Made by a program: the position numbers and the translations under genes
NCBI RefSeq assembly: GCF_963921235.1
Contig: NC_086097.1
Span: 37,140,001-37,204,000, forward strand
Reading direction: 5' to 3'
DNA from: Mobula hypostoma
Lineage: Eukaryota
Length of the DNA stretch: 64,000 nucleotides
Shown: positions 1 to 64,000 of the stretch, piece by piece
How the letters are laid out: each line of letters starts with the position of its first letter
Numbering within the stretch: the stretch's first letter is position 1
Notes under the pieces: model-generated
Seen by the model: the letters and a program-made list of their open reading frames with translations, nothing else
What the model was told of the DNA's origin: nothing
Database searches by the model: none

Positions 1-960
1 TAAATGATTTTGTGGAACACACTCATCTACAGCTATTTTAATGAAGTCCATTACAACCATAATGTATTCATTCAGATCCAGGGATGAGTCCTTCAACATG
101 ACCCAGTCCACCGACTCGAAGCAATCCCATACCTGCTCCTCGGACTCAAGCGACCACCTCGTTGTCCTAATTTCTGGAGCTTTCTCTTTAGCCTCTGCCT
201 GTATGCAGCTAGGAGGAGAGTCAAGTGATCTAATCTACTGAAATGCAGTCTGGGCATAGAACGGAAGGCATTCATTATCTTAGTATAACTGTGGTCTAGT
301 GTGTTGGGAGCTCGGGTGCTGTAGATTATATGCAGATGGTACTTGGGCAGGGTTTACGTCAAACAAGCCTAGGTGAAGTCCCCGACTATGATTTGAAATG
401 TGTCGGGATGAACTGTTTCAGGTTTGGAGGCGGCATTGTGCAGCATCTCAAGTACTTGATTATAGTCGGCCGTTGGTGGTACGTAAACTGCGGTCAAGAA
501 TATGGAGGAGAACTTCCTTAGTAAATAAACTGGACTGTATTTGTTCGGTGTTCAAGGTCAGGGAACATGAGTTCGACAAAACCACCACATCAGAGATGTT
601 TATAATGAAGAGTGTATGATGAAACGCAAACCATCACCTCTTTCCTTTTCTGTGTGCAGTTCAGTCCACACAGAAATTGAGAAGCCTTCCGGACTGATCA
701 TCATATCCGATGTGCTGGGAGAAAGCCAACTGTCGGTCAAACATAGAATACAACAATCTCTCATTTCTCTCCATTACATCAATCTTGCTCTCAGGTCCTC
801 AATTTTGTTCTCCAGCGACTGCACAATTGCTAACAAGATGCTGGGTAGAGGGGGCCTCATCCCTCTGTGTTTTCCCCTATTCTACCTCACTTCTGGCCAT
901 GGCGATGAACCTTCGTCTGTTTAAAGGTGCCATATCTCTCTGGTCTGCTGAGACCTTCAG
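1..960 (-). mobile_element. Rex1/Babar-like LINE, decayed 5' part (AP endonuclease region)
   Basis: Minus-strand translation fragments ...FQIIVGDF..., ...NTLDHSYTKIMNAFRSMPRLHFSRLDHL..., ...DCFESVDW..., with stops and frameshifts. Confidence 0.7.
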
Positions 961-3088
961 ACAATTGTGAAACCTGTAGGTCATTAAGCTGATTTAAAAG
1001 TGCATTGCTTAGAGGGAAATTACATGCTGTAAATTGCAGTGAGAGCTATTTGAAAGAGGCATACTTAAAAGTATATTTAGAAGTATTGTCCGCAGCCCAT
1101 AGAACGTTGTCATGGTTCACCAGTGCCATCGTGACTTTCAGTCTTCAAATTAACCACATAAAATCAGTCAAATGTGGAGCACAAGAAGAAATTGTGATCC
1201 TCTAAAAGTGAGGAAGGGAAGATTATTTACTTGTCAGAAAATAACTTTATTTACTCTATCATTATAAATTTTGCAGACTGAGCATCCATGTTTTTCAGTT
1301 CAATCTTAGCATCTTACTAAAAGTTCACCAGCCATCTGTTGAATTTGTTTGCATCAATTAACAACTAAATAGACAAATGTATTGTTTGAAAGTCAGAAAT
1401 CAAATGAAAAATTATAACTAGAGTAATGCAGAAGAGCATTATTCTAGTCTACAACAATATAACTCCTTAAATAAATTAAGATAGCCAACTGTTTACATAC
1501 TCAACCAATAACTGCCCTTGAGAGTATACTAGCTATCACAAATCTCTTTCACACCATTGCAGCAGTGTTTATTGTATGTTTAAATGTACCCCATAAATAC
1601 TGCACTAATAAATCTGGAGTCTAGCAAGCTTTCAAAGCAGTTGTTTCTCAAATTTCATAGCTTCTCTCAACCATAAAGCTGTCAAGTTGTTTCAAAGATG
1701 GCAAATTGAGGGTCAACATCATTTGAGTTCTTGCCCCTTCTTCCTGTTTCCGCTCCAGCAGATTTGAAAACTGTGAATTTCCCCAAAAAAAATTTGAAGT
1801 AGAACATCTCCACTGTTCTCAATATGCTTTGGAATGAGATTCAGTGTCAATGTTTCAATGCTCAAAATCTATTATTTGTGCTATTCGGAATAAAATTGCT
1901 TGAAGAATAATTAAGTGGCTACTAAATTGTTCTCAGGGCAGTTGAAAGCGAGAAAACGTTTTTTAAATATTATACAAATTTGAATCTGAATACCATGATC
2001 TCTGGTTAACAAACAAAACTGTTAGTTACATAACGGTCTAGGGACAGATTAACGTTTCCCAGGTTACTAAACATTATACTTTATTACATTTTAAGATGTA
2101 TATTTTTAAAATTGCAGCCAGCAGATAATATTTGCTGATTAGAGTTATACATGCATAATTAGAAAGATACTTTGACATCAGTAACACCCAAGGGTTTCTT
2201 GATCAAAGCTGCCACCAGATTCAAAGATTCCCTTCTATCTCAAAATAGAAAATCATGCCAAAGCCAATTAAAAATAAGGGAAAGTAGTACCAAAAACTAG
2301 CACTATCAGTATTTCCCTGTAATAATTAGATGCACAAAACCATCATCATCATCTATAGGGAACAAGGAATGAATTCATAAATGCAGCTATGCCAATGTCA
2401 GTCTTATGCCAAGAGCAAAAGAATCTTCCAGTATGCATGCCTGTCATTTGCTGTGTTTTTTGGACATGGAAGAAACCTTCATGCAATGCTTCTTAATTGA
2501 GATTTTATTAAACTTCTTGCAGCATTTTGATTATACTAACACAAAAAAGAAGCACCTTTATATTTTACGTGATAAAAATGTATTGATGAGAACCCCAATC
2601 TTGGTCTCAAGTATTTACCAACATTTGTATTTAATTTTGCCCACATCTCAAAATCCAAGGTCACTGAGAATATACACTTCCTTGAAGAACAGATAAAACC
2701 AGAATTTCTATGCAGTTAAACTTCTACAAAACACCATCGTTATATAAGGATAACAGCACTGGAGGAAGTTTTCAACATAAAATATGCTTTTATATACGAT
2801 TGGAACTTCAATTATATACAAAAGGAGCAGAAATTATGTTATTACTTTAAATTTCTAAAATCCAATCTCCAACTTTACAGTGGGTGTTTTCAAGAAGAGT
2901 ATTTCAGTTTATAAGCAATAATGCCTATTTTTAATAATTCATCAGTTTTACAAACTTGGTTTCCATCTACCAAGAAGTCCATATTTCAACATTCCCACAA
3001 CCTACTTTGTGACAGTAGAAGAAAAAAAAAGCACAGAAATAATCATTGACTTGACCTTATGTTAACTCATGCGGCTCATGTGCAAATA

Positions 3089-3844
3089 CAGCCTGAGTAG
3101 CCCTTATCTGAAATGCTTGGTGTTTTGGATTTCAGATCTTTTCAGATTTGGGAATATATAGAGACAGCTTAGGATCACCATCATTTCCAGTTTTGAATAT
3201 ATGTGCTACTGGTAAGCAGTATTTGTCTTACTATATCTGAATCAGCTGTTGAACAACAACAAACGGCAGGCTTTCAGTCTCTACCTACAATAACATGTTT
3301 TGATTAAAAGGTTACAGTACACTGTATTTGCATTTTACTTTTTAAGGTTTTATGTAAGGTATTAAAACTTGTTCTGGTGGTTGATCTTGGCAAACTCAAT
3401 GAATTTCTCTGCTGCTTCATGGTCAGCAAATGCTTTAAGAATTTAATGCTGTGCCCTTTCTTACATTTTTGCAACCAGCCTACTGAATATTCACAATTAC
3501 CTTCAATTTTCAGTTCGTTGTGATAGATCTTTACTTGTTTCATGATCAGCATACTGTTAAGCGGCATATGTATACCCCGCTGCTGACGAATCCACTCTTT
3601 CAATACACAATCGAGGTCTTAATATTTCACCTTAGTCAGTGTTTTTCTGTTTTACATTAACTTCTCTTCATTACATATATGAGGTAGCTTCTCGGAACTG
3701 TCTGTGGTGTGCAGAGACCTGCGCATCATCAGGGAACCTTCGTCGCATCTTGTGGAATTTTCTATTTGTAACATAATGTCAACACTCAAAAAAATTTTGG
3801 ATTTCAGAGATTTTTGGACTTTCAAAAAAGGGGTTTTCAACATA
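3089..3844 (-). mobile_element. pogo/Tigger-like DNA transposon, internally deleted
   Basis: TA|CAGCCTGAGTAGCCCTTATCTGAAATGCTTGG left end; right end ...GGGGTTTTCAACATA|TA. ORF 3304-3603 encodes a CENP-B-type HTH fragment (EWIRQQRG..PLNSMLIMKQVK..YSVGWLQK). Confidence 0.75.
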
Positions 3845-4084
3845 TACATCAATTTGCATTTGTACAACACCTTTACTGTGGAAATGCATGCACAAATAAA
3901 TAAAGGGGAAATCAATACAGAATCAAAAACATTAGCTTGGCCAATGTAATAATGCTTTATGGTGTCTTAAAAGGAGGAAAAGAAAAGAAAACTACCAAGA
4001 AGTTAGTGAGGAGAAGGGAATGATTTTGCAGAATTTTAACAAGGTACTTGAAATCATACTCAACAATATAGAATCATCTCCACA

Positions 4085-4570
4085 CCGCCCCAACTCACCA
4101 TCAAATTTCTGAGCAGTCCATGAACTCCACAGTACTATTCCTTTTTTTTGGCACGTTATTTATTTTGTAATATTTTGTAATTTTGCCTTGGTACTGCACT
4201 GATGCCACAAAACAACAAATTTTACATCATACACAACAGTGATAATAAACGTGATTCCACTAAAACTGATTTTGATTCTGATGTGGTGTTCAGGAGGTTA
4301 AAAGCATAAAATCACAATCAGATTCAGGATTCATATCACCAGCATATGTCGTGAAATTTGTCAATTTAGTGGCAGCACTACAATGCAATACATGCTAAAT
4401 ATAAAAGAAAATAAATAAATTACAGTAACTATACATGTGTATATTAAATAGATACAATAAAATTAGTAGTACAAAAACAGAAATAATAAAAATGAGGTGG
4501 TGTTTATGGGTTCAACGTCCATTTAGAAATCGGATGGCAGACTGGAAGAAGCTGTTTGTGAATAGTTGAA
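4085..4570. mobile_element. Two Rex/Babar-like LINE 3' end remnants in opposite orientation
   Basis: Plus: caaaacaacaaattttacatcata...gataataaac..gattc. Minus: aatcagattcagg..tatcaccagcatatgtcgtgaaatttg, the same 3' motif as 41900-42050. Confidence 0.5.
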
Positions 4571-4593
4571 TCACAGTATAGCAAGGGAGAATA

Positions 4594-5515
4594 TACAGAA
4601 TACAGAACAGTACCACACAGGAACAGGCCCTTAGGTCCACAATGATGTGCTGAGCTATTAAAAGCTAATGATGCTTAATTGCACTAATCCCTTCTACTTA
4701 CATATGGTCCACATCACTTTATTCGTCTACATATTCATGTGCATATCTGAGAGCATTTTAAACACTTCTATCATACCTGCCTCCACTATTATTCTGGCAG
4801 CACATGCCAAGCAATACCACTCTGTGTAAAAAACTTGTCTTGTGCATTACTTTTGAACTTCCACCCGGCCTACAACACCCTTCACCTTAAATATATACCC
4901 TCTGGTATTAGGCATTGTAACCCCAGGATAAAGATACTGGCTATCTATGCCTCTCAGAATTTAATAACTTCATCAGGAAGGTGATATAAATGAGGCTGGA
5001 GTCAGAAGAAAACATACCAAAGAGAACCATACAGTTTTAGAGTCACAGAGCACTATACACAGAAGCAGGTCCATCGGCCCATCTGGTCTGTGCTGAACTA
5101 TATTCTGCCTAGTCCCATCAGCCTTCATCTGGACTAGCCCTCGATATCTTTCTCAACCTGTGTCCAAGTTTGTCTTAAATGTTAAAATCAAACCTCATCC
5201 ACCGCTTCCATTGGCAGCTCGTTTCACACTCTCACCACCCTCTGAGTAAAGAAGATCCCCCCTCATGTTTCCCTTAAACATTTCACCTTTCACCCGTAAC
5301 ACATGACCTTCAGTTCTAGTCTCACCCAATCTCAGTGGAAATAGCCTGCTTGCAATTACCCTATCTCTACCCCTCACCATTTTGTGTGCCTCTACCATAT
5401 CTCCCCTCATTCTCCTATGCTCCAGGGAATGAAGGGGAATAGAGTCTTAACCTATTCAACCTCTCTCTATAGCTGAGGTCCTCAAGTTCCAACAACATCC
5501 TGGTAAATTTTCTCA
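4594..5515 (-). mobile_element. Two CR1-family LINE 3' fragments (~4594-4975 and ~5038-5515)
   Basis: ORF 5195-5410 MRGDMVEAHKMVRGRDRV..LFP..TRTEGH is a CR1 ORF2 C-terminus; 3' UTR motifs present. Confidence 0.8.
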
Positions 5516-5833
5516 GTTTTAGCTATCGAGAATGCAAGTTCTAAAAATGATACTCCAGGTGCATGAGCCACATTTGGGGTTGTTATGAAGATAGACGACT
5601 GGGGCTTAACACAGCACAAAAAATACAGAGCAGAAACTTGGCTGAACTGAAATTTATTGGAGATGGGGGCGGCAGTTGGAGGTTAATGATCATTGAGTAA
5701 TAAAGAAAAGCTATTAACTTTGGATTTAAAAACGCAAACAACAGGAGTTCTGCAGATGCTGGAAATTCAGGCAACACACATCAAAGTTGCTGGTTAACAC
5801 AGCAGGCCAGGCAGCATCTCTAGGAAGAGGCAC

Positions 5834-5869
5834 CGTCGACGTTTCAGGCCGAGACCCTTCGTCAGGACT
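5834..5869 (-). ncRNA. Minimal hammerhead ribozyme motif (PLE type)
   Basis: Minus: AGUC-CUGACGA-AGG gucucgg CCU-GAA-ACGU-C-GACG; core intact, 3 bp of helix I. Confidence 0.65.
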
Positions 5870-6017
5870 AACTGAAGGAAAAGTTAGTAAGAGATTTGAA
5901 AGTGGGAGGGGGAGATCCAAAATGATAGGAGAACTCCCCTTCCTGTCTTCTCCTATCATTTTGGATCTCCCCCTCCCCCTCCCACTTGCAAATCTCTTAC
6001 TAACTTTTCCTTCAGTT

Positions 6018-6053
6018 AGTCCTGACGAAGGGTCTCGGCCTGAAACGTCGACT
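6018..6053 (+). ncRNA. Minimal hammerhead ribozyme motif (PLE type)
   Basis: AGUC-CUGACGA-AGG gucucgg CCU-GAA-ACGU-C-GACU: helix I AGUC/GACU, helix II AGG/CCU, palindromic ACGU helix III. Predicted cleavage between 6049 and 6050. Confidence 0.72.
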
Positions 6054-7234
6054 GTGCCTCTTCCTAGAGATGCTGCCTGGCCTGCTGCGTTCACCAGCAA
6101 CTTTGATGTGTGTTGCTATTAAGTTTGGAGATACTTTACTGACAAATTGAGTCTGGTAGGGACAAATTTGGATTGTGTATGGTAGCAGAGATAGGTGGTT
6201 TTTGTCATACATCATGGAAACAGGATATTTGGCCCACCAGATCCATGCTGATTAGCAGGTGTCCTTCCTTATTAATCCTGATTTCCATCACTCAGTCTGA
6301 AGACTTCAACATATCCCCTAGGAATCTCTTACCGTTTGTTTATAGTTAGCTTTAATTTCAATTTTTAAATGATTCTCAAATTCTGTCATTTAATTTTTTT
6401 ATTAAATCCTCATAGAATTTATAGCCAGCAAAACTGCACAAGTGCTTTGCCAGCTGTCAAGGTTTTTGGGGTGTTTTAGGAACACAAGTCATGGAGTAAA
6501 AGTAACTTGTATTAATTCTGTTTCAAAAATTTCAAGCAATTATTCAAATTCTTATAACTGTGAGGAAGTCCCTCTAGTAGATATCCACATGCACTTATGA
6601 AGAAAAATCTAATGAATTTTAACATAAAAGTGTCTGAGAAAAACAAACTGACAGAGGCTAAGGGTCAAATCCTGGAATGCTTATATTTTTACTAAGCTCT
6701 GGAAAGTGATTATTAAATTTGGACACCAGGGAAATCATATCTGAAATAAGTTATATCATTGTCAACAACCAAGCGTCTGCATAGAATAATAGAAAGGTGC
6801 ATCACAGAAGGCCATTTCACCAATTAAGTCCACAACACACAGGAAAAATGGTTCTACAAAGTTCAATCACATTTCCTAGTTCCGGATCTGTTAACTTGGA
6901 GGTTTCAGTACAATATAATTTTTCAAGACAGTTTCAGATGGGATGAATGTTACTACATCTACCATTCATTCAGATAAATCTATTATCTAAATCCATATCC
7001 TTATTATTGACTTCACTTTTATGCAATACGTCTGTCTGAGCTCCTGTTTCTGAGATTTCTTAATTTTCATCCACTTCATTTAAATCTTCCCTGAACCGCC
7101 TCTGCTCCATAGATTAAATTAAGATTAATATTCAGATTAAATTAACCTTGAATTGTTAGCCTGGAGTAACAATGCCTGTTGAAAACAATAATAAAATAAG
7201 CCACTTAAAAATCACCATGTTACGGTTAAAAAAA

Positions 7235-7335
7235 AGAACACATTTAACTCTTGAGCAACACTCAGCCGGTCAGTGAGCATCTATGCAGGGGAAATAAATA
7301 GTTGATGTTGCGAGCTGAGACCCTTCATCAGGACT
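7235..7335 (-). mobile_element. Decayed PLE terminal-repeat remnant
   Basis: caacactcagccggtcagtgagcatctatg...gagacccttcatcaggac, homologous to the other PLE ends. Confidence 0.6.
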
Positions 7336-8559
7336 TACAATTCATTGGAGGTAGGCTGTTATTATTAAGAGAAAGAGTAGAACAATGTTTCATAAAATGG
7401 TGCTGAGTGGACAGTGCCTATTCAGCTACAGATAATTTCACATAAAATGCAGCATGGATGATTCTTTCTACTTAATTGCTTGGATTTACTTTCTAAAATA
7501 TGAATCTAGATTCTAATTCTCAAACAAAATGTCACATCTGCTCAATTCAAATACTAAAACTCTAACTATAATAAAAAGTTTTGCATAATATACCATATTC
7601 TCTGCACAATTCCCAAAGACTGTAGAGGTTAATGCCTCAGGGCTTTTGCAAAACAATGAGAAGCACACTGCCAAATATTAAATAAACAGGCTACATTGTG
7701 CCATATTTAGGTAATAAATTGTGTTTAATTAAAAATGCTCACACTGTTCTAACTGAAACATAATATGCAGAAATTATTTGTTCTGAATGTTTGAACCAAG
7801 GGCAATATTTCTAATATTTAATAAACAAAAACAGTTAGAGTACTCTGGTTAAGAATTAAAAAGACAAGTGCCTCCACCAGTCTTGCTTTATTTATCAGCA
7901 ACATGTTTGTTGAGTATTAAACCAAGACTGATAGAATTGTTATTCTGCAGGGTAGCCAAGTTTGCACTTACTCAATGCTCTTACTTTATTCATGCTAAAT
8001 TAAATGTGATGTACCATCCAAAATATCTCTATAAATCTAGATGCCAGACTAGATACAAAATTGATAAACTATCAAAATAAGCGACAAAGCTGTTTTAGGG
8101 CAGCTGAAAAAGAGATAGTAATACATGGAAATAATATTCTAATTTAACAAAAGAAAGAAAATTTACATAGTTTTAGCATCTCTTCAAATATACAAATAAA
8201 TTTCTTGCAACTCTAAACCCTAAAAAATATCAAATATCATTCTATGCAAGTTTGATAAGCTATCCTTAGCCATCCCTCAACTCATCTACAGCCTCAGTGA
8301 AGAGAAGAACACTCTTTTCAGTGTTAGAATGGATAGGGTGGCTAATTCCCTGATCACTGTCGGCATTTCTCTCTTCAGCAATCACTTAACTAAAGAATTA
8401 AGTTTTCGGACACATAACCATTCTATCACCAAATCTGTTTTTTTTTGCCATCACTTCTGTTTTTGTCCATTTCCATCCTTGTTCTCATTACTTCTGGACT
8501 TGGCAAAAAGTCAGCCTCCTATCTTCCACGTGATAACAACACTCGTACTAATCCAAACT

Positions 8560-8965
8560 CTGTTTTTATAAATTAATTTGTACCAAGTCCATTTAATCCT
8601 TGTTTCACTTGTTTCTGGTTTACTGGATTTTAAAAAGCTCATTCTTTTTCTCAAATCTTCTATTGCGCTGCCCCTCCCTATTCTTCAGTTCTATGTGGCG
8701 TCAAGCTTTCAAATTCTGACACTTCTGATTTTAATTACACCACCAGTGAAGGCAACTTTTTCAATTATTTTATCCTTAAATTCTAAAATATCCCTCATCA
8801 TACTCTCACCATGTCTTTCTTTTAAATTCTCCTTGCTCCAACTGTTTGATTGGGTATTTTAATACCTGTTCTTATATCATCTTCCAAGATTTACTGTCAA
8901 ATTCATTACAGTCTTGTTAAGTACCTTGAGAGTTTGTGCTACATTACAGGTTCTACATAAGTGCA
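8560..8965 (+). mobile_element. Ancient L2-type LINE 3' tail
   Basis: Ends cttgttaagtaccttgagagtttgtgctacattacaggttctacataagtgcaac, resembling the L2/SINE tail consensus (GTGAAGCGCCTTGGGAC...AAAGGCGCTATATAAATGCAA). Confidence 0.45.
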
Positions 8966-11661
8966 ACTTTTAAATGTTATCAATGGACAAGTAAAGGTCA
9001 CTTTCAGTAAGTAAACGTCAGAAACACAACACTTACTTTATAAAAGATAGTAATTTCAATTACAGAGAAAAATTATGCAAAGAGAGAAACAAATATTGTC
9101 TAAAGTTTTAAGCACCAGGTCAGCTTGGAACAACTCAATAATTTCTATTGTTACCGAGTAGAATTTGAGAAAGCAGGAATTTAAAAAATGCAAGTTTTTA
9201 TAATTACAGTTGAAGCACATGGATTGAAATTAAACATTATTTAATATTCATTAGCTATACCATTTAATGTATCAAATAAGTTAAATTATAAAAAATAGGA
9301 AGTATAAAATTTAAAAATCTGATTCAGTCAATATATTTTCTCAAGAAAATAAGTCATTAATTGAGAAATGCTAATTTTGACTGGATGTTAAGACTGTAGG
9401 GAATTGCAAAATTCCGAAATCCACAAAGTGAAACGCTTCTTTGTCATTATGGTATATATTTTGCAGACAGTCAGAAATCAAAGTCTATTAAAATGTAAAG
9501 TTTGTTATTCATTGAGACAACATTTAAAGGTTTTAAATGGTCATGCATGAAATAACTAAGGATCCATGGAATAAATTTGAGAATTTTCAGGTGCTAATTT
9601 ACATGCTAAAGACTACTGCAGATGAAGTACACTCAACCTCATCAGAATGAACTGTCTAGACCAAAATGATTTTGTTTTCATAACTCTATAATTTCTGTAC
9701 TGCACATACTGCACATGAAAGAACAAAGTGTAATTATCATAAATAAAAATAACCAAGACCTTAAGGATTAAGCACTCCATCTTGAAAAACATAATTTTAC
9801 TTTTTAGGAAAAATTATATCTGCACACCTGCTGTTCTGTCATTGTGCAGGAAACCATATCAGATCCACATCATAAAGTGGTATAACACCACTTATTAAAG
9901 CATTAATCATGTTCTATTTGTCCTAACAGACTGGTAAAATTTACTATTATAATCACTAAAACTATTATTAAGCAAAACCTGAGTTTGATATTTTACAGAA
10001 ACACACTCTAACCTCAGAAGCAATACCTATTCTGAAGGGTCCTTCTCTATACCTACTAACAATTTAAAAGCAGAGGATTAAGAATCCAAACATGAAAGAA
10101 TCCATGGCTTTAGATAGCATCTCTTCAGTAATATGTTTGATTTAAGTGTCAATTTAAAAATCCAAACCTAACTCAATAGTTTTAGAAAACCTTATCCGAA
10201 GCAAGGATAAAAATGTACAAACATATACAATATAGAATGATTTATATTACTTGCAAAAGAATGTTTAACTTAATGAATAGTTATAATTTTAAAGAATGTA
10301 AACCTGTCAACACATATCACCTTTGGCAGCTTTTAAATATTTACTTTTGCAGACTATTTACAAATGTTTCTTAAAGAATGAAACAATATCAATAATTTAC
10401 AAACTATAGTAGCAATGTCATTTCATTTCTGTTAAAGAAAGTGATAAATCAAAACAAAATTTTAAAAACGATACGTAAAAATAGGAGCAAAATCCTGAAA
10501 TTAAAGATTTGTTCTCATGAGGCTACGATAACTGCCTACCACATTTCATCTTGCCAACCCCTCCCAAATGCCACCACACACCATATCATCTGGAAGATCA
10601 AAAGTCTCAAAGAAGAGGTGCAAAGCAGATGAACACTCTGCTGCTAATTAGATAGCAGGCTGTTGTTGGGGAGCAGGAAGAGCTGGGGAGCAGCAGTGTC
10701 AGTGGCAAGAATGAAGAAGAAATGAGAGAAGAGGTCAAAAGACCAAATCAGGAATAACAATATGTGGAAAACCATACAAGGCTATTCAGTTTTAGAAGGT
10801 ACAGTTGAGACGGGAATTAAATCATAGTGTGAATATTCAAATTATTGTTTCCACAATCAGGATTTCACCTTTGCTTGTAAGATCAGTAATCATTATCTAT
10901 TGCTAACTGTCTTCAAATGGGTGGTACCAAACTTTCTTCTTGAACTACTCTAGGCAATGCGAAGATACACCTATTGAATGTTTGGTAGGCAGTCTTGGGA
11001 TTTCGACTCAACAATGTAAGAAAAGCAATACATTTTTAAGTCAGAACTTGTTTTGATTTAGAAGCAGTCATTCTCTTACAATTGCTATCTTGTCCTTATC
11101 CTTCCATGTAGTGCAAGTCATTGGTTGGAGATATTGCTGGAGAAACAACCTCAGAGATTTGCAGCCGTGTTTCTTCCAAATGTCACACAATAAAGTATTC
11201 TTCAGTCAGCATTGAAAGGAGTGAACATTTAATGAGGTCAGAGGTCAGATTTGTTGAAAATGGGAAAATAGCTGGAATAATAAAAGACCTTGTAATGGGA
11301 CATGTCCAGCTAACTCAACAAGAATAACAAAAAGCAAGTTTTTATTTAAATTCTATGGTACAAACGAATCCAGGATCCTGAAGGACTGCCATACAGCTGC
11401 ATCAGATAATAAGTAATGCTAATGAAACATTGTTTATTACTGCAAAACACACTTAGTGGCCACTTCATTAGGTACACAGGTACAACTGCTCATTAAAATG
11501 CAAATATCTAATCAGCCAATCGTGTGGCAACAATTCAATGAATAAAAGCATGCAGACATGGTCAAGAGGCTCAGATCAAACATCAGAAAGGTGAAGAAAT
11601 GTGACCCAAGTGAATTTCACCATGGAATGATTGTTGATGCGAGACAGGGTAGTCTGAGTAT

Positions 11662-11935
11662 CTATTTCAAAACAGAGGTGCAGCGAAATTTCTTTAGCCA
11701 AAGGGTGGTGAATTTGTGGAATTTGTTGCCACATGCAGCTGTGGAGGCCAGGTCGTTGGGTGTATTTAAGGCAGAGACTGAGTGGTTCTTGATTGGACAT
11801 GGCATCAAAGGTTACGGGGAGAAGGCTGGGAACTGGGGTTGAAGAGAAGAAAAAAGAATCAGCAATGATTGAATGGCGGAGCAGACTCAATGGACCAGAT
11901 GGCCTAATTCTGCCTATGTCTTATGGTCTTACAAT
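11662..11935 (+). mobile_element. CR1 LINE 3' end
   Basis: FKTEVQRNFFSQRVVNLWNLLP..AVEARSLGVFKAE.., 3' UTR ending tatgtcttatggtct. Confidence 0.85.
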
Positions 11936-12955
11936 GGTCTGCTCCGCCATTCTATTATAGCTGATTTATTATTCCTCTCAACCCCATTCTCCTGCCTTCT
12001 CCCTCTAACCTTTGACACCCTGACTAAGCAAGAAACTATCAACCTCCCCCTTAAATATAACCAGTGACTCAGTGGCTAAATAAACTCCTCCTCCTCCTCC
12101 TCCTGTTCTAAATAGATGTCCCTCTATTCCGATGTTGTGCCCTCTGGCCCTAGACTTCCCTGCTATCAGAAACATCCTCCCCACATCCACTCTACCTAGA
12201 CCTCACAATAATCAATACATTTCAATGAGATCCCCCCCTCATTCCTCTCAACTCCAGTGTGTACAGGCCCAAAGCCACCAATTGATCCTCATACAATAAC
12301 CCTTTCATTCCTGGAATCATTCCCATGAACCTCCTTTGGACCCTATCCAATGCCAGCACATCCTTTCATAGATAAGGGGTCCAAAACTGCTCAAAGTACT
12401 CCAAGTGCAGTCTGACCAGCGTCTTCTAAAGACTCAGCACTATAGCCTTGCTTTTAAGTTCTTGTCCTCTCAAAATGAATGCTCACATTGTATTTTCCTT
12501 CCTTACTCCCGACTCAACCTGAAAGTTAACCATTAGGGAATCCTGTACTTCTGGTTTCTAAATTTTCTTCCCATTTGCCATTTCTTTGCCCATTCTCCCA
12601 AGCCCTTCTGCGGACTCCCTGCCTCCTCAACACTACCTGCCCCTCTGGCTATCTTTACATCATCCGCAAACTTGGCCATAAAGCCACAAATTCTGTCATC
12701 CAAATCACTGACACATTTAATTTGAAAAGAGGCAGTCGCAACACCAACCTTCATGGAACACCACTAACAGACGGACAGCGAACCAGAAAAGGCCCCCAAA
12801 ATTCCCACTCTTTGCCTCCTGCCAATCAGACAAGCTTCTATATATGCTACACAAACTTAAGGAAACAAAAGTGAGCTGAAACCTCATCCTTAATAATGGA
12901 CTCTAACATCTCCCCAACCATTGAATTGAGACTAACTGACCTAAAATTTCCTTTT

Positions 12956-13573
12956 CACAAACAAGAGAAAATCTGCAGATGCTGGAAACCCAAGCAATAC
13001 ACTCAAAATGCTAGAGGAACTCAGCAGGCCAGGCATCATCTATGGAAAAGAGTACAGTTGACATTTCGGGCTGAGACCCTTCAGCAGAACTGGAGAAAAA
13101 ATGCAGAGTAGATTTAAAAGGTGGGGTGGGGAAGAACGGCGAGTCTGATAGAGAAAAAACGTCCAGTAGCCTCCAACCTGATGACATGAACATCGATTTC
13201 TCAAACTTCTGTTAATGCCTCCCCTTCACCATTCCCCATCCCCTTTTCCCTCTCTCACCTTATCTCCTTGCTCACCCATCGCCTCCCCCTTTTTCTTTCT
13301 TCCATGGCTTTGTCTTCTTCTATCAGACTCCCCCTTCTTCAGCCCTGTATCTCTTTCACCAATCAATTTCCCAGCTCTTTACTTCATCCCTCTCCCTTCA
13401 GGTTTCACCTATCACCTTGTGATTCTCTCTCCCCACCCCCACCACCTTTTAAATCTACTCCTCAGCTTTCTTTTTCCAGTCGTGCTGAAGGGTCTCCGCC
13501 TGAAACATCGACTGTACTCTTTTCCACAGATGCTGACTGCCCTCTAAATTCCTCCAGCATTTTCTGTGTGTTG
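12956..13573. mobile_element. PLE 3' fragment with inverted terminal repeat
   Basis: Tail-bearing arm on minus (12956-~13165); plus arm from the GIY-YIG end (SLQPDDMNIDFS) to tgtgtgttg. TSD CTAAAATTTCCTTTT (12941-12955) / CTATAATTTCCTTTT (13574-13588). Confidence 0.82.
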
Positions 13574-14112
13574 CTATAATTTCCTTTTTCTTAAACCTCC
13601 CTCAATTAATGACACTTGCTATTTTCACAGTCCTCCAGAACCATTCCTGAATCTAGTGGTTCTAAAAAGATTATTACCAATGCCTCTGCAATCTCTTCAG
13701 CTACTTCTTTCCTGACTATCTGACCGATAGACCCCAGTTTGTGCAGCTGGGTAGTTCTCTGTGTGACATAGTGGTCAGTGGCACTGGAGTGTCACAAGGG
13801 ACTGTCCTTTCTCCATTGCTGTTTACACTGTACACCTCAGACTTCCAGTACAAATCTGAGTCTTGTCACTTGCAGAAGTTCTCTGATGACCCTACTGTGG
13901 TTGGGTGTATCAGACTTGGGCAAATCGTTTAATGTGTGCAGCAGAATGTTGGGGATCTTTTATCAGTCTGTTGTAGTGATTGCTTTGAATCTTTACATTG
14001 GGGGAGCAGCATTGGTGCTGGTGATGCAAAAAAACTAAACCAACTCATCAAGAAACACATAAAAGTTGCTGGTGAACGCAGCAGGCCAGGCAGCATCTCT
14101 AGGAAGAGGTAC

Positions 14113-14148
14113 AGTCGACGTTTCGGGCTGAGACCCTTCATCAGGATT
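14113..14148 (-). ncRNA. Minimal hammerhead ribozyme motif in the PLE terminal repeat
   Basis: Minus: AAUC-CUGAUGA-A-GGG ucucag CCC-GAA-ACGU-C-GACU; one mismatch in helix I. Confidence 0.62.
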
Positions 14149-14736
14149 AACTGAAAGAAGAGATAGTAGGAGATTTGAAAGTGGGAGGGGGACGGGAGAT
14201 CTGAAATGATAGGAGAAGACAGGAGGGGAAGGGATAGAGCTAAGAGCTGGACAGTTGATTGGCAAAAGGGATATGAGAGGATCATGGGATGGGAGGCCTA
14301 GGGAGAAAGAAAGGGGGAGGGAGGAAGCCCAGAGGATGGGCAAGGAGTATAGTGAGAGGGACAGAGGGAGAAACAGGAGAGAGAGAAAATTAATAAATAA
14401 TGGTTGGGGTACAAAGGGGAGGTGGGGCATTAACGGAAGTTAGAGAAGTCAACGTTCATGCCATCAGGTTGGAGGCTACCCAGACGGAATATAAGGTATT
14501 GTTCCTCCAACCTGAGTGTGGCTTCATCTTGACAGTAGAGGAGGCTGTGGATAGACATATCAGAATGGGAATGGGGTGTGGAATTAAAATGTGTGGCCAC
14601 AGGGAGATCCTGCTTTCTCTGGCGGACAGAGCGTAAGTGTTCAGCCTGCTTCAGGTCTCGCCAATATAGAGAAGGTCGCATCAGGAGCACCGGACGCAGT
14701 ATATCACCCCAGCCGACTCACAGGTGAAGTGTCGCC

Positions 14737-15756
14737 TCACCTGGAAAGACTGTCTGGGGCCCTGAATGGTGGTGAGGGAGGAAGTGTAAGGGCATGTGTA
14801 GCACTTGTTCCGCTTACTAGGATAAGTGCTGGGAGGGATATCGGTGGGAAGGGATGGTGGGGGGACGAATGGACACGGGAGTCGCATAGGGAGCGATCCC
14901 TGCGAAAAGCAGACGGGGGGGGGGAGGGAAAGATGTGCTTAGTGGTGGGATCCCGTTGGAAGTGGCGGAAGTTACAGAGGCTAGTGGGGTGGTAAGTGAG
15001 GACAAGGGGAACCCTATTCCTAGTGGAGTGGCGGGAGGATGGTGTGAGAGCAGATGTGCGTGAAATGGGAGAGATGCGTTTGAGAGCAGAGTTGATGGTG
15101 GAGGAAGGAAAGCCCCTTTCTTTAAAAAAGGAGGACATCTCCTTCATTCTGGAATGAAAAGCCTCATCCTGAGAGCAGATGCGGTGGAGACGGAGGAATT
15201 GCGAGAAGGGGATGGCATTTTTGCAAGAGACAGGGTGAGAAGAGGAATAGTCCAGGTAGCTGTGAGAGTCCGTAGGCTTATAGTAGACCTCAATAGATAA
15301 GCTATCTCCAGAGATAGAGACAGAAAGATACAGAAAGGGGAGGGAGGTGTCGGAAATGGACCAGGTAAACTCGAGGGCAGGGTGAAAGTTGGAGGCAAAG
15401 TTAATGAAGTCAACGAGCTCAGCATGTGTGCAGGAAGCAGTGCTAATGCAGTCGTCGATGTAGCAAAGGAAAAGTGGGGGACAGATACCAGTATAGTTTT
15501 GGAACATGGATTGTTCCACAAAGCCAACAAAAAGGCAGGCATAGCTGGGACCCATATGGGTGCCCATGACTACACCTTCAGTTTGGAGGAAGTGGGAGGA
15601 GCCAAAAGAGAAATTATTAAGAGTAAGGACTAATTCCGCTAGACGGAGCAGAGTGGTGGTAGAGGGGCACTGGTTAGGTCTGGAATCCAAAAAGAAGCGG
15701 AGAGCTTTGAGACCTTCCTGGTGGGGGATGGAAGTATATAGGGACTGGACATCCAC
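14737..15756 (-). pseudogene. PLE reverse transcriptase ORF remnant (339 aa, frameshifted before GIY-YIG)
   Basis: ORF track. RT motifs are present; the frame is lost after ...RDRSLCDS and the endonuclease is read in other frames (14681-14887, 14430-14690). Confidence 0.88.
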
Positions 15757-17960
15757 GGTGAAAATAAAGCAGTGGGGGCCAAGGAACTTAAAATCATAGA
15801 AAAATTTCAGAGTGTGAGAAGTGTCACGAACATAGGTGGGAAGGGATTAACAAGGGGGGGATAAAACAGTGTTGAGGTATGCAGAAACGAGTTCAGTGGG
15901 GCAGGAGCAAGCTGAGACAATGGGTCTGCCAGGACAGGCAGGTTTGTGGATCTTGGGTAGGAGGTAGAAACGGGAAGTGCGAGGTGTGGGAACTATAAGG
16001 TTGGTAGCAGTGGATGGGAGATCCCCTGAGCGGATAAAGTCGGTGATGGTGTGGGAGACAATGCCCTGGTGCTCCTTAGTGGGGTCACAATCGAGGGGTA
16101 AATAAGAGGAGGTATCCGCGAGTCATCGCTGTGCCTCAGCAAGGTAGAGGTCAGTACGCCAGACTACAACAGCATCCCCCTTATTGGCGGGTTTAATAAT
16201 AAGGTTAGGATTAGTGCGGAGGGAGTGGAGAGCAGAGTGTTCAGGAAGAGTGAGGTTGGAATGGGAACAAGGTGTGGTGAAGTCGAGACGGTTGATGTCC
16301 CGTCGGCAGTTAGCAATAAAAGAGATCCAGAGCAGGCAGAAGACCAGAGCTGGGTGTCCATGAAGAGGAGGAGGGTTGGAGAAGGGGTCATCAGTGGGGG
16401 TGGAAGAGTCCTTGCCAAAGAAGTAGGCTCGAAGACGAAGCCAGCGGAAGAAGAGTTCAGCGTCATGACAAACGCAGAACTCGCTGTGGTGTGGGCAAAG
16501 GGGAACAAAGGTGAGGCCCTTACTGAGGACAGAGCGCTCTGCCTCAGACAGTTTATCAAAAAGGCTGAATCCATCCTTAGCTACAATCCGGACTCTTTTA
16601 AGTTAGTGGTGGAGAGGAGGTCACTAAACAAACTGTTATCCATTATGGACAATCAGGCACATCCTCTCCATGACCTACTGAATAAGCAGCAGAGCACTCT
16701 TTCAGCTCCTTTCGGGTTCATTCAGTTCTGCTGTCACAAGGATCGTTGCAGGAAATCTTTCCTACCAAATGCAGTAAGCATATATAACAGTTCATCTCTG
16801 CGCGACAGGAAAGCACACATCATAGTACAATAGTCTGTTTTATTATTTTGTAAATTATTATTGCACATTGGCAAATTATTATTGTGTATATTATTATCCT
16901 CTATTCATTACTGGTTAAGTCTTCACACTGCTAAGTGTGTTTTTAAATGTTGCTGCTGTAAAAAAAGAATTTCCCACTCGTGATCAATATTTATTATTAT
17001 TATTCATCCTTGGGTGTAGTCCAACTGTCCCGGTGATTTAGCTACCATCAGATCTTTCAGCTTCCCAAGCACCTTCTCTTAGCAATTGAAATGACACTCA
17101 CTTCTGCCCCTGACATTCTCAAATTTCTGACATACTACTAGTGTCTTCCACAGTAAAGACTGGCACAAAATACTTCTTAATATGTCTGCCATTTCTTTGT
17201 ACCCCATTATTGCCTTTCCTGCATCATTTTTCCAGTGGTCCAATACCCACGCTCGATTCTCTTTTACTCTTCACATATCTGAAAAACTTTTTGTATCCTC
17301 TTTTGTATTATTTTAGATGCCTTCTGATTGTTTTCTTTAAGCTTTCCAATCCTCTAACCTCCACTATTTTTTTTGCTATACTATATGCCCTCTCTTTGCC
17401 TTTTATGCTGTCTTTGACTTCCCTTGTCAGCCATGGTTCCCTGCAGAATACTACTTCATCTTTGGCATGTATTTTTCCTGCGCTTTCCAAATTTCTCTCA
17501 TAAACACCAGCTATCACTATTCTGTCATCATCCCTGCTACGGTCCCCTTCCAATCAACTTTGGCCAGTTCCTTTCTCATGCCTCTGTAATTCCCTTTAAT
17601 GAGAAAGGCCAGATGGGTTCAAGCTGACAGGAAGGCAATGTAACTCAAATAACCATGTGTTACATCAGTGATGTGCAGGAGCATCTCTGAATGCACAACA
17701 CGTGTAGAAGACCAGTAGAAGACAGTAGAAGACTATGAACATTACATGCAGTGGCCACTTAATTAGGTACAGGAGATATCTAATAAAGTGCCCACTGGGT
17801 GTATTTCATTTACAATAAAGGAAGTTTACACAGTGCCGATGGGATTATACCTGGTTTTTAAAAAAAGTCTGATCTTAAGGTTTCCATATTGGAAGCAGTG
17901 CATTGGTAACTCGTTGACTCCTGGGATGAAGGGAATTACCTACAAATAGAGGTGGAATTA

Positions 17961-20750
17961 CATAAGAACACAAGAAATAGGAGCAGGAGTAGGCCATCCG
18001 GCCCATTGAGCCTGCCCCGCCATTCAACAAGATCATGGCTGACCTGTCCGTAAACTCAGCTCCATATACCTGCCTTTTCCCCGTAACCCGTAATTCACCT
18101 ACTATGTAAAAATCTATCTAACTGTATCTTAAATATATTTAGTGAAGAAGCCGCAACAGCTTCCCTGGGCAGAGAATTCCACAGATTTACCACTCTCTGG
18201 GAAAAAGTTTCTCCTCATCTCCATCCTAAATCTTCTCCCCTGAATCTTGAGGCAATATCCTCCAGTTCTAGTCTCACCTACCAATGGAAACAACTTTCCT
18301 ACTTCTATCTTATCTATCCCTTTCAAAATTTTGTATGTTTCTATAAGATCCCCTCTCATTCTTCTGAACTCCAGAGAGTATAGTCCCAGGCAACTCAATC
18401 TCTCCTCATAGGTTAACCCCTTCATCTCTGGAATCAACCTGGTGAACCTCCTCTGCACTGCCTCCAAAGCCAGTATATCCTTCCTCAAGTATGGAGACCA
18501 GAACTGCACACAGTACTCCAGGTGCTGCCTCACCAGTACCCTGTATAGTTGCAGCATGACCTCACTGCTCTTGAATTCAATCCCTCTAGTAATGAAGGCC
18601 AACATTCTGTTTGCCTTCTTAATAACCTGTTGTACCTGCAAGCCATCTTGTTTCAATTCATGAACAAGCACTCCCAAGTCCCTCTGCACAACAGCATGCT
18701 GCAATCTTTCACCATTTAAATAATAATCTGCTCTTCTATTATTCCTTACAAAGTGGATGATCTCGCATTTACCAACGTTGTATTCCATCTGCCAGACCTT
18801 GGCCCACTCACTTAACTTATCTATATCCCTCTATACGAATTGATTTTCCATTCAGTTTAGTGTCATCAGCAAATTTTGCTACGCTACACTCAGTCCCCCC
18901 TTCCAAATCATCAATGTAAATGGTAAACAGCTGTGGGCCCAGCACTGACCCCTGCAGCACCCCACTCACCACTGACTGCCAACCAGAGAAACACCCATTT
19001 ATACCAACTCTCTGCCTTCTATTGGTTAACCAATCCACAATCCATGCCAATACACTTCCTCCGACTCCATGCATCTGTATCTTATTTATAAGCCTCTTGT
19101 GCGGCACCTTATCGAACGCCCACTGGAAATTCAAGTATACGACATCCACCTGTTCCCCTCTATCCACCGCACTCATTATGTCCTCAAAGAGCTCCAGTAA
19201 GTTTGTCAAATAGGACCTGCCCTTTCTGAATCCATGCTGCATCTGTCTAATGGAACCAGTCCTTTCTAAATGTTTCGCTACTTCTTCCTTAATGACGGCT
19301 TCAAGCATTTTCACAACTACAGATATTAAGCTAACTGGCCTATAATCGCCCGCCTTTTGCCTACATCCTTTTTTAAAAAGTGGCGTGACATTTGCTGTCC
19401 TCCAATCCACCAGGAATTGCCCAGAGTCTAGAGAGTTTTGATAAATGATTACCAACTCGTCTATTTTAACCTCTGCCAATTCCCTCAGCACCCTGGGATG
19501 CATCCCATTAGGACCAGGGGACTTATCTACCTTCAGGCCCTCTATTTTGCTCATCACTATCTCTTTAGTGACAGTGATTTTATCGAGGTCCTCACCTCCC
19601 ATTTCATCCATAACATCCTTCTTTGGCATATTAGACATGCCCTCCACTGTGAAGACCGACACAAAATAGTCGTTCAACGCCTCAGCCATTTCCTTATCGC
19701 CCAATATCAATTCCCGCTTCTCGTCTTCCAAGGGACCTACCTTGACTTTAGCCACCCTCTTCCGTTTTATATATTTATAAAAACTTTTGCTATCTGTTTT
19801 TATATTTTGTGCTAATTTACTTTCATACTCATTCTTCCCTTTCCTTATTTCTTGTTTAGTTGCTCTTTGTTGCTTTCTAAAGTTTTCCCAATCCTCCAGT
19901 CTCCCACTACTCTTTGGAACTTTGTACACATGAGCTTTTAATTTGATATTATCTTTTACTTCCTTAGTTATCCGAGGCTGGCTCTCCCCACACTTACTGT
20001 ATTTACTTTTGACTGGAATATACTTTTGTTGAGCACCGTCAAAAACCTCTTTGAAAGTATTCCACTGTTCCTCAACTGTCCTACCAATTAACCTGTGCTC
20101 CCAACCCACATCAGCCAACTCCCCCCTCATCCTGTTGTAGTCTCCCTTGTTCAAGCTTAATACACTAGTTTTAGATCTAACTATTTCATCCTCTATCTGT
20201 ATGCGAAATTCAATCATACTATGATCACTCTTTCCAAGAGGATCCCTGACTACAAGATTGTTAATCTTACCTGTCTCATTGCACAAGACTAGATCTAAGA
20301 TAACATTTTCCCTTGTAAGTTCACTAACATGCTGCTCAAGAAAGCCATCACAGATGCATTCTATGAAGTCCTCCTCAAGTCTTCCTAGACCAACCTGATT
20401 CACCCAATCTATGTGGAAGTTAAAATCCCCCATGACAACTGCCGTTCTGCTCTTACAAGTCTCAGTTATTTCTTGGTTAATCACCTCTGCCACTGCAATA
20501 TTTTTATTAGGTGGCCTATAGACAACACCCACCAGTGATTTCTTCCCTTTACTATTCTTAACCTCTACCCAGATGGACTCAACATTCTGCTCTGTAGATC
20601 TTATATTGTCTCTCACAATCGCCCTGATCTCATCCCTAATCAAGAGCACCACCCTACCTCCTCTGCCCTCCTGCCTATCTTTCTGTATTACCTGATACCC
20701 TTGGATATTTCATTCTCAGTCATCTCTACCTTGCAACCAGGTTTCTGTAA
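17961..20750 (-). mobile_element. CR1-family LINE, 5'-truncated, relatively young ORF2 (APE + RT)
   Basis: 611-aa ORF 18817-20652 (GVVYRPP, MGDFN, LDLV, SDH, YRPVSL, QGSVLGP, KFADD) plus 219-aa C-terminus 18129-18788. Small deletion/frameshift near 18820-18840; 3' end at ~17961. Confidence 0.95.
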
Positions 20751-20754
20751 TTCA

Positions 20755-21090
20755 TACTCAGTAGAATATTTTATTGATATACAAGACTTTGAGGAAGATT
20801 GACAAGGTGGATCCTGACAGGGTATTTTCCCAAGCATGGATATCCAGAACTAGAAGGCATTGTTTCAGAATAGAAGTCATCTATCCAAGACATGATGAGG
20901 AGGAGCTTGCTTTGTCAGAGATAGTGGCTATTAGAATTCTTCCCCCAGAATAGTTTGGAGGCAGAGTCTTTGAGTATAGTTATGGCAATGACTGAAACAT
21001 AATTAAGCTACAGGGGAATCAAGAGGTCTGATCAGATCAAAAAGGATGCTATTGAAAGGCAGAGAAGGACTAACTGGCCTACTCCTACTC
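20755..21090 (+). mobile_element. Old CR1 3' fragment
   Basis: Decayed tccagaactagaaggcattgtttcagaatag... ending ggcctactcctactc. Confidence 0.55.
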
Positions 21091-21829
21091 ACGCACTTCT
21101 TGAGTATTGTTACAGCTACTGTCATTCGGGCAAATACAAAGATGGTGAAAAGGTTATTGGAACCCAGGAACTAAGACACTTGTTACAGATGAGAATAAGC
21201 AAATTAAATGCAATATGAAGCAATCATGACAGCGGTTTTGGAAAGGTCCACAAAATTAAGGATATGCTGGAGTTTAGAAGAGCTGCAGAATGAGAAGCCA
21301 GAAAATGGTGAAATTAAACAGGCTTGTGGATAGAATATTTTAAAAGCTACATACTGATTTTTTAAAAATCAATATTGGGTAAGCAATTCACACAAATGGA
21401 AAAATAAGTGTGAACAGAAATGATGCCTTCAACACATACTACAGTATAAATTCTTCTGATGCATAATATTAGTAGTCATCACATTCTTAAAAGCATTCTC
21501 AGCTGACTAGACAATAAGGAGTTCTTATCTCACTTCTGAATTATGATAAAAAGCTGCCTGGTTATGTAATTCAAATGCATAGATACTCTTATTTTGCAAT
21601 TTTAAATGCATACCAACTAGTAATCAGCACATTGTGTCATCTAATTACGCTAATAATCAGCGCATCAATACTTTTTAAAACTGTTAAATAAATGCTGATA
21701 CTGTTCTATTTTAATTAGAAGCAAGTATTGTGTCTATCTCAGCACATACCTCAGAGATTGGAATGAGAGATATAAACTTATTCACACAAAAGCTTGTTTT
21801 AATACAGTAAAGATGTTTCAATTATTCTA

Positions 21830-23100
21830 AGAAGGGAGGAAGGCAGAAGAAAGGAAATCAGTTAGTCTGACTTCGGTGGTTGGAAAGATGTTGGAGTCTA
21901 TTATTAAGAATGAGGTTTTGGAGTACTTGAAGGCACATGATAAAATGGGCCAAAGTCAGCAGGCAGGATAGACAAAAGAGAATCAGTGGGTGTTGTTTAT
22001 ATGGGTTTTCAAAAGACATTTGACAAGGTGCCACACACAAGACTGCTTAACAAGATAAATGACCATTTTATTACAGTCAAGGTACTGGCATGGATAGAAG
22101 CCAACTAGCAGGAGGCACAAAGTGGGAATAAAGGGGTCCTTTTCTGGATGTTTCCCAGTGACTAGTGGTGTCAGTGTTGAGACAGCTTCTTTTCACTTAA
22201 ACTGTCAAAGAGTTGGATGAAAAAACTGATAGCTTTGTGGCCAAGTTGCAGTAGATCAGTAGAACAAACAGGGTGTCTGCAGAAGGATTTACACAAATTG
22301 GGGGAATAGGCAAAGAAGTGGCAGATGGAATATAGTGTAGGGAAGAACATGGTCATCCACTTAGGCACAAGGAATAAAGGCATGGACTACTTTCTAAATG
22401 GGGGGAATATTCAACAATCAGATATGCCAAGGAACCTGGGAATCCTCGTGCAGGATTCCCTAAATGTAAACTTGAAGGTTGAGTCAGTGGTAAGGAAGGC
22501 AAATACAATATTAGCATTCATTTCGGGAGGACTAGAACACAAAAAGCAAGGATTTAATGCTGAAGCTTTATAAAGCATTGGTCAGACATGTGCAGTTTAG
22601 GCCCCTTATCTAAAAAACTATGTGATGGCATTGGAGAGGATCCAGAGGAGGTTCACAAGAATTATCTCAGGAATGACAGGGTTAACAGAGGAGGAGCATT
22701 TCATGGCTCTGGACGCTGGAGTCTAAAAAATGAGGGGGATCTCATTGAAACCTATCAATATTGAAAGAGCTAGATAGAGTGGATGTGGAGAGGATGTTTC
22801 CTATAGTTCATAGTGTAGGCACAGCATCAGAATTGAGGGACATCCACTTAGAACAGAGATACGGAAAGTTTTCTTGAGCCAGATGGTTGTGAATCTGTGG
22901 AATTCATTGCCACAGGTAGCGATGCAGACCAATTCATTGGGTATATTTAACTGACGTTGATAGGTTATTGATTAATCAGTGTGTCAAAGGAATCGGGGAG
23001 AAAGCAGGAGAATGGGGTTGAGAGGGATAATAAATCAGCCATGATGGAATGGCGGAGCAGACTCAATGGGCTTAATTCTGCTTTTTTCTCTTATGGTCTT
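21830..23100 (+). mobile_element. CR1 LINE RT to 3' end, decayed
   Basis: VSLTSVVGKMLESII..FDKVPH; ORF 22325-22573; 3' end tcttatggtctta. Confidence 0.85.
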
Positions 23101-24894
23101 ATACCTATAATGAGAAAGGGGCTTCAATGAAAATTAAGAGGAAAAAGGATAAAAACAGAGGTTTGGAAAGACTAAAAATTATTAATAAGATGACCCTAAG
23201 ATATTGAAAGTAAAGATAAAGGAGGCTGCATAGAGGGAACGAGCAGATAGCTCCAAAGTTCATGATTGAGAGTTGCACAGAACCTTGCAGAAAGATTACA
23301 CAAGCAACTCCAATGGGAAACATTGGAAAGCAAGCCTTAAAATGATGTGAAAATGCTACACTGATGTAATTTTGCAACTATTCCCCTATGAATTACAGGA
23401 ATCCCATTCTTTCAGTTTCAGGTCAGTACTAAACGTTTTTTGGGATCAATTCCTGATGTGTCCCTGTCTGCTCTGTTTTCACCACTGATTTGTTTTCCTA
23501 AACAATAGATCTGAACCAATAGACCTAAACCTTGAGTGCGATTGTTTTCCCAAACACAAAAGAAATCTTGTTTCTGTATATCAGGAATTTATATCTCAAG
23601 GATACAAGCGTAATTGCCACCTGGAACCTGAAGTCAATTAAAAATATATTAATGGTTCCCAACTGTATTAGTTTAGTAACATATTAAAACTGAATGGACA
23701 ATAGCCCCTTTTAGTTCTCTATCAAGCACAACGGACATATAAATGGGGTAAAAAAAAAATTGGACTTTGTTTCTGAACTGTAGTACTTTTAAAATTGTAT
23801 TCAATCCTCTTAGCAGCACTAAATATAAGTTGTTTTGATCAATACGCAAGATATTTCAAGTCAATCAATACATCTTCTTGCAAAATGAAGCTATAATCAG
23901 CAATGAAAAACAGCCAATTATTTTCTATAGTTTTTGAGGATAAATACCATACGTCTATCTTCAGCAACTTTTCACCACACATACCAAAATCATTATCTTC
24001 TTACATAATCCCTCAGAATGAAGAATGATTTGCTCCCACATCATTTTTTTTGCGGGGTTCTGAAATGGCTAATGAGGCCCATGAGGCCCAAATTTCCCTC
24101 ATTTTAGTAGTCAGGAACAAGAGGCTCCCAAAATTCAGTGAAAGCACTGGACATTTTCAAGCTTTGAGAACATCATAGAAACTTTTTCCTGTCACTCTTG
24201 CAACCTTTTCCCATATGTTCTCCCACAACAGTGTCAAGAGACTGGTGTTAGGCATGTAAACAACACAGCCTGCCAAATACAACCAACACAGAGTAACTAA
24301 GGCCTCCATGCTGGAAATGTTAGCCTAGAAGAAGACACTGATATTGGTTTGCCTATTTTTCTAATAAATATCAATAGTATTTTTCATTTCTTTAATTAAT
24401 TCTGGTAAAGCACCCGGCCTGGATGGGTATACAGTAGAATTTTAAAAATCTTTTTCAAGTCTACTTTCTCCTTGGTTATATAGAGTTTTTAAGGATGCCT
24501 TATTTGTAGATAAATTACCACAATCTTTCTATGAAGCTCTGGTTCTTCAATTCCTAAAAAAGGTAAAGACCCCACTGAATGTGCATCATATAGACCTATA
24601 TCCCTGTTAAATGTGGACTCCAAAATTTTTTCCAAAATATTAGCAATTAGATTGGAAAATGTATCGCCACAAATTGTTTCTGACGACCAGACAGGATTTA
24701 TTAAAAATTGTTATTCATATTTTAATGTTAGGAGGTTGATGAACATTGTATATACTTCATCTAAAACTCTAGAACATGTTATTTCACTTGACGCCGAGAA
24801 GGCATTTGATAGATTTGAATGGGAATATTTATTTAACATCCTTGAGAAATTTAATTTTAGCCCAAAATTCATAGCTTGGATTAAATTGATATAC

Positions 24895-27672
24895 TTTACT
24901 TTATACTTTATTCTCACCAAACAATTGGTACTAGGACGTACAATCATCACAGCGATATTTGATTCTTATAGTCATAGTTATACTTGACTGATCCTCAGGG
25001 AAACTGGTTTTCGTTACAGTTGCACCAACCAAGAATAGAGTATAAATACAGCAATATAAAACCATAAATAATTAAATAGTAATATGTAAATTATGCCAGG
25101 AAATGTCCAGGACCAGCCTATTGGCTCAGGGTGTCTGACCCTCCAAGGGAGGAGTTGTAAAGTTTGATGGCCACTGGCAGGAATGACTTCCTATGACGCT
25201 GTGTTGCCTCTCAGTGGAATGAGTCTCTGGCTGAATGTACTCCTGTGCCCTACCAGTACATTATGTAGTGGATGGGAGACATTGTCCAAGATGGCATGCA
25301 ACTTGGACAGCATCTTCTTTTCAGACACCACCATCAGAGAGTCCAGTTCCATCCCCACAACATCACTGGCCTTACGAATGAGTTTGTTGATTCTGTTGGT
25401 GTCTGCTACCCTCAGCCTGCTGCCCCAGCCACAACAGCAAACATGATAGCACTGGCCACCGCAGACTCGTAGAACATCCTCAGCATCGTCCGGCAGATGT
25501 TAAAGGACCTCAGAATCCTCAGAAAATAGAGGCGGCTCTGACCCTTCTTGTAGACAGCTTCAGTGTTCTTTGACCAGTCCAGTTTATTGTCAATTCGTAT
25601 CCCCAGGTATTTGTAATCCTCCACCATGTCCACACTGACCCCCTGGATGGAAACAGGGGTCACTGGTGCCTTAGCCCTCCTCAGGTCCACCACCAGCTCC
25701 TTAGACTTTTTCACATTAAGCTGCAGATAATTCTGCTCACACCATGTGACAAAGTTTCCTACCGAGTCCCGTACTCAGCCTCATCTCCCTTGATGATGCA
25801 TCCAACTATGGCAGAGTCATCAGAAAACTTCTGAGGATGACAAGACTCTGTGCAGTAGTTAAAGTCCAAGGTGTAAATGGTGAAGAGAAAGGGAGACAAG
25901 ATAGTCCCCTGTGGAGCCCCAGTGCTGCTGATCACTCTGTTGGACACATAGTGTTGCAACCACACGTACTGTGGTCTGCCAGTCAGGTAATCAATAATCT
26001 ATGACACCAGGAAAGCATCCACCTGCATGGCTGTCAGCTTCTCCCCCAACAGAGCAGGGCGGATGGTATTGAACGCACTGGAGAAGTCAAAAAACATGAC
26101 CCTCACAGTGCTCGCTGGCTTGTCCAGGTGAGCGTAAACACGGTTCAGCAGGTAGACAATGGCATCCTCAACTCCTAGTCGGGGCTGGTAGGCGAACTGG
26201 AGGGAATCTAAGTCTGGCCTAACCATAGGCCGGAGCAGCTCCAGAACAAGTCTCTCCAGGGTCTTCATGATGCGGGAGGTCAATGCCACCGGTCTGTAGT
26301 CATTGAGGCCGTTGGGGCGTGGCGTCTTCAGCACAGGGACGAGGCAGGACGTCTTCCACAGCACAGGAATCCTCTGGAAACTCAGGCTCAGGTTGAAGAT
26401 ATGGTGAAGTACTTCACATAGCTGAGGGCACAGGCTTTGAGCACCCTGGTACTGACACCATCCGGGCCTGCAGCCTTGCTTGGGTTGAGAGGCTTCAACT
26501 GTCTTCTCACCTGTCCAGCTGTGAAGCCCACCATGGTAGTTTTGTGTGGGGAAGGGGTATATTCTGCACTTCCCACTCCCTGGATTACAAATATTAAATA
26601 TTAAAAATATTTAAAATAGTTAATATCAGTAAATATTAAAAAGTTAAATTATAAATCATGAATAGAAAATTAGAAAAATGGGAAGTAAGGTAGTACAAAT
26701 AAAACCCGAGAGGCAGGTCCGGATATTTGGAGGGTACGGCCCAGATCCGAGTCAGCATCCGTTCAGCAGTATTATCACAGTTGGAAAGAAGCTGTTCCCA
26801 AATCTGGCCGTATGAATCTTCAAGCTCCTGAACCTTCTCCCGGAGAGAAGAGGAACGAAAAGTGTGTTGGCTGGGTGGGTCGTGTCCTTGTCTATCCTGG
26901 CAGCACCGCTCTGACAGCGTGCGGTGTAAAGTGAGTCCACGGACGGAAGATTGGTTTGTGTGATGTGCTGCGCTGTGTTCACGATCTTCTGCAGCTTCTT
27001 TCGGTCTTGGACAGGACAACTTCCATACCAGGTTGTGATGCACCCTAGAAGAATGCTTTCTACGGTGCATCTATAAAAATTAGTGAGGGTTTTAGGGGAC
27101 AGGCCAAATTTCTTTTGTTTTCTCAGGAAGTAAAGGCGCTAGTGGGCCTTCTTGGCAGTGAACTCTGCTTGGTTGGACCAAGTCAGGTCATTTGTGATAT
27201 TGACCCCGAGGTACTTAAAGCTTTTGACCTGTTCCACTTGCGCACCACCGATGTAAATGGGGTCGTGCGGTCCGCTACTCCTTCTAAAGTCAACAACCAA
27301 TTCCTTCGTCTTGCTGACGTTGAGGGATAGGTTATTGTCTTCACACCATGCCACCAGGTTCTTAATTCCCTCTCTGCACTCAAACTCATCATTACCCGAG
27401 ATACGGCCTACAATTGTTGTGTCATCAGCAAACTTATATATTGAATTTGATGGAAACTTGGCTACACAATCATGGGTGTACAGCGAGTACAGCAGGGGGC
27501 TGAGTACACAGCCTTGTGGGGCACCGGTGCTCAGAGTGATTGTAGAGGAGAGCTTGTCCCCTATTTTTACAGCCTGGATCCTGCCTGTGAGGAAGTTGAA
27601 GATCCAGCTGCAGATCTGAGTGCTAAGGCCCAGGTTCCGGAGCTTAGGAATCAGTTTATTTGAAATGATGGT
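24895..27672 (-). mobile_element. Rex1/Babar-like LINE family A (pieces 24895-24967 and ~26561-27672)
   Basis: [49 protein letters not shown]. The 3' UTR is split at ATTCT by family B. Confidence 0.85.
24968..26560 (-). mobile_element. Rex1/Babar-like LINE family B, RT to 3' end
   Basis: WKTSCLVPVLK..DYRPVALTS..FFDFSSAFNTI..GAPQGTILSP..KFSDD..GQSRLYFLR; (ATGACT)-like tail. Confidence 0.9.
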
Positions 27673-28892
27673 ATCATATACCTTTGGCTTCTGTACTTAC
27701 TAATAATCAGAGATCCCCTTTTTTTAGGCTTTTTTGAGGTACAAGGCCATCCTTTAAGCCCTTTACTATTTGATATTCCTTGGAACCCTTGGCAATCACT
27801 CTTCGTGATTCACCCGATGTATTTGGTATTATTCAAGGGAATGAGACGCATAAGGCATCTTTATATGCAGATGACCTGTTACTATACCTCTCTAATCCAG
27901 AGAAATCCATCCCTGTAGTAATATTATTACTCGCTCAGTTTAGTAGTTTTTCTGGTTATAAATTGAATCTTAATAAGAGTGAGCTTTTTCCATTAAATAT
28001 GCAAGTTCCAATCGATAGACAATCACCATTTACACTGGTTACTGATTATTTTACTTATTTGGGTGTTAAAATTACTAAGAAGCATAAGGATCTATTTAAA
28101 GTTAACTTTTTACCCTTAATTGATCATGTTAAACAACTGCTTACTAAATGGTCCCCACTGTCCCTATCATTGATTGGTCGATCAATGCTATTAAGATGAT
28201 TATTTTACCTAAATTTCTGTATCTATTTTAGGCGGTACCAATCTTCATCTCTAAATCCTTTTTAGATATTATTGATTCTAAAATTTCTTCATATATATGG
28301 CAGAATAAAAATCCTAGATTAAGTAAGCAATATTTACAGAGATCAAAAAAGGATGGCGGTTTGGCATTGCCGAACTTTAGATTCTATTATTGGGCAATTA
28401 ATATTCGATACCCTAACGTTCTGGACACAAGATTTGGATGAAATTCAATGTCCACAATGGGTGAACCTCGAGTGACAGTCTGTACAGGGGTTCTCATTGG
28501 CTTCTATTTTAGGGGCTTCGCTTCCCTTTGCACTCACTAAACTGAATAAACAAACGATTAATCCAATAATTAAACATACAATATGTATATGGTTTCAATT
28601 TCGTAAATTTTTTGGATTGAATAAATTTATCCTATCAAGTCCTATTATATCCAATATTTTCTTCCAACCATCCAGAACTGATCAAGCTTTTATGGAAAAT
28701 GAAGGGAATAATATGTTTTCATGATTTATTCATGGATAATTGTCTCATGTCCTTTGAACAGTTGTGTAATAAACATAATTTGCCTAAATCACATTTTTTT
28801 CAGATATTTACAGATTAGAAACTTTTTGAAGGTTATTTTACCTACTTTTCCAATATCACATCAAACTAAAATTACAGAAAATGTCTGTAGAA

Positions 28893-30152
28893 ACTATCTA
28901 CCCTATCAATGCCCTCATAGTCTTCTATATTTTTATCAGGTCATCCCTCAGCCTACTTTATTCCAGGGAAAACAAGTTCAACTTATCAAATCTCACTAAA
29001 TGACCAATGTTCTTCAATCCACGCCTTGTGCTTGTCCCTCTGATGAAATACAATGTTCATTACAAGAAAAAAGAATGCTGCAAGTATTTTATTAAGAGAA
29101 ATTCTTGAAGATGATAACACCTCTGACATTCCCAAGTATATCTTCCCTTTCGAAATTGTTGGCAATGAAATTGTGGACTGAAGATCTTTACTGCTAGTTT
29201 TAGAATTTAATGAGGATTTTGCCTGTTGCCATGCCTTGTACTTCTTTGGGACGAGAAATGAACTTCTACTTCTGGTCAACTGGGGTGGCAGAAAGATTAG
29301 CAAAAATACATTGCTATGAGATGGAGTCTAGGCCTCTGTTCTGCTCTCTCTCCACCCATAATTTCGCCATTAGGTCAGAGTTTTTTTTTATTTCAATCCC
29401 TGTACTGCTGTTTATTTGCCCTTGAATAGAGGTTGAGCTTCCAATACAGGAAAGCTTAGTTTCTTTTAAGTATTTATTGCTTAACTTCTCAGTCTCCTTA
29501 TCATTCTCATCAAACTGGTCCAGGTTCTTCTTGATAAAGAAGATGAGTTTCTACATAGGTGTCAACTAAGGCACACTTCAGGAGTTGAAAGGTTGTTTGG
29601 GAGCACCATGTGAGAAAAGCTTCCTCGTGGTTCATAAGAGATCACGGTCATGAAGTCAAGTTACAGAGTACAGAAATGGACTTTTCAGCCCATCATGTCC
29701 ATTTTACCCATCGACACTAATCCCATTTGTAGCATTAGGTCTGTACCCTACATGTCTTGTGTATTTAAGTGTATTTAAGCCTCTTAATTGTAATACATGT
29801 ATCATATTCCACCACTTCCTCAAGCAGTGGGTTCCAACATCAACTGTTCAGTGTAAAAACACTTAGGACCCCTTTAAACTCCTTCCTCTAATCTTAAGGT
29901 AATGCCTTCTGTTTTGATACCCTACTATGGGAAAAAGATTTTGACTATCTACTCTATCAATGCCCTCATAATCTTCTATATTTTTATCAGGTCATCCCTC
30001 AGCCTACTTTATTCCAGGGAAAACAAGTTCAATTTACCAAATCTCACTAAATAACCAATGCTCTTCAATCCACGTCTTGTGCTTGTCCCTCTGATGAAAT
30101 ACAATGTTCATTATAAGAAAAAAGAATGCTGCAAGTATTTTATTAAGAGAAA
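28893..30152 (+). repeat. Local direct duplication of ~209 bp (28893-29101 and 29944-30152)
   Basis: Both copies run actatcta.tctatcaatgccctcata ... gcaagtattttattaagagaaa with only scattered substitutions. Confidence 0.9.
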
Positions 30153-30720
30153 GCTCCAATTAAGAGTTTTTTTTTCTCGCTGATCACTCCTTGCCAGAGA
30201 CTGCATCTCTTCACTTCTTGCTCTGGAGGATCAGTTTTTCCTTTTAAACCAGTATTAAACTAGAAGTCTTCCTTGGCATCATCTAAAGCTTCCAGTTTTT
30301 GTATATTTGCACTGACATGCACAGCATTCTGGTTCCAACAGATCATAATTTTGGAAACTTGATGTAGTTGCAAGCTTATTCCATAAAGAAGGCATTCCTT
30401 TCCCAGCTGGCCCCTCTATTAGAAGATGTACCACCAACTGTTTATTTGTGTGATAATATTCAATGTAATAATATTGATGTCAAAGTGTCTGGGCTCCTGA
30501 CAGCATGGCAGCATTCAGATCAGTCAGTTTTGAGATTGTTCATAAAGTTTCTGATATTCCAGGTTTGAAACTCTATGAAGTATTCTGAAAACTGCCTGTG
30601 CATGATTTCTTTAAACGTGGGTGGCCTCTGCACGCCAGCTATGACGTGGCCTTCATAGAGTAAGGATGTGATCTAGTGGCAAGGAGGACCAAAGCAAATA
30701 GACACCAGGATCTAAATATA
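29102..30720 (-). mobile_element. Ancient RTE-clade LINE remnant
   Basis: Minus strand reads IKKNLDQFDENDKETEKL, resembling the RTE motif RKHQDWFDENDxEI; heavily decayed. Confidence 0.5.
29645..30030 (-). mobile_element. Old CR1 3' fragment
   Basis: acagagtacagaaatggacttttcagcccatcatgtc... same organisation as 4594-4975. Confidence 0.6.
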
Positions 30721-31226
30721 TTCCATCAATATTAAGAAAAATAAACTGCAAGATCAGGATTTCTCAGATTTATCACTCACCATATATCATCAATATATTT
30801 TGTGCAAATTCCTGATCAAAATTGTCTTAACGACAGTTAACTATTTACTAATGTTTCCAAGGGTCCTAAAATTTCTATTATTGAAAATAAAGTCAGAAAA
30901 GTGTATCAAGGTTTCGAATGAAGAACAGTAATACTGCATTAACCCCGCACCACCCATTTTGTTGTATTAATCAAGGCTTGGCTTTAGTTATAATGAAAAA
31001 ACAGCTGGCGAATATAAAACTCTAACATTATCCCATAAACCCCATAGCTGCTAAACAAGCACAGCTTACCTGAACTTCATCTCAATTCCAATTAAGGGAA
31101 TTTAAAAGTTACAAATATTCTGCCAAATTAATAATTTTGTGTAAAATGTTGTTAAATATGATTAAGCTAGAGTATGCAGCATCTGCACCATCTGTATTCA
31201 ATGAAATAAAACGCTAACATGGAGTA

Positions 31227-31837
31227 TGTAACGTTCCGTTATATTGGCTCGTGTATGTCTAGGGGAAATCCCGCCCAGCACCTGCTTCAACACTCCCCTC
31301 AGGGTCAGTCGCCGCCCGAACCAATCACAAACATCAATCATCAGCCAGCACACCCAGTAAATTTTAACAAATACACTTTATAGATATTACTAATTCTATG
31401 ACATTAATATGCATTTGATACAGAGAGGAAAGTAATGGGAAAAAAAAGGCGCCAACACTTATCAAAGTCCAAGTTCTTCACGCGCTACCGTTGGAGCTCA
31501 ATTCGACGTCAGACGACCACCCGAATTCCGTCGACTCACGGCTCGGGACCACCCTGAGTGATCGACCGGAGCCTCTCCGCACGTCCGCCGTCCTCCTCGT
31601 CTCTCCTCCGACTCCCCGCCAAAACCCAGTCCACAGTCATATCATACAGCATGTCATCCGAAAACAAAACGATTCATAACCACCCATTGGCTAATAGAAC
31701 CTTGTTATCATCATTTTAAAGTAAAACAAACTGTTAGCGCAAATTCTCTGCAGCGTTAAAACACAACAAAGCCGCATTCCCCGGATTAACATAACAAAAT
31801 CGCCATTTTAAATGTAACAAAAGAAAGACCCTGTACA
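31227..31837 (-). mobile_element. Solo LTR (probably Ty3/Gypsy)
   Basis: TGTA...TACA ends, 611 bp, perfect 4-bp TSD AGTA (31223-31226 / 31838-31841), CpG-rich core. Orientation is tentative. Confidence 0.8.
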
Positions 31838-32105
31838 AGTATTTACAGAAATGACCCGATATAAATGTAGTCCTGGATCCAATAACAACCACCATTATTC
31901 ACAAGGACCTTGCATTCTGATTTTGACTCAAATGATATAAACCTTGTCCTCTAAGAAGGCATAATTAAAATTGGAGCATAGGAAAAAAATATAAGAGTTT
32001 CTTCTTCCTTTCCCTATGGTTACAATGCATATTTCCTTTGGATCCCAACTTCTTCTTTACAGATGGCATCAAGTATCCTTCCTTACAGTACTGTATAAAG
32101 GAATA

Positions 32106-32889
32106 CAGTGGAATCCCGGTTCATTTGGACACATCAGAACCAGTACATTTTGGCCCAGTTTAAGGGCTGCCCAAATAGCCTAAGGTTTGTGGAAATAGTT
32201 CAAAAGATATACAACTGACAAACTAAGTAACAAATTGCGTACTTAAATGAAATAAAAAACAAATTAGAACACTACCAATATGATTACAGTACTATAAAAC
32301 TGTAACAGTTGCAAATAATTATCGACAGGGAAATTCATCCAGTGTTCTTTTGATTGTCTGTAAATGAAGAAAATCAATGCAGATAATGGATTGCTTTCAT
32401 ACAATGCTTTTGACGATAGTATCCTCCAAATCTTCATTTTTATTAAAACCTTTAAGATGACTGTCAATACCTTCAAACTTGTCATAGTTCCTAACTTGCT
32501 GAAGTAGTGAAATAGTTTCATTTTCACTTGCGGCCATTTCTGGCATCTCCATGCCTGAATGCTTAAAACCACAGTGAACAAAACGGTTCTAAATTGTCTT
32601 ACTACTTATTTCTCACCAACTATCAGTGACAAAAGTCACTGCTTATTGAACACAAGCACATGCAACTGACACCATTTAAAAACTGTAAGCTTTAACAGCC
32701 ACACAAATGCACGTGAATGACACAGGTAGAAACTGTTCAGCAATAGTTTCCTGCCCCAATTAAGTGGCATAATGTCCCAAATAAATGAAAGGAATCCGAC
32801 AATTTTCTCGATTAGTTTTTCTTCTTTGAGTTGTCCCAAATAAGCAGCTGCCCCGATCGACCAATGGTCCAATTAACCAGAATCCACTG
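32106..32889. mobile_element. Tc1/mariner-pogo type non-autonomous DNA transposon (MITE-like), copy 1
   Basis: TA|CAGTGGAATCCCGGTTCATTTG ... CCAATTAACCAGAATCCACTG|TA: TIRs with TA TSD. Confidence 0.85.
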
Positions 32890-33419
32890 TAAATAGCATA
32901 AAGCAATATAAACTAGGATAAGAAAAAGACGCCAGCAAAACCAATACTTGGCCGCATACCACAAAACACATCTCAAAGTAGGATTTGAATTCAGTTTCTG
33001 CATTCTCAGACTGAGATCATTTTTTCCACATAATGCTCCAATAGCACCAATCAGAGCCATATTCCCATGCATGCAATAGTCTGCAGATAGAAATACTGAT
33101 ATTGCACAAATAATCTTTGATATACAAAATTCTTTTATATTTTCACATAATTAAGCATAGCTGTCCTCCTTGGCTGATTAGGTCATGCACTGAATATCAG
33201 TGTGTGAGGAAGAGACATATTTCTTTGAAGAGGCATTTGAGGTCTTTAGTAAGTACAGAAAATGAAGAACAGGCCAACTATTTTTATTTTATAAAAAGGG
33301 GTTCAAAACAAAAAAAAGGGAACTAATCAAGAGGGAATATAATTTTGAACACCTCTTTCCCATTTCCAATCTCTGTCTCCAACTCTGGAGACAAACTGTC
33401 TACCCATATCATGAATGCT

Positions 33420-33577
33420 ATTTGTTTGCTTTTATTGTTTGTATGTTTTTTTCCCTCTGCACCTTGGGGGTACGACAGTCTTCTTTTGTTTCAATGGATT
33501 CTACTGGGTTTCATTTTTTTGTGGCTGCCTATAAGGAGATGAATCTCCAGGCTGTATAAAGTATACATACTTTGATC
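33420..33577 (+). mobile_element. Short element sharing a Rex-like 3' end
   Basis: gtggctgcctataaggagatgaatctccaggctgtata...catactttgat, also seen at 48110-48185, 52353-52450 (minus) and 63020-63092. Confidence 0.55.
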
Positions 33578-33584
33578 TTTTTAT

Positions 33585-34775
33585 AAACTGACTTACGCCC
33601 ATGGCTATCTTGACGATAGCTCTTCCTACTCTGCCTCCTGTAAAAATGCCATTCCCTTTTCTCAGTTCCTTCGCCTCCACCGCATCTGTTCCCAGGATGA
33701 CATTTTTCTTTCCAGGACATCAGAGATGTCTTCCTTCTTCAAACAATGGGGTTTCTCTTCCTCCACCATTGATGCTATCCTCACCTGTATCTCTTCAATT
33801 TCCTGAACATCCGCACTCACCCAATCTTCCCACCACGTTAACAAGAATAGTATTCCACTTGTCCTCACCTACCACCCCGTGAGTCTTCACATGCAGCACA
33901 TTATTCTCCACAACTTCCGCCATCTGCAATGGGACCGTACCACCAAGCTCATCTTTACCTATCACCATTCTATGCTTTCCACAGGGATCACCCCCTCTGT
34001 GATTCCCTCGTCAATTTGTCCCTCCCCACTAATCTCCCTCCTGGCAGTTATTCCTGTAAGTGGAAGAAGTGCTACACCTCCCTTTCAACTCCCCACTCAC
34101 CTCCATTCAGGGCCTCCATCAGTCCTTCCAGATGAGGACCTGCAAATATGTAGGGGTCATCTATTGTATCCGGTGCTCTCAATACAGCCTCCTCTACATT
34201 GGTGAGACCCGATATAGATGGGGGGGGGGGGTCAAGCACCTTTGCTCCAGAAACAGGATTTCCCTGAGGCCAACAATTTAAATTCCAATCCCCATTCCCA
34301 TTCCAACATGCTGGTCCATGGCCTCCTCTACTGCCACTATGAGGCAATTCTCAGGTAGGAAGAGCAACACACCTTATATTCCATCTGGGTAGCCTCTAAC
34401 CTGATGGCATGAAAGTCGATTTCTCCAGCCTCGGGTAATTTTTCCCCCTCCCCCCTTCTTTTTCAATTCTCCGCTCTGACCCCCATATACCTTTTCTCTT
34501 CTCCTCACCGACCTATCACTTCCTCCAGTGCCTCTCCTCCTTCCTTTTCCATGATCTACTTTCCCCTTCTATCAGATTTTTTCTTTTCCAGTCCTTTACC
34601 TTTCCCACTTATCCCCTCCAAGCTCCTCACTTAATCCCTTTACTTCATTTCCTTCATCGATTTTGACCCAAAACGTTCACTGTTTATTCATTTCTCGACA
34701 CGTTGTTTGACCTTTTGAGTTCCTCCAACATTTTGTGTGTATTGCTCAGGATTTCGAGCATCTGCAGAACCCCTT
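33585..34775 (+). mobile_element. PLE 3' half, decayed
   Basis: AIPFSQFLRLHRICS, GVIYCIRCSQYSLLYIGET, GSL.PDGM; ends gcatctgcagaac. Confidence 0.85.
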
Positions 34776-35419
34776 GGACGTAGAGCAGCCTTTCTCAACC
34801 TTTTTGCCCTGAAGGAACCCTTGAGATAATTTTCAGGTCTCAGGGAACCAAGCATAAAAATTATTATGCCTAGAGCTCACAGTACATTAGTGTGATCAGC
34901 ACGTTGTAGATATAACAATCCAAAAATAATTCTTAATGCTCTTTTGACTAGAGAATTAGTTTTTAGCAAACCTTTCTTGAAAAAAAAGATAGTTAAGGTT
35001 AGATTACCTTTCTTGAAATTAATCTTTCTTTCTCTTTCATAAATTTTAAAAACTCATAAGGCAAACATAATAAATTTCTCAATTCTGGGTTGAACTTGAG
35101 GTAAGTACACATGGATATCACCTTCTACTGAAATGATACAATTTCTATCCTTGTTCTTAATGCTTGTTAAACAAGAAAGAGCTTGCTCACTCATGTAAGA
35201 GGTTGAAAACTGCAGAAAAATGTTCATTGCTTTCCTATGAATGGAAGGATACTCTTCTTTCACAGAAATCCATAACTTATCCAGGCACAGGTCAATAAAT
35301 CTCATCTTGAGTGCATGATCAGAGTGCAGCTCACAAAGTTCTTCCTCTTCTCTCAAAGTCAAGTTCTCAGGCTGAGCAGAAGGTTCAGAGAAAGGATCTT
35401 TCACCCAGTCATACACTTA

Positions 35420-37883
35420 TACTGAGGATAAACATTGTTTCGGAGGGATAGGAAGGTCAGCAGAGGGGGTGGTATGGCTCTGCTGGTAAAGAATCGCATC
35501 AAATCAGTAGAAAGACGTGACATAGGATCGGAAGATGTTGAATCCTTGTGGGTTGAGTTAAGAAACTGCAAAGGTAAAAGGACCCTGATGGCAGTTATAT
35601 ACATGCCTCCCAACAGTAGCTGGGATGTGGACCAAAGATTACAACAGGAAATAGAAAAGGTGTGTCAAAAGGGTAATGTTATGATAGTCATAGGAGATTT
35701 CACCATACAGGTCAATTGGGAAAATCAGGTTGGAAATGGATCTCAAGAGCGTGAGTTTGTTGAATGCTTATGAGATGGCTTTTTAGAGCAGCTTGTCATT
35801 GAGACTACTAAAAAAATGAGGAAGGTGCAGGATAGAGGTATTCCAAAGACAAAGAAATACTCAAATGGCAAAATAGTACAACGGTGGCTGACAAGGGAAG
35901 TCAAAGCTAATGTAAAAGAAAAAGAGAGGGCATACAACAAAGCAAAAATTAGTGGGAAAGCAGAGGATTGGGAAGCTTTTAAAACCCTACAGAGAGCAAC
36001 TAAAAGAATCATTAGAATGGAAAAGATGAAACATGAAAGTAAGCGAGCAAACAATATCAAAGTGGAAGATAAAAGCTTTTTCAAGTATGTAAAAAATAAA
36101 AAAGAGATGAGAGTGGATATTGGACCGCAAGAAAATGAAGCTGAATAATAATAATGGGGGCCAAGGAGATGGCAGATGAACTGAATTGAGTATTTTGTAT
36201 CAGTCTTCACTGTGGAAGACATTAGCAATGTGCCAGGTGTCTTCCACAGATGTCTTGAAGGGTGTGAGGGAAGAGAAGTGAGTGCAGTTACTATTACAAG
36301 GGAGAAGGTGTTCAAAAAGCTGAAAGACCCAAGGATACGCAAGTCACCCAGACCAGATGAACTGCACCCTAGGGTTCTGAAAGAGGTAGCGGTAGAGATT
36401 GTGGAGGCAGTAGTAATGATCTTTCAACAATCGTCGGACTTTGGCATGGTGCCAGAGGACTGGACCATTGAAAATGTCACTCCACTCTTTAAGAATGGAG
36501 GGAGGCAACAGAAAGGAAAGTATAGACCAGTTAGCCTGACCTCAGTGGTTGGGAAGATGTTGGAGTCAATTGTTAAGGGTGAGGTTATGGAGTACTTGGT
36601 GACACAGAACAAGTTAGAACAAAGTCAGCATGATTTCATTAAGGAAAAACAGGAAAAGAGCCTGTTGGAATTATTTGAGGAGATTACAAATAGGATAGAT
36701 AAAGGGGATGCAGTGGATGTTGTATATTTGGACTTTCAGAAGGCCTCTGATGAGGTGCCACACATGAGGCTGCTTACTAAGTTAAGAGCCCATGGCATTA
36801 CAGGAAAGACACTGGCATGATTAGCGCATTGTCTGATTGGTAGGAGGTAGCAAGCAGGAATAAAAGGATCCTTTTCTGGTTGGTTGCTAGTGGTGTTCCG
36901 CAGGGACTGGTGTTGGGACTGCATCTTTTTATGCAGTATATCAATAATTCAGATGATGGGATAGGTGGCTTTGTTGCCAAGTTTGTAGATGATACAAAGA
37001 TTGGTAGAGGGGCAGGTAGTATTGAGGAAACAGGTAGGCTGCAGGAGGACTTCAACAGATTAGGAGAATAGGCAAGATAGTGGCAAATTAAATACAATTT
37101 TGGAAAATGCATGGTCATGTACTTTGGTAGTAGAAATAAATATGCAGACTATAGTCTAAGCAGGGAGAAAATACAAAACTCTGAGATGCAAAGGGACTTG
37201 GGAGTCCTTATGCAGTACACCCTAAAGGTTAACTTGCAGATCAAGTCGGTGGTGAGGAAGGCAAATGCAGGGTTAGCATTCATTTCAAGAGGTCTAAAAT
37301 ACAAGAGCAAGGATGTGATGCTGAGGCTTTCTAAGGCACTGGTGAGGCAGCACCTTGAGTATTGTGAACAGTTTCGGGCTCCTCATCTTAGAAAAGATGT
37401 GTTGGCATTGGACAGGGTTCAGAGGAGGTTCACAAGGATGATTCTGGGAATGTAAGGGTTATCATTTGATAGCTCTGGGTCTCTACTCACTGGAATTTAG
37501 AAGGATGAGGTGGGATCTCATTGAAACCTTTCGAATGCTTTAAGGTCTAGACACAGTAGATGTGGAAAGAATGTTTCCCATGGTGGAGAAGTCTAGGACA
37601 AGAGGGCACAGCCTCAGGATAGAGGGGCACCCTTTTAAAACAGAGATATGGAGAAATTTCTTTAGCCAGAGGGTGATGAATTGTGGAATTCATTACCATA
37701 GGCAGGTATGAAGGCCAGGTTGCTGGGTGTACTTAAGGCAGAGCTTGTAGGTTCTTGATTGGACACAGCATCAAAGGACAACGGGAAGGCCAGGGAGGGG
37801 GGAAAAAAAGGAACAGCCATGATTGAATGGAGAAACAGACTCAATGGGCCAAATGGCCTAATTCTGCTCATACGTCTTATGGT
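35420..37883 (+). mobile_element. CR1 LINE ORF2 remnant inserted in the hAT
   Basis: ORFs 35435-35773, 35816-36148, 36212-36820, 36880-37071 and 37111-37455 are collinear APE/RT pieces; 3' end tcttatggt. Confidence 0.92.
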
Positions 37884-38644
37884 AAGAACAAAACTAATGT
37901 TCTTATGGAAAGGGAAGAAAAATACTGTTCAATTTTGTTCTCCAAGTGGATTTCAATCAGACTCGAGAATTTCTGATATCCTTCCTCACTCTCAAACCCA
38001 AGCAGCAGTGGAAACATTTCAAGATTTCCTTTTGCAGCATAATTTTTCCAAAGATTCAGTTTCTTCTTAAATTCAAGAATTTTGTCACTCAAAGTCAAAA
38101 CATTTTCTCCAAGGCCTTGCAGAGACTTGCTCAACTGGTTTATATGATGAAGCATGTCTGTTAATTACGCCAGTGTCTGCAGCCATTCTTCATCTTCAAA
38201 GCACTTAGCAAAATCTGGCCAACTATTTTCTTGAAAGTACTCCTGCAATTCCCCTTTCAGCTCAAGCACCCTGTTAAGAACTTTTCCTCTGCTAAGTCAC
38301 CAGATTTCTGTATGTAGCAGAATATTGGTGTATTCTTTGCCCAGGTTTTCACACAGTTTTTTAAACATTCTAGAGTGAATTTGGTTTTAAAGATACTAAA
38401 TACCTTACTTGCTGAATCTTTTTACTGACTGTGACTTCATTTTCAAAAGCTTTAATCTGTTTGCTTTGAGATTCCAATAGTCATTTAAAATAATCAGCAC
38501 TTTCACATATCATATGGCTGTGACTTGTACAAATGGTAGTTAAGTGTCTTTTCAATTTTGCTGGTGCCATTACCGCATTTGTAAGTTGTTTGCCTCAAAC
38601 TAGGCACAATAGAATAGGACAACTTGGATCACTAGTCCATATAG

Positions 38645-39330
38645 TAGTAGTCATAGTCATACTTTATTGATCCCGGAGGAAATTGGTTTTCGTTACAGTT
38701 GCACCATAAATAATAAATAGTAATAAAACCAGAAATAGTTAAATAGTAATATGTAAATTATGCCAGGAAATAAGTCCAGGACCAGCCTACTGGCTCAGGA
38801 TGTCTGACCCTCTAAGGGAGGAGTTGTAAAGTTTGATGGCCACAGGCAGGAATGACTTCCTATGACGCTCTGTGTTGCATCTCGGTGGAATGAGTCTCTG
38901 GCTGAATGTACTCCTGTGCTCTACCAGTACATTATGTAGTGGATGGGAGACATTGTCCAAGATGGCATGCAACTTGGACAGCATCCTCTTTTCAGACACC
39001 ACTGTCAGAGAGTCCAGTTCCATCCCCACAACATCACTGGCCTTACGAATGAGTTTGTTGATTCTGTTGGTGTCTGCTACCCTCAGCCTGCTGCCCCAGC
39101 ACACACCAGCAAACATGACAGCACTGGCCACCACAGACTCGTAGAACATCCTCAGCATCATCTGGCAGATGTTAAAGGACCTCAGTCTCCTCAGGAAATA
39201 GAGACGGCTCTGACCCTTCTTGTAGACAGCCTCAGTGTTCTTTGACCAGTCCAGTTTATTGTCAATTCGTATCTCCAGATATTTGTAATCCTCCACCATG
39301 TCCACCCTGACCCCCGGATGGAAACAGGGG
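38645..39330 (-). mobile_element. Rex1/Babar-like family B 3' fragment
   Basis: ORF 38787-39305 (YKYLEIRIDNKLDWS..GQSRLYFLRRL..RKSFLPVAIKLYN); tail gtcatagtcatac; near-identical to 24968-25660. Confidence 0.9.
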
Positions 39331-39354
39331 TAAGTAGCTTCATTGTAAAGCTAT

Positions 39355-40628
39355 GGTACCAGCTTATTACTTTAGTCCCGCCCACTGCTTTTGCCTCCAC
39401 GACCCAAAAGACCCAGAAGACTTCTGGGGCAACAGGAGGCACCGGGTCTCTGTTGCAGTCCCAAGGCTTCCGATCCTGAAGAGCAATCAGTCACTGGTGT
39501 GTATGCGCACCCAGCTAGTGGCTTTCCACCTCAGGACCCTGCAGAGATACCTGTACAGCAACCATCCTCCAAGTTGGCATGCGCTAGCGACGCACTTTCT
39601 CAGCCAGGGAGGCTGCCTGCAGGACGGCACAGAGCTTCCAGCAGATAGCATCAGACACACCATTTTGAGGGATCTACCTCACTTCCACCGGGAGCTGTTA
39701 AGGGTATGGTGTCCAGCCTTATACAGACAGGTGCTCCTGTGCCGGTGGGAGGTGGTGCTGTAGCTGTGAGGGGTCTGGTCTCCATCCCATCAAGGTGGGT
39801 GTCGAGGGGGCTGGAGAATTGGAGGGGTTCCAGGTGTACAACCACCTGATCGGCTGGAATTGCCTGTCGGACCCAGGCCTCAGGATACCACATGGGACAG
39901 GGTGCCACACAGCATGAGCCGTCTCACGGGATGCCTGCTGTGCTCTTCCGTGACGCTCCAAATTATTTCTTGTTTGGGCTGTTCTTGCACACCTTGGTGA
40001 TCTGTTTTACCGTCTGGCAGCAGAGGAGGTCCCCACTGGAAATCTCCTTACGCAGAGGTCCTTCCCCTGGGGACCCGGGGAGGTAGGCACTACTGTGCAA
40101 CAGGTTTTTAAGCTGGTTCACTGACACCCCGTCCACCTGTCCATTCTGTGACTGGGAGGAGACAGTGTACTGCGCTTATATGGTGTGTAAGAGGTTGCAG
40201 CCCCTGACTGAGTATCTGAAGGGGCTGCTGCTCAGGTTCTGGTTGCACTTCAGCCCTGCACTCCTTATATACGGGCACCCAGTACAGAAGGGGGTGGGTC
40301 AGGGGGGGAGGATTTACTGGTGGGCTTGCTCTTGGGCCTGGCCAAGATAGCCATTCATGGGACCAGGCAGCAGAAAGTCAAGGGCTCTGCCAGGGCCAAA
40401 TGCCTGTCCCTCTTCCGAGGATACGTGTGTGCCCAGCTGTCCTTGGAGAGGGAGCATGCAGTCACAATGGGAACAGTGGGGGACTTCAGGGAGCAGGGAA
40501 TTGACTGTTTTATAGGCAATAGTAATCATATTTTAAGTTGAATTTATTCACTGCCTTGTAAATACTTAATGTTTGTACTTTGTGTATTTGCTGTATAAAT
40601 AAACTTCTATAGTTTTGTTAATAAAAAG
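39355..40628 (+). mobile_element. Tx1-type (L1 clade) LINE 3' part
   Basis: GC-rich. CPFCDWEETVYCAYMVCKRLQPL zinc-finger-like motif, LLLGLAKIAIH, AATAAAAA before (AG)n. Confidence 0.75.
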
Positions 40629-41571
40629 AGAGAGAGAGACACTCTTTTTGTGTCCGTTGTTGCACTAGTTCTGTGAAAACACTCAGGAGATTGTAATTCT
40701 TTATCACTAACCTTATCAGAATTGTCCATAGGCCTAGGCTTAGAATCCTCCTCTTCCTTCTCACACCTCCTCTTCAAAAATTGCCACACTCGACTGTCTT
40801 TAGAATGAAATTTCCCTTCAATTTTCTACTACACCAGTAGAATTTGTTTGATCCCATAAGTCAGACGGCAGCACGCAAGGGGAAGTTGGGAGAGGTAATT
40901 CAAGAGGAAGAGGCTGACATCACAGCTCAAGTTGAGTGAGTCCATTCAATACTCGGAAAACAGACTTAACATTCCTCATCAGCCTACCATCCTCCCCTCC
41001 ATGCAATAGAACTCTCATTAGCCTACCATCCTCTATTCCGTGTAATACAGCACTCACAGATTATCAACAGCCTCTCCTATCTCGCGACAAAAACTGAGAA
41101 TGAACACGTCTTACTGCACACTGCCATACTGGGCCGAGAGACCCCTGACGAGATCGCTAACTGGGCTACTTGGTCACTACCCACTGATGCCAGCGCTAGC
41201 ATCGCACATTGCGCAAAGTTCGAAAAACAATGTTTATTTTTCTATCGTGATCTTTCGCGGAACCCCTAGTAATCTCTCATGGGACCCGAGGGTTCCACGG
41301 AACCCCGGTTGAGATACCCCGGTGTAGAGAATATAATTTGTTATTTTGTAATATTTTCATGGTAGTTTTTTTAAATCAGTGCTTGCCAATCATCTTTGAG
41401 GAATGATGGTCAAAAATGTCAAAATTTAAAAGCCAGGAAACAAAACCACAATTTCTTTGGAAGATACGTCATTGATCTAGTACACAATCTAGTACTTCTG
41501 AGAAAGACTTATTTACGTACTCAATATTAGGAAAATAGGCAGACAAATTATTATGTGAATTTATTCCTTAC

Positions 41572-41693
41572 CCCCTTGCTTCAAGTAGCTCATATTCTGG
41601 AACTTCTGGTCCACATATTTCCATCTGTAATGGTTGATATATGTACAAAGCCTCTTCTATCTTTGGTACGGGCTGCAAAGATATTTGCTGACC
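41572..41693 (-). CDS. MNAT1: MNAT1 coding exon (equivalent to human exon 7), C-terminal region
   Basis: ttttgtaaacAG|GGTCAG...GCAAGGGG|GTAAG; 122 bp, phase 0/2. Translates [41 protein letters not shown], cf. recalled human [41 protein letters not shown]. In frame with the previous exon. Confidence 0.96.
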
Positions 41694-41899
41694 CTGTTTA
41701 CAAAATATATTGCACATTAGGAATAATTTTCAAAAAAATAAATTCATGTTTAAAAGTTTGAAGCACCAGTGTCAATATGCCACTATTATAACTGAAATAT
41801 AAAGCTATGGACTGCTTTGTGGAAATTGCCTAAACAAAGATGATAATATACAATTTAAAGACATTTACTTAGTGACCAAGATTTTCCACCAAAATTATC

Positions 41900-42290
41900 A
41901 GAATCAAGTTTATTATCACCGGCATTTGACATGAAATTTGTTAACTTAGCAGCAGCAGTTGAATGCAATACGTAATATAGAAGAAAAAAAAAACAAAAAA
42001 ATAATAAATATATCAATTACAGTACACGTATATTGAATAGATTAAAAAATATGCAAAAAACACCTGAGATTCTACCAATAATGGTTGCATCATCAGCAAA
42101 TTTATAGATGGTATTTGAGCTATGCCTAGCCACACAGTCATGTGTACCTAGAGAGTACAGCACACACCCTTGAGGTGGGCCAGTGTTGATCTTCAACGAG
42201 GAGGATGTGTTATCACCAATCAGCTCAGATTGTGGTCTTCTGGTTAGGAAGTTGAGGATCCAATTACAGAGGGAGGTACAGAGGCCCAGG
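41900..42290 (-). mobile_element. Rex/Babar-like LINE, internally deleted
   Basis: LCNWILNFLTRRPQ..GPPQGCV..YKFADD joined directly to the 3' UTR. Confidence 0.75.
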
Positions 42291-44294
42291 TATAGTAGTA
42301 CCAAATGTATGCTTGCACTCAATGGTGGGCAACAACCCCAATCCCACTCACAGGAAGTAGCAAGATAGAAGGGAGTATGGCAACAACACCTGGAGCCAGG
42401 TGCCAAACCATCAGGGTTTCTGAAAAGTTATATAGTGGGTTATCAGAGTTTTCCTATAAAGAGACAGCGTAAATAAGAAAAAGTTGAATACAATATTCAG
42501 TCACCTAGATTATAAAATGTCTAATTAAATGATAAGATGTTAATAATTAAGTTTAAATCGAATTATTGTTGAACAATGCAAGAGGCTAGGAGCTGGAAAG
42601 GCAGTGCAAAAGGCAGCTAGACGCTTAAAGCCAGAGGTGGCTGGAAACACTCAGTACTGCTCACTCATTCTGCAGATGGCTTCCACAATGTAAAGGGGAA
42701 GAGAATAAACTAAACCTAAGTCTAGGTATAAGCTATGTGAACAACTAAGAAAGTCGTTCACATATCCTTTACCCAGTAACAGAGTTGTCAAAGGAGAGAA
42801 GAGAATTGCCAGAGATGTGCAATACGAAAGGGAACAGGAAGGTGTAAATTGAAAGAAGGTTGATAAAATTTCTCAGTGCTGGTGAACAGGAAATAAGTGC
42901 TGCACATTTTACATAAAAGACAGACATTGCTTGGATCCATATGGGTTCCGTAGTAGGTTATGTATGAATAAAGTAAAAGGCAACGTAAGAACAAAGTCCA
43001 CCAGGAGAGCAAGATAAGGAATGGTTGAGTTTCCCTTTAAGGCAGAAACAAGAGACTTGCAGGGTGAAGGCCAAAGGATGAAAGACCTTCTTGTATACTA
43101 AATACATCCATTTTGTTGAAGGTCCATTCACGCAAATTTAACTTTTAACTAGCAATAAACAATTGGAAAAATGAATTTAGAAAGCACAAATTGATTATTT
43201 AACCCTATTTAATGCCTGCAACTATGTTTGTCAACAAAACTGTCTTTAACATAAAGTAATTGATTTCCTGTACTATCAGTCACAAACCTGAAGAAGGCTT
43301 GTTTATATATGCGCATTCAAGCATGGCAATATGTAGTGCACTAGTCTTCTGGAAAATTTAAAATGCATTTTCTAGCGCACTCCTTTAAGGTAATAGGGTC
43401 TAATTTATCAATATCTTGAGGTCATTTCAAGGCTAATTCCTCAGGAACATTCTGAGGTGATGTTAGAGAATAACCAATTCTTTGTTCACTTGCAGAGAGC
43501 TATATTTATATGTTAACGTTTTTCTACCAAAGACCTCATACAGTTTTCAAAGATAAAATGGAAGTAGCTACAGAATTTTGAGTTGTGAAAACCACGCCAC
43601 GTTTTTTTTTATTAATGTTTTCTTTTCTTAAGAGAGGTTTCTAAGGAAGCAGTGATACTCAAATATTATTTTATAACTTTAAAAAAGCAGATTGCTGGAT
43701 AAAATTTGGTTTTGTATGAATAGATACATGGTCTACACAACAATTAAAGACCTGACATCTGCTCAGAACATAAGGTTGACTTCCATTGTGTGAATATTAT
43801 AGTTATTTTTGCAAATTACATAGAACAGTAGTGACATCTCGGACTCTTGCTTAATCATGTTGCTAACCTACTCACCAACTTCACTTTCACTCATTGAAAA
43901 TTAAATAGAGTTTTAAAAAATACAAGAAAAACCTCCAAATGTGCTTTCAATGCTGTACCCCTGTTTAGGCAAGTTAAATATCTTATTCCAAAGGTGTGTC
44001 TGCAATGCTCAAGAAAATCACACAGACTGAAATGGACTCAGATGAATGGGGGCAGGGAGAAATCTTTGTAAGATGACTTTCAGCTGACAGGGCGAACACA
44101 TGCAGCAGCTGCAATAACAATGCTGTTCAACTGAATGCCTTCAGAAACAAAAGAGCCACAGTAAAAAAACAGAATTGTTGCTAAGTTAGCTTAACTTTCT
44201 CAAGAATTACACAAAATTATTTCTTTTTTGATAAAATTAATAAAATAAATTTATACACTGATGGTAAGCCATTATTGCACTCTATGTGTTCATC

Positions 44295-44567
44295 AGTCAT
44301 GGGTCAGTTGAGAGCAGATCCTCCTCTATTCAGAATTGAGATTTCTTCCCTTTTCAGAGATTTGAGCACAAAGATCGGCGCTATTACACGAACATACATT
44401 AGGAAATGATGTCCTTTTGGATGAGGCAAGATACAGCTGCCCTACCTTGCCTTACAGAAGGATGTAAACTATGTCATATCATTATATAAAGAGCAACAGC
44501 AAGTTATTACTAGCATCCCAATCCCCGACCCCCCCCCGCCCACCTCAATCAGCATCACCAAATCAGA
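44295..44567 (+). mobile_element. Ancient SINE resembling Deu-domain SINEs (SacSINE1/AmnSINE1-like)
   Basis: gtccttttggatgaggcaag...ggatgtaaactatgtcat...aaagagcaacagcaagtt...cacctcaatcagcatcaccaaatcagat resembles the recalled Deu core GTCTTTCGGATGAGACG..GGACGTAAAAGATCCCATGGCAC..GAAGAGCAGGGGAGTT. Confidence 0.5.
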
Positions 44568-44569
44568 TG

Positions 44570-44700
44570 GAGAAACAAGAAACTACAGATGCTGTAGGCT
44601 AAAGCAAAAGCAAGCTGCCAGAGGAACTCAACAAATCAAGCAGCATCTGTGGAGGAAAAGAATCAGATAGCACTTTGTTTCAAACCCCTGAATCAGGATG
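44570..44700 (-). mobile_element. Old PLE terminal-repeat remnant
   Basis: aaacaagaaactacagatgctg...gaggaactcaacaaatcaagcagcatctgtgg...aatcaggat. Confidence 0.6.
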
Positions 44701-45527
44701 CAAATAGAAGTGGTTCATTTAAAAAGATTAATTCCATTTAAAAGTTCATTGAAGTGGTTCACTTACGTATTTAAGAGTGTTAAAACTTTGTTACCTTTTC
44801 ACATTTAAATGGGAACCATTTAGAAAAATCTTACAGTCCACAAGTAAAATGTTGGAAATAAATAAGAACAGAAAATGCTGGAAAAATTCAGATTTTTCTC
44901 AAGTGTAATGAAAAGTTATCAAACTGGCATTTGCAGATTTTATCTCCACACAGCTAGCCTGACACTGAGAATTTCCAGCACAGCGTACAGTACATACTTA
45001 AATTTTATTTACAGAACCAAAATAAATCTTTAATCCTACTATTTAATACTGCAAACATTAAGGAACTGCTTCTCGCAGCATTTCAAACTAATTGACATCT
45101 CAGGAAAATTATACAGAGAATTAAAAGAGTTTGCCACCTTGGGATTCTAGAAAATACATTCATTTTAAAAACGACCAGTACAAAGTCTATCCACTTCATG
45201 ATAGGTTTGAACCATGCCAGTTGTTTTTCACTAAGGCAGTGGTGCCATCAGCATTTACATAAAATTGCATAACAATGTAGTATTTTCCTCATTTATTTGT
45301 GGGAAAATGAAAAGCCCTCATAACCATTCAAACTCCTGGAAAACCTTGACAACTAATGACAGTTCTGCCCACTCCTATGTTGATATAGCTCGCTATTTAC
45401 ATTTCCTCCACACAGAGTAACAGCCATTAACAAACCTTCACCAATTGCTTTTCAGTCAACTCCAGTGGAATCATCCTTCTGACTAAATACTTGGAATGCA
45501 ACCTTGTCATAATTACCATCTTATTTC

Positions 45528-46082
45528 AAAGCAACACACACAAAATGCTGGAGGAATTCAGCAGGTCAGGCAGCACCTATGGAAAAGAGTAAACATTCGA
45601 CATTTCGGGTCGAGACCCTTCTTTATTACTGAGGAGGAAGGGGAAAGACGTCAGATTAAAAAGGTGGGGAGGGGAAAAAGACTAGCTGGAAGGTGATAAG
45701 TGAAGCCAGATGGATGGGAAAGGTCATAATCTGATAGGAGAGGAGAGTGGACAATAGAAGAAAGAGAAGGAGGAGGGGACCCAGGAAGAAGTAATAGGCA
45801 GGTGAGAAGTAGTAAAGACTCAGTGGAGAACAGAGGATGGGAGTGCAGGCAAATTTGTTCATCAGAAGGAAAGATCAATATTCATGCCATCAGGTTACAG
45901 GGTACCCAGACAGAACCTAGAGTGTTGCTCCTCCTTGAGGGTGGCCTCATCTTAGCACAAGAGAAGGCCATGGAATGACACATTGGAACAGGTGTGGGAA
46001 TCTAAATTAAAATGTTTGGCCACTGTGAAGTCCCACTTGTGGCAGATGGTGCAGAGGTGCCCAACAAAAGGGTTCCTCAACT
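45528..46082 (-). mobile_element. PLE 3' fragment
   Basis: gcaacacacacaaaatgctggaggaattcagcagg...ttcatgccatcagg..acccagac, collinear with 14052-14660. Confidence 0.8.
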
Positions 46083-46099
46083 TATTTCGACAGAGAGAC

Positions 46100-47690
46100 A
46101 CGTGTAAGACCACTAAGACGCAAGCACAAAAATCACTATGCGAAGAAGATTAATCACAGAGTTGCTGGAGAACACTGGGGTAACAACCATCTAACATTAT
46201 TATATCCATTGGCCAGGCCACTAGACCAAAGCAGCAACAAAATACTGCCAAAAGAAGAAACTCAAATGTTGAAGGTCTCAAAGACAGTTGCAGTCAGCAC
46301 TCACAGACAGCCTGACAACTCACAAACAGCAGCAGCTGCAGAGCATCCACAGAGCCTGCAGGTCCACCACAATTAGCACCTGTGAAAAGATGTTTTGGCT
46401 CCACTACCAGAAAATACTACTTTTGATTTGATGTGAATAACCAGGAGATCCAGGAGCTAATTGATCACAAAAGACATTACAAGATTGCAGGGAAATAAAT
46501 AGTTCCATTAGCACCTGATGCAGAGGACTAACTGAATAACTCATGCGCTTAAGAATGAAGGGTGGATGGAGAAGTGCAGATGATGCAGCAAGTTACCGAC
46601 TACTATGATGTGTGCGCATTCTTCAAAACCAGCTGAGGACCAAACACTCAGGGTCCACGCACTAAGAGTCAAGAATGAATGAAAGCTCATCAGAGAGAAG
46701 TGGGCAGTCATCACCCACTGAAGAAGCATTTTGAAGATCTCCTCAATGAAGATCTGTTCTTGCAACAAGTTCACTTGACTCCATTTGACGAAACAAGATC
46801 ATATGAGACCTTGCCAGATACAAAACAACGAAGCCTCAGGAGCAGTGGTATCCCTACAGATGTTCTAATACTTCTGACATTGCCTCTTTCTCCTCATCTG
46901 GGAGGTGGGCATAAAAAATATGGTCTTCAGAAATGCTATAATCTGATCTTCACAACAGGACACTAATCAGACTCTAACTACAAAAGAAAAGTCTCTGCAA
47001 TGAAGATCATAAGGATGCTCCTGAACAGTCTCCTCAGTGGCTGAAGAGCCTTTCCACAGGACATAACCCATCAAAAATCACAATAAACTTGACCTTCATA
47101 TGATACAAAACAAAAAAAGCAGAGAATATTGTCAACAATGGCCTTTTTCAACAGTACAAAAGATTTGAACCTGCCAACTAATAGTTATCAAGCGAAATCC
47201 TTCTCAAATTTATCTGGCCTCAAAAATGTATCTGCATTCTTTGTCAAGGCATTGTGCTAACTAAAAGATCAATAGACTCAATACCCATACACACAAGGGC
47301 CAGGCAAAACTGTAACATTGCTCCAACTCTGTTCTCAATCTCTCTCCCAGTGCTGGAGGCAAGCTAATCTACTTTAAAACCAAGCTCTACTCTAAAATCA
47401 AGGTCACCCAGCCACAGTTAATGAGCTGCTGCATGTAAACAGTGCTTGTATGCATGCACACTCAGATCAAGCCCCAAGTTTTTGTTGATGTATTTATTGA
47501 AACATATACAAGGGGCTTTACAGTGAACATTCATTCTCCACCAAACTTCAGAGCAACCAACCCTCAACCTTGCCAGCCACAACTCAATACAATTCTATGC
47601 CTACATATTGAAAAGTATGAACTATTTTCCATATTGCAAGTGTCACTTAGTGAAAGCAGATATATTGTAGCTAATGAAATTCACTACCGA
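46100..47690 (+). mobile_element. Ancient RTE-clade LINE remnant
   Basis: ..FDVNNQEIQELIDHK.., ..KHFEDLLN.., QNCNIAPTLFSI; many stops. Confidence 0.55.
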
Positions 47691-47789
47691 CTCACATTAT
47701 TAATTTACTGCTCTTTAGAACTAGTACATATGAAATACAGCCTGATATGAATATACTTCCTCAGTGCTAAACGAGATGACCACACTTTG

Positions 47790-48185
47790 CGGCGGAATAC
47801 TCTCTTTTGGAACTCTGCATTTCATGCTCAGTGTGTATCTGTTTTCTCTTTTTTGCTATTTTCACTATTTGATCGAGGCGCTTTGGCGTGGAACTGACTC
47901 TGTGGCTGAGGCCTGCAATCATTAACACAGCACATAACTGAAATGACCCAGCGGCTGTCGCTCATGGACCGTTTCAGGGCTCTGCAGTTTGATGTTTAAT
48001 ATTTTGTATGTTATTTGCTCGTTTTTTCCTGTTTGCACAATTTGTTTTTTTCTTTTGCGCGAAGGATGTTTGCTGTTTCCTTTAAATGGGTTCCATGGTT
48101 TTTCTAGGATTCATGGCTGCCTGCATAAGGATGAATCTCAGGGTTGTATACTGTATACATACTTTGATAATAAATGTACTTTGAA
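47790..48185 (+). mobile_element. Short non-autonomous element with Rex-like 3' end
   Basis: Ends catactttgataataaatgtactttgaa; CpG-containing head. Confidence 0.5.
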
Positions 48186-49698
48186 ATCTCATTTGACAAG
48201 TCTAGAAACAACTGCCAACCAACTTAACAGCCAGCAAATGAATTGTTTCTCACTGAATTATTGCACCTCAAATAACAAGAGAAATAACAATATCCAGAAT
48301 ACCAATGCATTAATAAAAAGCACTGAGCCTCAGATAGGGAAAAATAAGTAAACCTGCAGGGAACGGAAAAAAATTAAAGTTAAGATGTATTTAATGTACT
48401 CTCAACAGACTAAGCAGAAAATAAACCACACTGTGTTTAACATTATCATCAGCACAGATGTTCATAAATTTTGACGTGTTTTTCCCACTCACTGAATGTC
48501 CCAGAAGGATTGCAAAACAGAGAAAACACCAAATAGCTGAAAGTGCAATAATTTTTCCTGGAAATTATACTTATTTCCTGTTCAGTTAATGGCTGAATGC
48601 ATAAAAAATGTTATTAAAATTAATGGTAACTTAACTATGATTAATTTACATTTTGCACAAATATTAAAAGTGAAATAACTGCTAAATTCATTTGGTTTAT
48701 ACTCGTCTCATAAATGCTTACTATCGACAATGACTCGACCTTGGCATGCATGGAAGTGCCAAGTGGCTGATGATAAGCGACAGCTTTAATGATGAATGGG
48801 TTAAAATACAGTTGTTATTATGGAAAAATGTATAAAATGTACAATTATATACTAGGACGTTTGTTGGGGCTGTATTTTTACATCTACTTAGTATTCCACC
48901 AGTTGCCAATACACATGTTGGTGCCAATCAGACATTTGCTGCAACACTTAGCAAAACCTAATTAATCATTGCAGCCTGTTCCTCCTTTCACAAATCTGGC
49001 CGTTTTCCAGTAAGTCAGACTTTTTCAAATCAGTTCAATCCTTTTCAGCAAGCATTCAAATGTTTAAAAATAATATGATCAATGACCTACATAACAGTAG
49101 ATTTTCTGTGGTTATATCCTACTACTTTTTTTGTCTCAGAGACAAGATAGTAATGGCTCGAGGCTTGTCATATACATTCATTCCATTGACCTCTGAAATG
49201 ACCTATGCAAAGGCAGTCATGCATTGCACTATGGTATAAATCTTCACAGACAAGTAAAACCTGTTCTGTTTGGCATGAAGCCCTCTAGCTGTAAAAGCTA
49301 CTCACATTTATGGAGGCGAGTAAGAAGGGGCTACATTTACAGAGCACATATCATTCAACATGTAGCACACTTTGCACTATTAAAAAAAAACAATGATTAG
49401 ATGAATACATTTTACTTAAAAGAACCAACTCAACAAATAGACACAAAATAACTGAAACATCTATTTAACCACTAGGTGTTCAAACTTCCCTATTTTTCAA
49501 AATTTTTACATATATGTACACCTTGAAATGAGTTTACAAGGTATATTATAAAATTGTTTACAATATATCATTGACTCAATGCTCATACACTGAAAACTGT
49601 GAAACAGTGTACTAAGTGTTATTTTTCCAATTATTATTTCCAGTTATTATTTGATTATGGAACATATTCTAATTCCAAAAAGGTAACTTTTCTACAAT

Positions 49699-49903
49699 CA
49701 TCATAGTTGCTGGTGAACGCGGCAGGCCAGGCAGCATCTGTAGGAAGAGGTGCAGTCGACGTTTCAGGCCGAGACCCTTCGTCAGGACTCGGCCTGAAAC
49801 GTCGACTGCACCTCTTCCTATAGATACTGCCTGGCCTGCTGCATTCACCAGCAACTTTGATGTGTGTTGCTTGAATTTCCAGTATCTGCAGAATTCCTGT
49901 TGT
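49699..49903. mobile_element. PLE terminal-repeat fold-back insertion
   Basis: Arms 49699-49773 and 49788-49862 inverted, 14-nt spacer, ~41-nt tail on the right. Perfect 15-bp TSD TAACTTTTCTACAAT (49684-49698 / 49904-49918). Confidence 0.92.
49754..49789 (-). ncRNA. Minimal hammerhead ribozyme motif, sense to MNAT1 pre-mRNA
   Basis: Minus: AGUC-CUGACGA-AGG gucucgg CCU-GAA-ACGU-C-GACU; all core positions and helix I intact. Confidence 0.72.
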
Positions 49904-50047
49904 TAACTTTTCTACAATATTTATTTTGGTGCTCGTTAAATTTTATGATTAATTATGGTGATATCTTTTAGAGTTTTTGTTTTATTTGAGAAGTATAAGA
50001 AATGAAAGAGGAAACTTAAGAGGGAAAGCAGGAGGGATAAAAGAAGG

Positions 50048-50188
50048 AGTCCTGATGAGGGGTCTCGGCCCAAAACGTCGACTGGTTACTCTTTTCCATA
50101 GATGCTGCCTGGCCTGTTGAGCTCCTCCAGCATTTTGTGTGTGTGTGTGTTGCTTGGATTTCCAGCATTTGCAGATTTTCTCTTGTTT
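50048..50188 (+). mobile_element. 141-bp PLE-end insertion starting at the hammerhead motif
   Basis: Perfect 14-bp TSD GGGATAAAAGAAGG (50034-50047 / 50189-50202). Begins AGTC-CTGATGA; GAAA mutated to AAAA; internal (TG)n. Confidence 0.88.
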
Positions 50189-50799
50189 GGGATAAAAGAA
50201 GGTGTGAGAATGCTCAGGCAAAAAAAGGTGACGTACAATCCCAAATACTTCTTTGGATATCTTGAGTAATATGATAGAAAGGGACAAAATTGGTCCTCTG
50301 GAAGATCCGCGTGGGCATCTATACATGGAGCCAAAAGAGATGGGGGAAATCTTAATATTTTTGCATCTATATTTACTCAGGACGTGGGTCACAGAATCTA
50401 TAGAACTGAGGCAAAAGAGCAGTGAGGTCATAGTTCTTATATGGAGTACAGAGGACGAGATGCTTGCTGTCTTCAGAAAAATAAGGATAGATAGATACAC
50501 AGGGACTGACAAGGTGAGCCCTTGGACCCTGTGAGAGGCTAGGGCAGAAACTGCAGCGCCTCAGCTGAGGTATTTAAAAAGTCCTTAGCCACGGGTGTGG
50601 TGCCTGAGGATTGAAGGACAGCTAATTTTGTTCCATTGTTTGAGAAAAACTCTACAAATAAATCAGGAGATTATAGGCCTGTCAACCTGATGGCAGTAGT
50701 GGGTAAGATATTGGAACGTATTTGTTGATATACTAAATTGAGTAGAAAAGCAAATTGTGCAGAAGATACAGAGAGTCTGCAGAAAGATATAGATACTTT

Positions 50800-51260
50800 G
50801 GGGCAGCAGGCTGAGGGTAGCAGACACCAACAGAATCAACAAACACATTCGTAAGGCCAGTGATGTTGTGGGGATGGAACTGGACTCTCTGACAGTGGTG
50901 TCTGAAAAGAGGATGCTGTCTAAGTTGCATGCCATCTTGGACAATGTCTCCCATCCACTACATAATGTACTGGGTGGGCACAGGAGTACATTCAGCCAGA
51001 GACTCATTCCACCGAGATGCAGCACAGAGCGTCATAGAAAGTCATTCCTGCCTGTGGCCATCAAACTTTACAACTCCTCCCTTGGAGGGTCAGACACCCT
51101 GAGCCAATAGGCTGGTCCTGGACTTATTTCATAATTTACTGGCATAATTTACATATTACTATTTAACTATTTATGGTTCTATTACCATTTATTATTTATG
51201 GTGCAACTGTAATGAAAACCAATTTCCCCGGGGATCAATAAAGTATGACTATGACTATAC
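50800..51260 (+). mobile_element. Rex1/Babar-like family B 3' fragment
   Basis: ORF 50868-51110; tail aaagtatgactatgactatac; inserted in a CR1 (50730-50799 / 51262 onward). Confidence 0.9.
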
Positions 51261-51261
51261 T

Positions 51262-52075
51262 TTAAGTAAGTGGGCAAGGGTCTGGCAGATAGAATACAAT
51301 GTTGGTAAATGGGATGTCATCCACTTTGCAAGGAAAAATGGAAGAGCAGATTATTATTTAAACAGTAAAAAAAAAACTGCAGCATACTGCTGTGCAGAAG
51401 GACTTGGGAGTGCTTGTGCAAATTAAGAAGGCAAATGGGATGTGGGCCTTCATTACTAGAGGGATTGAATTTAAGAGCAGGAAGGTTATGTTGCAACTGT
51501 ACAGGGTACTAGTGAGGCCATATTGGAGTACTGCATGCAGTTCCGGTCTCCTTACTTAAGGAAGGATATATTGGCTTTGGAGGTGGTACCGAGGAGGTTC
51601 ACCAGATTGATTCCAAAGATGAGGGGGCTAGACTATAAGGAGAGATCGAGTCACCTGGGACTGTACTCGCTGGAATTCAGAAGAATGAGAGGAGATCTTA
51701 TAGAAACATATAAGATTATGAAAGGGATGGATAAATAGAGACAGGAAAGTTGTTTCCACTGATAGGTGGGATTAGAACTAGGGAACATGGCCTCAAGATC
51801 TGGGGGAGTAGATCTAGGACAGAGATGAGGAGGAACTGCTTTTCCCCGGAGGGTGGTGAATCTGTGGAATTCTCTGCCCAATGAAGCAGTGGAAGCTACC
51901 TCAGTAAATATATTTAAGACAAGGTTGGATAGATTTTTGCATAGTAAGGGAACTAAGGGTTCTGGGGAAAAGGCAGGTAGGTGGAGATGAGTCCATGGCC
52001 TGATCCGCAATGATCTGAATAAATGGTGGAGCAGGCTCGATGGGCCAGATAGCCTACTCCTGCTCCTATTTCTTA
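51262..52075 (+). mobile_element. CR1 3' part (same subfamily as 17961-18800)
   Basis: ORF 51523-51738 EYCMQFRSPYLRKDILALE..RMRGDLIETYKI; ends cctactcctgctcctatttctta. Confidence 0.9.
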
Positions 52076-52352
52076 CATTTTTATTCTAATGGACTGGATA
52101 TACAAGTATTTAGATAGACTGGGACTGATTAAGGATAGCAATATGGCTTTGTTCATGGTAGGCTGTGCCCAACCACCCTTATAGAATTTTTTGAGGAGGT
52201 TATCAGTAAAGTTGATGAAGTAAAGGCAATGGATGTTATCTAGATGGACTTGAGGTTGTTCAAGAAGGTTCAGTTGCTTGGCATTCAGGATGAGGTAGTG
52301 AATTGGATTCGACAATTGTTTCACGGGAGAAGCCAGAGAGTGGTAGCAGTGT

Positions 52353-53215
52353 TCAAAGTACAGTTATTATCAAAGTATGTACACTATATGCAACCTTGAG
52401 ATTCATTACCTTACAGACAGCCACAAAACCCAATAGAACCCATTAAAAAAAGACCATCAAGCACCCAATGTGCAGAAAAAAAAACAATCATGCAAACAAT
52501 AAAAGTAAGCAAATAACATTCAGAACTGAAGTTTATGAAATTGAACCTACAACCACGAAGCCAGTCATCACTCCAACTGATCCAGGAGCTCATTAGCTGC
52601 AGACCACAGGAACAAATAAACCTGGCAGAGCAGCGAGCTGAACACCGGCCTGTCCCTCTCCTTCTGCCCCGAAACCCTGACCTTTTCAGTCTGGCTTGGG
52701 TCTAAATTGGCCAAGCCTCAGGTTGTTCCTCACTCTCGGCCCCGGCCCTATTGCTTTGATACACTCTCGGGCCCAGGCCCCACTGCCTCGATTTGGCCTG
52801 TACCAGACCTTCCCAATCTAGACTGGCATTTAAATCAGCCAAACTTTGCTCGCTCTCAGACCCAGGTCCTGCCACTTCGCCTCTGCCTCACCTCGGTTCT
52901 GCCACATCGAATAGCCTCCAGGTCTGCTTCAGCAGTAGCCAAACACTGGCTCATTCCCTGCTCCCAGGCCCGGGCCCCACCAGCTCAATTTGGCCTGTAC
53001 CTGCCACGCAACAACCATCCTGGATCTTCGAGACTTCAGTTCACACCGCAAAAATGCCTGGTCAAACAGGCAGTACAAAAGTTCAGCTCCGAAAGGGAAG
53101 CTACAGGCTATTGTTTGCAGTGATTGCTTTCAAGAAAAAGTATGACTAAAACAGTAATTTACAGTTTTGCTTGCTGCCAGCATGTCATCACTGTGCTTCA
53201 CCACCGCCATCTTAA
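52353..53215 (-). mobile_element. Non-autonomous element with Rex-like 3' end and GC-rich internal subrepeats
   Basis: Starts ttcaaagtaca.ttattatcaaagtatg (reverse complement of the 48160-48185 tail); internal repeats of aggcccc/ggccc..ctcgatttggcctgtacc. Confidence 0.55.
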
Positions 53216-53252
53216 ATCACAGCAATCAGTGCTGGGTCCATTGTTATTATCG

Positions 53253-54400
53253 TAGAGTCATGGAACATGACAGCATGTAAACTGGCCCTTCAGCCCATCT
53301 AGTCCATGGTGGACAATAGTGGATTCCAGTTAATTGGGCCATCAGTTAATTGGGGAAGCCATTTATTAGGGACAGCTCAAGAACAAAAACTAATCAAGAA
53401 AATAGCCAGGACTCTCTTTGTTTATTTGGGACACTATGCCACTTACTTGGAGCAGGAGACTGGTGCCGAACAGTTTCTAAATTAGCATCAGGTGCATGCA
53501 CTTGCATGGTTATGACAGACAACACTGTGCTTAGACAAACAGTTTTAAATAGTGCCAGATGTATGCACTTGTGTTCAAAAACACTGATTTTTGTCACTGA
53601 TAGTGGCGAGAAATAAGCAGCAAGACAATTCAGAACTGTTTTGCTCACTGTGGTTTTAAGCATTCAGGCTTAGAGATGCCAGAAACAGCCGGGAATGAAA
53701 ATGAAACAATTTCACGACATCAACAAGTTAGAAACTGCAAAGAATTTGAAGACATTGACAATAATCTTGTGTTATAATGGAAAGGACACAGCAGCGTACA
53801 GTGGATAAATTCCGCTATCTATAACTATTAAGAATTAATACACAGCTCGATAGTACTGTAGTACAATTGGAAGTGTTCTAATTTGTTCTAGATTTCATTT
53901 AAAAACATAATTTGTAACACAGTTAAACATTAGCTTTGTCTTTTTTATAACTTAAAAAAGTTATTTCATGAAATTTTAGCTAATTGAGGCAGATGCTTAA
54001 ATGGGTCAAAATGTACTGGTCCCAATGTGTCCCAATTAACTGAAATCCACTGTATTATACTGCCTAATCCCATCAACCTGCACCCAGACCAGAGCCCTCC
54101 ATACCCTCCCATCTATGTACCTATCCAAATTTCCCTCAAATGTTCAGATTTAACCTGTATCCGCTGGCAGCTCTTTCCACACTCTCACCACCCTGAGCGA
54201 AGAAGTTTCTCTTCATGCTCTCCTTAAACATTTTCACCCTTCATCCTTAACTCACGACCTCTAATTCTAGTCTCACCAATCTCAGTGGAAAAAAGCCTGC
54301 TTGCATTTACCTTATGTCTACCCCTCATAATTTTGTACATTTCTATCAATTCTCCCCTCATTCTCCTACGTTCTAGGAAATAAGGTCCTAACTATTAACG
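53253..54400 (-). mobile_element. CR1 3' fragment split by MITE copy 2
   Basis: tagagtcatggaacatgacagca..cagcccatctagtcc resumes at 54053 as tattatactgcctaatcccatc; same family as 5038-5515. Confidence 0.75.
53317..54052. mobile_element. Tc1/mariner-pogo type MITE-like element, copy 2 (inverted relative to 32106-32889)
   Basis: TAGTGGATTCCAGTTAATTGGG ... CCCAATTAACTGAAATCCACTG|TA; the interior is the reverse complement of copy 1. Confidence 0.85.
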
Positions 54401-54594
54401 CAGGTCCCAAGACCAGGCATCTATATCAAACAATGTGGATGATAATGTGGTAAACTGCATCAGCAATTTTATGGCTGACACCAAGACTGCAGGCGTACTA
54501 GACTGCAAGGAAGGCCATCAAAGCTTGCAGTGGGATCTGGACCAGCTGGGAAAATAGGCTGGAAAAGGAGAAATGGAATTTAATGCAGACAAGA

Positions 54595-56640
54595 ATTTAG
54601 ACAGCCAGGCAGAAAGCTGAGAAGCAGGATCTCTGGGGTACTAATTTCTGGATTGCTACCTGTGCCACGCACCAGTGAGGGTAGAAGCAGGATAATATGG
54701 CAGATAAATGCATAGCTGAGAAGCTGGTGTGGGGGGCAGGACTTCAAGTTTTTCGATCATTGGGATCTCTTCTGGGGGAGGTATGACCCATACAAAAGGG
54801 ACAGGTTGTACCTGAACCAGAGGGAGACCAATATGCTCATGCACAGGTTTGTTAGAGCTGTTGGGGAGGGTTTAAACTAATTTGGCAGGGGATGGGAACT
54901 GGAGTGAAGAGGCTCAGGATAGGACGGATGGTTAAAAAAAAAAGCAAAGACAGCATGCAGTCAGACTGTCAGGAAAGGCAGGCAGATGACAGGGCAAAAT
55001 TGCAGCCAGCAGGGTGAGTAACAGTGCATTAGGGAAGCACAATCAAAAAGGGTATCAATACAGTACTCCAAGTGTTATATCTCAATGCACAGAGTATAAT
55101 AAATAAAGTGGATGATCCTGTTGCACTTTTACAGATTGTTGGGTATAATGCTGTGGCCATCACTGTATATTGGCTGAAGGATCATTGTACTTGAGAGCTG
55201 AATGTCCAAGGTTACACATTGTAACAGAGGGATAAAAAGGTAGAGGCGGAGGCGTTGGCATGGCTCTGCTGGTAATGAATGGCATCAAATCATTAGAAAG
55301 ATGTGACATAGGATCGTAAGATATTCAATCCTTGTGGGTTGAGTTAGGAAACAGCAAGAGTAAAAGGACCCTGACGGCAGTTATATACAGGCCTCCAAAC
55401 ACTAGCTGGGATGTAGACTACAGATTACAACAGGAAATAGAAAAGGTGCTTCAAAAGAGCAATGTTATGATAGTCATGTGAGATTTCAACATGCAGGTCA
55501 ATTGGGAAAGTCAGGTTGATAATGAATCTCAAGAGAGTAAATTTGTTGAATGCCTATGAGAAGGTTTTTTTTTAAGAGCAGTTTGATGTTGAGCCTATTA
55601 GGAGATCAGTTATACTGGATTGTGTGTTAAGTAATGAACCGGAGGCAATTAGGGAACTGAAGCTAAAGGAACCCTTAGGAGGCAGTGGTCATAATATGAT
55701 TGAGTTCAACTTGAAATTTGATTGGGCGAAAGCAAAGTCTGACACAGCAGTATTGCAGTGAAGCAAAGGCAATTACAGCAGTATGAGAAAGGAGTTGGCC
55801 AAAGTAAATTGGAAGCAGATGCTGGCAGGGATGACAACAAAGCAGCAATGACTTGAGTTTTTAGGGAAAATGAGGAAGGTGCAGGACAGATGAATTCCAA
55901 AACCAAAGAATTGCTCAAATGGCAAAACAGTACAATCATGGCTGACAAGGGAAGTCAAAGCTCATGTAAAAGTAAAAGAGAAGGCATATAACAAAGCAAA
56001 AATTAGTGGAAAGATAAAGAATTGGGAAGCTTTTAAAAACCTACAGAGAGCAACTAAAAGAATCATTAGGAGGGAAAAGATGAAATATCAAATCAAACTA
56101 ACGAACAATATCAAGATTGATAGAAAAAGCTTTTCCAAGTATATATAAAATAAAAGAGATGAGAATGGATATAGGATAAGAAAATGAGGCTGAAGAAGTA
56201 ATAACAGGGGACAAGGAGATGGCAGATGAACTAAATGAGTATTTTGCATCATTCTTCACCGTGGAAGACACTAGCAGTTTTCAAGGGTGTGAGGGAAGAG
56301 AAATGAGTGCAGTTACTATTACAAGCAAGAAGGTGCTCAAAAAGCTGAAAGACCCAAGGGTACATAAGTAACCCGGACCAAATGAAGTGCAGCCTAGGGT
56401 TCTGAAAGTGGTAGCAGTAGAGATTGTGGAGGCATTAGTAATGCCCTTTCAAGAATCAATGGGCTCAGCATGGTTCCAGAGGAGTGGAAAATTGCAAATG
56501 TCTCTCCATTCTTCAAGAAAGGAGGGAGACAGCAGAAAGGAAATTATAGACCAGTTAGCCTGAACTCAGTGATGGGGAAGATGTTGGAGTCATCCTTAGG
56601 ATGTTAAGGGTGAGGTTATGGTCAGTGTTGGGATCGCTTC
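54595..56640 (+). mobile_element. CR1 LINE including end of ORF1 (SGNH/esterase-like) and 5' part of ORF2, decayed
   Basis: ISGLLPVPR..WCGGQDFKFFDHWDLFWGRYDPYKRDRLYLN..GEGLN, then LYLNAQSI..VAIT..VIYRPP; same family as 35420-37883. Confidence 0.85.
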
Positions 56641-56654
56641 TTCTTATGCTGAAG

Positions 56655-57230
56655 GATTTCAATGAGATCCCCCATCACCCTTCTAAATTCCAGCAAGTAC
56701 AGGCCCAGAGCCATCAAACATTACTCATATAATAACCCTTTCATTCCTGGAATCATCCTTATGAGCCTCCTCTGAACCCTCTCCAATGTCAGCACATCTC
56801 TTCTTAGATAAGGAGCTCAAATCTGTTCACGATACTCAAGTTGATGTCTCACCAGTGCCTTCTAAAGCCTCCCTGCTCTTATATGTCAGGGAAGATTTAT
56901 TTTTATAGAAATCATGCTGACTTTTATCTTATTTTATCATTCATCTCCAAGTACCCAAAAAACTCATCCTTAAGAATGGATTCCAACCACTGAGGTTAGG
57001 CTAACTGGCCTATAATTTCCTCTTTTTTGTCTTCCTCCCTTCTTAAAGAGTCAAGTGACATTTGCAATTTTCCAGTCCTCTGGGACCATGCCAGCATCAA
57101 GTGATTCTTGAAAGATCATGACTATTGCGTCCGTTATCTCTTCAGCAACCTCTTTCTGGACACTGTGATATAGACCATCTGGTCCAGGTATCCACCTTAA
57201 GACCTTTCAGTTTGCCTAGCACTTTTTCAG
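56655..57230 (-). mobile_element. CR1 fragment, internally deleted
   Basis: tttcaatgagatcccc..., actgaggttaggctaactggcctataatttcc (YRPVSLTS on minus). Confidence 0.75.
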
Positions 57231-57594
57231 TTCCAAAAGAATGAATCAGCTCTCCAGCATAGTTGTGAAGAAATACTTTCACCCGGAGGATACTGAATCA
57301 TTGGAATTCTCTACCCAGGAGGGCCGTGGAGACTCATTACTGAGAAGGTTCAACTCAGAGATCAATTTTTTTTAATACTTATATCAGGAGAAACAAGGGA
57401 TAAGAGGGATTGAAATACTAAAAGAGAAGTAGTATACTCGTAACAAAAAGAGGAAAAGGGGGCCACTGAAAGAAAATCTTAAGATAATACTGAAAATGGG
57501 GAATATTTGTTATTTCCCACTCTTCTGCATCCTTTCTAGACCATGAACTAATTTACTCTGTCCAGCCCTGCAGTTGGGGACCTTTCAGACTCAA

Positions 57595-57910
57595 CAGTCA
57601 GAATCTTTTCCCCAGCTAGAAATGTCAAGTTCTGGACAGCATGGTGGGGAAGAGAAGGGGAAAGTTTAAATGAGATGTGTGGGGCAAATATTTTTTGTAC
57701 ATAGAGTGGTAGATGCCTGGAGTGGGCTGCTGGAAGAAATAGCCGATGCAGACAAAATAGTGATATTTAAGAGGTTGTTAGATAGACACATGAATATGCA
57801 GAGAGTGCAGGGCTATGTAGATCACGTACAGGCAGAAGAGAATGAATTTAATTTGGCATTGTGTTTAAAGCAGTCATAATGGGCTGAACAGCTCGTTTCT
57901 GTGCTGTACT
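57595..57910 (+). mobile_element. CR1 3' fragment
   Basis: ORF 57670-57879 FFVHRVVDAWSGL..IFKRLLDRHM. Confidence 0.75.
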
Positions 57911-57917
57911 ATAGTAC

Positions 57918-58110
57918 AGATTCAGAGGAGACTGCAGATGCTGGAATTTGAAGCAACAAACAATCTACTGGAGAAACTCAGCGGATCAAGCAGAATCTGT
58001 GGGAGGAGAGGAAATAACTGCATTTTAAGTTGAAATCTGTATCAGGATACAATTCATTTTCTCCTGCAGATGATGCTCAATCTGTTGAGTTCCTACAACA
58101 GGGTTTGTTG
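57918..58110. mobile_element. Older PLE fold-back insertion
   Basis: ctgcagatgctggaatttgaagcaacaaac..aactcagcggatcaagcag versus tgctcaatctgttgagttcc..tttgttgc; flanked by tgctgtact repeats. Confidence 0.65.
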
Positions 58111-58715
58111 CTGTACTGTTCTATACCATATTTTGATACACATCAACAGGTGAGCTTAAAATACTATTTCACCTCTCAATGTTTCTGTACAGAAATAATA
58201 GCTAAGTAATACTTAGCTACTTCCCACAGCACTGTTGAAAGCATGATCTGATATCACTAACACATAAACAATTTCACACCACAGTAGAAAGAGTGAACCA
58301 GCAACCAAATATTCGTTTGTGGCTGTAATTGTAATAATTGCAATAATAGAGATGACTGTGTGAAACTAGAGTAAAAATTCACGGAACATTGCACCACTAC
58401 AATATAAATATCCATTCACAATTCTACAACATTACCATACTTTGAATTTTACATAAATGGAAACACTAATCAGAGCGGGGGGAAGCAATGCCCTAATCTT
58501 AACTCAACCAATTCAAATGTTGTGCACAAAGCAGGTTTACATTCGTGTAATGTTTTACTTTCGAAGTTGAATATTAATTCTATCCAGCTGTGCGTTCTAC
58601 AGACTCAAAGTAGAAATTAAGACAAGTTCATATTCACAGACTAAGTCCTATGCAACATTGAAAACCATTATTTTGACTACATTTTATACCATATCCAAAG
58701 TATGTAATCTCTTAC

Positions 58716-58841
58716 CATTTTGATGCCAGTAGAGAATGTCACAGGTTTAACTTTCTGTTGTGTTTCTAATTGTGCTTCCAGTTGCACAGCCCGGTCCTTG
58801 TGTTGAGCCAAGAGCATACTAGCGGGCAGCTGGGAACTCTC
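58716..58841 (-). CDS. MNAT1: MNAT1 coding exon (equivalent to human exon 6)
   Basis: tttgtggtAG|GAGAGT...AAAATG|GTAAG; 126 bp, phase 0/0. Translates [42 protein letters not shown], cf. recalled human [42 protein letters not shown]. Confidence 0.97.
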
Positions 58842-59994
58842 CTACCACAAACATTAGTGACAAATTAAAATTTTAGGTGAGAAGGTGAAGAACTGTATTT
58901 TCATTTCCATGTTCAAATTCAGAGATATAAAAAGAATTCAAATCAACAATCCTTTTGTACTTTGCAAATCATATTCAAAATTCTTTTTGACACTAGATTA
59001 GGTTTCCATTAACTCTATTTCACAACTTTTCTTATTATTTATCTGGAATAAGCATGGAGACACATGGATGGCATTCCAAGGCAGTTTTTGGTGTTTCACT
59101 TGAGACATAAAGTTAGAAATTATGTCTCTGGAAATCAAACAAAAAAAAAATCAGAAGATACACCTCTCAATTACACCATCTTCCTCTGAGTAGTGAAGGT
59201 ACCTCCTAAAATGGAGATTTTAAAAAAAGACATTGAAAGCACATTTATTCCTGAGTAGTCGCAGCACTATCTTGTTAATAGTTTCCAATTATAAAGTACA
59301 GGAAGCAAGAACTGTTTCCTGTAAAAGACTGGGGTGTGGAAGTCATAAGTTGCTATGTTAACTCCATAAAAGATCCTCACCAGGGAAGAGTTTGATATCA
59401 AACTATACAAACTAGGCCACAGAATGATTAAAGGAAAAACAAAATGCACAAAATGTGGTTTAATAAGCAATAAATTTAAATATTGACAATCAGTCCTTGT
59501 GTGGCCATGAGTATATATTTCCCACTTTTTAATTTTACTTTAGGTCCATGTTCTAGCCATCATCTTATTGAATGGTGGAGCATAGAGCGGGGCCTAATGT
59601 CTCTTTCTGTATCTCAATCATAAAGAATTCATACAATTTGCAGTTGGATTGCCTTTAGTTCATTATCATATTGATCAATGTGTTTCATCATTTAAACAAC
59701 TTTTTAATTATTCTCTTAGAGCATTTCATGAGGAGACAAGAGGTAAAGGTTTCAAAGTTCTCTGAATGTATAAATGTAATTCAATAGAGACCCACCTGTA
59801 AATACATGAAGCTGGTTCAAGGCTAATTATTATAATCAGAAGGCAACAATGCAGTTGAAACAAAGTTGTCCCAGAGGTGAAAGACAGATGTCCATCCAGC
59901 TAAGGCAACTCACACAAAGGTATTCATATATAACGAGTTAAGAAGAATGACACTAAAATTGCCTTCTTTGTTTAGGGATCAGATCCACACTTAC

Positions 59995-60135
59995 CAGATC
60001 ATCAATGAGGGCTTGCTTATTCTTCTTTTTTGCTAACTGCTGCATTTGTTCTTCCCTCAACAAGAGCATTCGTCTTCGTTCATTCTCTTGCCGTTCAAGT
60101 TCTAAAGTCTCCTCCAAGTCTTCTTGCTCCCGGCT
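59995..60135 (-). CDS. MNAT1: MNAT1 coding exon (equivalent to human exon 5), coiled-coil region
   Basis: Minus strand ttttccattttAG|AGCCGG...GATCTG|GTAAG; 141 bp, phase 0/0. Translates [47 protein letters not shown], aligning with recalled human MAT1 [47 protein letters not shown]. Confidence 0.96.
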
Positions 60136-60160
60136 CTAAAATGGAAAACAGTTGTATTTG

Positions 60161-63092
60161 CTCATTTGCAGACCCCAGTCAGTTCAGATTGGCAACAATA
60201 TCTTGTCCATCAGCACAGGTGTACCACAATGCTGTGTACTTAGCCCCCTGGTCTACTCGCTATACACTTATAACTGTGTGGCCAAGCACAGCTCTAATGC
60301 CATAATTAAGTTTGCTGACGTCACCACTGTCACAGGCCAAATCAAAGGTGGTGACGAATCAGCATATAGCAGGGAGAATGATAATCTGGCAGAGTGGTGC
60401 CACAACAACTTCATTTCAGAGGACCTGTCCTAGACCCAGCATGTATATGCAATTACAAAGAAAGCACAGCAGCATCTCCACTTCATTAGAGGTTTGCAAA
60501 GATTTTGCATTACACCTAATACTTCAACAAACTTCTATAAATGTGTGGTGGAGAGTATATTAACTGGCTACATCACAGCCTAGAATGGATATACAAATGC
60601 CCTTGAAAGGAAAACCCTACAAAAAGTAGTGGATACAGCCCAGTCATTCACAGGTAAAGCTCTTCCCACCATTGAGCATATCTACAAGAAGCCCTGTCGC
60701 AGGAAATCAGCATCCATCATCAGGGATCCCTCACTACCTATGTCATGCTCTCTTCTCACTGCTGTCATCAGGAAGGTGCTACAGGAGTCTCAGGACTCAT
60801 ACCACCAGATTCAAGAACAGTTATTACACCTCACACAAAATGCTGGAGGAACTCAGCAGGCCAGGCAGCATCTATGAAAAAGTACAGACAACTGTTTGGG
60901 CCAAGACCTTTCAGTAGGACTGGAGAAAAAAAGATGAGGAGAAGAGGAGGAAGAAACACAAGGTGACAGGTAAAATCTTGGGGTGGGGGTGAAGTAAAGA
61001 GCTGTTAAGTTGATTAGTGTGATTGGTGAAAGAGATTCAGGGCTGGAGAAGGGGGAATCTAACAGGAGAAGACAGAAGACCATGGAAGAAAGAAAGGGGG
61101 AGGAGCACCAGAGGAAGGTGATGGGTAGGCAAGGAGATAAGGTGAGAGAAGGAAAGGGATTAGGGAATGGTGGAGAAGGGAGGGGAGGAGGCATTACCAG
61201 AAGTTCAAGAAATTGATGACGTTGGAGGCTACCCAGACAGAATACAAGATGTTGTTTCTCCAAACTGACTGTGGCCTCATTGCGACAGTAGAAAAGACCA
61301 TGGATTGATACATCGGAATGGGAATGGGAAGTGGAATTAAAATGGGTGGCTCCTGAGAAATCCCTCTTTTTCTGGCGTTTGCATGGGTCCCAGCTATGCA
61401 CGTCTTTTGTCGGCTACATGCAACAGTCTATGTTCTAAGCCTACACCAGTATCACTCCCCAATTTTTCCTACACTACATTGATAACTGCATTGGGGCTGC
61501 TTCCTACACCCATGCTGATCTCATTGACTTCATCAACCTTGCCTCCAACTTCCACCCTGCCCTCAAACTTATCTGGTCCATTTCTGACACCTCTCTGTCT
61601 CTATCTGAGGAGACAGCTTATCTACTGATGTCTACTATAAACCCACAGACTTTCACAGCTACCAGGACTAAACCTCTTCCCATCCCGGTACTTGTAAAAT
61701 GCCAATCTCTTCTCTTAAATCCTCCATCTCTGCTGCATCTGCTCTGAGGATGCGGCTTTTCATTCCAGAACAAAGATGTCCTCCTTCTTCAAAGAAAGGG
61801 GCTTCCCTTACTCTACCATCAATGCTGCCCTCAACTGCATGTGCACCCTGCCAGGGATAGGGTTCCTCTTGTCCTCAGCCTCCAAGTCTAGCACATAATT
61901 CTCCGTAACTTCCGCCATCACCAACGGGATCCTACCACTGAGCAAATCTTTTCCTCCCCAACTTTTTGCTGTCCGCAGGGATCACTCCCTATGCGACCCC
62001 CTTGTCCACGCGTCCCTCCCCACTGATCGCCCTCCTGACACTTACCCTTGCAAGCGGAACAAGAGCTACACCTACCCCTATACCTCCTCTCTCACTTCAG
62101 GGCCCCAAACAGTCCTTTGAGGTGAGGCAACACTCTACCTGTGAGTCTGTTGGGGTCACATACTGTGTCCTGAGCTCCTGATGTGGCCTCCTGCATATCG
62201 GTGAGACCTGACGTAGATTGGGAGACTGCTTCACCAAGCACCTATGCTTTATCCACCAGAAAAAGCAGGATCTTCCAGTAGCCACCCATTTTAATTCCAC
62301 TTCCCATTCCGATATGTCTGGGTAACCTCCAACCTGATGGCATGAATATTGATTTCTCGAACTTCCGGTAATGGACCCCCATCCCCTTTTCCCTTTCTCA
62401 CCTTATCTCCTTACCTACCCATTGCCTCTCTCTGGTGCTCCTCCCCCTTTTCTTTCTTCCATGGCCCTCTGTCCTCTCCCATTAGATTACCCCTTCTCCA
62501 GCCCTGTACCTCTTTCACCAATCAACCTCCCAGCTCTTTACTTCACACACCTTTCACCTTGTGTTCCTCCTTCCCCACCCCCCCAAACCTTTCAACTCCA
62601 ACTCCTTATCTTTTTCTCTCCAGTCCTGCTGAAGAGTCTCAGCCCGAAACATGGACTATACTCTTTTCCATTAATGTCCATAGATTCTGCCTGATCTACT
62701 GAGTTCCTAAAGCATTTTGTGTGTGTTGTTTGGATTTCCAGCATCTGCAGATTTTCTTGTTAGTCATTACACCTCAATCATCAGGCTCTTGTACCAGAGC
62801 AGATAACTTCACTCGCCCAATCACTGAACTGTTGCCACAACAGTTGCTCACTCTCAAAGACTCTTCATCTTATGTTCTCCATATTTATTACTTACTTATT
62901 TTTCTTTTTTTTTTCTTTCTTTTTGTATTTGTACAGTTTGCTGTCTTTTGCTCACTGGATGTCCACCCCACTGGCCCCGTCTTTCATTGATTCCATTGTG
63001 GTTATTGGATTTTTGAGTATGCTGGCAAGAAAATGAATCTCAGGGTTGTATATGGTGACATATATGTACTTTGATGACAATTTACTTTGAAC
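60161..63092 (+). mobile_element. Rex/Babar-like LINE split by a PLE (pieces 60161-60833 and 62762-63092)
   Basis: LICRPQSVQIG..GVPQCCVLSPLVYSLYT..KFAD; HALFSLLSSGRCYRSLRTHTTRFKNSYY; 3' end gtactttgatgacaatttactttgaac. Confidence 0.85.
60834..62761. mobile_element. PLE with ~550-bp inverted arm (60834-~61380, minus) and RT/GIY-YIG to tail (61381-62761, plus)
   Basis: MGPSYA..YID..YYKPTD..TCESVGVTYC..HIGET. TSD AGTTATTACACCTCA (60819-60833) / AGTCATTACACCTCA (62762-62776). Confidence 0.88.
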
Positions 63093-64000
63093 TGACCCAA
63101 TTCCTTCAAGACAATTCTCTTCAAGCCTATTCCCGTTCCATCCAAAATGCTCAAATCATTAATGCCAAAATTATCCATGAAATCCTATGAAGGTGGTGCA
63201 ATAACCATCCACGGAAATACTAACCCTCACTTATGATTACCTATGGAACTCATTATGCCTCCCAAGCTTAACTTTACAAATACTTAACCATCCAGATATA
63301 TGAAACATATCCTATTCCTTTTCATCCCCACTAAATCCCATCCTTTTACTGGCTTGTTCCCATTATTACAATTTTAACTTCAGATCCGCCACAGCTTTTC
63401 TACTTTCTCCAATATCTTATAACAACCTTCTTGCACACAGCCTTATATCTCAGTTTTATATACTAAAGTCCTACTTCCATAGTTCAATAATCTTCAATCA
63501 TCTTACTCTCTTATCTTTTTTCATCTCGTATTCCTCTGTTTTCAGCTGCTTTAAAAGAACTCAAGGCCAATAAAAAAAAGGGGTCAAATTTACTTTTACA
63601 CTTGGGTGCATCTTCTGCATCAATCCAGGTAAGAGTGATAATTTCAAATGCACTATAGAAACCGAGGTATATAAAGACATCGGAGAAAATAAAAATACAG
63701 TACATGGGGAACTCTCATGAATATAATAGGCTGAATTCAAATCCTGAAAACTACATTATTTAGGCAAACTTTACTCCTTGAAAAGTTAATGACATTTAAA
63801 ATACAGGGCTGAAAGTATGCTTTCAGGAGGAAAAGAATAGCATGATGGAAAAAACGTTATTTTGGTTTCCAAAAGGCTCCCAATAAGATTCCCAGCAAAT
63901 AATGAACAAACAAAATAGATCCAATGGAGTGAAAGAGAATTAGTTAAAGAAGTAACAAGTTGCTGTTATAACTGAAACAAAGGGTGATTTAAATAATGCA

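Follow-up and report, generated by a model that had tools for sequence, protein, structure and literature searches.

Minimal hammerhead motifs in the ends of a Penelope-like element of Mobula hypostoma: conservation, breakpoints and two-armed insertions

Hammerhead copies and insertions in the window

The window, i.e. the whole 64,000-nt stretch of Mobula hypostoma DNA analysed here, contains twelve copies of a 36-nt hammerhead ribozyme (HHR) motif. They were found by an ungapped Hamming scan with the copy at 6018-6053 (+) as the query and have 0-11 mismatches; with the same scan, the best match in 30 shuffled windows has 13-16 mismatches. The query copy has an intact core and a predicted cut after C6049. 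On the opposite strand, the copy at 5834-5869 (-) has one mismatch and an intact core, has lost the last pair of helix I, and has its predicted cut after 5838. A second full copy without mismatches is located at 49754-49789 (-). Four mismatches are present in the copy at 14113-14148 (-), which belongs to a long broken Penelope-like element (PLE), and also in the copy starting at 50048 (+), where G12 is changed to A.

Four copies of an old subfamily carry a C at position 6: 13478-13513 (+, 5 mismatches, also C3>G), 13056-13091 (-, 7 mismatches), which is head to head with it, 62622-62657 (+, 7 mismatches) and the decayed copy at 60886-60921 (-, 11 mismatches), which is apparently head to head with an arm at 61383-62750 (+). 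An old-type copy at 45595-45630 (-) is decayed and has a broken core (8 mismatches), while the decayed and isolated copy at 7300-7335 (-) is from a more distant subfamily (7 mismatches). The last copy, at 49772 (+), is a junction chimera with 8 mismatches. Its 3' half was overlooked in an earlier note on this DNA, which otherwise placed the copies correctly to within a few bases.

One insertion, flanked by a target-site duplication (TSD), has the copies at 5834 (-) and 6018 (+) in its two antisense arms. Both arms are 5'-truncated 3' ends of a PLE, the left one (5731-5933, -) with a long tail of ~64 nt and the right one (5934-6116, +) with a short tail of ~30 nt. The 15-bp TSD was overlooked by the automatic caller and read by eye; its copies are 5710-5724 and 6115-6129 (14/15 identical), with 6 extra nt between the left copy and the tail. 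The arms are 97% complementary, and a transcript of either strand carries one hammerhead and its antisense copy. In the predicted hairpin (-319 kcal/mol) every base of 6018-6052 pairs with the antisense arm. The two arms bury each other in this hairpin and would therefore be unable to dimerise in cis.

A palindrome as stable as 5731-6116 could serve the host, for example as a domesticated ribozyme or a hairpin of miRNA type. The best Rfam matches are miRNA-hairpin models on the palindrome, every one under the gathering score, and they arise because the insertion forms a hairpin; any inverted repeat scores in this way. Further, this is a young insertion of a very common form and there is no sign of locus-specific conservation, which makes a host function extremely improbable. 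A hammerhead family is absent among the 24 Rfam matches at E<=5, which is uninformative because the motif is without helix III.

The second two-armed insertion, at 49699-49903, joins the hammerhead at 49754-49789 (-) to the 3' half of another at ~49785-49807 (+), and is flanked by a 15-bp TSD (49684-49698 and 49904-49918). Next to it, a single-arm insertion of the old type (50048-50188, +) starts exactly at the 5' end of the hammerhead and has a 14-bp TSD (50034-50047 and 50189-50202). Two further pairs, near 13.1 kb and 61.4 kb, appear to be arranged head to head too, so that eight of the twelve window copies fall in four two-armed insertions.

The parent element

A long, 5'-truncated and broken PLE copy at 14050-16553 (-) contains the RT, the C-terminal GIY-YIG region, the 3' UTR, the hammerhead and a short tail. 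Its broken ORF, 16551-14454 (-), aligns along an 806-aa RT and GIY-YIG protein (tblastn E 3e-171 and 1e-24), and the hammerhead begins ~280 nt beyond the stop. The motif follows closely on the ORF, and ~95 nt separate it from the long 3' end. We found 125 longer homologues, many with both the RT and PF01541, and the best named vertebrate RT homologue is from bamboo shark, with 66% identity. For the broken copy itself Pfam gives a weak RVT_1 match alone, and the endonuclease piece is without a GIY-YIG match.

Ahead of the endonuclease (EN) lies a Cys-rich linker, which has the expected form Cx2-5CxxC between RT and EN. The window copy retains CxxC with the first Cys replaced, and a copy from another locus (L012) has Cx4CxxC, read by eye. 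Such a linker is given for Neptune and Nematis (PMC8557442). The carrier is an endonuclease-bearing (EN+) Penelope element, which we label Neptune-like from the linker, a motif that Nematis also has. Among the four long copies examined of 40 matches, there is no full-length copy with an upstream terminal repeat (pLTR); all four are 5'-truncated and three have an inverted arm. Older PLE copies lie at 33582-34439 (+) and 61383-62389 (+); across the RT and endonuclease their identity to the 14-kb copy is ~70%.

The tail after the motif (6068-6116 and 5731-5820) is conserved about as well as the motif stems and can form short hairpins. It is likely a protein-binding and priming signal.

The window also contains many broken RT/endonuclease fragments of non-LTR retrotransposons, at 18129-20709 (-), 35743-37455, 24535-24987, 25412-28199 and 38787-39350. 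Pfam RVT_1 and endonuclease matches are obtained for 18820-20709, and the remaining fragments we take to be CR1-, L2- or L1-like, with labels given by eye. A 120-aa frame at 35054-35416 (-) presumably resembles the C-terminal part of a hAT-type transposase.

Anatomy and folding of the motif

At 6018-6053, helix I is AGUC/GACU, the core is CUGACGA...GAAA and helix III is the palindrome ACGU, which 5834-5869 has as well. The cleavage triplet GUC, of the NUH type, lies ahead of the predicted cut, and core and triplet span 6022-6049. The earlier parse, AGUC-CUGACGA-stem II-GAA-ACGU-C-GACU with a cut after C6049, was correct, except for the register of stem II. Read as AGG/CCU, as had been proposed, 75.8% of the cells are paired and the stem has an energy of -1.1 kcal/mol, compared with 95.5% and -2.3 kcal/mol for a bulged A followed by GGGU/RCCY. 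At 6018-6053 the better register gives a bulged A after A9 and then a 4-bp stem II with G10.1.U11.1. Registers shifted by 1-3 columns have only 16-49% of the cells paired, against 86% in helix I and 95.5% in helix II.

The variable pair of stem II is GC in six of eleven copies, GU in four and another combination in one, a one-sided change from G-C to G.U. The AGG/CCU and GGG/CCC forms taken for stem variation in the earlier note differ by a single substitution, C11.1>U, and are not compensatory; the covariation analysis that it had proposed gave, within the family, nothing better than shuffles. An extra A between positions 9 and 10.1 is present in 59/60 young and 12/12 old copies, and ACGU is the majority sequence of helix III in both groups. 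The 10.1-11.1 pair is G-C in 9/12 old copies and a G.U wobble in the query copy and in 50/60 young ones. Position 11.1 in the young lineage is T in 74 copies and C in 19, compared with merely 10 T in 83 at the comparable CpG at N7, and judging from these counts U11.1 is inherited within the young lineage.

The minimum free energy structure of the isolated 36-mer is a closed rod that pairs the core GACG with CGUC, at -10.0 kcal/mol compared with -6.0 kcal/mol for the hammerhead fold. This predicted core-sequestered fold is in line with an inactive monomer. The computed energy of the ACGU duplex is weak, -3.1 kcal/mol.

Abundance and conservation

A genome-wide motif search, as proposed in the earlier note, gives 104,874 exact matches (52,309+52,565) of the core pattern CTGANGANN{6,24}GAAACGTH in the 3.48-Gb genome, and 2,471 (1,254+1,217) for the reversed control. 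The 20-nt tail anchor has 156,383 genome matches and none in the control.

The 60 young and 12 old copies have a common majority base at all core positions (12/12) and at 17/18 positions of the stems. In the upstream 5' flank this holds for only 20/45 positions, and in the 3' spacer for 8/14. The agreement is intermediate in the tail (25/32); the 20-nt anchor downstream of the hammerhead is as conserved as the motif (19/20), but the anchor was the selection criterion. The earlier note had made its reading depend on a core better conserved across subfamilies than the flanks, and this is what we observe. Its identification of the motif as a PLE minimal hammerhead with a palindromic ACGU helix III agrees with the anatomy, the PLE context and the conservation. 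The motif class is already known and the head-to-head arrangement of PLEs has likewise been described; a literature search for minimal hammerheads in sharks found nothing relevant.

A pattern search for longer stems, with ACGU required, gave 1,123 matches and 200 in the control. About 60 of the first 100 matches listed, read by eye, are from a second family with an unrelated 7-bp stem II and the same core, extra nucleotide and 10.1-11.1 pair. The core is conserved across subfamilies and families, and the motif is therefore selected at the level of the element; we infer that selection acts on the source elements and not on the passive genomic copies. The second family has several hundred intact cores, for instance C1:13386822-13386857. 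In four public runs from four organisms, which are assembled contigs presumed to be RNA and carry no start, end or strand information, loose ends of other subfamilies cluster at both borders of the hammerhead (24 rows listed of 1,790).

The 36 nt could also be conserved by coding, splice or promoter constraint on the pLTR. A stop-to-stop frame spans the motif, and the ORF of the Anolis element PAc starts in stem II (PMC11167929), but subfamilies vary by 1-2 nt in the length of spacer and tail, which breaks any common frame, and the second family changes the whole of stem II and keeps its pairing and the core. A splice signal would agree with the AG-ending pyrimidine tracts on both sides of the motif: a branch-point-like CTAAC, a pyrimidine tract and CAG just before it (6002-6015, +, and other copies), and, immediately behind it, a second pyrimidine tract that ends with AG-ATG (6054-6070, +, and other copies). 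In the Penelope element of D. virilis, an intron ends at helix I (PMC4209133). However, no splice joint beside the motif is present among the 15 joints listed of 140, from assembled contigs presumed to be RNA, and the intron idea is unsupported by these joints. Taken together, constraints of this kind are a very improbable explanation of the conservation.

Core variants have also been amplified. The A6C pattern has 5,275 matches genome-wide (control 328), and the transition A6G 3,094 (control 1,792). The flank TTCTCCAG marks a subfamily of 7,230 copies; in the first 100 matches listed with this flank, position 6 read by eye is C in 76, A in 17, T in 5 and G in 2, and with a looser flank the first 100 listed have 26 C, 66 A, 5 G and 3 T. 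By these counts, amplification of a subfamily with an A6C core has reached thousands of copies. A6C, a variant known from nature, has very little activity at 0.3 mM Mg2+, recovers in part at 1-10 mM Mg2+ and works well in Mn2+ (PMC7151607, PMC3088659). The presence of G10.1.U11.1 in the dominant young subfamily and of A6C in an older one suggests a weak constraint on catalysis.

About 17 of 100 rows listed for A6G (for example C1:25082786-25082818) belong to a third repeat, in which the core is CUGGAGA, with G at position 6, GAAACGUC is present and stem II pairs poorly; CUGAAGA relatives occur among the longer-stem matches listed. This is possibly a family amplified after the loss of the ribozyme.

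Breakpoints of truncated copies

The structural counts cover the window and 94 loci, which together hold 115 distinct copies with a tail. The loci were mostly selected (30 by likeness to the query, 30 by an intact core and 30 by the tail anchor), 60 of them come from the first megabase of one contig, and the arms of a pair are non-independent. In the breakpoint analysis the selection was handled by left truncation.

A start at the cut site is expected 18 nt upstream of the anchor. Only 1/96 young copies ends within 15-21 nt, and this one is explained by microhomology. In contrast, 19 breakpoints are found 37-56 nt upstream of the anchor, i.e. in the 5' half of the motif. The breakpoint rate in this bin, which was picked after viewing the data, is 8.1 times that of the rest of 0-219 nt (p 8e-10) and 4.2 times that of the neighbouring bins. 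The excess is 8.6-fold in copies outside visible pairs and 6.4-fold inside them. Three young-lineage 20-mers occur 102,666, 72,366 and 58,992 times genome-wide, so that the loss per nt across the hammerhead is 2.2 times that over the next 61 nt, or 2.9 times when calibrated with the sample. Very short palindromic insertions are also found (L062, L068, L031 and L069/L070), with a central junction that recurs at a GTC/GAC microhomology inside the 5' end of the motif.

As the 5' breakpoints lie in the 5' half of the motif and not at the cut site, the template would have been uncut RNA. The pattern fits an uncut template on which the RT stalls, or junctions form, within the motif. It matches what is reported for an Anolis PLE, whose hammerhead cleaves with the help of the protein, a step that insertion in vitro does not require (PMC11167929).

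Efficient and obligatory cleavage, yielding unit or circular RNA templates by retrozyme-like processing, has been proposed for PLEs (PMC4209133), and a core that is intact in ~10^5 copies is in line with it. However, the majority of the copies read through the uncut site, with no breakpoint peak there, head-to-tail monomer arrays are absent from the tail-anchored sample, and minimal hammerheads cut poorly in vitro (PMC4209133). We consider obligatory cleavage improbable. The earlier note had also inferred that the genomic copies seen here process PLE RNA; the burial of the first pair in its hairpin, the lack of a breakpoint peak at the cut site, the amplification of A6C and the one-sided change in stem II leave this unsupported.

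Two-armed insertions

In all 22 insertions with both arms visible, one tail is long (~64 nt) and the other short (16-37 nt). Long tails occur in 52/115 copies overall and in 15/33 single-arm young copies. A TSD of 10-17 bp, mostly 13-16 bp, was found automatically in 19/22 pairs, compared with 17/3000 in the null. The arm lengths within pairs correlate, with a Spearman coefficient of 0.83 on 3-kb loci, which favour short pairs. Three apparently single-arm insertions with a short tail (L079, L087, L088) keep an inverted long-tail remnant of 10-45 nt at the 5' end, as if a second arm had collapsed early.

An ungapped comparison within pairs and between copies showed no difference (0.068 vs 0.062), and aligned marker-site tests were used instead. 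The arms differ at 62/317 marker sites (20%); the corresponding values are 3.7% at invariant sites and, with randomly chosen partners, 32%, although the background is taken from invariant columns, which may mutate less readily than marker columns. With strict non-CpG markers, 6/20 young pairs differ at 3-7 sites (p<0.01 each, uncorrected) and one further pair is borderline (3/30 sites, p 0.04, uncorrected). The other 13/20 differ at 0-1 marker sites, many of them with just 6-8 sites, and fit one template as well as two. The pair at 5731-6116 is concordant (0/14). In five pairs (L008, L009, L010, L016, L020) each arm has 5-34 unlinked copies that are closer to it than its partner. Perfect 13-bp TSDs flank 5/7 of the discordant or borderline pairs, which are therefore single events.

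An antisense self-priming model has been described for PLE arms (PMC3846280). Fold-back copying of one template predicts identical arms at insertion, and the six young pairs whose arms differ at three or more subfamily-marker sites suggest that it is disfavoured. Two RNA templates are suggested as the simplest reading of the arm differences, and priming on two templates, taken on its own, is the explanation that we slightly favour. The main alternative is ectopic conversion, because the haplotypes are mosaic, with 153/435 marker pairs failing the four-gamete test. We found no statement of two templates for PLEs in the literature searched, with key subscription papers outside it.

The motif might instead persist chiefly for RNA-RNA pairing or protein binding, as a dimerisation signal that unites two templates in one PLE complex, with catalysis being vestigial. 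Such a signal would account for the strict tail asymmetry, the correlated arm lengths and the discordant young pairs, several with arms closer to unlinked copies, as well as for the clustering of breakpoints in the hammerhead and the amplification of the A6C and G.U subfamilies. In addition, a dimeric form is predicted for PAc, which extends both strands (PMC11167929). On the other hand, Naiad PLEs, which are without canonical hammerheads, still show inverted copies and one-sided tails (PMC8557442). Across unrelated families the catalytic residues G8 and G12 and the NUH site are kept, none of which is needed for pairing alone, the ACGU duplex is weak, and ectopic gene conversion among 10^5 copies could also make the arms differ. 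On balance, a mainly structural role is doubtful.

Proposed mechanism

Taken as a whole, the observations are probably best explained by a type I minimal hammerhead of a PLE pLTR with a weak, dimer- or protein-dependent cut, an uncut 3' copy and priming at two ends. The monomer RNA would fold its core shut, GACG with CGUC, and would cut weakly. Cleavage would occur when two element RNAs pair through ACGU and/or when the PLE protein refolds the RNA, and it would release the 5' end of the element RNA from an upstream read-through transcript. The 3' copy would have to stay uncut for insertion because a cut there would sever the priming tail from the body.

Insertion would begin on both sides of a staggered cut, with priming at the distal tail site for one end and at the proximal tail site for the other. 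The two cDNAs would be extended in parallel, would often stall in the hammerhead and would then be joined head to head. It is possible, but unlikely, that an asymmetric dimeric complex holds two RNAs, with ACGU pairing them in trans, stalling both RTs and allowing template recombination, in a manner that can be likened to a retroviral dimer. Within that proposal, the hammerhead as the interface has a lower probability than the two-template part. If it were true, the partner required by the dimer model would come in trans from the ACGU pairing.

The insertion-level signatures (breakpoints, tails and arms) lift this locus above an ordinary repeat. With ~10^5 young copies, both the role of the PLE hammerhead and the origin of head-to-head insertions become testable in one genome. 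In the sample, uncut templates and two source RNAs are better supported than fold-back self-priming, and such insertions hint that two RNA copies are inserted at once. Amplification proceeded despite A6C, a core variant known to perform poorly at low Mg2+.

Comparison with known systems

Minimal hammerheads in the pLTRs of metazoan PLEs were described by Cervera and De la Pena 2014 (PMC4209133) and Lunse et al. 2017 (via the review PMC6765202). The motif has in common with those of PMC4209133 the type I topology, a helix I of 4-5 bp, the extra nucleotide between 9 and 10.1, the palindromic 15.2-16.2 and a helix III without a loop, and there too the copies are mostly dispersed and single, with some close pairs on opposite strands. 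Differences are the 4-bp helix II, the A6C subfamily and the G10.1.U11.1 of the dominant young subfamily, a pair that is usually G-C in their set. The copy number is ~10^5 here, compared with ~4,000 in coelacanth and ~9,000 in Xenopus tropicalis, counted with different methods. Cartilaginous fishes find no mention in the sections of PMC4209133 consulted.

Neptune-clade EN+ PLEs and their insertion structure are described in Craig et al. 2021 (PMC8557442) and Arkhipova et al. 2013 (PMC3846280). As in those elements, the RT is followed by GIY-YIG with a Cys-rich linker, 5' truncation is heavy, and an adjacent inverted 5'-truncated copy occurs with a tail of 30-40 nt on one end and a TSD. The TSDs are mostly 13-16 bp here and 8-10 bp in the rotifer examples. 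Unlike in those PLEs, the tail asymmetry is strict (22/22) and the arms are often of different subfamily haplotypes, which is not predicted by the self-priming model of PMC3846280.

The Anolis Poseidon element PAc (Frangieh et al. 2024, PMC11167929) shares the two RT start sites that bound the tail. In PAc both DNA strands are cut and extended, and the hammerhead is protein-assisted and dispensable for insertion; Poseidon is a different clade from the Neptune-like element studied here.

The natural A6C hammerhead of phage Bcep176 (PMC3088659, PMC7151607) shares the CUGC-N-GA core. In the phage there is one such ribozyme; its helices are full, it performs poorly at low Mg2+ and it is active in Mn2+. 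Here, A6C belongs to a vertebrate retroelement subfamily of thousands of copies.

Finally, non-LTR retrozymes (bioRxiv 10.64898/2026.07.22.740005) also have a type I hammerhead, one derived from PLE pLTRs. Retrozymes are head-to-tail tandem units without an ORF, whereas the copies analysed here are truncated ends of an autonomous, ORF-bearing element, either single or joined head to head.
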